Source of the DNA: Moniliella sp. 'wahieum'
Taxonomy: Eukaryota
Reading direction: 5' to 3'
Assembly: GCA_003971905.1 (NCBI GenBank)
Contig: RSEE01000009.1
Location: 992,001 to 1,056,000, forward strand
DNA: 64,000 bases
Shown here: positions 1 through 64,000 of the stretch, piece after piece
Numbering within the stretch: the first letter of the stretch is position 1
How the letters are laid out: each line of letters begins with the position of its first letter
Translations under genes and position numbers: made by a program
Notes under the pieces: generated by a model
Database searches by the model: none
Told to the model about the DNA's origin: nothing
The model's input: only the letters and a program-made list of their open reading frames with translations

Positions 1-1473
1 TAGTAGACCAAACATGAGGAAGAACATATGATAGTCCCACGGACAAGGGAGGAAGGCCTATCGTCCCCAAAAGGATAAGGGTCGATGGTCGCTTTGTCTA
101 TCCGCCATGGTAGAACCGTTCCACCATCGTGACTAGGTTGGGGCTGGAACCGAGCTCTGTTAAGATTGGACAAAGCGAAGGGACTTCGATCGGATCAGAT
201 TGGCGGAAGCCCGTAACGTGATGGGATGTTTAGGTCTCACTTCTAATACGACTGCATCGGGGAGATGGCATCGCTATTAGATCGGCTGACCCATCTAGAA
301 ACCGAGGCGTACTCGGGACGTGTAGTTGAGCCAGAGCCCCATTGAGCATTTTTGGGAGCAGAACTTTTGTCGAGGTTAGGAAGGTAAGGAAGTCGGCTTT
401 CTACCCAAACTCTTCGCCGGCCCCTCTTTTTCCGTCGACGGTGACATGAGACACCAGGCTCCTCTCACACAAAGGTGTGTCCTCACGCCTAGAGAAACGG
501 ATTCCCTTTATATCAAGTGGGCGAGGCGCGGTAGTGTATATACTTCCCTGTCGTCTGAAAACAGGCATGGGTGCATGGGTCTGGACATTATCATCATTAG
601 TAGATCCGTGTGCCACCACGCGCACAACGAGTGTGGATATATATGAAAGCATCCCCCCCTTTATCCGTGGCGCTATATCTCGGCCCCTCGTTCCACCAAA
701 CTGTCCGCGGCCATCGCCTTGGCTGTGTCTGGGGCTACACCTTCAGTGCAGACCTTGGGGGCAAAAGCGAAGTAGCGACCTTGGGTCCTCCTGCCAAATA
801 GGACACCAAGCACCATTACCGGGTGCCCCCTTTTGGTCGATGGTCGATGCTCAGGCATGTTGAACGCTTCATGTGGCCCGTAGGGACTAGGTAGGGACTA
901 GGGAATGGGCACTGGTTAAAATCTAAAAGTTGATGATTCAATGTTTAACGTTGGGTGAGGCTCTAGGCGCCACACACCAACCCCATGCCCGGCCGACGGA
1001 GGCCGCATCTTAGAGGCACCCCGGCACTGTGGATGGCCGGCGCGGGGTGGCTCGATGACGTCGGGTCTGGGCTCGGGGCCGGCACACAGGCGGGGCGCGA
1101 TGCATGCTGCTAGATGATCGATGATCCATCGATGCGCCTCGGCCGTCAGCGCCGGAACACTGGTGCTGTGCTGCGGCTGATGGCGCTTGGATCTCAGCGA
1201 GCTCCGATCCAGATCCAGATGCCTGGTCGATGATCGATGATCGATCATCGACGTCGAGGCGCAGAGGGCGCCACAGACCACAAGGCGGTACCGGTTACTG
1301 GGTTGCCTGCCGCACGGGGGCAGTGGGGCAGCCATCCGCACTGCGTCGGTCCCGAGTCGCCGGCCTGGTCCAGCCGCAAAAGCGCTGCTGGGGCATTTTT
1401 GGTCCCCACCACCACTGCTGCCCCCCTGGCCTCGCCCCTCTCCCCTTTCCCCTCCTCTGCCTCCCTGCCCGCC

Positions 1474-2287
1474 ATGGAGCACAACGCCATGCCGCTGCGC
1501 TTTGGAACGCATGTTGCGCTGTCTGGCGAGCTGGCCACATTGCCCGCCCAGCGTCAGCCCCGCCTGTCGTGTGCGCGACACCTGCTCTGCCCCGCTGCTC
1601 CCCCGTCCGCGCTCGGCCGTGCTCAGTGGCAGCCACATGCGCACTGCACCCGACTTGGGCTACTTTGTCAACCCCCGCTCCTCCCGCCGCCGCCGTGCTG
1701 GTCAGGCACAGGCGGCACGGCGTCCCCGCAGCTATGCTGGCGCAGGTGTCAACCACCCGTACCTCCTCCCCCCTCCCATGCCGCTGCATGGTCTGCGTTC
1801 CAGCCCAAGCTGTGCCAAGTCCTTCTCCACTGCCCCCGCTCACTACATCTCTCCTACTACCACGCCCGCCTTGGCACCGGCTCGTCCGAGCCAAGTGCCG
1901 AGCCCCGCTGGCTCGTCGACGTCGACGTCGGGCCTTCCGCTGCTCATGTCCTCGCGCGCCTTGTCTCCACCGGAGGACACGTTGCCCACACCCGCTATGG
2001 GCATGCCGGATCTCCCTTCGCCCTCGCTGGGAAGCACTGCGGCTCGCTCCCGGAGTACAGCTGGCAGTGTCCATCCTACTTCCAGTGGCTCCTCCTGGTC
2101 TTCCGCGGCCCTGGAAGCTATCCGTCTCGCCGCGGTTTGCCCACCCAGGCACTGGGCTCTAGCAAGGCGCATGCGCTCCCGGTACTCACCCCGCACACGG
2201 CCTACGCCACTTCGGTGGCGACGGACGCCGCTCCAGCTGGGTCGTACGCTCATTGGGCCTATCCCACCTAGTAACCCTCAACTTTGA
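1474..2287 (+). CDS. Hypothetical Pro/Ser-rich protein (probably frameshifted in the assembly)
   Basis: GCCATGG start at 1474 after a CT-rich leader like those of other genes here. GC-rich coding-like sequence switches frame (ORFs 1237..2271 and 1502..2287) and is followed by a T-rich 3'UTR-like tract. No recognisable domain. Confidence 0.4.
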
Positions 2288-2760
2288 TCCCGAATCTTGC
2301 GTGCGGGACACCCCCTGTGGGTTCCGGAACCCATGCCTTGCGCCTCTCTCTCTCTCTCTTTTTCGCGCTATGGCTCTCTACATTCTCTGTCCCTTCCGCT
2401 TGCCTGTGCTTTGCTCCCGCTCCCCAACTGTGTTCTCCACTCGCTTCTTGGTTCCATTTGTGTCCTGCCGGCCGCGACTGAGATGTGGCAAGGCGAAACG
2501 AGGCGATGCTTTGTGTCCGTGCCCATGCTCTTGTCCATGCTCATCCGCTTGTCCTTGTACTTGTATTTGTGTACTTCTTCTGCGTCTTTATTGTCCTCTT
2601 TATTTCCCTTGTCCCGCACACTACTCCGCCTCCGGGCGAGCACGTTCCTTCATCTTTTCTCTACCTTCTGCCTTCTCCCCTCTTTCCCCGCTGCTCGTAT
2701 GCGCCACATATGCTGAACGTCTGATCGTGCGGCTCTTATTGCCCATTCACCTCTCTGTGT

Positions 2761-2880
2761 CCGATCCAATCCCAGCCACTCCACTCCACTCCAATCCAAT
2801 CCAATCCAATCCAATCCAATGCAATGCAATGCAATGCAATCCAATCCAATCCAATCCAATCCAATTCATTCCAATCCAAT
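2761..2880. repeat. Compound pentanucleotide microsatellite (CCACT)3(CCAAT)6(GCAAT)4(CCAAT)5...
   Basis: 24 in-phase 5-mers read directly from the sequence. Confidence 0.95.
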
Positions 2881-3150
2881 CCACATCAGGTTATTGCAGG
2901 TTTTAACTTGCCCTGGCCTGTGCATGCTCTCTTAGTCATCGACCACTTTTCGCTTGCGCCTCAGGCCCCGCATGCCACATGGCAAGTCACTTCCACTATG
3001 AGCGCCAGAAGGCTAATCCACTCCTTCTCGGCCGACGGGTGAATATGGATAGGCAATCCGGTGGCCTCTACCGTCTCGATCGGGGCGAGTAGATCGATAC
3101 TCACGATGCGTCGATGTCAGATCCAGTGGTGCTTGCCAGTATAATACAGG

Positions 3151-3182
3151 AATGGAGAGAATGGAGAGAATGGAGAGAATGG
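3151..3182. repeat. 9-bp tandem repeat (AATGGAGAG)x3.5
   Basis: aatggagag aatggagag aatggagag aatgg. Confidence 0.85.
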
Positions 3183-5848
3183 CCCTGTGGTGCACGTACA
3201 GAAATAAATAGAGATATGGATGGACGGAACAGGCCCTCGTTTCTCATCTTAACGCTGTGGCACTGAAGCTTTTCTGAAAGCCTCATTGTCTACTATAGGC
3301 CGGGGAGTGCGAGTGTGTTCTTGACCCTTGACCCTTAACCCATCCTCGTTGGGTGAAGGCTTTAGCACTGCACACATACCAGGGCTGTAACGTCTCCTCT
3401 CCCTCGCCTCACACACTCGGGATACAGATGATAAAGAGTGCACAACATCCGAACAATACAATACATGAGAGGGCGGGGAAAAGAATATAAAAGAGCGTGG
3501 CGTATGGCTTTTTCGGACGGATGTCTGTTCTGCAGCCGGTACCTGCATTGGAACGAATGGGAACTCGTCTCTGTTGGCAATAGACAATGAAGATATGGCG
3601 TTGCAACTCTATTACGCACTAAAGGGAGAGTTATACATTTATATTGGCCGTGTTCGATACAAGATTCGATGCTGAAAGACCGTGTAAGGTCCGTAAGGCG
3701 TAACGCGTCGGCCCGATACACTGCAACTGACATGTGACGGTCCACGTGTCACTGAAGGTCGCAGACGGCTTATGGACCGTTCATGGTCAACATCCCCCAC
3801 ATCCCACAGAAATTCATGCCGTTCTAGAGGGAGCCCTGTAATAGTGAGACCAATCAAATAGAGAGTATAGGCCTGTGGGGGCCACATTTGGCGGAAATCC
3901 TATCAAATGAGAGCGATCCTACGGAGTTGAACGTCAACCACACCTTTCTCAGCTGCACCCTGCTGTGCCCCCTTCGTTTACTACTTAATAGCTCTTGCAG
4001 ACTCTTCTTATTGCTGCGACATCTAAGTCTCCCATCCGGCCATAGTTCATTGAGAAACGCATCTAATCCAATGGTCTGTCTTTCCTCCATCTCACAAGAT
4101 TCCTAGTATACTCGCTTTGGTGAATGTAAAAGGAAGGACGTCATGACGCGTCGCCGCGTGAGAAGAACCGTCAAAGGGAAATCTTAATCGACGATCAGGG
4201 GAGGAATTGAACACCCACACTTGTGTAATAGTAACCGGTAAGCGCGCATAACCGGCATAATGCACAAACCTTCCTAACCAAGCACAACGAAAGCTGGTAT
4301 ACACCGGCTGGCTATCCTCGGACCACAGCTGGCGCTATGTGGGTAGATGACTATGACTATCGATGACTCGACAACGGAGAAGCATGGCTTACACAGCGTT
4401 TTGTCGGTATCGATGATGTCGATGATGCACCAAGTTGGCTTTGAATAGGACGGGGATACGTTGAAAAGGCATAAGTCTTCTTGGGAGAGAGTCAGTGAGT
4501 CATAATAGTCGGGTGCAGTGACTAGTAGACGTGATGCTAGTGATGCTGGTCAAGACGCCGTCGACGGCGTCTTGCTGCGTTGGCCAAAGTCTATTTGTTT
4601 GTGGAAACGCCGTCACCTTCACCTGTCTCTGCCACCCGACACTCCACATGGGGAGGCCGAGACAAAAAGTCGACTGGCCGCGGGACCAGTGTCTATGTAT
4701 ACGTACAGCGTGTCATGTTGTCACACGTAACAAGCGTCGCACCAACCATGCGCTACGACAAGGGAGAGGAGGGAGCCGACTTAATGAAAGGACAGAGAGC
4801 GTAGTACGCCTCGCAGCTAGACACGCTGCGGAGAGTAGGGAATCCGATGTGTTACGTGTTATCAGATCTTCAAATCTGGATCTGAGCCTCAGATCCCAGA
4901 TCCCAGATCCCATCTCAAACCAAATTCATCACATGGTCCAGATCTGAGATGGGAGATGGCTGATCGATCGCTGATTTCGCTACGCATTCTGCTCCGAACG
5001 CCCAGCCGCGGTGCCTGGTGCAGCGCTGCAACAGCGGCAAAAAGCGGGCTGGGGCGCCACTGGGGCAGGTGGCCAGTGGCCGCAGGAGCGTGGGCCGCGC
5101 CCGAGCACGAACGTTCCGAGCATGCCCGATGTCCGCTGGCCACCTGTCGCGGTGGGGAAGGGTGGGGGTTGCGGCGCAGTGCTTGGAGGCGACGGGGTTG
5201 TGCTCGAGCCCAGTGCACTAGCCAGCTCATGCGTCTTGGCGTTTGGCCGCATTCAGGCGGTTGACGTTCATCTGGCTGACCCCCTGCAGCTGGGGGCGGA
5301 TGCGCATCGCCAGTGGCTGCCCCCCTTGCATCCCTCGGGGGCCTGTCGCCTGCGCTGGTGCAGGCTAGTGCATGCTAGTGCGCCGGTGGGCTACTGCCCA
5401 CGCCCCCACGTCCCTCTGCTCCCAGCGCTGCGGTGTGCGCTGGTGTGCCTCGATTGAATATGAACGTTGCGCTGCAAGCGCCAGTGCGGCGAGTGGCATG
5501 CACCATCACATGTCACACACCGGGCGCATGCACTGTGCTGCGTGCATGCTTGCGAAGCCCTACATGTTACGCACTAACCCTAAGCGCCTAAGCCAAGGCC
5601 GGAGGAGGCCGGAGGGCCAGCAGGCTGCAGGCTGCAAGAGCGTGCCTCTGAAACACCCCCCGCGCCCCATTCCCTACCTCGTTGATTAATTTCATTCTGC
5701 ATCGATCATTGATCCTAATCATTCGCAGCATAGTCACATTCACTCGTCCCTGCGACCAGCCACTGCCTGCTCACACGCCCGCGTCCTCGCATCAGGCGGG
5801 GGCCCAGTCGAGGCTGCCAGGCACCAACCCTCCTCGCCCACCACCGCC

Positions 5849-8797
5849 ATGCCCGCCTCTCCGCCGCCCGCCAAGCGCGCAGGCCGCCAGCTCAGCTGCG
5901 ACGCCTGCCGCGCAAGCAAGCTCAAGTGCGTGTCTCCCCCGCCCTCGCCAGACGTCGGCCGACGCTGACTCTCTGCTGGCCAGATGCGACCGCGCGACGC
6001 CCATCTGCTCCACCTGCCGCGCCCATGCCCGCACCCCAGCCAGTGCATGCGCAACGGCGTGCCTGTCCAGTATGCCCCCAACGTTCCCCTCCCCCGCTCC
6101 GCTCTGCCGCCGCGCCTGCCGCCCTCCCCGTGCTTCCCCGCTCCACCCCCAGCCCCGACATGCGCCGCGACCCCCGCTTCCACCGCCACCACGCCGTGAG
6201 ACGGCCTCAGCCGTGCCTTGTCGCCTGAGTCTTCCCCTTGCTGACCCCCCCCACCACCGCTTCCAACTCCTCCAGCTGCGACCCAGCTTCTGCCCCGGCC
6301 ATCTCGGACCCTGCCAACCCGCCCGAGCCTTTGGTGGGCAGCAAGCAGCCCGTCGCCACGGGCCATCCAGGCATCCTGGACCAATCGAGCTTGGACCTCG
6401 CCGCGCGCGCACGCGCGTTGCTTCCCGCCCGCCTGGTACAGATGGGCCATGTTGGATCTGTATTGGACCAAAATTGCAGTCGTCATGCCTTCGTACGACC
6501 CGGGTCTGATGCTCTTACGGACGCGCGACCTATACCGCCTTCCGCTGGGAGAAGAGGCGATGCAAGTAAGCCATTTGACCGGCATGACCCTTCCCATGCT
6601 TGCCTGGCTGTGTGCTGCCTGCTCTGCCGTCCTGCGCTTGGCTCAACCCACCCGCCTCCTCATCTGGGGCATTGTGGACGACGCAGCCGCTGTAGCGCAC
6701 AAGGCATGTGCGCTCAACAAAATGGCGCGCGAGTGTCGTCCCTGTCGTATGTGCAGGGGAGAAGGCACTGTGCCCCATTCGTGGCTGCCCCGCCGCCCTT
6801 GCGGATCCAGGCAGCAGTGGCTATCACCTCGTCCGCCTCTTGTGGTGCGCCGCCACCAGGATGCAGCAATGTGTTGGATGTCGCGATCCGGTGTGCCCGT
6901 CAGGCGGGTCTAGACCGGATGGGAAAAGTGAGTGAGCTACCCTCGCAACTTGCATGAGTACGAGCAAGCGGCGTGCTGGCTCGCGCTTGTGTGCGCCGAC
7001 TGGCGTGGTGCACCCTACCTGGGGTGCTATACAATCTATCCCGGCACCTTTTCTACCGAGTGGGATCTTTCGTTGGAAGAGCTGGTTGAGGCACATGCAC
7101 ATCTGCTCTCCATCTCTGGGGACGGCAACAAAACAGACAAGCAGTCGTCGGACCCGCCCAGCCAAGTCTCAACTCCCACTTCCGAGTCCGAACCAAGTGA
7201 CGCACGGAATGGTGCGAACCAAGCAGCGGACCAAGCAGCAGACAAAAGGAACATGGTGAGGCGCCCCGCGAGATGACACCCCCCATGGGCTGTGTCGACC
7301 ACCATGCGGCCATGTGGGTATGGGCATGGCAACTGCGGATCGCGGATGAGGCGCGCAAGCTGTGTGATCTGGGGGTACACGATGCTGCGCAGCGGGTGAA
7401 TGTGGGGTACGACAAGGTGCTGGAGCGGACCGAACGTTGCAAGAGTTGTTGAGGCTGCGACCGGCCGAGCTAACGGTGGAGAGCAAAAAGGAAGGTTTGG
7501 ACCGCGAGGTGCAAGCCAAGATCAAGCGGTTTCCTTGGCTGTTGACGCATGCAGTGGCGGTATCGACACCGTTGCGTACCATCCTCCTCTCGCTGCACAT
7601 GCCCTATGTGTTGGGTGGGTACCAGATGCCATGTCCAATCCTTCTTCGGCTCGGGCCTTGTCCATTCCTCAGCGCTCGAGCAGAGCGTCAGGATTGTTCG
7701 AGCGGCCCAGCGCGCTTCGATGAAGGGCATCATTCTTCATCGGCAATGGCCCTTGCGGCACAGCCTATTCAACGCAGGTCTTGTCCTCATTTTTGATCTT
7801 TTGTTGCGCAATTCGTCCCTCTTACCGCCTGTGTACCCTGGCGGCGCCTTTGGACAGCACTCTTTGGACGAAGAGGTGGCATTGGCAATTGAGTGCCTTG
7901 ACGATTCCTCCTGGCGTCGAGGACGGAGCGACGTGGCAGATGTACCTTGGGTCAACACGTCGGACTTTCCCTCGCATTGGCTTGCGCCCACTTCGCCCAA
8001 TCCGACAGGACCCAGTGGCGCCCAGGTATCCCACCTCCCAACCTAGGCGTTCAACACTTTACCGGCGAACGACTGGAACGGCTACTTGTGCTGCGCTTCG
8101 ACGGAATGGCCAACAGGGCGATGGCGCCCTGGCTGTCGACTCGTACATGCAAGCGTATGCGACCGACATGATTGGTCATCGTCGTTCCTCGGGCCGCGCA
8201 GCCAGTCAAAAAATGACAACCGCCAAGCCAATCCCGATCCCGACACGTGGTACTGGGTCTATTTCGCATTCGCAGTCGCAGTCGCAATCACAGTCGTATT
8301 CGCGCCGCTCGCTCCCCCGTTGCCAGTTGCCGTTGCCGTTGCCTCCCCACACAGAGGAAGCTGCGACTACCCCGTTGGAACTGTCGGCACAGTATCATAA
8401 TAATGTGTCCCCCGCACCGCCTGTCGCACTCGAGGTGGACGTCGCCGCGGCGCTGCCTGGTTCCCCAGCACCGTTCCCGCTGGGTTTGAACGCTACCCAA
8501 GCCAGGCTGCCCAACCACACTGGTCTGCCAGGTCTTGCTACCGGCATGCTTGATCTGGACGGCGCACTTAGCTCGGAGCTGAGGCTAAGCCCGAACCAAC
8601 ACCGGCGTTACACCCTTCTATCACCACTTGTATCCCCCGTCCGCTGCGGCGCTCGGCTCGTTCGCTCATCGGACACGCCTTCGCTCGAGGCGCTCCTTCA
8701 GTTGGCCGATTCTTCCTCTGGACTTCCCGTCGACGCTCTCTTGGCCGATCCGTTCTTGCTCACCATGGCCAACGCACAGTTCCCGCACCCATTTTGA
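5849..8797 (+). CDS. Zn(II)2Cys6 fungal transcription factor
   Basis: ATG at 5849. Removing intron 5926-5983 (GTGCGT...GCTGAC...CAG) gives MPASPPPAKRAGRQLS-CDACRASKLKCDRATPICSTCRAHARTP..C, a complete six-Cys binuclear cluster. Downstream ORF pieces (6449.., 6932.., 7437.., 7549.., 7781..8797) resemble the helical middle region and C-terminal tail and are broken by frameshifts. Confidence 0.85.
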
Positions 8798-9038
8798 TTT
8801 TGATTTCGTTTTGCTTGGGTGCCCGGGTCCCCCCTAAGGCCCGCCCAGCCCCCGGCCTGGGGTTTTGGTTTCCCGGTTGGGCCGGGTTGGGGTTGGGTTG
8901 GCCTGGATTAAATTGGCACCATCTATCATGTATCATGTACCATGTAACACTATCGATGATCGAGTCTCGATCATCGCCCGTCTCTGTCTCGCCACTCTGC
9001 TTCTGCAATGAGATCCACTTTGAATTTGTGCAGGAGAG

Positions 9039-9195
9039 TGTCGGCCTCGCTACTACCACAGAATGTGAGCACTGAACGTCGTATTGACTAAGAAGCTTCT
9101 GCGACTGACTCGTCCAGAAGACTGGTGCGAGCTCGGAAGAATGAAGCTGACTCACGTGACTCAGGGTCCGCGCGGTCCTAGGACGGATGTCAACA
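9039..9195 (-). repeat. 3' LTR of copia copy 1
   Basis: TGTCGGCC...TGTCAACA, matching the other three LTRs apart from a few 1-bp differences. Confidence 0.97.
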
Positions 9196-12100
9196 CCCCC
9201 CCGACCGGAGGGCCCAGTCATGTGGACTGGATCCATCTCCTCGACGCGGAGTTGAGCAAGATGGCTTGTCAGGGCGGGACGGCCGAGAGGCTTGGTGAGG
9301 ACGTCCGCTGGGTTCCTTTCGCCGGGGATGTGTACAAGTATGGCCTCGCCCGATCCACGTGTTGCCGTACATTGTGGTACCGGATCTTCAGCTCTCGGAG
9401 CTTGCCGTGCTGCCAAATTGTGGGCGAGATCGACCAGACTTATTGTCGCAATACCAATGAATGGGTGTACCCTCGCCGATGGCCCCAAGCTCGATCATGA
9501 TGTTCTTGACATAGTTGGCGTCACCAGTCCATCATATCCTGCCGTATATTCGGCGGCGGCGGTACTGGTAACGCTCTTCGGCTGAAGAATGGATCGCCAC
9601 GACACCGGCACACCGTACACCATCAGTAGGCATCCAGATGTGGAGCGTGCCTGGATGGGATCTCCCGCCAAGTCGGAATCTGTATACAGCGCAATGGCCG
9701 GTGCATCTGATGTTGGGGTCAACCTCAGGCCCTTTCCTCGAGTATGGTACAGGTAGCGAAGGAAGTCATCGACTGATGATGATGTGCTGCGATGGGTCGG
9801 CGCAGCGGCTCTGCTGAGGGCCGTGATAGCGAAGAGGGAGTCAGGCCGGCCCATTCGTGCAGCCCACAGTCCCGATCCGATCTTCCCCTGATATGCCTTG
9901 CGCAAGGCTGGGAGGGATGGGGGTTCAGGGTCGGCACGGGGCGGTATCATCCGTACGGGATGTGGGAGAGTCCGGATCCACGGGGCTTTGATGTGGTGCT
10001 TTGCCACCACTTCCTCGATGAACTTTGGTTGGCTTCAGGTACAGCTCCCCACCGATCCGATCGTATTGGCATCCCAGGTGGTAGTGAAGGGGACCGTTAC
10101 CACGAACATCAATGTGTGTGTTTATCTCGGCCATAAACTCCTCGTACTTTTGTGTGACTTGCATGCGAGGAGCAGATCGTCGGTTGTGGACCGCCAGGAG
10201 GATCTGCTCACCCGGTGGTGCAGCGCGCACGAACAAGCAGGGCTCGGTCAAGCTTTGCGTGAAGCCGAGCTTGTCACGCAGCAGGTTCCGGATGTATCGT
10301 GCCCAGTTTGCTCCGCTCTGATGTAGCCCGATAGACTCTTCTTGAGACGCCACACGCGACCACCCGCTTCGGGGAAGTAGGGGGGTGGGCGGATGTAGAC
10401 TGCTTCTTCGAGGGGGGCGTTCAGGTACGCTGCATTGACGTCCGCCGAGAAGAGGCCAAACTTATACTTCTCGGCCAGCACGACGAGGGTCAGGAGGGCA
10501 GGTGTGCGCACCGATGGTGCGAACGTCTGGCCCCAAGTCTCGGCCGGCGATTTGTTGGTGTCCCCCGCGACAAAGCGCGCGCGGTGGCGCAGGAACCGGC
10601 CCTCGGCGTCCGTCTTTGTGGTGGATGCGCCATAGTCCTATGAGGATTTGTGCACCCGGTGGGGGGTACGTAGCCTCGTAGGGCCGTATCGCGCGAGTGT
10701 GGCCACCTCCGGCCATAGCCTGCTTGACCATGGCAAAGGAGGGGTGAGTCTCGAGACCCTTGAGCGTTGGGAGCGAGGGGTACGCCATCCTTGGTGAGCT
10801 GAACCGTGTCCGGGTGGATGGGTGCGCTGAGAGCAGTCATGGCGGCGTATTCGGGGTTGAACTGTGTCGGCAAACGGGGGGGCGGATTTGTGTAGGGGGG
10901 CGGGCGATGCCGATCTCTGGTGCGGCGCAGTGGGGGCGTTGGCGGCTGCAGCACGAGCATGGTAGGTCGTGTCGGTGGGGTCGTCAGCGATTGGGAGTGG
11001 TGCAGGTCGAGGGAGGTGCGGGTGGTGCGCTGGCGGAGGGGGTAGCGGCGCGGAGGGGGGGTGGTGGGAGCGGGTGTCTGGGGTGTGGCGGCGGTTCGGG
11101 GCATGGGTGCTGCCGCGGCTGGCGGAGTAGGGTTAGCGTCTTTTTCACTGTCGATTTTAATTTGAGGTGATTTGGAGATGTCGGGTGGGAAGTGGTCGGG
11201 GTGGAGATGGGGGTAGATGGCGTTGCCCCATTTGTACGGTTTCGACCAGCGGTAGGTGAAGGTACCCAGGGATGGTTGGTATGTGGCGAAGAGCCATCCC
11301 TTTGATCCGCGCTGATGGTGGTATCCTACCAGCATACCTTCCTCTGCCCGCGCGCTGAGCTTGTGCTCGCGGCGTGACTCGGGCAGATGGAGGTATGCAA
11401 CGCGGCCAAAGGGTTGCATCGGTAACGAGTATGCGTGGCCTTTGTATCGCTCAAATCGCGATTTGTTGTCTTCCCCGGATGTTTTGAGTGGCATTTGGTT
11501 TTGGGTGAAGCACGCAGCGTGGAGGCTGTGTTCCCACCAGTCCGACGTCGGAAGACCTGTACCCAAGAGCAACTGCCTTGCACGAGTCGTTATGGTTCGG
11601 ATGGCACGCTCAGCCACACCGTTGCTAGCACTCTGCCCCGGGATTGTCCGTTCTGACGTGATGCCTTGCTCGTCCAGAAAAGGTTGCAGTGCGCTTGTCA
11701 ATTCGGGGGCGTTGTCCGTGCGCAAAGTCCGCAGCAGTCTGTCCGGGCCGTAGCGTTGCTCCCGCAATATGAGGTTCCGCAGTTCCTTCGTTGCAGCGCC
11801 CTTTGTCGGGATCGCTGTGGTGAAGACGTACCGCGTGAAGTCATCAACGGCGACGAGGGCGTATCCGTGCCCCATGCCGGTTACCCGGGGGAGGTCTACT
11901 ACGTCGACGTGGAGGACCTCGAAAGGTCTTTTGGATCGGAGGCGGTCCCGGCTCGGATGGGGCGATGCTGTCGCTAGTGCCACCGCGCATGTTGGGCAAT
12001 CCCACTCTGAACGACAGAGGGAGATATGCTTGGCTGTGACGCGGAGGCCTGCGGTTTCCGATCGTGTAAGCCAGGGGAGGAGGTCGATGGCTGCGTGGTT

Positions 12101-12619
12101 CCAGCGTTTGTGGGCTTTAGAGACGTGGTCCAGGGCCAGGGATGCTGCGAGGGAGTTTGGGGTTGAGGGTGGGTCGGCCGGTTTGATCGGTTTGGTCGCC
12201 ATGGCCCGCAGGGGTGTGGGTGGCGTTCGCGGGTTGTGTAAGATCGTGAATTGATAGTCACTGCCGGTTACTTTTCGTAGGGTGGATCCTGGGTTACCAA
12301 GCCAGATACCCTTCTGGTGTGGGGCGAAGTATGATGCGATTCCGGTGTTCGACAGGTGTGCTACACTGACGAGATTTCGGCTGAAACGGGGCATGTATAG
12401 GCTGTTGGGGAGTTTTATCTCCATTTGGTGTCCTCCTAAGCATCGGATACGGATTGTGGCCGTGCCTCGTCCTTCCGCCTTTACATGTGTCCCGTTAGCA
12501 ACCTCTATCTCGTCGTCGCAAGGGGTCATGGATGTGAAGACGGATTTGTCTTTCCAAATGGATGGGAATGCCCCACTGTCATATAATGCCCGGATGATTC
12601 GCATTTCGCCCCCGAGTTC
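9088..12619 (-). CDS. pol: copia pol (protease, integrase, RT, RNase H), copy 1; RT/RH half frameshifted
   Basis: PR LYDSGA. IN zinc finger HKRWNH..CPTC, core VDVVD/VDD/TDNAPE/NGVAERA, SH3-like KLSARAEEGMLVGY. RT DVNAAYLNAPLEEAVY, RLKKS, TEPCLF. RNase H YTDSDLAGD, STAAAEY, NPADVLTK. Confidence 0.93.
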
Positions 12620-13867
12620 CTAGTAGTCAGCTGTGCCCGCATCAACGTCAATCACTTCAGACTCGGGAGAGCTCGCTCTCTGAGCGACGTGAGCGTTGGC
12701 TCGGCCTGGGTTGCGCGGAGGGACAACAGGTTTATTAGACGTCGCGCTGCGCCAGGGTTGGTTGGTGCGGTCTTGCCCCTTGGTCTTTGTGTCCGCGAGG
12801 TTGTCGTCGCCGGCTTTGCCCCCGCTGGAGTTTTTTCCCCCGCTGGTGGGTCGTCCCCCGCTGTCGGGTCGAGTCCAAGGCGTTCCTCCGTTGACCGGCT
12901 TGCCTCCGTTTCTCTTCCTTTCTCCACCGGGATACGTGGCGGCTGGTATGTCCATCACGGCCTGCCGTAACTTGTCTAGACTCGAGCGCTCTTCACGCTG
13001 GCGAATGCTCATGTCGCGTAAGCCGAGTAGGATCCCAGTGCGTTCCTGCTCTTCCGTAAGTGGGATGCCCGCTCGCGTCAGGCTTGCACTGATCTCTTCC
13101 ATGTAGTCGAGGTAGTCTCGACCCGATCGGTTTCCTTGGTCGGCCGAAAAGTAGCGAATGAGTAGAGGCCCTCTGTTTGCGGTAGGCGTATATCCATACC
13201 GCTGACGCAGCATGTTCAGCGTGTCCTGGGTGCATGATATTTCGTGGTGGGTGCGGATCGTCCGGAAGAGGGTTGACGGCATGGCTTCCCTAAGAAGGTT
13301 GTGCAAGCGTCTGTCGAGGTCCTCGGTGAAGTAGCGGGAGCTGCGACCATTCTGGACGACGTCGCTTGCGTGGGGGTGGGCATCTGTTATCGCGAAGAGA
13401 AATTCGTCTTCCCAAGCGCTGTAGGCGGACGGGTCTTTGTTCAGATCAGGCCACTTGATATTCTTGGTGGGAGACTCGCGTAGTGATCTGTAAAGGTCGT
13501 ACTCGGGTCGCGAGGCTGCGCCTGTAGGTGCCCCCAAAGTTGCGTTGGGTTGAGTTTCCATTTGGTGGATGTTTTGCACCACAAAATTCGTAGCCCGTCG
13601 AACCCAGTTTGTCGTGATAGACGTAGGTTCGTCCTTCCATCCAAGCCACTCGGCTCTGTCGTGTATAGCTCTGTTGATCTTCTCTTTAACGACATCGATG
13701 TCGTTCGTCTTCTTGAACCACAGGTGCGCTTCGGCGCAAAGCATCATGAGTTCCTCGTTGTCGGTGCCAATCGGTGGCGGATCGCGACCGGTTGGTGTCC
13801 AGTAATCGCGCTTGTTCACCATTGTGGTGTCGCTGACCGAGAGATCGGTGTTAGCGTTGGCGCCCAT
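12620..13867 (-). CDS. gag: copia gag, copy 1 (415 aa, ends in a UAG in frame with pol)
   Basis: Intact ORF starting 52 nt after the 5' LTR, with a helical capsid-like region (YSAWEDEF..LHNLL..LRQRYG..YLDYMEEI..ILLGL). Confidence 0.9.
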   Translation of the reverse strand: MGANANTDLSVSDTTMVNKRDYWTPTGRDPPPIGTDNEELMMLCAEAHLWFKKTNDIDVVKEKINRAIHDRAEWLGWKDEPTSITTNWVRRATNFVVQNIHQMETQPNATLGAPTGAASRPEYDLYRSLRESPTKNIKWPDLNKDPSAYSAWEDEFLFAITDAHPHASDVVQNGRSSRYFTEDLDRRLHNLLREAMPSTLFRTIRTHHEISCTQDTLNMLRQRYGYTPTANRGPLLIRYFSADQGNRSGRDYLDYMEEISASLTRAGIPLTEEQERTGILLGLRDMSIRQREERSSLDKLRQAVMDIPAATYPGGERKRNGGKPVNGGTPWTRPDSGGRPTSGGKNSSGGKAGDDNLADTKTKGQDRTNQPWRSATSNKPVVPPRNPGRANAHVAQRASSPESEVIDVDAGTADY

Positions 13868-13919
13868 GGTTGTGGGTGTAGTTTTGGCCAGCTCAGGGAT
13901 GCAGATAAGGATGTAACTC

Positions 13920-14079
13920 TGTCGGCCTCGCTACTACCACAGAATGTGAGCACTGAACGTCGTATTGGACTAAGAAGCTTCTGCGACTGACTCGTCCAGA
14001 AGACTGGTGCGAGCTCGGAAGGAATGAAAGCTGACTCACGTGACTCAGGGTCCGCGCGGTCCTAGGACGGATGTCAACA
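13920..14079 (-). repeat. 5' LTR of copia copy 1
   Basis: 160 bp, TG...CA, followed on the + strand by TSD GAGAG. Confidence 0.97.
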
Positions 14080-15369
14080 GAGAGTCAAAAAAAGCAGAAA
14101 ATAGTGTTGATAGTCCAAAGCCATCACATGTCACAGCTTTTGCCCATTTGTCCTCCACGTCTATTACCGTGGAGAGTACAGCATACGGTGGAGAAGAAGG
14201 GCTATAACCCGCTGCAGTTGGCGATCATCTGCTTGTACTGGGAGCTGTTCTCAAGGCTCGGCGCTGCTCAGACAACTTGGTTTGGCCATCTTGCAGTGTT
14301 TTCCTCCCCGCCGCATCTCGTCTTTTTCCTCACAGCTGGCTCATTGAACCCATGGGTGTACCGGATGGAGCGCACAATCTTGGGGGTCGGGCATGGTCTA
14401 GAAGCAGAATATAAAGTGGAAGAGGTACAGAACAAAAATTGAAAAAAGCACACTGGCTCTCAAACCAATGATGCAAAGGCTGCGAGTGGTTTGTTTAGCC
14501 ATGCAAAGGCTGTGTGGTTTGTTTTTTCCTACCCGGCAAGAAGCATGTTGATACGTTGATACGTTGAACGTTGATCGATGATCGATTGCCTCCACTAGTG
14601 ACGACGCCCTACTGCGATCCCTCTCCCCGACCCCATGGGGCCGGTACAGTGCCGGTGCGCAGGGCCACCCATAAGCGCTAAGCGCTAAGCGTATATCCCC
14701 CACGTGACCGGTGATCGGTGACCCCACTGCAACAGGCAGCCTCTGCAAAACGCCAGGCCGTGCCCTACAGTGCCTCTGCGCCGATTTATGAATGTCGATG
14801 ATGGATGATGCATGATGGATGATCACACCCGAGTTCTCGAGTGCATGACTGCTCTAGTGCTCGTCGATCACTTCGCGATCGACCAACACCGCTAGTGCGG
14901 ACACACTCGGCGACGACGGGGCCAGCCATGCGGGCAGTGTCGTGTGCATCCTGTTGGTCCCTGGAACTGCACAATGCTTGAGCTGCCCCCCTGCTGCTTC
15001 CGTGCAGGAAGAATACTGTCCTGCCATCCTGCCGCGCGTGCCTAGTGACTTGTTGAATTTGCGCGCTCTTCTAGGCCTGTGTGGGATTTGCACCCAGGGA
15101 CTGCAACCCAGGGACCGTGTCCAACGTCCTCCATTCCCAGCCCTGCCCAGTTCTGCGCAGTCGCTACCCCTGCGCAGTCGGTTATGCCTTTGGCACATGG
15201 TACAGGCCTCAGCCTCAGCCGCAGGTGTGTCAGGTTGGTTTCTGGGTTACAGGCCCAACGTAGCTGACCCAAACCCCCGCTCTCCGCCGTTCCTGTCTTG
15301 CTTCACCACCACCTTCTCTTCTTAATACCCTGCTCGGGTAACGCGGTAACGAGCCATCCCTCTGCCACC

Positions 15370-16300
15370 ATGAAGTTCGTGCTTGTCCTCGCCCTGGCAA
15401 TGGCCTCTTCATTGGCTGCGGCGTCGGAAGAGCTGCTGTCTCCTGGTGAGGCCCGTGCGGTTGACCGCAAGCACCACAACGAGCTGGCTCTGGAGAAGCG
15501 CTACAAGGTCTACGCGGGGGTCGAGGAACCTATTATTCAGGCAGCTCCTTGGTGCGTTCCTTTCTCAATCTTCTCTATTCATTGGTTGTCCTGTCGTCGT
15601 TGATGCACTCGTTACTCACCTCCTTCTGTTCGACTGTTTGTGCAAATAGGACAACCCGTATTGTGGTGGCTGGGTCTCGGACAACTCCATGGCTGTTGCA
15701 GTACCCCCAGCTCTCCGGCCAAGTGCGGGGAACTCGTACATATTCGTAAGTCCTTCCTCATCTTGGCCTCTCGAAGCTATCCATGAGATCGAGCAATGCT
15801 GGCACGGTGATATGCAGGCTTGCTTCCGCCCCTATGCTGGAAGAATTGATGCTAACCCGTTTCACTTTCACAGATTAGTTCGTATTGCTACCTTCCCCCT
15901 TGCCCAGTGTTTTTACTTGTTTTTCTCTCGCTTTTGTCCTTTTCATCTCCTGCTTTCCCCTGGCCCTCTACTGACCGTGTTCTATCAACAGCCACGACAA
16001 AATGGTCGCGGCCCGTGTGCGCGATCGGTGCGCGTCATGCAAAAACGCTCACAGGTAAGTCCCCTATTCGTTTTGGGCGAGGCCTGAGCAGGCTGCAAAC
16101 GCTCTGTTTTGTTTCGTCAGATCCCGACCTGCCATGGTGCATGAGATTTGCTCGTTCGCACCCTGTGACGAGGACGCTAAACGCTAACCAAATTGGGGTC
16201 TTGTTTCAGCCTCGACATGACCAAGGCCGTCTTCAGGGAACTGGCACCCCTCTCCCAAGGAGTGATTCACCCCATTCGATTCCGAATCATGCGCGACTAA
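15370..16300 (+). CDS. Small secreted RlpA-like double-psi beta-barrel (expansin/loosenin-like) protein, 5 exons
   Basis: Exons 15370-15551, 15650-15745, 15874-15877, 15992-16054 and 16210-16300, all flanked by GT..AG. Adding one base in each of two short homopolymers (about 15516 and 15719) gives signal peptide MKFVLVLALAMASSLAAA, Kex2-like EKR, then GRGTYYSG..PYCGG..SDNSMAVAV..KCGELVHIHYHDKMVAARVRDRCASC..SLDMTKAVFRELAPLSQGVI, the DPBB signature. Confidence 0.85.
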
Positions 16301-18481
16301 ACTAGTCTGACACCGCCACCGCCTTTGCTCCTCGTGACTCGGGCCTGTCGCATCACATCTACATCCCTGCCTTGGCTGTCGTCTACCCACGCTCATTTAG
16401 TACCCATTACTGTCTCTCACTGTGCTACCTGTGCCCGATCCGCTCCGGACGGCCACTCCTTCCCGGTTCCGTTGGGTCGCTATCGCGTCTCACCAACTCG
16501 AGTTCGTTCATTATCTGGTCTCTTTTGTTTCTTCAAGGCATTCGTCACCTTTGTGTATGGGTACGCCCGCCAGTTCTTCGTTTTTGGTCTTCAGTCTGTT
16601 GGGCTGGCCCAACGCTGCCTGCATCTTTCGCTCTCAGTGTACTTGGGGCTTACGATTTACCTCCTGGCGAAGTCGGCTACAGGTTCCGCTTTCTCGGTTC
16701 CTTCGCCTTCAGTTTGATGGCGCTCTGCGCGATCGATTATGTGTTTTAGTTGGTTTATTGCGTTTATTGCGGTTCTTTCTTCTCTTCTTCAATTCCCTCT
16801 TTTCTTGCCTCTTGATGGGGCTTTTCTGCTTTTTTTGTCCTTTCACTCTTCGTTCGTCGCCCATACATTAGGCAACCTGTTTCCCGTGATGGCTTCCTCC
16901 CTGTCGCCATAGGTACTTAGTACGGTGCTTTTTCTACTGCCCCCATTTCCATCCTATGCTTTGTTGCACTCGAAGCCCAAATGAAAAAAGTTCCTTCGAC
17001 GGACTCCTGAGGCTTGCCGGATGCCTGGTGCACTGATAGATGCGCGTCCCCCGGTTGCAACCGACTATTCCTTGCTCAATACCGCAATTATAGTGTCCGT
17101 CGTTGAAAGATCAGCTTCATTTTTATGCGACGGTAGGATTTTCGTCGAACATCTCTCGTGTCCAAAGCAGCTGGTGGATGCGGCTTGGGCCTGTACCCTC
17201 AGCCTCAGTCTCAGGTGCATTACGCCAGCGTGCCCTGTACAGATCATGGCACGGCTAAAAAGCCAACAGAGCTGCTGAAGTTTGCTTCGGTCAGCTTCAC
17301 GACGCAAGGTAGTTCAACACGTCGGTATGCGTTGTGCTTGATATGAGTTGTCGGCACGCGGCCTTGTGTGTTTGTCAAGTTTCTGCGTAATCGGTTGATT
17401 GTTATTAGTTTGGGGCGACAAAAGGCCAAGGACGGGGGCCTCCTGGATTCCCTTTGACAGGGCGATGCGAGTGTACGCATTATACCTGGCAGGGTGGACG
17501 CTTACGAATTGGCGTGCTTGAGCATTCATCGTGCAATTGGTGCCTGGGACGACGGGTGCTGGTGTAGGAGGTGAGGCTCTCTCTCTGTCTATGGACATGA
17601 ACGACAGCCGCATGTGTTGGCGCAACGCGTGGGCCCGGTGGGAAGGAACATGCTGTCGCCTGTCACGTGTTCGGGCACGCTTGATCACGTGTTGCATGAG
17701 CGCCATGTGGCGCCTGTCGGGGCTGGGAGATCGGAAGCACGCAGGAGGGGCAGGAGTGGTTCGAGCGCCGCGGGGTCCCCAGGGCTCCGCACAGGGTGCA
17801 CAGGCTAGCACAGCGCCAGTCGGCGCCACAGCAACGTGCGGCGGTGCGGACATGAAATTTCTGCGCTGCGTTCCCGTACTAACTGGCATGCGGCCTGCTG
17901 CGGCCTGCTGCTGCTGGCATGCGGCTGGTATGCGGCTTAGCTAACCACGGCTGGCGCTCTGGCCGACCGCAGCCACTGCCTGAGGCTCAGGCGCTGAATA
18001 CTCCGACTGGCTGAGTGCGTGGCTGAGCCCCAGCGCTGACGCGCTGACATGGCCTCAAGAGCCGCCGCCCGGGAGCAGCCCCAGGCCCCAAGGCGCACAC
18101 GGGTCCGAGTGACGCCCAAGGCACCGCAGAGCGCACGGCGTATACATGCACCACGCTCTGGCGCTGGGCAGCTGAGCTGAGCACTGCCTGCTGCTGCCGC
18201 TGCTGCGTGGCTGCGTCGGCCGGTGGTGCCTTGGCTGGATGCGTGCGGGTCACTGCACCCGTGCCCGCACATTTAAGCTTGCAGCTCCCGCTCCAGCCGC
18301 ACGCCTGCTGGCCCAACCAGTCACTACTCTTGCTCCGCCTCCGTCCGTGCTGCCTGGCCCACCACCTCCTCTTCCTCCGCCTCCTCCGTCTCCCTCTCCC
18401 CCCCCCTCCTCTTCTCCCTGCTCCCCGCCTCTCTCGCCCCTCCTCTCACACCGCCTCGTCCTCTTCCTCCCTCTCTCCGCC

Positions 18482-20137
18482 ATGGCTGCGCCTGTCGCCG
18501 ACCCCACCTCTGTCGCCGCCCCCACTTTCCCCCCCGCCCTGGCCATCCCTGCATCACCTGCCGATGCCGCTGACTCGGACTCTGCCTACACCCCAGACTC
18601 GCATCCCCCCGACCTCGACCCCACAACGCCTCTCAGCCTGCGCGCCCTCGTTACGTCCAAGGAGGCCGGCATCATCATTGGCCGTGGCGGCCAACACGTC
18701 GCTGAGCTGCGCGAAAAAACGGGGGTCAAGGCCGGGGTGAGCAAGGCTGTACCGCATGTACACCGCGTGCTTACCGTTTCAGGCACCCTTGAATCGGTTG
18801 CGGAAGCATTCCGTCTCATTGCCCAGGCCTTCATTGATACTGCCCAGCTGGCCACCCAGCCCGCCACCACCTCCACCTCATCCGCGTCTGTCCCAAGTCC
18901 TGCCACGGCAGAGACCGACCTGGCTCCTCCGTCCCTTGACATTGAATCGGTGCCCCAACCCCCTCCCGCATCTCTTGACGATAAAAACGCCGAGGTGGAT
19001 GCTGTAGCGGCAGATGCCTCTTCCCCTTCGGCTGCAACTTCAGACACCCCAGCATCCTCCCCAGCAACTCGATCGGTGCTCTCTTCGACAGGCGTGACCA
19101 CGATCCGTTTGCTGATTTCGCATGCACTCATGGGTGCTGTGATTGGCAAGCAGGGCATCACAATCAAGGCCATTCAGGAAACGTCGGGAACGCGTATGGT
19201 GGCGACCAAGGGCATGCTACCCAACTCGACCGAGCGTGTTGTGGATATCACTGGCACTGCCTCGGCGATTGAACATGCCATCACAGACGTGGGCAAGTAC
19301 ATTGCTTCGGACTGGGAACGTGCTCAAGGCACTGTCTTTTACGAGCCGGACTCGCCTGATGGAGCAGCAGCGCTGGTCGCTGGACTGCCCGTCGGCGTTT
19401 CTCCCCTTGCGTATGGCGGGCGCGGGGTTGGTCCCCGTCGTTCGGGCAAAGGCCGGGGAAACGAGTATCCAGCTGCTGCCGGTATGCCAGGTCTTCCGCT
19501 GGCCTTCCTTCCCCTGGTTATGGCTCCCTGTCTCCCATTCCGACCACCCTTGCTGGCGGCGTCGACATGCTGGCGTCGGCAGCAGCCATCCCTATGCTGC
19601 GCATGTAGCATCGATGCAGCATCAGCGCGTTTTTGCCCCGACGGGCATCCCGGCCGGATCGGAAACCTCACCGGCAGCGTAGCTACTGCGGCATCACAAG
19701 GTGCAGCCGTCGCCCCCGGCGGAGGCTTTGTTGCTGGTGGAGTGACGGGTCAAGGGCCACTGACAGCGCCTGCGGTGATTGATGCAGCTAACATGCGCAC
19801 ACAAAATATTGCCATCCCCCGACATGGTTGGCTGTATCATTGGCAAGGGAGGCTCGAAGATTACTGAGATCCGTCGTCTTAGTGGCTCGCGCATTTCGAT
19901 CGCCAAGATCGCGCACGATGAAAGCGGGGAGCGTCTGTTCACCATCCAGGGAACACCTGCATCAAATGAGAAGGCTCTCTACTTGCTGTACAACCAAGTA
20001 CGTGTTTCCCCCCCTTTTGGTTTGGTTCCTCGCTTGGGGTTGCCTGAATATTGACCCATACTTGGCTGCCTAGCTTGAAACCGAAAAGGAGCGACGGCAA
20101 GCGGCCGCTGTGGCACAGGACCAGCCACGACGCCTAA
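18482..20137 (+). CDS. Triple-KH-domain RNA-binding protein (Rnc1/Pbp2/hnRNP-K-like)
   Basis: Three GxxG KH motifs: IIIGRGG, AVIGKQG, CIIGKGG. Intron 19998-20073 (GTACGT..TAG) is followed by LETEKERR. Stop position is approximate because of indels. Confidence 0.9.
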
Positions 20138-21463
20138 TCTCGTTCGATCCCCGGCGCCATAATGTTGCTATCCGCCTTGATGCATGTTATGTACGAACCG
20201 CAATAACCGCTATGCCTCCTCTCTTCTTGCTCGCTGGGCCTGGGCGGCCGGCCCCTGTGCTGGGAAGGTTGGGCGTCTCCCTCCAGTTGACTTGCTTGCC
20301 ATGCTCACGTTTAACTGCCTCACTCGTTCCCACGTTTCTTCCCCTGCCTTTGTGGACCTTTACCCCACCGTCACCGCCGCTGTTCTCACCCGGAGGTCTC
20401 CCTCCCCCCGCCGCCTTTTCCCCCGCCAATTGTGCTTCCCCTCACAGTGCGCCATCGGGTAACATCCGGTTACTTTTTCTTGATGTGTTCTGCCGTCTCC
20501 TTCTGTCTTCTGATCTCGATCAACGTGAGGGAAGTTGCCTGTCACATTGTTCCTCCCCCTTGCCTGATGCACTGTAGTGATCACCCTCACCTCACCTCGT
20601 ACAGGGGGTTCAGGCACTGAAAATATGATCGATTCAATATTCACCCCCTTGTTGATGCAGAATGAAGGAAAGAGGGCACGCATCAAGGTCCAGATCTTGC
20701 TTCGGGACGTTGTCTGGCAGCTTGAGATGTAGTCTATCCTGATGGACCGTTGTCTCGCTTCCACAACACACACGTGACCAGACAACTTAGGAACGGCCAG
20801 AGAGACTGAGGCTGGCGCCTCCACTACACAGAAGGAGCCCCCCCACCGAGGTGCGCATGCGTTCGTCGCCAATAGCTTCAAGTGCTGTTGCCTGCCCATC
20901 ATGCTCTTCAGTCTTCCCTGCTTGGATCCATCTCGTGTGAGCATATGAGTTTGCGATCTACCGGCACAAGCTATTGGTCCAATGAAATTTCAATGGCCAG
21001 CGCATGGACCTGGTTATTGACTGCGCTATGGATATTGCCACAGCACTCTGGGCGCGGGGGCGCAGAGAGGGTCGAAGGAGGATCTATGCGAGCTGGGCGC
21101 GGGGGAGGCTGCCACCCGCCTGTCCTGTTCGGGCAGGTAAGCACACACTTTTAGTGCCGAGCGGGCGTAGCGCTGAGCCTCTGCGCGTACCTGCTCCCTC
21201 GCACTCTGTCCCAGCCCCCTCGACGCGCCCCCCACGCCTCACTCACCGTTGGAGTTCAACCGGCATTCCAGTCCAACACCACCCAGAGCCAGAACCAGTG
21301 CCAGAGCCTGTCCACCTCCCACCACCACCACTCCTCCACTCTTCTTCCGTCCCTTGCCCCCCTTCGTTGTCACACCCCGCTGCCGCTGCCTCCATCGTTT
21401 CGTCTGCGACGCATCATAGCTCATTTACGCAGTGCTGGAAAGATGACCTCGGGCGGAGGCATC

Positions 21464-22572
21464 ATGGGCGGCCAGCCAAGCTATTCGGGCGAGTTGATAG
21501 AAGGGCCGGCCGATGGAAGAGTCAGACGGATCCATGTCCTCTCCTTTGGACCATCCTTCTAGCTCGTCGCGCCGAGGCTTCAGTTGGCTTCGCATTGGCC
21601 CACCTCCTATGCCCTGATGTACGTCGTTTGCCCCTTGTCTCAATCCGTGCAGCATGCTGATTTGGTGGCGCCTGGATTAGGAACCCCCGCCGAGCTGTGG
21701 ACCTTGGTTGCTCAAATCACACTTTCCTTTATCCTGCTCATCTGTGCAGCGGCGCTCGTTGGGTTTCAGGCCAAGTGGCTCGGCCACCCCAGCGGCTTGA
21801 GTGGGTTCCTACTGTTTGTCTCGCTGTTTAGCTTGGTGCTGAGCAGCATCTTGCTAGGTCTGCCCCTGCTGGCCGTTCGCAAGCCTGCGCAGTCCAAAGC
21901 TGCCCGGTTCCTGCGCGAAGGCCGCGCCGGCTGCATCTTGCGTGGCGTCCCGTTGGCATTCACATTTTTTGCCGCTATGGCCCAGGCCATCTCGACGGGC
22001 GTGGCCAAAGGATGCAAGAACCATGCTGCCGACACGGGGGTGCTGAAAAAGGGGATGGACAAGGAAGCGTACCAACGTGCGCTGGGCAGCTTTTGTGCAT
22101 CCAAAGTTGCCGCTGCAATCTTTGTGTGGTTTTTGCTCGCTGCGTCAACCGGGTCACTGGTCCTGTTCTTGCTTGCCTACCGCGCCGATCGGTCTGGCGG
22201 ACAGCACCGTCCGCCCCGCCAGGCCGCCGCTGGGATCGATGGCCACGTAGCGGAGGAAGGGTACTATGGGCATGAGGAGCACGATGTGGAACGGACCCTG
22301 GGTGCGCCGGCCCACTTTTTGCCTGCTTCAGCTTCTACCCAGCGCCGGTACGATGCCTACGATCCCGGTCGCGAGAGGAAGAGGAGGATCAGGATCGTGG
22401 ATTCGACCAAGATGCGTATGAGTTCAAGTACGAACCCGAGAGTGAGATGGACGAGTATGCGTACTATGCCTCGCGCTATGGCCAGGACGCCCAGGGGCCG
22501 GGCACCAGTCGTTTGACTATGGCGCTTACGCTGCCTCGCCTCGGTTCCGTTGACCGTACAGGGCGGATTTGA
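21464..22572 (+). CDS. Four-TM MARVEL-like membrane protein
   Basis: ORF 21584..22516 has four hydrophobic helices, a GCK...FC luminal loop before KVAAAIFVWF, and an acidic/Tyr-rich tail. A probable intron starts GTACGT at about 21619. Both ends are approximate. Confidence 0.6.
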
Positions 22573-23342
22573 TTCGGCCGTGGCAGCACCCCACTTACGC
22601 CCTTGCTTTACCTGCAGGGGCTTTGTGCCCTGCGGGCGAGGGGTTGCTGCAATGGTGGGCCATGCACTTGTGGCCCGTGTATAGTTAATTCGTCGGTTCC
22701 GTTGAGCTCGTGTACTAGTCATGTTCCTTTTGTTCCTCCTAATCGACATTCGCTTCCGATTCGCATTTACCGCGAGGGAGAGAGGGAAATGGAGAGTATA
22801 TATTCTGCAGGTGTAGTAACAGGGTACATAGGAGTGCCAACATCCGCCAAGTGCCTAGACTGCCCTACCCTCGACCCACGCGTCTCTACTGCAGTGAGAG
22901 ACGCGACACAGGCAGTAAGTACAGGTTTAGCAAACGAGTCTCCCCCCCGTTTCGCAATCCAAACGGACCATCCAACCGAGGGAGCAAAAGACCAAGGGAG
23001 GACTTTGGGCAAGTCGTTGGCCACACAGGCAGGAGGAAGGCTGCGAAGATCAACGTACATCTCCAGAGGGCAGTGGACATCAGGGATCAATCGCCATGGG
23101 AACTACATCACTGTTAGCAGGTTCAGGGCTAGGTGCAGAAGACAAAGCCAGGGATCATGCAATCATGGATCATGAATCATGGATCATGCTGCATGGGAAG
23201 GGAATCAGGACAAAGATATGATATATGACGGCACGAGGCATCATGCCGCCCGGCCGCCAGGGCGTAGGCGGGACCTCTAAGAACAAAAGGGGGAGCAAAA
23301 TGGGAGCAAAAGGGAGTGCGTGATGGACACGGCGAAGGGAAT

Positions 23343-26044
23343 TCAAGGAAATGTGGCGAGGGAACGGAACGGGTTATGCTGCCGCTGTGGCAGGGGCCGA
23401 GGTACCTGGCGCAACGGCGGGTGCAGAAACTGAGACGGTGGAATGACAATGCAAGCGCGCTTGGAAGCAGGAGGTGCGTCCAATGTGGATGTGGGGTAGA
23501 TTGATGTGGGTGGACCTTGGTTGGGGGGGAGAGATGAGGAGGGCAGAGAGCTAAGGCCGGCAAAAGTGTACGTTGTTTGGCCTGCTTTCCCTCCGCCTTC
23601 GTAGGGCTCGTCAGACCTCTTGTGTTTCTGAGAAGACCGTTCTTCTCCAGAGCGAAGAAGCATGGGTGCCTGAGGCACCTCTTCCGGCGGATCCGGGAAC
23701 TCCTCGTCCTCTCTGTTACCCGGTGTCCTGGGATGAGGAAAGTCGGATAAATTGGGACAGAGAACTGATGTACCTGGGGATGGCATCTTCTGCCCTGACC
23801 GTGGAGGTGCACTTGGCAGGAGGGACGAGTCCACTGGAACAGGCGAAAGGGCGGAACACATTTTGGTCGTCCGTGGTGTCTGTGGATGGTCCGTATCCGG
23901 TTCGACAGAAACCTCCTCCGGTCCGCCGGTAGTGTTGACCGGGGTGGCCAATGCCGACATGATGGTGAGTTCTGGTAACGGAGATGGGTTCAGCTCGGGT
24001 TGCTTCGGTAGTTCGGTACATGCTTGTACCACGGTATCTGGTGACACTGAGTCCTCTTCATCGTCCCCAGTCATCAGTAAATCAAAGTCGAAAATATCGT
24101 CTCCTTCACATGAACAGATCCCGGCCCCGTTCCAGGCCGACTGGGCACCGCAAAATCCACAAACTGTGCCTGGACTGCCCGATGGGACAGTGTCAGCTGG
24201 ATGATTCGGAGTCGAGACGGCGGATTTGGAATCGGGGTAAGTTCCGGCAAAAAGGGGGGCGCATGGCTTGGAAAGTCCGGGTCCCGTTGCCGAGAAAGGG
24301 AAGCTGGGAATACTATTCCGACCCACTACAATAGGCGATTGCATCAGTCCCACCCCGCTCGGTCCTGGGCCCATTGACACTGCCCGCGCCGGAACGGGCG
24401 CATAGGCCGGAGATGATACCACGTTGTCGCTCCGTACGCAGCCGGGAGAGGCAGAAAGAGTGCATCTGCCCGGTGCGGCAAACGTCATAGCACGCCTCCA
24501 CGGACCATGAGACGGTCGTCGTGCCTAGAGTCGGACGGTCCATATTCGTCTTTGCTACCACTGCCGAGATCGGAGGGCAGGCGACTCTCGTTCCGCCCGT
24601 TATTACTGAGGCCAGGCGGGTTGGCAAGGCCCGGCGCGGGAGCATGCGCTAGCCAGGGCGGCAGAGGCAGGCCAGCGGCATGAGCAGACACAGCCATGAC
24701 ATACATAGACGCTGCGGTCCCAGGCAGGCCCATCGAAAGGGAAGTAAGGGGCGGTAAGGCCAAGGGTCCGAGCGGATGCGAACAAGAGAAATCAGGAGGC
24801 ATGACGAATGAAGGGAACCCCTGTCCGATCGACGGCGGAGATGCTTGCCCTTTTCCCCACCGGAAACGAGGGTTGTGACCGACGTATTAGGAGACGAGCT
24901 GCTACGAGCTCGATCCGAGCTGTTCGGATCACATGGGCTCTTGTTTCCGCCTGCTGGAGGCGACCCTTCTTCCTCCTTAATCCAGGCCGAATGAGGGGGG
25001 AAATTGGCTAGGCAAGGTACGCCACCACCTCCCGGGGCCAAGCCCAGTCCTACCAGGGGCAACGAAGCCAGTCCACCCAGACCGAGAGGCAGCATTCCAG
25101 GCGGAGGAGCCATGGCCGCATTCCATCCCGCGGCGGCAGCAGCAGCTGCCGCCGAAGCAGCCATAGCATTATTGGGGACTCCTACCTCTGTAGGCATGGA
25201 GGCAGATCTTCCACTTGTGACCGTTTCATTGACCGAGGCAGCAGGAGTTGTGGGAGATTGGGCCGAGGAGGGGTAAGTTGGGAGATCCATTGACTTGTGA
25301 TGAAATGGGCTCCGTTCCTGAGCCGGCCGTTTGACAAGGGGAGAAGGGAAGAGTGTCACGAGGGGCGAATTCGTGGCCCAGGGGGGACGTAGAAGAGGGA
25401 GAACCAGGGTCCGAAAGAGGAGCTGCAGTACCTGCTGAGGGTGAGAGGACAGTGTCGGTGGGTGTCAGGCCAGGCGAAGGCGAAGAGGGATTGGGAAGGT
25501 TATGAATCCCACGTATGGTATCGTTGTCTTCCTTGAGACGGCCATTGTCGGCGATAAGATTATCAATGTGGGCACGGAGCACGACAAACTGAGCCTCGTA
25601 TGTCTTGACCTGCGTTTCGAGTTGGCGGAGATGAGCTTGCTGGCGCTCACGATAGGCGCGCTGCGATGCCCTGTTCTGAGCCGCACGCTTCGTCGGCACA
25701 TCCTCCACACGCTTCCGACCAGGTTTGTTGCGCCGCTTGGCGGCTGGGGCGGCTGGGGTGCTGCCTGCGCCAGCCGCGCCCGCGCTGCTGCCAATGCCAA
25801 ATACTGCGCCACTGACGAGCAGTGGCGGAGATGCGGCGCCAGGTGGAGCCGCGGCGCCAAAACAGGCGACGGGCGCAGCAGCAGCACCGTTGGGCTGGGA
25901 TTGGGACATTGGCATTGGCAGTGGCGATGCATCCGCGGGGCGAGCACTGAGGCCGGGTGGAGGTGTGAGAGGAGAAGAGGCGGAGGGGGCGTTGGGGCAT
26001 ACGCAGCATGGAGCACGGGTGAACCCGCTCGCTGCGCTGGACAT
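23343..26044 (-). CDS. AP-1-type bZIP transcription factor with Cys-rich C-terminal motif (Yap5/HapX-like)
   Basis: Basic region KPGRKR..TKRAAQNRASQRAYRERQ plus leucine zipper. Downstream frames (24649..25359, 24485..24802, 23343..24488) continue the coding sequence and include CGFC-x11-CSC. Several frameshifts; 3' end uncertain. Confidence 0.8.
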
Positions 26045-28680
26045 GGCAGCAGAGCGGGGCAGGGCGCCACAGGGCAGAGCAGAGCTCGGCAAGCGCAGTG
26101 GAGGGGAGGTGTGTTGCTGCAGCCAATGGGATGGTGGAGCTGGAAGCTGGACCGTGGGCGGCGTTGCACGTTGACGTTGACGGGAGGGAGGAGCTGAGCC
26201 TCGGCGAGGTTACAGTTAGCGTTAGCGGATAGGCACGCAGGCGACTTTCGTATAGGCGTGTCTTTTTTTTCGTGCAGCAGGCTGCTGCGCTCAAGCCATG
26301 AGGCTCTCTCAGGCGTCGCAGCAACCCGGCCAAGGGACCGAGCGGATCTGAAAACGACGAATTGATTGTCCGCATGATGTGTGATGTGTGGTGTGTGACA
26401 TGTGATGCATGGCCGCAACCCCTTGCGCACTGCGCCCGTCTCGGCTGGCGGTGGCCAGAGCGGGCAGCCACCGCGTGCGGGCGCAGACATGTCCTGCAGG
26501 CCACAGCGCACCCTGGGCGACCCACGCACACCACAGCTATATCCCGCCTCTCGCCTCCGCACCCGCTCAGATCCCAACCCTCCGGCCTCAGTGCCGCAGT
26601 GTGCCTGTGCCTGTGCGTGGGCGTGCCGTGGCGCACAGGGCAACGTGGCAGCGCTTGCGGCTCGCGCCCCTGGACCGCCCCCGTGCTGCCGCCACTCGGC
26701 AAGCCAGACTGAGGCTCAGGCTCAGCGCTGGCGCTCAGCCGCTCAGCAGCACGCTGCGTCCCGCGGCCTGGCCGGCTTTTTGCATCGAGCATCCCCAATC
26801 TTTTTTTTCCCTTGCCGGCACACGGCTGCCCCAGTGCGCCGCCAATGCCGCCGGCTGCAACCAATTCACAGCGCAGTCCGTGCGAGACTTCCCCCAGCCT
26901 CCCCCCGCTCCCGCCCCCGACTTGCCCCGACCAGGGGATATACCCCAGATCAGTTGCATAGGATATCCCACCACCGCTTCCGGGTACCAGTTGCCGGTGC
27001 CCGGCTCTTCCTGTCTTTCCCCTTTTGCCGCCTCTCGGACCCTCCTCAGCCGGCCTCTGACCCGGTATCTATCACTTCTTACTGCTTTTCTGCATCACAC
27101 CATCACGATCAACATGGACGGAGACAAACAGGCAAAAGCATCAACGATCCAGGGCGTCTGTCCCTTTTCGTCTTGGCAACTATACCAATGCATTACAGAC
27201 CCGAGGGGTGGTTGCTGGTTAGGCTTAGGCAAGTCTGCAAAATATACGTCGGGGGCCACCAAAGAGTGCCCACATCGAAAGGCTGTTGTGTAGGAAACAA
27301 CCAAAAGCCACCCTCTCCATGCTTCCACAGAAGTGTGTCAAGTCACAAAGGAGAAAAAGTCATTAATCATTTGGCAACGGGCATATTATTTGTGTTGCAG
27401 TCTCTCTCGCTCCTTGGTTGCCGGTCCAACCCGGAAGGCAGGAAATAGGGTCCTCCCCCGCACTCCGACACTTCAAACTTCAAGCATCCCTTGAGCGCTT
27501 GAGCTTCACCTGCTTCAGCCCATCGAGCTTCACCCGCTTTTCACCCGCCACCCATACATGCAAAAACAGACATTCTGAGATCTCACAATTGAAATCATTG
27601 AGTCGAGAGGAAGCCACACATTTGTGGGTGCCTCTTACGCGTTGGACTTCTCCGTGGCCCAGACGGCCTCTTCCGCGGCACACATGCACATGTGCTGCGT
27701 TCCATGCCCGTCTGCGCCATGCGGCATGACACAAATCGCCACTCAAAACAAGTGGGACGGAGAAGCTTTGAGCTTTGGTGGCCATCGATTCATCGATTGC
27801 TTCAGAGTGCACGCGTTCTCCCTGTGCTTATGCCGGTGAAGTTGTTGTTGTCAATCGATCGATGTAACAAGCCTGACAGTGGGCGGGAGCGCGGGAGCGT
27901 GTGAAGCGAAGAATCGAGCGGAGATAGGGAGGCTGGATGCCCGCCGGCATCGACCATGGTGCATGGGAGGAGAGGCCGGAGGGCCGGCGCACGGAGCGGA
28001 AACAAAGAGGTGCCGCCCAGGAAGAGCCGATATCACCCCATATCACATGCCGTAACAGGTCGCGGGCCGTATTGCATCACCAATGGGTCACGCCCTGTCA
28101 CGCCTCTGTCACCCCCTGGGGGCAGAAGCCGGCAGAGGCGGACGCCAATTGAAATTTTGGAGAGTGGAATTGACCGAGTACCACTGTACTCGAGACGGGC
28201 GGCGTACGGGCATGTCGGCTGCGTCGAGCATTGCGTCATTGGCGGAGGAATCTGGAAACGTTCGGGTGTGCGTGACAGGTGATCGGCGGGTATTGTCTGA
28301 TGCAGAGAAGGCCGCCGGCGACCTACACTGGATCTAGTTCACCCGATGTCTTGAGTGCTGCCGTGCCCGCTGCGGGACCGAGCGCTTCCGGCTTGCTGCG
28401 CCAGCTGGGGGCGGTCGAGGCCCACAGCCACACCAACCGATGGCCAAGGTGCGTCGTCGATGCGTTGAAGTGACGAGCGGGTGACTTGGCCAGCGCTGGC
28501 TGCTTCTGCTTTTGATTGCGAAGCGCCAAGCGCCAAGCCTGCCTCCCATCCCATCCCCTCCAACCTCCCGCACGCCACATCTCCCCCTTGCCTTTGTCCT
28601 GCCCGCCGTTATCGCCTGTCATCGCCTCTGCTCCCTCCGCAGCCATTCATCTCCCGCATTCTTGGTACATTCGTCGCATC

Positions 28681-29175
28681 ATGGCCACTGGCGCCCACTC
28701 GTCACGTTTCCAAGCTTTCCTCAACCATCCCGCCGGGCCCAAGACCGTGTTCTTCTGGGCCCCGCTCTTCAAATGGGCCCTCGTTGTGGCAGGGATCCAA
28801 GATCTCTCCCGTCCGGCAGAGAAGCTGTCCGTCAGCCAGAATGCCGCCCTGGCCGCCACAGGGTTGATCTGGGTTCGGTACGTGAATTAGCCCCATCCTC
28901 GGCCGCCTCGCCCGTCTGCCTTTTCCCATCTGCCTTTGCCCACCTGCCTTTTCCCGTCTGTCTTTTCCCGTTTTCTCAAGTCAACTGACCTGGATGAGGA
29001 ACGCAGATACTCTCTGATTATTACACCTGTTAACTACTCTCTGGCTGCCGTCAACCTATTTGTGGGTGCTACAGGGCTGGCTCAACTGTCCCGGATCTAT
29101 GACTACCGCCGGAAGCACCCCGTCCAAGCCGCCCTTGCCGACAAGGAGGACAGCCCGCCAAGTGATTCTCCCTGA
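28681..29175 (+). CDS. MPC2: Mitochondrial pyruvate carrier subunit 2
   Basis: HPAGPKTVFFWAP..KW.LV.AGI.DLSRPAEKLS..Q..AL.ATGLIWVR, intron 28878-29006, then YSLIITPVNYSLAAVNLFVG. Confidence 0.95.
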
Positions 29176-29512
29176 TGAGGCCTGTCGTTGCATGGGCATC
29201 ACTTGCTCTCCCGGACGATTCCATGTGCATCCCCCCTTTGCCTTTGGATTGGCTCCATTCGCTCTTCACACCTGGGCCTATCCGGTGCCCCCCCCCCCCC
29301 CCCTTCCGCTATGGAATCATCTTGTCTATTCGTCCAAACCGCTTTGTTCAGTGCTTTACGAGCAGGATGCTGTTGCAGATGATTATCGCGATAGGGCCAT
29401 GAACTGCATACAATGTGCTCAACGGACGAAAGGGAAATGCCGAAGAAAAGACAGAAGACTGCCACTGAGAAGCGATCACATGGGCAAAACGAGGCGCTAG
29501 GCCTGAGGGGGG

Positions 29513-31669
29513 TTAATCATCTTCCTCCCCTTCTCCTTCATCAGAATCCTCGATAGAAACCAACACCCATTCACCCTCAACATCCCATCGACTGCCTCCA
29601 GCCGAGGCCGACAGGTACTGGATGAAGTGCATCACGCCCCATCGCGAAGAACAATGTTGAGTGAGTTGAACTGAGGCGTGAGGCTGAGCAGCACACCATC
29701 AAACTCCTCGTCGTCTTCGTCCTCGTCCTCGTCCTCGTCCTCATCTTCCTCGTCATCTTCCGCATTCGTGTTTTCAGCCTGGGCTTCGTCGGCCACACCC
29801 GCACCCGCCTTCTTGTTTCCACTTCCGTACACGGCTGGGTCATCCTCCTCCTCAGCAGGGGCCATAAAGCATTCCCATCCACCCACAACGCCTGTCTCCC
29901 ACTTGGTCCGCAATTCCTTGATCTGTTTGGCGGAAAGCGAGCCAGATGGAGTAGCCGCCTTGGCCTTTTTGGCCGCCAATCCCTGTTTCTTCTTCGAAGG
30001 CCCTCCACCAACAAGCGAGTCAGCGACATTGGGAGTCAAGCCCAAGTTGACTTGCAGCACAGCCTCCTCTTCGTCCTTCTTGGCCAACGTGTAGTCCAAG
30101 CCGGGGCGGAAACGACGAGCCCAAAGCGGATAACGGGCCGCCAAAGGAATCAGTTGGGTCAAATTGGCCAACAAGGCTCGGAAAGCCGGGGAGGGGAACA
30201 AGACCCCACGCACCAACGCGATCACCTCCTCGGCTGTCTGGGGCAACTGGGCAGGCAAAGGTGGGTTTTCTCCCGCCAGCGTTTCGGGAACTTGTGAGGC
30301 ACCCTGGTCGGCCTTGGTGACCAGCGACAAGAAACGGTGGTGGTGCGGAGGGCCCTCGATCGTCCACTCGTCCGAAGTGCCCTCAGCCTTGCCAGTACCA
30401 GTCAGATGAGGCTGAATAGTGCATGCCTCGCGCAACTCTTGCCCCGTCTTGGTTGCACCAGCGGGCTTGTTGTCAAACCAACGGAAGCCATCGCGGCGGT
30501 CGAGCTCGACGAGACCTTTGGACAGAATCTTGGCCAACTCGGGACGCAAAAATTCAGCCAGGAGCAAATTGCTCTCGTCGCCAAACTGATCAAACAGCTT
30601 GCTTTGCACCTTGGGGTTAAGATAGGCCTGATTGATAAAGTAGGTGAGGAACTTGCGGTCCGCATACGATAATTGCGCCCCGGGGACAACAGTGCTTGTC
30701 ATCTCCACCTCCTCTGCACCAGCATCCTCCTGGGCCTTGGCGGGAGCAGCGTCGGGATAAGGCACAAAGGGACGGGTACGTTTTTGGCTCACCAGGCTCT
30801 CGGCCGACGAGTACTCTTTGCGCGCTTGTTCTTCTTGCGCTTCGACCTCCGCCGAGAACCCCTCCTCATCCGGCAGGGGGCGATGGAACCAACCAGAGAT
30901 ACTGAGCCGCGACACTTGCGGGTGCACCACCTCCTCCACCGAATGAAAGGAGTAGCCCGGAATAACCGGGAAAAAGGCAAATTGGTTCCAGAGCGGCGGG
31001 TGGACCGCGGTCGGCACAGCTTCGGGCTCATGTGCCACACTGACCGGGTACAGCTCCAGAGCACCGCCGTACTCTGGCTTCCATTCCCGGTCTGGCAAGT
31101 AGAGGATGAAGGAGACACGCCGGGTCGAGATCACGTCGCTAATACGAGCACAGCCTAGTCAGTACTCAGTACAGCCGTACAGCCCGCCCGAGAGGGGTCC
31201 AAGAGAAGGAGGACATACTCGTGATTCAAAAGGTGGCATCCATCACGGTAGTCGTTGATGCTCATGTCCTTCTTTTTTTCAGACAGAGGCCCGCACCCAG
31301 TGACACGCTGGATGAAGGAGCGGAACTCCTTGGAGAAGAGGCATCGCGCACCTGGAACACACTCTTCAAGCGTTCTTGTTCCGCGACAGGGAGGCCATCC
31401 AAGTTGGCCAGGTCACCCGTTTGGTTCACCTTGTAAATGTCGGTCTCCTTCTCAGTGAAGGAGAGTTCCTTGACAATCTCGTCCCGCGCCGCTCGCAGTA
31501 GAGCGTCGTTGAGGAGCGGGCGGACAACACTGTGCTTGTAAGGACCACTGGTAGCGCAGCCGGCTACGTGGCCTTGGGAAAGCTCGCTGTCCGCCTTGAA
31601 CAGATCGGGCGAGGAGAAGCAGGCAACCACTTCGGGGCGAGGCACGAAGGATGTGGAGTTGCCAGACAT
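29513..31669 (-). CDS. TPA1: Prolyl 3,4-dihydroxylase Tpa1/Ofd1 (2OG-Fe(II) oxygenase)
   Basis: [39 protein letters not shown] with the HxD motif split by intron 31139-31218. [25 protein letters not shown]-terminal [24 protein letters not shown]. Confidence 0.93.
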
Positions 31670-32326
31670 GGCGCGAGCGTGGTGGCGGAGGCCAGCCAGG
31701 CTTGGGGCCAATTTTTTTCTGTTCTCCGTTTCGCCAGATGCGGTGGCCGGGGGGTGATCGTCATTGCGCATGACGCATGACGCGCCTGGGGCTTGCAGCT
31801 TGCACCGGGCGTGGGCCTGCCAGCGCCGGGGGACATGCCAAATGAAAGTTGCAGATGCCCTTGCTCGCTTGCCGTTTCAAATTGCACATTGCAACAATGC
31901 ACCCCTGCATCAGCGCCCAACCTGGGCACACGTCCCCTGTGCGGTGCCCCAGCCGAAATAGGCCAACCAGGATGGTCGATGCACTGACTAGCCCGATTCG
32001 ATCACCTACCATATAGCACACCTCACCACCATGCATCACACATCATGCATCATGCATCATGCATCATGCCCCAGCTGCATCAGATCATCAGACCCGGTGA
32101 TTGAGTGACCGGCCGTGTCACCCACCGGTCAGGTGACCGGCCGCGGGGACAGTGGCTAGTGACTAGTGACGCGTGACGCACAGGCGCTCCGCCGCCCAGG
32201 CTGCAGGATGTCCGTGCCCCCACTCACATCGCAGCGGAGCCCCCACATCCACTCCCTTCTCGCCACCACTGTCGTAGCAACCAGCGTTCTGCCCGAGGCG
32301 CATCCATCCCACCATTTTCCATTACA

Positions 32327-33547
32327 ATGGAAGTGCTTCCCAAGGTTGGTGGCTCTTCCTTCTTAAACTCGCCTGCAGGACCAAATCCAGGTCTTGCCGA
32401 CTCGCTGGACCCCACTGCCGACGGCCATGATGACGTGGGCAACATGGCCAACGCATCAACCTCTGTGACCCCCCCCACCGCATCCCATGATGGTACGCCT
32501 GATGCGGATGATTCGCAGTCTTTTCACTCTGTTTCCGAAAGCCAAGAGGTCGATTCGGAGGCCGAAGCCGAAGCTGCGGCCGAGCGCGCCAAGAAGGAAA
32601 AAGAAGAGGAGGAGTTTTTGCGCCAACAGCAAGAAGATGTCATCTGCCGCATTTGTTTTGAAGGCCCGGGCTCAGTGATGACGATGGGAAAGATCTGGGT
32701 CGCTTGCTCAAACCGTGCAAGTGCAAGGGGACCATGCGTTACATTCACTCCAGCTGTCTGGATGCCTGGCGGAAACACAGCCGCAATTCGAATAGTGCTG
32801 TTGCCTGTGACCAATGCGGGGCGCCATACCGTTTCCGTCGCTCTCGCTTTGTCGGGATGGCCAATAGCCGCGTCCTGATATTCGTCATTTCGGTCCTCAC
32901 CTTCATTTTGTTGGTCTGGCTGGTGGGCTGGTTGACGATTGGAGCGCGAACTTACAACTTGGCTTGAGCTCTTGGATTTGGAAGTTCGGGCCCGTGGATT
33001 GGATTACGCTCACATATGGTGACTGGGATGACGATGACGACTACTACGGTTATGGCTACCGTTACGAGGCTCCAGATATGGACGACGATGAAGAAGGTTT
33101 TGCCTGGGACGACTTGGGCTTTTTCGGACGTACTTTAGCCCAGATGGCCCTCGGTTCGGGCGTGGTCGGTCTACTCAGTGCATTTGCCTCTTTCGGGCTT
33201 GCACTTAACCCGATTGGAATGGGTCGCTTTGCCCGGGGTGGTCTGCGAGACGGGGGACTGGGTAGAGGGACACGAATTTTCCGAGGACGATCCGGTGGCA
33301 AACGCGACGCTGTGGCCATCACAATGTTGATTGTGTTGTTGTTATGGTTTTGGCAGGAAGTGCCCGCGCCTTGTACTCGACCTACAAGATGGTTCGCCGG
33401 TTGGCCCGCCGTATGCTAGCCTACGCAGAAGACAACATTGTTGACTGGTATGGCGACGACGAACAACCCCCCAGGGAAGATGAGGCACCAGATGTGAATC
33501 CGGATCCTGTCGTGGATCAGCCTCATCCTCTTCCGGGCGCACTTTGA
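32327..33547 (+). CDS. RING-CH (RINGv/MARCH-type) membrane E3 ubiquitin ligase
   Basis: CRICFEG..LLKPCKCKGTMRYIHSSCLDAW..CDQC (C4HC3) followed by TM helices. Frameshifts near 32670, 32960 and 33340. Confidence 0.88.
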
Positions 33548-34101
33548 TCTATCTCACGGCCAATGATCGGGAGGTGTTTTTGCCCTGCCCAGCAACGTTG
33601 GTGAATAGGGTTGAGGCTGAAGTCCACCGCCTAGACCATCCATGGTGCAATAGGCTCGCCTTGAAGCTTGAGCTGGTTGCTATTCGGATCTCTGTGGCGG
33701 CTGCTCGTTTTGTATTTCTGTTTTCCCCTTGTTGTCTTCTGGGCCAATTGAGTCCATTCTTTTTGCCCCCCCACTTGTACCAGCTGCTGACTTTGCATCG
33801 CCATACGACAACCACCTTGTGGAACGAAGAAACGACATTAATGCTGTCCCGTAGCAATGTGCATCCCCCGTAGAAGATGGGCTACGTCTTGCGGCTTCGT
33901 TCCATTGCCCGCAGAGAGGCCCGGCTGTCGCAAACCATGGGAAATCCGGGTCCCCTGCCCCAGGTCTTGGTGTTTCAGGCCGCAGAGAGACAACGTGGAA
34001 GATTACCTAACGCAGTGGTGCCACCTGGATGGCAACTTGGGCACGTCGCTCTCTCTGTGCCCACCTATCCACACCACCCTGCCCCAACGCACATCACCAC
34101 C

Positions 34102-34951
34102 ATGTCCGTCACTTACTTTGACGGCCTTAAGAAGGCACGTGTTTCCCATCCTCCACAAATGCAGGTCTGCGATCTAACTGGTTTCTGCGCTTTAACAGTC
34201 TTTTGCGGATGTTCCCACACCCCTGGCGTCGACACGTCCGCCTTTTTGGAAGCGTCCGAAGGCCTGGTCGCCCTTTTCGACCTCCTGGGTTCCTCGGCCT
34301 TCTCTATGGTGCAAAGTGACATGAACGGGAACATCACCGTATGTACATTGTCCCCCCTCTCCTGTTCCCGTCACCAAGCTAACTGGACCACGACCGTGCA
34401 GAAAATTCGCACTCGTCTGCTTGCTGCCCCAGACCAATCCGCCGCCACGTTGGAGTCGCTCTTGCAGAACGAAGGAAAGGCCGGCGAGTCAGGAGTAAGC
34501 GTCCTGCATCGCAAGGTCTGCTTTGGCTCCTACGGTGCGTAGTGTCGATCCAGTGCTTGTTGCCGATGTACTGACCTGCACTGCGTTTAGTGGGCTCGAG
34601 TTCACTGCAGCCGCGCTGCGCCGTTCGCTGGATAACGCTGGTGAGGAATGAGTGTGAGTTTTACCAAGGCGTACGAGGCCACTCTGCGGCAGTACCACTC
34701 GTTTGTTGTCCGCCCCGTCTTTAGTCTGGCCATGAAGGCGTGTCCCTACCGGGCCGACTTTTACGCCAAGCTCGGCTCCCCCCAGGAAAAGGTCCACGAG
34801 CAGCTCTCTGCTTGGCTCCAGGGCCTGGAGGTGATCGTCGCCCCTCAAGCAATTCTTTCAGTATGTTGATTGGCTCTCTTTGGTTTTCATGTACACGGCG
34901 GGCTGACTTGTCATTCTCTGCAGGGCTGGCAACTGGGCAAAGGGGTTCTAA
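34102..34951 (+). CDS. het-c2: Glycolipid transfer protein (GLTP / HET-C2 family)
   Basis: TYFDGLKK|SFADVP, FDLLGSSAFSMVQSDMNGNI, GLLWLLRGLEF, AYEATLRQYHSFVVRPVFSLAMKACPYRADFY. Introns 34135-34198, 34339-34401, 34535-34590 and 34861-34923. Confidence 0.92.
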
Positions 34952-37900
34952 GCACCTTGCCTTTACCCCCGTTATGTACCGATTCTTACCATGGACTTTC
35001 TTGGTCAATCCCACGGGTCGCCTCAAGTGTGCGAGGCAGGATTTACGCTTGTCGGGCGGGGGAGGTGGGGGGGTGGAGTAGCTCGTTGCTGTACGTTGTT
35101 TGTGGATGGGTAGGCTAGGTCTGTTCATTACCACTGGGACGGCCAAATGTATGGGGCCAACATGGTTTTGATGTTCCAATGTCGCGTAGGTTAGGTCCCC
35201 TACAAGCTGCCACCCTGGTATGAGATCTCCAGACAACACGCCCCCGCTGCATGACCCCACGCTCCCTTGAGGCATTGGGTCGCTCGACTATTGCTTATCG
35301 ACTCACGCCTAATCGTCGTCCATCCGCTGACGTTGCACCGAGCCGGACAGGAAACTAGTGGCTAACGAGTCCAGGCAGGTCGTATCGTGTCGGCCCTAAC
35401 AGCTCCGACAATAGTGGGTCCGAGGCGTACGATGCAATCCATAGGCTCTAACCGAAGACTAGGTGCCATTTCTGCCACCCCCCACCCCATCTCCCTCCTC
35501 TTCTGATGCTCATCATCCTACCAGCTGGACGCCTTGTCCACAACCCTTCTCATCTCACTAGGCCAATGCGAATAGTTATCCGCATCCTCGCCACCTTGAG
35601 CCTGAGCCTCAGGCCTCAACGTCTTTGTTGTCTCATCGTGCTCACTAATCACCGCTCTGGCGGCCCGGGACATATCTGTGTGCATAACACGATCCGGTGT
35701 AGCAGAGGGCATACCGTACCGCTCTCTCGCCCACCTATATACAAACAATCGTTAATCATTTGCCACCAGTGTACCTCCTCTTCCAAATGCGTACACGATT
35801 CGCATCTGCCTGCCGGAAGACGGGGCAGAGATATCTAGTCCCAATTCGGCTGGATGATCGCGTGACATGCATGTGACATGTGGCATGTGCATGTGCATGT
35901 GACTGCGAATTAGTGCTTGCGTTGTGTACATGTAATAAGCGTTTGTTTGCGGTTTTGTGTTGAGATTTTCGCGAATGCCACAAGAACACCGCAGGGACTA
36001 GGGAGGGAGGGTGTTGCAACCCCACGAGGTATACTAGTGCGCACGCAGCACACTGCTCCCGTATTTGGTTCTCTGCGACGCTGTTGCATCGAGTCTGCTG
36101 GACACCTCCGACCTCACCGGCCTCACCTCATACTATTAGTCACTACTTCTAAAAGCCAATCGATGCGCGGAGGGGGGCAAGCAGCCAACATACCATTCAC
36201 AACGCAGAACAGTTGCCGGTGGCCAATCCACCCTAGTTCTCGTCGCCAATTCCCCCCCCCGACCCCTTGCTGAAAGAGTAATGGAATGGAGGATGTGATT
36301 CTGAGGCAGGAGGTTATGAGAAGGACAGGGCCTTATATGGCCGAGGGTACCGCGGAGCACACAGGGAGGAGCGTCCGTGCGGATAAGGGGGGTGATGCCT
36401 ATCACGCAGGATGGCGTGTTTATTGGGGCATCGCCCCAATACCCCTCTTCAGCCCCGGGGCCAAAGCGTGTCCTTTCGCCCACCTCTGGAAACTTGAGGA
36501 GGAGGAAGAGGATCAGCAGCAGACCCACTCCCGTCCAACGGAAGGGCGTCCGACCTCGCCCTCCCCCCCCGTCGGGCCCAAACGCTGCCCAACCCGAATG
36601 GAAAAGACAAAGCTCATATACATAGGGCTACTTTGCACCTCCGGCGGGCGGGGATACGAGAAGGCTCTCAGGAGGAGAGCGGGAGCGTGCGGCCACCTCT
36701 AAAGGAGACATTGACATGATCGCCGGTTTCAAGAAAATCTGGCGGTCATTTATGCATTATGGCCAAGGCCACTTCCAAGTGACACCATGTGTGATGCGCG
36801 TGTGAAGTTTTGCTGATGTGGCGTTTCCGACTCTATGATAACTTGGATTCGCCACCGCCTTCGCAATTTGATCTCCATCGACCACCATTCCATTTGCTGT
36901 TCTTTGAGCTCCTCCTGGGCGTTAATAAAATCCACAACAATTCGGGCCCAAAGAGTGGGACGGTAACGCGTAACGCTTCTCGTTTGAATCGTCAGAAGGA
37001 TGGGACAGAGAGAGGTGAAGCTTGAGGGAGGAATAATCTGAGGATGCCGATCAATCTCTTCGCTCCCCAGTGCGCCTGATCGGCGTTGAGCGTTGAGCGC
37101 TCAGCTCGATGTTGGGCTTTTTGGGCTAGTCTGTTGTTAAAACCAGTCTTTGTGTTCTGACTAACCATGGCGGAGGAAGAGGACGAGGAGGCGGATGACA
37201 CAACAAACAATAGATCATGTCATCAAGACCCGCCGCTGCCTTGACTCCACCTTCATCGACACACACGCGGCCCCACGCTGGCCGAGGAAGGGGTGGACGA
37301 GGCTGCCTCGGCAAAAAGCAATGATTCATCATGACCCCATACCGGCACTACCCATCACTCCGAGGCCTGAACTTGGAACTTCCGCCCGGAGTCATGTTCG
37401 AACCAAACGGTGGGGGCCGGTTCGTATGAACAAGAACGAAGTCAAGCTTCAAGAGCTTCAAGCTTCAATTAAGCTTCAAGGGCGCCTCTTCCCCCTCCCC
37501 GCCCATGGCACAGGATGCGCTCAAGCCCGAGGCCTGGTGGGTCTGATGCATGACGCAGCCATGCCAGCAGATGTCACATGTCAGATGTCAATATCAATAT
37601 CGTCACTTGTCACATGTCACACGTCACACGTCACACGTCACCCATGAATGGGGAGCATGGGGAGCATGATGCATGACTAGTATTAGCTAGTAGCAGGCAG
37701 TTGCAGGCAGTGACCCACACAGCTGTTCGGCCTTCGGTGCCTTGCCCCTTGCTGGCCATCATGCATCAGCCGATGGCCCAGCGACACCGACATGGCTTGG
37801 GCGGGTCAAACGTTAATGAATCTCCGTTTTCCCGCCTCCCACACTCATCGCAGATCTCATCAAACATGCTCGATGATCGATGATCGATGATTCGATCATG

Positions 37901-38029
37901 GATCCCTGGCCGTTATGGGTGCAGCCGGGTAGTGCAGCAACAGATGCATCGGCTGGACTACCCACTTGTCAAGCTACGTGCTTCAAGCTAGCTTCGAGTT
38001 GAACGTGTACTGAACGTAATCTCTACTCC

Positions 38030-38191
38030 TGTCGGCCTCGCTACTACCACAGAATGTGAGCACTGAACGTCGTATTTGACTAAGAAGCTTCTGCGACTGA
38101 CTCGTCCAGAAGACTGGTGCGAGCTCGGAGGAGGAATGAAAGCTGACTCACGTGACTCAGGGTCCGCGCGGTCCTAGGACGGATGTCAACA
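38030..38191 (-). repeat. 3' LTR of copia copy 2
   Basis: TG...CA, matches the other LTRs. Confidence 0.96.
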
Positions 38192-41100
38192 CCCCGCTGA
38201 CCGGAGGGCCCAGTCATGTGGACTGGATCCATCTCCTCGACGCGGAGTTGAGCAAGATGGCTTGTCAGGGCGGGACGGCCGAGAGGCTTGGTGAGGACGT
38301 CCGCTGGGTTCCTTTCGCCGGGGATGTGTACAAGTATGGCCTCGCCCGAGTCCACGTGTTGCCGTACATTGTGGTACCGGATCTTCAGCTCTCGGAGCTT
38401 GCCGGTGCTGCCAAATTTGTGGGCGAGATCGACGACAGACTTATTGTCGCAATACCAATGAATGGGTGTACCCTCGCGATGGCCCCAAGCTCGATCATGA
38501 TGTTCTTGACATAGTTGGCGTCAACCAGTCCATCATATCCTGCCGTATATTCGGCGGCGGCGGTACTGGTAACGCTCTTCGGCTGAAGAATGGATCGCCA
38601 CGACACCGGCACACCGTACACCATCAGTAGGCATCCAGATGTGGAGCGTGCCTGGATGGGATCTCCCGCCAAGTCGGAATCTGTATACAGCGCAATGGCC
38701 GGTGCATCTGATGTTGGGGTCAACCTCAGGCCCTTTCCTCGAGTATGGTACAGGTAGCGAAGGAAGTCATCGACTGCTTGATGATGCTGCTGCGATGGGT
38801 CGGCAGCGGCTCTGCTGAGGGCCGTGATAGCGAAGAGGGAGTCAGGCCGGCCCATTCGTGCAGCCCACAGTCCCGATCCGATCTTCCCCTGATATGCCTT
38901 GCGCAAGGCTGGGAGGGATGGGGGTTCAGGGTCGGACGGGGCGGTAACGTACGGGATGGGAGAGTCCGGATCCACGGGGCTTTGATGTGGTGCTTTGCCA
39001 CCACTTCCTCGATGAACTTGGTTGGCTCAGGTACAGCCCCACCGATCCGATCGTATTGGCATCCCAGGTGGTAGTGAAGGGGACCGTTACCACGAACATC
39101 AATGTGTGTGTTTATCTCGGCCATAAACTCTCGTACTTTTGGTGTGACTGCATGCGAGGAGCAGATCGTCGGTGGACCGCCAGGAGGATCTGCTCACCGG
39201 TGGTGCAGCGCGCACGAACAAGCAGGGCTCGGTCAAGCTTTGCGTGAAGCCGATGTCACGCAGCAGGCGGATGTATCGTGCCAGTTTGCTCGCTCTGATG
39301 TAGCCCGTATAGACTCTTCTTGAGACGCCACACGCGACCACCCGCTTCGGGGAAGTAGGGGGGGGGGAGGTGTGTAGACTGCTTCTTCGAGGGGGGCGTT
39401 CAGGTAGCTGCATTGACGTCCGCCGAGAAGAGGCCAAACTTAATCTCGGCCAGCACGACGAGGGTCAGGATGGCAGGTGTGCGCACCGATGGTGCGAACG
39501 TCTGGCCCAAGTCTCGGACGATTGTTGGTGTCCGCCCGCGACAAAGCGCGCGCGGTGGCGCAGGAACCGGCCCTCGGCGTCCGTCTTTGTGGTGATGCGC
39601 CATAGTCCTATGAGGATTTGTGCACCCGGTGGTGGGTACGTAGCCTCGTAGGTGCCGTATCGCGCGAGTGTGGCCACCTCGTCGGCCATAGCCTGCTTGA
39701 CCATGGCAAAGGAGGGGTGAGTCTCGAGACCCTTGAGCGTCTTGGGAGCGAGGGGTACGCCATCCTTGGTGAGCTGAACCGTGTCCGGGTGGATGGGTGC
39801 GCTGAGAGCAGTCATGGCGGCGTATTCGGGAGGTTGAACTGTGTCGGCAAAGGGGGGGCGGATGTGTCAGGTAGGGGGCGGGCGATGCCGATCTCTGGTG
39901 CGGCGCAGTGGGGCGTGGCGGCTGCAGCACGAGCATGGTAGGTCGTGTCGGTGGGGTCGTCAGCGATTGGGAGTGTGTGCAGGTCGAGGGAGGTGCGGGT
40001 GGTGGCAGGCGGAGGGAGGGGGGTGGGGGGGGGTGGTAGCGGCGCGGAGGGGGGGTGGTGGTGGGAGCGGGTGTCTGGGGTGTGGCGGCGGTCGGGGCAT
40101 GGGTGCGCCGCGGCTGGCGGAGTAGGGTTAGCGTCTTTTTCACTGTCGATTTTAATTTGAGGTGATTTGGAGATGTCGGGTGGGAAGTGGTCGGGGTGGA
40201 GATGGGGGTAGATGGCGTTGCCCCATTTGTACGGTTTCGACCAGCGGTAGGTGAAGGTACCCAGGGATGGTTGGTATGTGGCGAAGAGCCATCCCTTTGA
40301 TCCGCGCTGATGGTGGTATCCTACCAGCATACCTTCCTCTGCCCGCGCGCTGAGCTTGTGCTCGCGGCGTGACTCGGGCAGATGGAGGTATGCAACGCGG
40401 CCAAAGGGTTGCATCGGTAACGAGTATGCGTGGCCTTTGTATCGCTCAAATCGCGATTTGTTGTCTTCCCCGGATGTTTTGAGTGGCATTTGGTTTTGGG
40501 TGAAGCACGCAGCGTGGAGGCTGTGTTCCCACCAGTCCGACGTCGGAAGACCTGTACCCAAGAGCAACTGCCTTGCACGAGTCGTTATGGTTCGGATGGC
40601 ACGCTCAGCCACACCGTTGCTAGCACTCTGCCCCGGGATTGTCCGTTCTGACGTGATGCCTTGCTCGTCCAGAAAAGGTTGCAGTGCGCTTGTCAATTCG
40701 GGGGCGTTGTCCGTGCGCAAAGTCCGCAGCAGTCTGTCCGGGCCGTAGCGTTGCTCCCGCAATATGAGGTTCCGCAGTTCCTTCGTTGCAGCGCCCTTTG
40801 TCGGGATCGCTGTGGTGAAGACGTACCGCGTGAAGTCATCAACGGCGACGAGGGCGTATCCGTGCCCCATGCCGGTTACCCGGGGGAGGTCTACTACGTC
40901 GACGTGGAGGACCTCGAAAGGTCTTTTGGATCGGAGGCGGTCCCGGCTCGGATGGGGCGATGCTGTCGCTAGTGCCACCGCGCATGTTGGGCAATCCCAC
41001 TCTGAACGACAGAGGGAGATATGCTTGGCTGTGACGCGGAGGCCTGCGGTTTCCGATCGTGTAAGCCAGGGGAGGAGGTCGATGGCTGCGTGGTTCCAGC

Positions 41101-41613
41101 GTTTGTGGGCTTTAGAGACGTGGTCCAGGGCCAGGGATGCTGCGAGGGAGTTTGGGGTTGAGGGGGGTCGGCCGGTTTGATCGGTTTGGTCGCCATGGCC
41201 CGCAGGGGTGTGGGTGGCGTTCGCGGGTTGTGTAAGATCGTGAATTGATAGTCACTGCCGGTTACTTTTCGTAGGGTGGATCCTGGGTTACCAAGCCAGA
41301 TACCCTTCTGGTGTGGGGCGAAGTATGATGCGATTCCGGTGTTCGACAGGTGTGCTACACTGACGAGATTTCGGCTGAAACGGGGCATGTATAGGCTGTT
41401 GGGGAGTTTTATCTCCATTTGGTGTCCTCCTAAGCATCGGATACGGATTGTGGCCGTGCCTCGTCCTTCCGCCTTTACATGTGTCCCGTTAGCAACCTCT
41501 ATCTCGTCGTCGCAAGGGGTCATGGATGTGAAGACGGATTTGTCTTTCCAAATGGATGGGAATGCCCCACTGTCATATAATGCCCGGATGATTCGCATTT
41601 CGCCCCCGAGTTC
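38080..41613 (-). CDS. pol: copia pol, copy 2; frameshifted
   Basis: Same PR/IN/RT/RH motifs as copy 1, in ORFs 40969..41598, 39812..40978, 39465..39815, 38385..38975 and 38080..38355. Confidence 0.92.
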
Positions 41614-42860
41614 CTAGTAGTCAGCTGTGCCCGCATCAACGTCAATCACTTCAGACTCGGGAGAGCTCGCTCTCTGAGCGACGTGAGCGTTGGCTCGGCC
41701 TGGGTTGCGCGGAGGGACAACAGGTTTATTAGACGTCGCGCTGCGCCAGGGTTGGTTGGTGCGGTCTTGCCCCTTGGTCTTTGTGTCCGCGAGGTTGTCG
41801 TCGCCGGCTTTGCCCCCGCTGGAGTTTTTTCCCCCGCTGGTGGGTCGTCCCCCGCTGTCGGGTCGAGTCCAAGGCGTTCCTCCGTTGACCGGCTTGCCTC
41901 CGTTTCTCTTCCTTTCTCCACCGGGATACGTGGCGGCTGGTATGTCCATCACGGCCTGCCGTAACTTGTCTAGACTCGAGCGCTCTTCACGCTGGCGAAT
42001 GCTCATGTCGCGTAAGCCGAGTAGGATCCCAGTGCGTTCCTGCTCTTCCGTAAGTGGGATGCCCGCTCGCGTCAGGCTTGCACTGATCTCTTCCATGTAG
42101 TCGAGGTAGTCTCGACCCGATCGGTTTCCTTGGTCGGCCGAAAAGTAGCGAATGAGTAGAGGCCCTCTGTTTGCGGTAGGCGTATATCCATACCGCTGAC
42201 GCAGCATGTTCAGCGTGTCCTGGGTGCATGATATTTCGTGGTGGGTGCGGATCGTCCGGAAGAGGGTTGACGGCATGGCTTCCCTAAGAAGGTTGTGCAA
42301 GCGTCTGTCGAGGTCCTCGGTGAAGTAGCGGGAGCTGCGACCATTCTGGACGACGTCGCTTGCGTGGGGGTGGGCATCTGTTATCGCGAAGAGAAATTCG
42401 TCTTCCCAAGCGCTGTAGGCGGACGGGTCTTTGTTCAGATCAGGCCACTTGATATTCTTGGTGGGAGACTCGCGTAGTGATCTGTAAAGGTCGTACTCGG
42501 GTCGCGAGGCTGCGCCTGTAGGTGCCCCCAAAGTTGCGTTGGGTTGAGTTTCCATTTGGTGGAGTTTTGCACCACAAAATTCGTAGCCCGTCGAACCCAG
42601 TTTGTCGTGATAGACGTAGGTTCGTCCTTCCATCCAAGCCACTCGGCTCTGTCGTGTATAGCTCTGTTGATCTTCTCTTTAACGACATCGATGTCGTTCG
42701 TCTTCTTGAACCACAGGTGCGCTTCGGCGCAAAGCATCATGAGTTCCTCGTTGTCGGTGCCAATCGGTGGCGGATCGCGACCGGTTGGTGTCCAGTAATC
42801 GCGCTTGTTCACCATTGTGGTGTCGCTGACCGAGAGATCGGTGTTAGCGTTGGCGCCCAT
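41614..42860 (-). CDS. gag: copia gag, copy 2 (one apparent 1-bp deletion near 42562)
   Basis: ORFs 42435..42860 and 41614..42642 join to give the copy 1 Gag sequence. Confidence 0.9.
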
Positions 42861-42912
42861 GGTGTGGGTGTAGTTTGGCCAGCTCAGGGATGAGCAGATA
42901 AGGATGTAACTC

Positions 42913-43070
42913 TGTCGGCCTCGCTACTACCACAGAATGTGAGCACTGAACGTCGTATTGACTAAGAAGCTTCTGCGACTGACTCGTCCAGAAGACTGGT
43001 GCGAGCTCGGAAGGAATGAAAGCTGACTCACGGACTCAGGGTCCGCGCGGTCCTAGGACGGATGTCAACA
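42913..43070 (-). repeat. 5' LTR of copia copy 2
   Basis: TG...CA, followed on the + strand by TSD ACTCC. Confidence 0.96.
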
Positions 43071-43908
43071 ACTCCATATTCAATCTCTACTCCATATTAA
43101 AATGGGAAACGCCCTGTGCACTTTTTATATAAGCCTCACGTAAGCCACCGGGGGCGCAGCCAGCCACGCCAGCCAGCGCGTATCGGTGATATTATGTGGG
43201 TTCCAGGGTGGAATGGTGAACAGGGGGAACGGTGGCTAAGGTGGCGACACAGCACCAGCCCCAGCTGACCGGGCCGTAGCCCCGGTGGTCCTCGTATATC
43301 TCAACAGTGACTGTGCAAGCGATCGTTGAACGTTGAACGTTGAACGTAGTCAAGACGAACAAAATATCGCCCATGCACGAAGGATTATGCAGATGCATTA
43401 TGATCGGACGTATTGTGGGCTCGAGTCGATGACTGCCACGTTCATCGAGGCCACCAAGACCCCGTCACAGTATAATAGGGGTGTGACGTGTGACAGAGAT
43501 CCGGGACTGTTGTAGAGATCACTCGATCTGAGTGCAACAGCAGGCAACAGATGAAGATCTCCCAACAGTAGTGAGCTATAGGACACATAGGACAGTCACT
43601 AGTCATGACCGATGAGATCGATGATCGATTGCCGATTTCGATTAATACGCGTTACATGTTACGACCAGAATGACCGCGATGCCGGATAACCTCACATGCG
43701 TGTACTCCAAACTCCTATAATAAGATGCTCTTACTGCGACAGTATCTGGGCCAAAGGACGGTGACCATTGTGGATCGGTAACGCCGGTCGTTAATAGCAC
43801 AAGTTCAACGTCCACAAGCAGAGAGTGCGCACCTGGATACCACTCCTATAGTCGTTACCACCATCTTCTTCAGTTTTCGCCTTGACCATCCAAACCCGGG
43901 ACGATTAC

Positions 43909-45351
43909 ATGTCCATCTGCTCCCATACGACCATGGAGAACAAAGAGATAATCAGAACAAGCCCACCCCTCTCTCCCGTTGCTCCTGAACAGCGAGGTGA
44001 GGCAGACTTTTTCAACTTGGAAGACCTCCTTCCAAGTTCCTGTTCAACCACCCCTGCAGCAACATCCGCATCCACACCCAGCTTCTACAACTCTACGCCT
44101 GCTACCTCGACTGCCCGCTGGGTTTCTCCGGTGTGCCATGACGCTGGGTGCCTAGCTGACGAGGGGTCAGAGGCGCGCGCGGTTCCCTATTCTCCTCACT
44201 GGGGAATAACCGCAGCATACATGGGCAGCGCTTCCAAGCAGCCCAACTCATCTACTCTTGTTAACACAAACCCCTCCAACGAGCAACCTTCTTCCGGCAC
44301 ACCGTTTGAATCTTTTTCTGATCGGCCTATCCAGCCTCCCCCTTTTCCCTCACAGTCTACCCCAGACGTATTGGGTCTGCCGACCCCGCCTAGTCAGAAC
44401 CAAGCACCAGATTCTGAGTCTTCTTCAATTCTCTTTTCGTCGCCAACCGTCCCGTCCAAAGATTCAGTTGGTTCGTATACTCCGAGCACCCCTGCCAATG
44501 TATTCGGACTTGGTCTCGATTGGCTAAATTTGGCTCCAACACCCATCAAGGATGGATCACAAGACTCATTGGCCGTCCATCCTACTAGTACACTTATGGT
44601 ATGTGCGGGATCTGACGCTTTGGGGGGGAGTGTCTAGATACTTATGTTCTTTTTCATTTTTTGTTAACGCAGGGATGGAAGGATGACCTAGGTGCTGTAC
44701 CTCCGAGTTCTTATGTCGACGCACTCTTGGAAAAATGTGTTCCCTCCTAACGGTGTACCAGAGATGGCAGCACCACCATCTTCTCCGAATCCCACCTTAC
44801 CTACTCCGCCCACCGACCCTGCGGTATCTGCGCTCATACCAGATCTGGCGGGTTCAACTTCTATGTGGCCATTCCTTATAAACCTGTCATCCTTACCTTG
44901 CGGGCAGGAGAGATGTCGGTCGTCTGAGGAAACATCAGGAAAGGCACAGCGCTCTCACTCAGCTACATCCAGGCCGGCTGCCCCAAGAGTTCCTCCTGGA
45001 CCCCGCGCGTTGGGTGCAAAGAAGGTGAGCAAAACTGCCACTCGCAAGCACCCTTGTTCATCCCGGCCGAAGCCAGTGAACAAGTCACAGCAGCAGCAGC
45101 AGGAGCGGCCCATTCACTTTCCCTGCAGAGACTGTGGCAAGGTATTTCAACGCAAGTACAATTTGCTAGCCCACGAAGTCATGCACGATCCCACGCATCC
45201 CCGTCCGTTTGTTTGCCCCCAGGACAAATGCCGGAAGAGCTTTGCGCGAAAATACGATGCTTGTCGACACTACCGTCAAATCCATTGTCTTCACCAAGGT
45301 TCGCCCCCCGAATGGGTCGACCGCATTGTCGATACTCGCCGGGTTCCCTAA
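43909..45351 (+). CDS. C2H2 zinc-finger transcription factor (two C-terminal fingers)
   Basis: S/P/T-rich N-terminus, intron 44599-44672 (GTATGT..TTAAC..CAG), then FPCRDCGKVFQRKYNLLAHEVMH-DPTHPRPF-VCPQDKCRKSFARKYDACRHYRQIH. The start could be 43909 or 43933. Confidence 0.88.
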
Positions 45352-47922
45352 ACCGCGCCCGTACGCGGTATTGAGTTAATATGCCTTCTTCGGACTGGAT
45401 TATGCTCTTATGAAGGTACTGCTGGGCACGAGTGTTGCGTATTGTTGACCTCGATATATCAAAATGCCTACGTACCAGTCTCGATCTGGTACTCTGTCGC
45501 TTGTGCGTGGATCCCACATGGCCTCCTATCCCCCTCGTATTGTCTTGCCACAGCGTGTGAAGAACGATATGGGTGGGGAATCTGCGGGCGCGATGTCGAT
45601 GAGCCGACGTCAAACATGCGAGAGCTGTTGTCCACAAATGTTGGTTCGAACTCACATTACCCCCCCCCCCATCAAATCCCTACTTGTTATCTACACAATT
45701 CCTCCATTGCTCGAGAGGCGTCACTGGGTCTTTACTATTCTCTTTCGTATCATGTTGTGGAGCTTGTATAGATGCGATGGGGCTTAGACTCCGGTTGCAC
45801 GGATGTAGACGTCCTTTGGCCTCGCTAGATGGACTATGGATTTTTGGGCGAATCCCTATATCTTCTGCGAGACGCTGTGTGTCAGATGATGGCAATCCTG
45901 TGGTAAGTATAGTAGTGTTCAATAGAAGGGAGGTACTACATTCCTCCCACACACAAATCGGCGTGAGGTCGGACGCCTTCAACCCCCCAAACCCCTGTAT
46001 TTTGGTTCGAATAGGATTGCATCCTTGGGTACGTGCTCTCATATGGCGGCCGACATACATTCCATGCCGGGATGCCGGAGCGTTCTGCCAATCACGCCTC
46101 TTCATATGTCTCCAGGCCTCAAGTTGCATTCGATGCATAATGGGAGTGGCGGAGGCATTCCAGTGAAAGTGCTAGGGGTGTTTTAAGGCTATTGTGCACC
46201 CCCTTTTTCTTTTCTCTCTCGCTCCATTTCCCTTTTCTGTCTCCTGTCTCCTTCCTTCAGACGTTGCTCGAAGACTTGGGGCTCACCACTTTGCTTTCAC
46301 TCTTTGTTTATAAGCTGCTTTGCAGCGGATCGCGTAGGATCCCCGGGTGCTCTTCAAGTCGGGCTCGATAGCAGACTTGGAGTTACTATAGTAGACGTCA
46401 CGACGAGAAAAGAAAGAATATACGCGCTACGCCATGATATAGACGTGCCGACAACCCACAATCCACACGCCAGGTTCGCGATTGTTGGCACCCACAGGCA
46501 CAACGCAGGTGACAAGGGGGTGGCAGACTGTGACAGTGACGAATGGCAGAGACAAAGGCAATCCGTCGGACGTCAGATCTCAGAATACGAGATCTGAGAA
46601 TGGAAGGAACAGTGCCGACGGCATGGCTAGTGCGTTCGGCCGAACAATAGATGTAGCTGAAACGTTCAAAGCATGACCCGAAGTGCATCGAGCATCGTGC
46701 ATCGATTGCCACCCCTGGATCCACTATCGATCATTTCGATCGCTGAGTACTGACAGGGAAACATTTGAAGTTGGAGCTCCAACTTGAAATTGAAACCTCG
46801 AAGCTTGAAGGAGAGGAGTGTCAGGGAGCGGCTGCGGGTTTTCTACAGGTGACCTCACCGGTCACCATGACCGGTGAAGCCGGTGGAACTTGAAGCTTGA
46901 AGCTTGAAGCCGGTGAAGAGATGCGGCCCCGGCGACATGTCACTGTGACAGGTGACAGTCACATGTGACAAGCGACAGATGACATGGACATGGCGAGCGG
47001 CCAGAGAGTGGAGCGGAATGGGATCTGGCCAGGGGCGGAGGCAGGCCGCAGGGGGGCGGAGCGAATTTGTGGACCTGCACCATGCAGTGCGTGCTGGCAG
47101 CCGGGCGGCGCTTGGCGCGGCGGCAGAACGGCGGCCAAGCACGTGGCCGCCTGCGTACCACTGCACTCCCACATGGTCCCGACCATGTGGCTCGGGTTGC
47201 ACTGCCGCTGTGCGCCACCGCTCCGCTTGATAAGTGGGAGCGATTACCGCTCACCCGTCCCTCACCCGTCACCCCCTTGCCTGCCTGTGCGGGGGAGCAG
47301 CGCAGTACGCCAGCGGCGGCACTTGCTCAGGAACGGTGTCCGAATGGGGGAGTGGACGACCGGCATGCTGGCGCCGTGCCACACTCTGTGCGAGGTTCGG
47401 TATATTCAGCCGAGATCGGGGCGCAGCAGCTGCGCAGTTGCTGTTTCTGCCCACGCGTGTGCTGGGCGCAGGCAGGCGCAAGCAGGCGCTGGCCGGCACT
47501 GGGTACTGGCGGCACACCCCTTGGGCTGCACGGGGCAACCATGCGTACGCACATCCACATGCTCCAGCAGCATGTGCTCTGCTGTGCTGTGCGCTCCCGT
47601 GCCTGGCCCCCGCCTGCCAGGGGGCGCATGCACACATGGCGCATGGCGGGTGATGCATGATGCATGATACCCAGCCGAGTGAGAGTACTCCCACCTGAGT
47701 ACGCGGCTACTCAGTGTCTGTCCGGTCAGCAGTGGCACGCTCACTCGTCAAACCTTTCGGCTTGGCTTGCTTGGCTCGTCTCCACCTCTCCTGTTCCCTC
47801 CCCTTCCTCCTCCTCCTTTCCTTTCCCCTTCCCCTTCTCCTCCCTCGACATCCCCGGCCGACTGGTACGGCTCGGCGGCATCCTCTCCTCCGCTCCCGTC
47901 CTCTGCCGTTTCCGCCGCCGCC

Positions 47923-50900
47923 ATGCCCCTCCCCACCGAGCAGACCGACTTTGTCCGTAGTCATCTGCTCCCCGAGGACACCACCGCCCAGGGCTACTGG
48001 GCACAGCGCGGGCGTGCCGGCCTCGGCGGTCTTGCGCGCGACCAGGGCATATCCCACCGTTCAAAGGTATCCGTCCCTGGCACACGCCGCTTCGACCGCC
48101 AGCTCAACACCTCTCTTCGCTCCCATGCGTTCATGCAGGACGATGCCGACCTGTCCCCCTACGCAAAGTCCCTACTTCAGCGCGAGGAAGCCAAGGCCAA
48201 GGCCTGCGCCGATGCTGCCGCCCACGAAATCCGCCGTGCCCATGTGCCTCCTACGCCCATGGCTACCACTTCTACCAGCACCCCACACCTCATCCCTCCT
48301 CCCAACACAGAGTTCATTCTGTCATCTGCTCGTCACCCCTCCCCGCTTACCTCGTCCAACCGTCTTCCCTCCGCTGCTGAGAAAGAGGACGGGCGTTCTG
48401 TTTATCACCCTACCGCAGTCATCCGACACTGCCGGCCTACTTCCGGCCTCAGTAGCCCATTATGATCGACCCTTCTCATCTACCTTGCGTGGAGATCCTC
48501 AACCCGGGATCTCGCCGCCACCCCCCTGGCCCATCTTCCTTCGGTGGGCGAACTCATTCCTTCCTCCCTACCAACACCCCATCGGATTCATTCTCGGGCC
48601 CCACGGCTCGTGTAACCGATGACTACTTGGCCTCCCGCTGTGCCAGTATGGCTGCTGGGTTGGGATGGCAGAATGTCGTTGACATCTCTCCTGGTGACCG
48701 CCTGGGCCCTGGGTTGCACCATGACGGCTCCGAAATCCGCCAGGTACACTCACCGGGGGCCAACGAGCCCATTTGGGATATTGATCGCCCGCTGGAAGTG
48801 GTGCGCAAATTGGGCGAAGGGAGCTACGCGTGTGTCTACTTGGTGAATGAGGTATGCCCCGTAGCCAAGAGTCAACACAACCGCCCACCGCGTCAATTTG
48901 CACTCAAGTGCTTGTGCAAGCGCGACCTATCTCCTTACATTATGTCGATGCAACGCCTTGAATCATCCATCCGCCAATCCCTCCCTCGTCACGACAACAT
49001 TGTCACTCTTTACTGCGCATATGAGACCCAGGATTGGTTTTTCCTCCTCTTTGAATATTGCCCCGGCCAAGATCTATTTTATTGGTTGGAACAGGCTCAC
49101 GAAACGCTGGAATACGAAACTGAAGATGGGTCCTACGTGCCTGGGATGGCAGAGTCACTTCAAGGAAACGCCACACCCCGTGAGCCACTTCTCTTGGCTA
49201 CTACCTCGGGCTTTTCCATCTTGTCCTGGCAACGCCTGCATCTCATTAGCCATATGTTCCACCAAATGTGCTTGGCCGTCCAATTTTGCCACGATCATGG
49301 GGTTGCACACCGGGACTTGAAACCGGAAAGCTTCATTGTGGAGGACCTCCGCCATCTCTCTTCCAACGCTGATGAGTCCGAACAGGTGATTGTCAAGCTT
49401 ACCGATTTTGGCCTTTCCACCCATCAGGAGCGCTGCCACGACTTTGTCTGTGGCAGCAAGCCGTACATGTCGTATGGTAAGTTGGTATATCTTTTGACCC
49501 TTCCAGCAAAGACTAACATTTTTTTAGAATGCTGCAATGAGACGTCCACGTCGTTCGACCCCAAGTCAGCCGACGTATGGTCCCTGGGCATCGTTCTGCT
49601 CAACATGCTATTTCACCGTAATCCCTTCCAGGAGCCGTGCGCAGATGTTTGTCCCTCGTTTGCCGCCTTTGAGCGAGATCCAGTGGCTTTTCTATTGTCG
49701 GCTTTTGACGGACTGACACCCGCTGTGGCATCCTACTTGGCCACTCACGTCTTCAGCAAGATCTCAAATGGCCCTCGCGTTTCGGCCGCCGAGTTGGGCG
49801 CCTGGGCGGCCAACTTGAGTGATCATTTGGGCATCTCGGACCCCCGGCAGCGTCCCACCTTGTCCCGTGGCGCTAGCATGGGCATCACTGCTCCCCTCTC
49901 GCGCACCACCTCAGGGCCTGCCTACTCCTGTCCGCCTTCCGTCTCATCCGCCTTGCCCCAGACGGTGGAACACCTATCGGGTTTGTCCTCCACTCTTCAT
50001 GTGGCACCTCACGACTTGAACACCGCCGAGAAGGAGGGACTCAAGCTCCCTCTCTCTGTCAATCCCGCCTCTCGGTTTAATCTGGACAAGGGTTTTGCCC
50101 GCTCTTCCCGTCCGGAAGATGTGCCCTCCATCTTCACCCGTCGTGGGGCACAGGGCAAGTTGACAGTCGCCACGTCGCACGCTGAACCGGTGGGCCCTCG
50201 TGGGGTGACGGCCATGCTTGGATCCCAAGAGGAGGCGCTCGATTCCTCGGACGATGAAGTGGCTTCCATTACAAGCTCGGCCAAGCCCCGTCGGCGCAAG
50301 CGTGGCAACCGTAAAGGCTCCGTCGCTTCCTGTGCACGGGAGGCAGCTCACCCCCCAGCTGTTGTATCCCATCCCACCCACGCCCCTCCTCCACTCCCCT
50401 CTGCAACGGGAGCGGGAACGGGACAGGGACAGGGACAGGGACAGGGGGAGAAAGCACGCAAAGCGTTACTACCGGCGAAGCCATTGCTTCCCAGCGAACA
50501 ACCTCTTTCGTGGCGGGAGCGCACCCAGCCTACCCGGGCACCACCCCGCGGACCAGCATGTCAAGCATGCGATCCGGCCTGTCGGATGACCAGGTGAGCA
50601 TGTACTCAACTGCGTCGGCTCCTGCCGAGGTCATTCGTCGTTCGCATGAATCGGCGATGAAACCATTTCGGCCTGCTGCGGTTCTTCAGCCCATTTCCGA
50701 ACAGAGGGAGAAACCCAAGGCCATGCCAGGCCAACTGGATGCATCTTTCTTGGCGGACATGTATGGTGGATCATCCAAAGTGAGCCGCCCACATGGGGTG
50801 CGGTCGATGGATCGTCGGCTGCGGTCGGGCATGGATCCCTATACCACCTCCCTCCCTTTCTATGGGAGGCAGCACGGGAGCACCACTCTATGGACCGTGC

Positions 50901-51189
50901 TCGATCGCGTCCCACACCTCCTAGGCGACAACCTCGCGGCCCTCTTATGGATGCTGGCTCCACTAGTGTCCCTTTCGGTCGTGCCCCTCATTCGCTGGGG
51001 TTTGCCCCAACGGATCATACCTCGTTGTCGTCCGCTCCCCTTGGCAGCTCGGCCCGGTCGCTGACCGAGTCGTCGATTGACAGCGCTAATTCGGCTGGCA
51101 TGACTGCGAGCGACGTGACGCCCATCGATGGGGCAGGGAAAAAGTCGAGTCTGACTGGGAAAAGCTTCACCAAGTTCTTCCGCAAGTAA
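47923..51189 (+). CDS. Ser/Thr protein kinase, Ran1/Pat1 (Sks1/Vhs1/Ksp1)-like
   Basis: LGEGSYACVY, FALKCL, HDNIVTL, HRDLKPES, VKLTDFGL, CGSKPYMSY|ECC (intron 49477-49527), DVWSLGIVLLNML..NPF. Low-complexity N- and C-terminal extensions with frameshifts. Confidence 0.9.
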
Positions 51190-51898
51190 ACTCCTACTCC
51201 TCCCTGGCCACCATGACACCGTCCTTGCTGCCCCCCCCCCGTCCGTTCAATCCCTGCTATTTTTTCCCACCTCGTCTATGGACCTTGTAGCCCTCCACTC
51301 GGATTCGTCCTGCGTACCCACCCTCATTCGTCGGTTTCCAACTTGCTCCCCCTAATGTGCTAGCCGAGTCCGGCTCTTGCTCGAGGGGCAGCTTTTCCTA
51401 TTCATTCTTGTACCTTTCTTGGTTGATGTCAACCTTGAGATTCAACTCAACGTACTCATCGTTCAACGTTCACTCCTAGTGTATCGCGGCCAGCTGGGCC
51501 TGGCTGTACGTTCTGTTATTACGGAAATCCCTGCTTGCAGGACAAACTCCTACAGTTTCTAGACCTAGGATGCATGCTCAGCTGCTCGCCTACTCTTTGC
51601 CCTAAGCTTCCTAAGTATCCATATCATTGCGAAGGTTTCTGGTCCAGGCAGGAGAAAGGCTTTGCCCCCAGGCTGGCTCACATGCTTCGTTTTTGCGACA
51701 GCTCACACCGACAAAAGTGGAGAACGAAGGCGTCGTGTCGCCAGTAAATCAGGATCATCTTGTTCCCGCCACTCGTCTCTTGACGAAAACGGGAGAGTAC
51801 GCACTGATGGTGTATGAACTGAGTATTGATGGCTTATGGAATGGACCCAGGATGGGATGTAGGACGAGTGACAGTAGAATACCCAGGCAAGGGGAAGA

Positions 51899-54246
51899 TC
51901 AGCGTTTTTTGGTTTTGGTTTTGGCCTTGCTCTTGCTCTTGCCATGCTTGGTCTTGGCCTTGGGCGTGCGTTTGGACTCAGCGGATGGGGCTGGAACGGG
52001 TGCGACAGGTTCAGGCACAAGAGTCGATGAAAGTTCCGCTTCATCTGGCGGTGACACTGGTACAATCTTCTGTGATTCTGTTGCCACAGTGTCCCCCGTT
52101 GACTCGGCCACTTCATCAGATGGCCGCTTTAGTTCGAGCCTGTCGAGAACCTCGCTTGCACCAAGCTCGGTGGGTTGCTCGAGTGCACCTTTGGCGCTTG
52201 CCTCGTCTACAGGCTCACGCTCTTGGGTCCGAACAGGCTCAGGTTCAGGTTCAGGTTCAGGTTCCAGTTTGGGGGGAAGGTTCCAACCGGAAAGTGTCGG
52301 GGAACCAGCGCGGGGCGTGTCTGGTTCCACGGCTGATTCGAACGCCGCATCGTCCGTCGTGGCAATCGAGGCGGGAGCAGAAGGACGGACGACGGGATGG
52401 GTGTCCTCCTCGGTAGAAAGAGGCAGCTTGGCTTGAACGACACTGGGTGAGTCGGGAACATCCACCACAACGATCGATTCGGCCAAGGCGCCGTCCGATT
52501 TCGTATTTTCTTGGGTCGAGCTTGGCAACTCTGTGCAAATCGTTCCCACTGGGGTGGCTTCTTTGCTGCTCTGTGTAGTAACCTCCTTGTCAGTCGGGGT
52601 AGCTTCGCCGTTGACCGGGGAGAGTTCCTCCTTGTTAGTCGGGGTAGCTTCGCCGTTGACCAGGGAGACATCTTCCTTGTCAGTCGGGATAGGGGTGCTT
52701 TGGACGAGACGAGATGGCTCTGTGCGAAGGCGCTGGGCTCGCTCATAATGGTTCACGAACCAGGGCCGAAGCAAATCGTAATGCTTCTTGGAATTTCCAA
52801 TCTCAAAGGGGATCGTGTAAAAGTCATGGGGCATGCCCGGGGCAACATAGTGCTCCACATCTGTCCCTGCCAAGCGGGGCGGCGAAGAGCGTTCCTTCAT
52901 CCAGCAGCGCCTCCGCTCCGCCATTGCCAATCCAAAGGGGCGGTAGCGAAGCCAGTTCCTCCGCCGCCAGGTAGTGCAGACAGCCAGGGACTGGTAGTGG
53001 GCAGGCTGTTGGTCTTGATGTACTTCTGGCTCATCTCTAGGCAATCGGTACCCCACTCCATGTAGCGTAGTGTGACAATGTCGTGTCCCGCCGCCTTGGC
53101 CCGGCTCGGGAACAAGTCCCCACGTCGGCAACATGGCAAGGGCCAAGGGCTGAACAGGACGAGACCCGGGGTGGCAGGTGGTGGGCGCACTGGTTCTGTC
53201 CCTAAAAGGTCAGAAAAGTGAGCCACTTTGGTTGCCACCTCGGCCGGCGACAAGGATGGGTTGACGGCAAGGAACGATTGAGCAGTCGGGGCCTCAAGAT
53301 GGGGCCACACGTCCCGCAAATAGCGGTTTAAGAGCAACGTCGCCATCGACCCATACGAGTCACCGCCCAAGAAGACTTGGGAGGGGTGGTAGCCCAGCTC
53401 GAGCACCAAGTAGAGCCATGCACCAAACAGCTGCGCCACCGTAGTGGGATACTTGGCGTACGGCCCCCAAATCGTAATCGACCGTAAACACATCTATCTC
53501 CGCCGTGCGCGCCAACACTGGCCAAGGTCGCGCCCATAAATGCATCGCCAGCACTAAAGCTGACCCCGGCGCCGCCATGACAGTACAGAAGGACAGGCTT
53601 AGTACGTGTCTTGCAACTGTCGTGCGGCAGGGGCGGGCGCGACGTTGCACGCGAAAGATACCAGAAGCACTTGACGTGTCGCTTGGCAAAGCCGGGTTCG
53701 ATCATTGGGCGCCCTCTGTAGAGAGGCGAGAAGGAGATCTGAGTGTCCAGGGGTTGGGGGGGTCGCGAATCGCGAGTAGGCCACGCAGCCAATCCGCTGG
53801 AGGGGGCGACACAATACCTCGTCCAGCCGATGGCCGTGAAGGTGGCTCAAATGAGGCACCGTCTTGGTATCAGCCCAAATGCGGTTGCCATAACTGCCCC
53901 ATGAAAGAGCCTGCATAAAAAACGCCAACAACCCCGTGGTTGCCGTGTCGGAATGGGGGGCAGGAGCAAAGCGGATGAAGCCCATGCAGATGATGACGAT
54001 GCGGACCAGGGTGGTACTGACCGCCGTCTTGAACGACCACGCTGGATGTTTGCGCATAAAGGCAAAGACATTGCGCAGTACGACAAAGGGCGTGGCGATG
54101 ACGACGGCGGGGACAGTTATGGTGTACTGGAGCAGGAGGCGCAGAAGATACAGCCACAGCCGACGGGGCGGGCGGTGAGCATGCCTGACGGCGTCGTACA
54201 CGCCGGGGGGAACAGGCGACAAGGCAAGCGTCGACTGGATGGCCAT
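51899..54246 (-). CDS. Alpha/beta hydrolase, hormone-sensitive-lipase family (Say1-like), with N-terminal membrane anchor
   Basis: PVLLYCHGGAG, VFTVDYDL, PYAKYPT, VFLGGDSYG (nucleophile elbow), LVLFSPW, GMPHDF. Acidic repetitive C-terminal extension. Confidence 0.85.
52583..52688 (-). repeat. 42-bp (14-aa) coding tandem repeat, about 2.5 copies
   Basis: PTDKEDVSLVNGEAT-PTNKEELSPVNGEAT-PTDKEV. Confidence 0.8.
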
Positions 54247-54945
54247 GGTGTGTGCCGCTGGAGGCGTCAAAGCGCCGTTGGGAGACCTGAAGAGGGAGCG
54301 CCGAGTTGTCCGGACGTGGAGGGCTGAGCACACGCCCCAATCGGATATCCGAGGCAGATGCAGCGCAAATAGACGTGGCTTGGCTTTCGGTGTGCCCCAG
54401 TGCGTCCCAGCCGAGAGCCGGTGGCCAGTAAGCGCGAAAGGACGGCGCCGGTGGTTGGGGAGCTGGGATGCTTTCACCCGCTCGGGTTTGTGCTATCACC
54501 GTCACCGGGTCTTCCTGTTGCCGGTACGCGTAGCCTTCTCGATCAATCCATTCCGCCCCTGGTCTCGTCTCCTCGCTTCAGTAGCTTTTCAACGTTTAGT
54601 TAATTCATCGTTCAACGTCTTTTAGCCCCAGGGCTGGAGAGAGTCTGAAAACATGCTTGGTGAGGCATGCACACATGCTGGAAGTTGTGCTGTAATGTTT
54701 ACCTGACTACTATGCTATAGTTGACTCGTCTGGGCCAGAACGTTGTGTCATCAATCGAATATGGGAACGAGGGCAACACGTTCGTCCAAGGGAAAGCGAA
54801 AGGAGACAGAGGGAGAGACAAGAGACAGGACGGGAAGGCGAGGCGATGAGGCCTGAGGCTGAGGGAAGTCACTGCAGAGGCCTGAAGATGGGACAACACG
54901 GGATAAACAAGGCGGGATATCAAAGGAACGTCGAACCTCTCCGAT

Positions 54946-57900
54946 TCAAGCGCCAATACGGTCGAGCGTGGCCTGGAGAGAAACCATTGGGTCCTCCGAC
55001 TCCATATCTTCTCCAAGGTGGGCAGATAGAGGCGACGGCCCGGAAGAGAATAAGATGCCAAAAACGCAGCAGCATCCGTCGCGTCCAAATACACCGACCG
55101 TTCCCGCGGTCGGGGGAAGAGGAGCCGGCGTCAAAGCGAGTTGTCGTAGGAGAGGGCGCGGATAGGGGGGTGATGGGAATCGGGGATAGTACCCTCGGGA
55201 CGAGCCAATCAGGTCCTCCGACGCAGACCGTGGTGAAGCCGGAAAGTTCATTTCTGGCGGGGACGGCGAAGCCACTGCAATCTTGGCACTAGACAACCCA
55301 GCGCTAGGACTTGAGCTTTGGTTTCCACGGGAGCTCGGGGCAAGTGGGGTGGAGGTACGCTTGGCGGGCGCCGAAGTTGAATAGATTCTTCTCCCCACCC
55401 AATGCGTTACCCGCAATAGGTCCATTGGTTGAGCGGAGAGGGATGGGGTTTACAATCAAAGATGGCGGACGGATACTAGATTGGATAGGCGATGGAGTCG
55501 AAGGGGTGCAGCAGTTAACACTGGAGTCGGGAAACGGATGGAGGTGGAGGCTCATTGGTTTCATGAGCTAACGGCTCAACGTCACCGGGCAACTTGGTCA
55601 TCTCAAGCGGCTCGGTAGCCTCCGCAACCTCAGCGGACTCAGTTGGCTCATCAGATTCGGGGACAAACAGAATGTGGTGGGCGAGCACCATGATTTTGAC
55701 AATATGGGCCGCCTTGCCAATGTTGGAGAAAGACTCGACCATCGCTGTTGGGCCTGGAGGCGGACCCAGGAGTGACGTACCAAAGACCAAACCGATATTG
55801 TGGCCCGCCATCAAATTGGTAGAGCCCGAGGCTTCGACAAGAGCAAGGTGACGCGCTAACCGCTCGAGCAAAGCAAAATGGCAAGCCGGGAAGTCCCAAA
55901 TAAGCTGACGGAACGTGCTCAACCGCTGCTCCTCATTTTCAATCGACTCAGCTTGGATCAGGGCATGGTAAAAGGCGAATGGGACCGGAGGCTCGGGAAG
56001 CTCGCGCAGCCATAGCTTCACCACCCCGGCCAAAGCATGCACGTCACTCCACTCCCCCCTGTCGTGAGGTCCACAGTGGATGCCGGCTGGGTATCGAACG
56101 TGCGTTTGAGTGCATCCATGGCACTCTTGGCTCCGGAGATACGGTAGATGCCTTGCTCGCCCAGACCACGCGCTTCAATCTCGGACAAAAGCCGGTCGAT
56201 CACAATGGGTATCCGGTTCCCTCTCGTGCAGCCAGGTCGGTCAATTTGACACCAAAACGGGGTTTGCTGGTGTATCCACCAAAGTCAGTACATATGGTCT
56301 CAGCAAACCAGATATAAACGTACCATTTGTCGCAACCTGTTTGGTGGAGGACATGCGTGGTGGCGCGGCTTGCATGGCTTGTTGCTCCAGTTTCAGAGCC
56401 GCGTTGTCTACCTGACGGATGAACTCGACCATGTCTCCCGCGGATGCTGCTTGGAGTAGGTGACGAGTGCCATTAGGTCCAACGAGGTGAAAAGTATACG
56501 AACGCTGGGAGTTGGGCCAAACATGCGTCCGGGCCCCACGCAACGACAAGGACAACGACGGTTTCCCTGATGTCGATATGAGTCCCATGAGCTCAGCGGC
56601 GGTCCGTGCGGGCGAGGAGACGGTAGGTGGGCTGGGCTCGTTGCTGAGCATGGGACGGAGGGGAGCTCGGAAAATGGCTGTCATCCGGCGCGTTCGCCGC
56701 TCCACACCGCTGGTCGAACCGCCCACCATGCCACTCCCACCTCCACTTGTCGCACCCGCTTGGCCACGACGGTGTTCGCCTCCTCCCGTGTTACTGTTCT
56801 GTACCGCGCTCGACGTGGCTTCTCCAATGGTCTCACTCGCTTGACGTAGCTCACGTGTTCGATCATGCTGCTCTGAGAGATAAGCTGCCAAAGGTTTGGC
56901 CAGCCCGCCACGTTTGCGTCCTGGAGAAGGAACGATGAGCGCGGCGGCCTCGCGCGCCGCGTCTTCCTTGAACGCCTTGGTATCCCAAAAAGCTTGCGTC
57001 AACGTGGTTTGGAGCATACGGAAGCGGCTGCTCGCCACATCAAGCGCCAAGGTGTGGATTGCTTTGGTGGCCTGTTCAGCACCCTGTACGATGGACCAAA
57101 GGAGGCGATACTTGCCCAGGCGATCAGTGGGACCGAAGTATCGTCCACCTCGTACGGTTGGGTAACGGCCTGTGCCATGCAGCCCAAGAGCCAATTGATA
57201 TCGATCGAGCAGGGTATCGCACTGGTTTCGGCCCATAGCTGAGCGCTCTGTGTTTGGTTGGGTGCTAAGGCGCGAAGTGTGTCCGGGGAGGTAGAGCGGG
57301 CTTGGGCGAGCTGGTACCAAGCGGCTGTGTAGAAACGAGCCTCGGTGGAGACAAGTGCGCTGACCAGAGCGCACTCGACAAGGCCGGCCAAGTTGGCCGT
57401 GTGGAAACGCCGCCCGGCTGGGTCGCCTTGGGCAATTGGCTCTTGGCCATCCGTGCTCGGCACACGTACACTGCATCAATGAGCTTGGCTAGGCGGGCCT
57501 GCCGCCTAGCCAGCCCCAAGCGAGGCTCCGTGATGAGCAGCGCCAACCACCCTTGCAACAAATGTTGCGCTGCTGCAGTATCCCGCATCACGGAAGGCAG
57601 CGCATGGAGCAACGGCACCGCCGTTCCGTTGGGCCCAACGGGTAAGGCCACCGTGTCAACAAAGCGGTACATGAAGGAGGCCGAGATCTCTTCTTGCCCT
57701 GTTCCGACGCACGGAACCAGCCCCTGGCGTCTTGACTGCCCTTCTCCAACAGCTCCGCCGCAGCCAGCAAATCTTGCTTGCCCACCTTGGTAGTGAACAC
57801 AGCCGCGATTGGCTCGAGAAGTCGACCAGCTCATGACAGCTAGCCGAGTCAATGTCAAACGCAGAATTGGCGTCAGGTACAGTAGGAGGGTTCGCAGTAG

Positions 57901-60900
57901 GTGCCATCTCGATCGCAGGCTGCAAGGGTGTACTTGCGAAAGCGACGCCGTCTCTTGAGCATCAAACACGGTGTCGGGGTCCAGTCCTGATTTGGATCCG
58001 ACCAACACCAACTCATCCAAGAACGTTGCCGGGCAAACAGCACCGCATGATCGGAAAAGTCGTAGGCATAGTCGGTCACCCACATTCGCAGACTTGCAGT
58101 ACCCCACGGCGTACCCGAGTCACCATGGACAAATCACAATCGGCAAGCGGGACGTGGCTCACCCCGGACCAAGGGACCAAGAGGGAAATAGATGCGCCGG
58201 GGAAGCAGATGGGACGAGGGGGATGGGTGTGCCATATGCGGGGCCAGGGGCACGAGGAGCGTAGGGTCCAGCCAGCGCATGAGCAGCTGCCTCGACTGCC
58301 AGCGTTCCTGCCGCCAGAGCCATATCGAATCGCTTTTTGAGCAAATCGAAGGCACCGTGGGATGACAGGGATCGATAGGTACCGAGGAACGTGCGCATCA
58401 ACACGCCGTGTCGAGCGAAAGGCGGCCCTGCCGTCGTGATCCGGACAGTTCAGCATCGAGATGTAGACCGGAATGTGCTCCAGGCCCATAACCATCACGT
58501 CAACTGCGAGACGAAGAGGGTCAGTAGGATGCATGGAAGGTCAAATAATCGAACATACCTAATCGTTCCAACGAAGCGCTTTGCACCTCGACATGCAAGT
58601 ACGGCGCCATTTCGTTCGCAGCCGAAGCTCGAGGGAGGGAGGAACGACGTGAACGCGAAGATGCCCACGAAGCAGGGCGACTAGAAGCACCCGTAGCAAT
58701 CGATGACGACAATCTCCTTGGTCGTGGCTGCGGTACATTGGTATCGATCACCTCTTGTACCCCGCCTGGGAATGGCTCAAAAGGATGGCTGGAGTTCATG
58801 CTTGCCGTTCCACTAGCTCGCTTTGTCTCTTTGCCAAAAGGCGATGGGGAGGGGAGAAAGGACTCGCTCAAGGGGCGGACGACAAGCTCCGACCCAATCG
58901 CCAGCAGAGCATGATTGGATGTACCATCGGGCCTTTTGGCAAAGGGATGAGCTGCGTAGGGCACCCCCCCATCTGGTGTAGAGCCACATAAGAAAATGCT
59001 CGAGCGAGCGACGGTGGATGGGTGCCAGGCCTGTCCAAAGAAACCGTTCCCGCTTGAGCTTGAACACACAGTGCGCCTGGAACGAGAAATGACCGTGGAA
59101 TAGGGGTACGTTACGGCTGGACCGGATGGGATGAGCGGGATGGGCATGGAAGCAGACCGGCCAAGCAGTGCGGCAGCTGACGTGCTGGGTTTGCGGGTGT
59201 GGGTGGAAGGAGCAGGATTGGGGAGTGAATGGGCGAGGGTACGGATTCGATTGGGATCAACCGCCTGTAGATGAGGCAAAGGTGAGGAGAACAGCAAGGC
59301 AACGGTGGAGTTTGCTGCGAGCTGGGTGCTCAAGGCAGGGCGCCAACGTACATGAACCCCACCCAAGATCCGGGGCTCAAACAACAACGAGTTGTCGAGT
59401 GCGATGGCAACACGTCTGTGTCAGTTTTGTGGGCCCATGTATCGAGAAGCGTTTTGAAAGCAGGAACGCATGGCGCCACCGCCTTCGTGTTCCTCGGGCC
59501 AATGGCGAGGGAATCCAAGAGGGTGTAAACCCGAGCGGAAAGAGGACCGAGCAGGTCGAAACTGGGTTTCGCACCCGTGGCAACAGCGGCAACACGGGCA
59601 GGTCGCCCAGATAAGGGAACGACGTTAACTCCTCTTTGCCCAAAGTTCCGTCGGAAGAGGGTGGGGAGAGGATTGGGTCAAAGGCCCGCCCAGAGAGAGG
59701 AGGGGCTGGCTCAATCCAGCCAGCTTTGGCCAATGCTGCCGCCCATACCTGACCCACCAAGGCCGAGTCGCCCTGAGCAACAAAGTGCCAGCTTGCTGAA
59801 AGCCGACTCACTGCGCGAGCAGTGAGCGCTGTCGCCACAGCGGCCCAGCCCAACACATCCCCGTATCCCAGGAGGAAAGAACCAAGCAATCCAGTGTCGG
59901 AGAATGGTGGCTTGGTGCCGCACTTGGAGCGTGCGGATGGGAACAGAACGATTGGATGTGTTTGTGTCGCCAGAGGACGGCTCGAACAATTGGGATAGAA
60001 TGAGAGCCGTCAGAGGGTGCGGCACATCAGGGGTAAAAGAGGCCAGGCGGCAACCATCAGCCGCCATTAGATTCTCCTCATCCAATACCCAGGTCAAGTT
60101 CAACACCGTACCACCAGCAGTCCAGAGATTCTGCAGTCGGATAGCATGCCACGTTTGAATCTGCTGTGCCACCTCAGCCGGGGGTAAAAGCACAAGAAGC
60201 GAACTGGGGAACCGGCCCTCCAGCAATGGTGCCAAATTGGGGTTCTCCTCCGTAAGCAAGTCGGGCTTCCCTGTTGCGAAGGCAAAGCCCACGACGCCCT
60301 CGTCTCTTCCACCCACCCGGGCACTGGTGCTCCACACTCATAGGAGAGGAGAGTCACAGCCGCCAGTGTATCTCCCCACTCGGACGGAGGGACCATCTCA
60401 GCCCTCATAGCGTTCAAAAGAACTCGCCCACGGGCACGAGCCTGCACAACCTGGGGCTTCTCATTTTGTCAGTATGGATACGCTGAAGGGTAAGAGGCTT
60501 ACCAAGTGTTTGGGTGTGTCTGCATTATCTCCCCCATCGACCTCATCGGAGCTGCCTGTAGGCGTGCCTTGCGCCTCATACTCTGACCTCAGGTCAGACA
60601 GGCCATCTGCGGCGGCCTGCAAAACGGGCAGAACTCTTGTCGCTGGACAGCAAGAACGAGAAGAGCACGAGCCACGCGTTCAACCTCCTCGTCACTCAAT
60701 TGGTGGGCAATGACGGCAACAAATAACCGAGCCATATCTGGGAGGCTATCTGTCATACCAAACCAGGGTTCAATCGGCTCTTCCTCTTCTTGCACGCCAC
60801 CTAAGCTGGTACTGGCGGATGCTGTAGCGGCTAAGAGGGCATGGGCGGTGAGACCGGAGGCTGAGAGACGTGCAGCGTCGAGAGTAGCCTGACCAGCAAC

Positions 60901-63596
60901 CACATCCGCGAGCGCGTGAACCGGTTCACTCATTTTAGGTGGCGGAGGTTGGGTGCGGGGCGCGCCGTTGGGCTTGACAACCGAAGTTGGGAACAAGGCC
61001 AGCACCACATCCTGCATCCCTGATGGAGGTTTGTAGAACTGAAGTTGCCCCCCCTCGGTGAGGAGGACACGATACGACTTCCATCCCTTGGATACATCCT
61101 TTTCCTCAGGAGAAAGAGGAGAGAGGGCTTCGTCGTCGTTATTCTCTTCTTTATCGTGACCCGTTGCATGGGAATTGTACCAATGATGCCCCTCTTCTGT
61201 GTCCCGATGCCGGCTCAGCAAGCCTTGGAACGTTGCTCCAGCTGGCAAAGGCACAGCGGAGGAGCGAGTCGAGTTGGTTTGAGGGACAGAGGCAAGACCA
61301 CCGGGGGTCCCCTTTCCCGGACCCGATGGCGGGGTGGAGGAACTGACAGGCCTGTGTTCCCCCGCGAGACGCGATTGCCCCTGACGACGAGCGTGGCAGA
61401 GCCGATGGGGAAGATGGTTAAGTTGACCCCATGCGAGAGATTGGGCTCGAGGGTTGTGAGTGCCTGCAGGAGTTGCCTGAGAAGAAGGAACAGGGGTGCC
61501 CAAATTGGCGGTACTTTGAACATGGCCTCCCCCCGCAGTCGACGGGAAAGGAGGAGGAGTCTCACTTGTAGTGGGGAAATGGAGAAGATCTGGTCGTGTC
61601 CCAGGAGGACTGGTTGACTGGGCTTGAATCAGAGTATGCGAGGCGGCCCTCTGCTCAGTCCTTGTTGGCGGAAGCCCAGTGCTGGTAGGTAGGGGTGAAG
61701 CGGTTGCCCGAACACCAAAAGGCATTCTGGAGGGCTTCTGCGATTGGGATACCGAAGGGGATGGGGCCGAAAGTGCCGTTGTGGTGAGGGGCAAGGCGGT
61801 TGGAGTAGGTGTTGCCGAACCGCTTACTTTCACAGACGAAAGAGGTGAAGGAGCAGGGAGCGAAGAAGCGGGTTGGTGCGCGTCTGGAGGCATACAAGGC
61901 AGAGGCACACTAGCTGCAATGGCGCGCGAGCTGGTGCGGCGTGCGCCTCCTAAGCTAACTGCCCTAGTATGGTGTCCCTCGTCTGTCCTAGTGTTGTGTC
62001 CCTCCTCTGGATCAGGAGGAAGTGTGGCAGCGGCAGCAGGCAAGGTTGATGTGCCGGGAAGTGGAGGAGCAGCGAGAGGGTACGCATATCGGTGCGGCCG
62101 CGCAAAATGGGGCATACCCGTATTCGGCATGGGTTGTGGGATGAATGGCGACGTCGGTCGGATGGACCGTGTAACAGGCACCGGGCTAGGAGCCCGTGGG
62201 ACAGAACCGAGCTGGGGAGAAAGTGCTCGACCTATGGGACAGGAGGTGGAAGGATAGGGTCCTGAGTTCCTGTAGTAGGGTCGCTGCCCCCACTTCCTCC
62301 AGATGTTTGAGAAGCGGCACTGGTACGAAAGGGGCGTCCGTTTAGACCAGCGGCATGGTCCTTTGAACCGGGCCAAGCGTTCGGCGTGGCAGAAGGGGCT
62401 GGAAGATCGAGACTGCTTTGACTGAAGCTGCGATGGGGTGCGCCAAGCGAGGAGTTTGCTGTGCTCCCAGGGCTTCCCATTCCACCCCCCCCGGCAAGGG
62501 CGAGGGAAAGACCGCTGCGGACTGAGGCTGAGGCAGCACTGCGCTTGCGGTCTCGTCTGCCAGCGAGAAAAGAACGCTTGGTTGGCGGGGGTCCAAAGGC
62601 TACGGTAGTTGGGGGCGAGGTAGGTGAGGAAGCGCTTTCACCATCGGCAGAGCCTGGGGAGACGAAGAGGGTTTCAGATGCAGTGCTGAGGGCCATGTGG
62701 GGATCGGAAGTGGTATGTGCGTAACCATGTGTCGTGGAAGAGCTGGTAGGCAGAGAAGTGGACACATCGGAGGGAGAATCGTGCACGGTGGGCATGGAAC
62801 GGGTGGGGAGGAAGTTGGTGGGGTTGCCACGGCCTACATTGCGAGTTTGGTCCCAATCCACCGAGGCGCGCGGAGAGACGCCCTCCTGCTGGATGGTACC
62901 CAGAGGCGGGAGGGTAGGCTCGTGTTCTTGAGCCCCAGAGGAATTGGGAGAGGGTACAGACACGCTAATGCTCCCACCAAGAGCCCCGCGAGCGCGTGAG
63001 AGAAGGAGATTCAGCGCCGACGAGGGGCTACGCGTGGGAGCGGCAGTGGATGTGGCAACCGAGGCGGGCAAGTCGGCGGGGGCGGAAATGGAAGGCGACG
63101 GGGTGGCGTAGGTGGGCACTTCGGCGGGGGCAGATGAAGGTCCAGAAAAGTGCTCGGCTGGGCGTATCTGCTGGACGGGCGGAGGGTGCTGCTGGGCAAG
63201 GTAGGCATGCTGTGGAGGCGGGGCAATCTCCACTGCGCTGGCAGAGCGGACAGGGGCGGTGGCACGGTGGAGGGCGGAGGCGGAAGGTGGGGGAGGGTGG
63301 GGCGTGAGGGATGTGGTAGGGGTGCGAGGGTGGGGGAAGGGAGGGCGGTTTGGGCACGAGGGCGGGAGGGGAGGGGCTGGGACGAGTAGAGGCGGGGCGG
63401 ATCTTGGTCTGGCTGGGGGGAAGCCGAGGGGGAAGAAGGGACGAGACGGCAGAGGCGGAGGCGGAGGCGGAGACGGAGACGGAGCCCTTGTTGGCGTCGC
63501 GCCTGCGTGGTCCCCAGCGGACCATGGTGGCGGCGCCAAAGCCAGATGGGGGGGCGGGGCGTGGTGTGGTGGGGGGGGGGGGGGGGGGGGGGGCAA
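54946..63596 (-). CDS. Large RasGEF-like / PH / RhoGAP protein (Bem2-like)
   Basis: Pro-rich N-terminus. PH-like KGWKSYRVLL..LQFYKPP. RasGEF-like segments (PAEVAQQI, ATILRHWI, VQSASLERL|VDV across intron 58504-58558). PH domain SYTFHLV..HLLQA..MVEFI. RhoGAP IEARGLGEQGIYRISG, VKLWLRELPEP, NLMAGHNIGLVFG. Many frameshifts; start approximate. Confidence 0.85.
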
Positions 63597-64000
63597 TCAA
63601 CGGACGCCACAGGCGGTGGCAGCAATACGCACGCAAGGCGCTGCTGTGTGCTACTGCGGCTACGCTGCTAAGCGTGGCGCTGACCAGCAACTAGCATCCG
63701 GTACCCAGCAGCCGCTACCCAGTACCAAGCCCAAGGTCTAAGATCTAAGCCTCAAGCCCACGCATGACTAGTGACCAGTGACGCGTGACGCCTGCATGGG
63801 GCCCAGGCGCGAGCAGCTGCACCCGTGACTCGTGGTGGTCGGTGATCCTCACCCGCATCATGCATCCCCCTGACGGCTGGCAAGGGTGATCCTGGCCAGC
63901 AGCGACTGGCCTGTCTCCCCCGCGCGCGCGCGATCATCGAATGATCGATCGGCAATCGCCAATCGCTGCGCTACGAATGGCGAGATGCTGCTAGCATTAA

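Follow-up and report, generated by a model that had tools for sequence, protein, structure and literature searches.

The setting of the Gag to Pol ratio is a classic question for LTR elements, and copia elements with an in-frame stop at the end of gag are few. In the Candida albicans element Tca2 (pCal), a member of Ty1/copia, Pol comes from a full-length gag-UGA-pol RNA (PMC2194720), in which gag and pol share one frame and a single stop lies just before the protease (PMC2194720; PMC7175516). Readthrough was not found in experiments, the Tca2 junction alone gave none in S. cerevisiae (PMC2194720), and the bypass mechanism of this tested element is unsolved in that account. VdLTRE5 of Verticillium dahliae, also Ty1/copia, was described as a second fungal copia element with a gag UGA, and the layout was called very rare (PMC3441728).

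Stops at or near this position are also described outside copia. Readthrough in MuLV, with a type III signal, is about 5% (quoted in PMC2194720) and requires both a spacer and a pseudoknot downstream of the stop (Wills 1991, cited in PMC10275272). The fission yeast elements Tj1, Tcry1 and Tosmo1-3 are Ty3/gypsy LTR elements that carry an in-frame gag stop in a conserved GAA-TGA-CT context, and Tj1 is reported to need its stop in order to transpose (bioRxiv 10.1101/2022.12.06.519325). In the hypovirus CHV1 (UAAUG) and in SART1, one RNA carries a long first ORF and a second one that opens at an AUG close to the end of the first; the stop and the start overlap, with a requirement for defined RNA elements (PMC10275272; PMC2699510).

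We analyzed a window of 64,000 nt from contig RSEE01000009.1 of Moniliella sp. 'wahieum', in which two copies of a Ty1/copia element carry gag and pol in the same frame with a single stop, UAG, between them, just upstream of the protease. Compared by description, the element resembles Tca2 as a fungal member of the Pseudoviridae with this arrangement; Tca2, however, is 6.4 kb long with 280-bp LTRs and has UGA, a purine-rich spacer and a predicted pseudoknot, whereas the window element has UAG, no supported structure, LTRs of about 160 bp and a length of 5.0 kb. VdLTRE5, likened to it by description only, differs in its UGA and its ascomycete host. The element shares with MuLV a UAG followed by G and a stop shortly before the protease core, but has no supported pseudoknot; with Tj1 and its relatives it shares the fungal host and the in-frame gag stop, but in the context UAC-UAG-GA. 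Compared with CHV1 and SART1, its AUG lies 15 nt off and no such RNA element was found around the junction.

Since the layout is in print for Tca2 and VdLTRE5, the window element would be another case of a rare, described layout. The original prediction had presented gag-pol stop readthrough as rare and cited Tca2 for it; that statement has to be brought up to date, as experiments did not find readthrough in Tca2 (PMC2194720) and VdLTRE5 is in print too (PMC3441728). A second, unrelated and apparently young family, set against Tca2 by description, would give a compact test case that combines a UAG with a close, possibly conserved AUG and shows no visible signal, and it could help to distinguish readthrough from restart and from removal of the stop at the RNA level. 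If the stop were a mere lesion, the finding would be ordinary.

Two insertions of one Ty1/copia element

The two copies (Table 1) were 97.8% identical over 5,091 columns by self-BLAST. Copy 1 has the ends TGTTGACA...GGCCGACA, and the sequence adjoining its 5' LTR is GAGTTACATCC.... Direct LTRs with TG..CA ends and 5-bp target duplications, as in Ty1/copia elements, were present, and the four LTRs differed only by small indels and in neighboring columns. Because the target duplications differ (GAGAG vs. ACTCC), the copies represent two separate insertions and, as the original prediction had argued, the stop was already in the transposed template. As the copies are nearly identical, the two TAGs effectively count as a single observation, made on the progenitor, and cannot serve as independent tests of conservation. 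The element family is apparently young and recently mobile.

Over the whole element, 52 indel events separated copy 1 from copy 2. Seven of these, all small, fell at 11112-14079, where the 2,968 bases around the stop showed no substitution, compared with 45 indel events and 30 substitution columns at 9039-11111; the stop does lie in the clean half of the element, as had been claimed. The differences nearest to the junction stop were at 12170 (pol) and 13570 (gag), opposite which copy 2 has extra 1-nt deletions. As assembled, copy 2 has frame breaks in gag and the integrase (IN) besides the reverse transcriptase (RT).

Short-read contigs (run X1, 0.13 share of words) covered 9103-9874, 11557-11749 and 12012-12264, the junction lying outside these intervals; runs X2 and X3 yielded no contigs on the window. 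They showed no difference from the element at 11557-11749 and one at 12012-12264. At 9103-9874, the independent short-read contigs mostly carried the state of the other copy at the lesions, an indication that in this interval the assembly is noisy rather than the element decayed.

Table 1. Positions in the window of the element copies, their repeats and the features around the gag-pol junction
Feature	Positions	Strand	Basis or remark
Copy 1, Ty1/copia LTR retrotransposon, 5,041 bp	9039..14079	-	self-BLAST, Pfam
Copy 2, same Ty1/copia element, 5,041 bp	38030..43070	-	self-BLAST, alignment
5' LTR of copy 1, about 160 bp, TG..CA	13920..14079	-	self-BLAST, alignment
3' LTR of copy 1	9039..9195	-	polypurine run GGGGGGG just before LTR
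Target-site duplication GAGAG, copy 1	9034..9038, partner 14080-14084	.	alignment
Target-site duplication ACTCC, copy 2	38025-38029 / 43071-43075		5 bp
gag-like ORF, 415 codons	12623..13867	-	ORF tables; 12620-13867 with the stop included
In-frame UAG ending gag, copy 1	12620..12622	-	sequence, ORF tables
Same in-frame UAG, copy 2	41614..41616	-	sequence
First in-frame AUG after the stop	12602..12604	-	15 nt downstream of UAG, 8 codons before DSGA
Protease active-site codons D-S-G-A	12569..12580	-	sequence, ORF
PR-IN part of pol	10745..12619	-	open; colinear with P0152 and P0002 up to motif QLTKDGVPLAPN
RT-RNase H part of pol	9196..10744	-	split over shifted frames in both copies

gag, pol and the stop between them

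The identity of the gag-like ORF as gag was inferred mainly from its position, because it gave no Pfam match even at E 10 and no homologues among proteins of 228-727 aa, its AF2 model was poor (all-helical, pLDDT 39.5), and the ESM Atlas feature matches (0.90 to a Ty1 TYA Gag cluster and 0.88 to Retrotran_gag_2 clusters) are leads only. BLASTP against the gag-bearing protein P0011 was not significant. The ORF consists of a helical body at about residues 38-305 followed by a tail rich in Gly, Lys, Arg and Pro.

On the minus strand, the junction reads GCT GAC TAC TAG GAA CTC GGG GGC GAA ATG CGA ATC ATC CGG GCA TTA TAT GAC AGT GGG GCA. The sequence and the ORF tables agree with the original prediction that an in-frame UAG splits gag from pol in both copies, and its claim of an identical stop in copy 2 holds for a longer stretch, with the same 281 junction bases recurring at 41474-41754. 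The TAG is 15 codons upstream of the protease DSGA, within the linker before the Pfam protease core, and does sit at the Gag/protease boundary.

Downstream of the stop, the ORF tables list a 704-aa ORF in the frame of gag, starting at the ATG at 12604. Pfam returned Pol_BBD, rve, SH3_retrovirus and RVT_2 in this order, with 45.6, 39.6, 32.6 and 54.6 bits (the last in a shifted frame), all above the cut-offs. Pol_BBD covers ORF residues 13-93, beginning at residue 13 after the stop, and RVT_2 fragments lie in two other frames. The copia proteins P0002 and P0152 were colinear with the element to the end of RNase H by tblastn; indel differences between the copies are dense in the RT-RNase H region. 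On its LTRs, its 5-bp duplications and its PR-IN-RT-RNase H order with a copia-type RVT_2, the element is classed as Ty1/copia (Pseudoviridae).

A probably built-in stop and its possible readthrough

The TAG is the sole stop across 415 plus about 625 codons (about 1,040) of copy 1 and the only substitution-type lesion among them. By our estimate, a chance nonsense mutation would fall within 20 codons of the gag/PR boundary about 3% of the time. Recoding sites of the Pseudoviridae are located at the same place as this stop. Because of the boundary position, the lack of other stops and a pol ORF in the relative P0152 that starts at the protease, the UAG is probably a built-in, selected feature of the element rather than a random lesion. 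The proposal of stop-codon recoding is partly supported by this, with readthrough as a candidate bypass route.

P0152 (1,210 aa, 46% identical to the element) has an intact PR-IN-RT-RH and formed a robust clade with the window element, with support of 100 in FastTree and 98 in a 36-row quick IQ-TREE analysis; it is the only relative in these comparisons that is placed robustly and includes the protease. The P0007 family, with two members of 1,070 aa, was placed weakly under the better model (65, IQ-TREE), and P0002 begins inside the integrase and is hence uninformative on the junction. The break at the protease in P0152 and P0007 could be a frameshift or the gene-caller's choice of start. Among the 92 other copia proteins with a located DSG, 75 have at least 214 residues upstream of it, and none of 15 distant copia loci showed a stop within 87 codons upstream. 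Of the 8,000 candidates scored in a profile search (alignment A2), P0152 and two distant proteins were the only ones returned. A metagenome scan recovered 80 loci at identities of 23-38%, none of them a close relative, and scans of viral and prokaryote genomes gave no matches.

Two single-ORF relatives bear on what a fusion would look like: P0016 aligned unbroken across the stop by BLASTP, and P0073 shares ES..VDVDA just upstream of it. As single-ORF relatives align across the stop, a readthrough product would recreate the ancestral polyprotein. In the explanation that we prefer, the UAG would be the true terminator of gag, and gag and pol would be separate in-frame cistrons by design. Most ribosomes would halt at the UAG and yield Gag, while a small fraction would pass it on the full-length RNA and yield PR-IN-RT-RH, the likeliest route being low-level translational readthrough of the UAG by a near-cognate tRNA. 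The Gag-Pol fusion would be laid out colinearly with the one polyprotein that ordinary copia elements make, and the protease would then cleave it. We give a designed gag terminator passed by low-level UAG readthrough, a tentative reading of the sequence, a probability of roughly 0.4.

The surroundings of the stop were searched for readthrough signals. The stop is followed by the hexamer GAACUC (UAG GAA, G at +4), and the TMV-type hexamer CARYYA, as given in PMC3441728, is absent at this position. The bases directly 5' of the stop are AC, not AA, the upstream dinucleotide reported to promote readthrough in yeast (bioRxiv 10.1101/2022.12.06.519325). The suggestion that the UAG-G context matches the MuLV class was not borne out, as only the +4 G agrees. 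The downstream 126 nt folded no better than shuffles (MFE z +0.99; 169 of 200 shuffles folded as well), and the best candidate of a crude H-type pseudoknot scan (-9.9) was matched by 12% of 300 shuffles, so that a MuLV-type pseudoknot downstream of the UAG was not supported by either approach. The upstream fold was no better than controls (z +1.47). A CUCCCGAGU/ACUCGGGGG helix bracketing the stop was rejected, being equalled by 20% of 1,000 shuffles and at 28% of 100 native control positions. Readthrough without any known stimulatory signal would place this case nearer to Tca2 and VdLTRE5 than to MuLV.

Possible restart at the downstream AUG

Termination-reinitiation or internal initiation at the AUG past the stop would give a separate Pol starting MRIIRALYDSGA and no Gag-Pol fusion, a route that we regard as unlikely but credible. 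No start-type codon lies between the stop and this AUG, whose position -3 is a purine (GAA AUG C), and the Pfam protease core begins after it. The proteins P0152 and the P0007 family open with a methionine 9 and 8 residues ahead of DSG, compared with 8 in the window element, and the fused copia proteins have no Met at the equivalent position. With counterparts of the AUG at a like distance in P0152 and P0007, this alternative, which the original prediction had listed, gains weight, and restart is a serious rival to readthrough. Nevertheless, any ORF caller prints a Met at the start, and the methionines of the relatives are therefore weak evidence of conservation.

Stop-restart is known from fungal viruses (PMC10275272) and the non-LTR element SART1 (PMC2699510), so that termination-reinitiation in a copia clade, if true, would be a mode already described in fungal RNA viruses and a non-LTR element. 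The known sites, however, overlap or nearly touch (UAAUG), compared with the gap of 15 nt here, and our literature search found no LTR retrotransposon example of termination-reinitiation. A UGGGA-type upstream motif acts as a termination-reinitiation element. UGGGA is absent from the 140 nt upstream of the stop, and the upstream, downstream and bracketing folds are not significant, all of which count against restart. A free Pol would also need another way into the particle. Judged from these sequences, there is a low but appreciable chance that Pol in this small copia clade is a separate protein, made by restart at an AUG that is conserved some 8 codons ahead of DSG.

Less likely readings: defective lineage, RNA-level removal or assembly error

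The stop might instead be a chance nonsense mutation in a master copy that was copied in trans by intact elements or spread by gene conversion, which we hold to be unlikely. Such a history would accord with two near-identical copies that amount to one observation, with the readthrough signal that was not found, with RT frames broken in both copies as assembled (in copy 2 also gag and IN), and with the stops found in many fungal LTR elements (PMC3248453). It fits poorly with a sole stop in about 1,040 codons that falls exactly at the gag/PR boundary, and with a robust relative, P0152, whose pol ORF has its limit at this point too. Nearly all of the remaining lesions are indels, concentrated in one half of the element, and the short-read contigs at 9103-9874 suggest that these are assembly noise.

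Removal of the stop from a minority of RNAs, by a mini-intron ending in CTGAC-TAC-TAG or by A-to-I editing of UAG to UGG, would also produce a fused Gag-Pol, and appears improbable. In some filamentous ascomycetes, premature UAG stops are known to be edited to UGG. CTGAC and the TAG after it are similar to the branch point and acceptor of fungal introns, and there is an in-frame GT 36 nt upstream; the original prediction had listed a tight branch point and 3' splice site here as an alternative. The idea was not supported, for want of a usable donor: the sole in-frame donor in reach is GTGATT, which has no G at +5 and would define a 36-nt intron. Another donor, GTCTGA, 43 nt upstream, would shift the frame, and the other in-frame GT..G sites, 984 and 1,218 nt upstream, would remove most of gag; the donor scan upstream of the stop found no credible intron across it.

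An assembly or consensus artefact hiding a sense codon is very improbable, for although 52 indel events between the copies make the assembly look noisy in this repeat, the noise consists of indels and not substitutions, none of the 2,968 bases surrounding the stop is substituted between the copies, both copies agree, and the short-read contigs at 11557-11749 and 12012-12264, intervals that do not reach the stop itself, gave 0 and 1 differences.

Two further candidates were set aside. Translational hopping from the UAC to an in-frame UAU 13 codons on was dropped, since by our estimate chance alone would place a Tyr codon within 15 codons in about one-third of cases. Nuclear reassignment of UAG was held unlikely on general grounds. 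With exon ends not defined, the stops of the window's long ORFs are TGA (21), TAG (10) and TAA (4).

Two insertions of a Ty1/copia element

Self-comparison of the window revealed two 5,041-bp elements, each bounded by ~160-bp terminal repeats starting with TG and ending with CA, with a run of G ahead of the 3′ repeat. The 5-bp duplication was GAGAG for one element and ACTCC for the other, and the flanks were unlike; the two are therefore separate insertions, as predicted, and a segmental duplication is excluded. In the 709-codon ORF, Pfam detected Pol_BBD, a protease barrel of the copia type (residues 13-93), together with an integrase core and its SH3-like domain; RVT_2 was detected farther along in other frames. 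Colinearity with the retrieved copia proteins P0002 and P0152 extended as far as the end of RNase H, and the element belongs to the Ty1/copia retrotransposons. Host-type ORFs flank both elements and also occur between them. The insertions, which share an orientation and are separated by 29 kb, thus lie in a gene-rich region and not in a repeat island.

Coordinates of the elements, their reading frames and the host-type ORFs
Feature	Positions	Strand	Description
Element, copy 1	9039-14079	minus	Ty1/copia
Element, copy 2	38030-43070	minus	Ty1/copia
Gag-like ORF, copy 1	12623-13867	minus	415 codons, terminates at TAG
Stop, copy 1	12620-12622	minus	TAG
Stop, copy 2	41614-41616	minus	TAG
Open frame beyond TAG, copy 1	10493-12619	minus	709 codons, same frame
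In-frame AUG, copy 1	12602-12604	minus	first start-type codon past the stop
Host-type ORF	18239-19867		KH-domain protein
Host-type ORF	29632-30702		Ofd1 C-terminal domain
Host-type ORF	33877-34542		glycolipid transfer protein
Host-type ORF	48462-50597		protein kinase

An in-frame UAG before the protease

The minus strand was re-read at 12640-12578 and contains the TAG, and the 281 bases surrounding it are identical in copy 2. The gag-like ORF ends at this codon, and the protease residues DSGA lie 15 codons downstream. The original prediction was thus accurate in its sequence, in the TAG common to both copies and in its position at the Gag/protease boundary. It is the sole stop in about 1,040 codons and occupies a short linker directly before the protease core.

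The upstream ORF was named gag by position. It had no family match in Pfam at E values up to 10, and no homologue was detectable by a homologue search (228-727 aa) or by BLASTP against P0011. Fold prediction gave an all-helical, low-confidence model, the tail is rich in Gly, Lys and Arg, and the language-model leads were Ty1 and copia Gag clusters. N-myristoylated Gag proteins carry Gly at position 2 and usually Ser or Thr at position 6; the gag-like ORF (start at 13861-13867) begins Met-Gly (MGANANT), with Asn at position 6.

Relatives of the element

The element family is isolated: its close relatives were P0002 (51% identical) and P0152 (46%) only, and the only named matches were Ustilago hordei proteins, 27% identical. 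P0002 starts within integrase and carries no information on the gag/pol junction. P0152 is an intact 1,210-residue protease-integrase-reverse transcriptase-RNase H protein from a 5,549-nt contig and begins MPANLPAQHDSGA, 9 residues ahead of the active-site DSG. P0007 and P0168, from a more distant family (31% identical, both 1,070 aa), begin MPRSPTVLDSGT and share the DSGxxPS motif. Among the 92 of 165 retrieved proteins in which DSG could be located, 75 had at least 214 residues upstream of it and 5 started within 21 residues. Of the distant copia loci from metagenomes, 15 had a protease that could be located; none of these had a stop within 87 codons upstream of it, and 5 reached the contig edge.

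In protease-integrase trees, the window element, P0002 and P0152 formed a robust group, with support of 95 and 100 in FastTree (133 rows) and 98 and 98 in a quick IQ-TREE run (36 rows). P0007 joined it with support of 97 in FastTree and 65 in IQ-TREE, where the fused, long-branched P0073 was nearer than P0007 (87). Conservation of the break appears firm for one relative (P0152) and loose for a second (P0007); both were compared as proteins, in which the break could be a frameshift and the first Met is the output of an ORF caller. P0073 (1,579 aa) may be the nearest single-ORF relative. At residues ~340-360 it carries ES..VDVDA, as do the last residues of the window gag (12623-12670), and its sense stretch to DTGA measures 18 residues versus 19 in the window element.

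Passing the stop

We regard the stop as a built-in feature, with a probability of roughly three in four, in line with the original interpretation, which is supported in part. Readthrough is tentatively the likeliest route past it, since it requires the in-frame colinear arrangement seen here and would yield a Gag-Pol fusion, by which packaging of Pol into the particle is solved. None of the known readthrough signals is present at the stop. CARYYA is absent after it (the hexamer is GAACUC), as is AA directly before it (the bases are AC). The downstream 126 nt fold worse than shuffles (z +0.99), the upstream region gave z +1.47, and a nine-pair helix bracketing the stop was equalled in 20% of shuffles and at 28% of native control positions. 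The best H-type candidate in a crude scan was equalled by 12% of shuffles, which lends nothing to the pseudoknot that had been suggested. With no supported signal, the proposed match to the MuLV class is confined to UAG-G and the place of the stop, and does not extend to a downstream structure.

Restart, or other internal initiation, at the in-frame AUG is a real rival, if a less likely one, because this AUG is the first start-type codon past the stop, lies ahead of the Pfam protease core, has counterparts in P0152 and P0007 8-9 residues before DSG, and corresponds to no Met in fused copia proteins. However, known stop-start sites overlap, unlike the 15-nt gap here, and no tethering element was found.

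A defective lineage is slightly less probable again. The two near-identical copies amount to a single observation of their progenitor; by our estimate, a random nonsense mutation would fall in that linker about 3% of the time. Single-ORF copia proteins align unbroken over the stop position (P0016 by BLASTP), so both sides belong to an ancestral polyprotein frame, and the motif common to P0073 and the window gag lies immediately upstream of the stop. A sole stop in the linker, this unbroken frame and a layout recurring in relatives favour design over lesion.

Removal of the stop from the RNA by splicing or editing is tentatively rated improbable. CTGAC-TAC-TAG is branch-point-like, but the only in-frame donor within reach is GTGATT, 36 nt upstream, and the tight branch point and 3′ splice site suggested as an alternative is left with no usable partner.

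Comparison with known elements

In-frame gag stops are rare in copia elements yet already in print for fungi. Reports on Tca2 of Candida albicans describe a UGA stop, Pol made from full-length RNA, only background readthrough in S. cerevisiae with 300 nt of the junction, and a weak internal promoter (PMC2194720; PMC7175516). The report on VdLTRE5 of Verticillium dahliae describes two copies with 159-bp LTRs and UGA without CARYYA, a layout termed very rare by its authors (PMC3441728). Both of these fungal elements are, like the window element, copia elements with an in-frame gag stop, whereas the stop is UGA there and UAG here. Fission-yeast Ty3/gypsy elements are described as having a conserved GAA-TGA-CT stop in common (bioRxiv 10.1101/2022.12.06.519325). 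Word searches of an open-access collection found no copia gag stop that is UAG, no basidiomycete copia element with an in-frame gag stop and no LTR element with stop-restart. The window element adds a case to a layout that is rare but has been described before, and it offers a testable alternative to readthrough; the comparative evidence is thin.

Copy differences and assembly quality

Across 11112-14079 the only differences between the copies were 7 small indel events, substitutions being absent, and the stop does lie in the clean half, as stated originally. Indel events numbered 45 across 9039-11111, where there were also 30 substitution columns, mostly adjoining indels; differences among the four LTRs were likewise indel-dominated. 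This pattern is unlike that of neutral decay. The 3′ 2 kb of both copies (9039-11111 and 38030-40100) looks like local noise in the consensus of a long-read assembly within a repeat, in which case gene models there are untrustworthy as given. The frame breaks in reverse transcriptase-RNase H are probably such noise, as are two deletions of one base each in copy 2 (gag and integrase). An artefact behind the TAG itself is highly improbable, since it is of substitution type, in the cleanest part and the same in both copies.

Short-read contigs from X1, an unrelated metagenome run, showed 0 and 1 differences from the clean half over 193 and 253 bases, the TAG site being outside their coverage. Over 9103-9874, X1 contigs had the state of copy 2 at most differing sites and that of copy 1 at two. 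A related copia family may be present in a more abundant organism of the X1 sample. Record 2 of this run (depth 30) matched the element weakly in the RNase H region (9366-9406 and 9532-9585); it was much deeper than the element's contigs and, at 5,089 letters, had the length of the contig of P0002.
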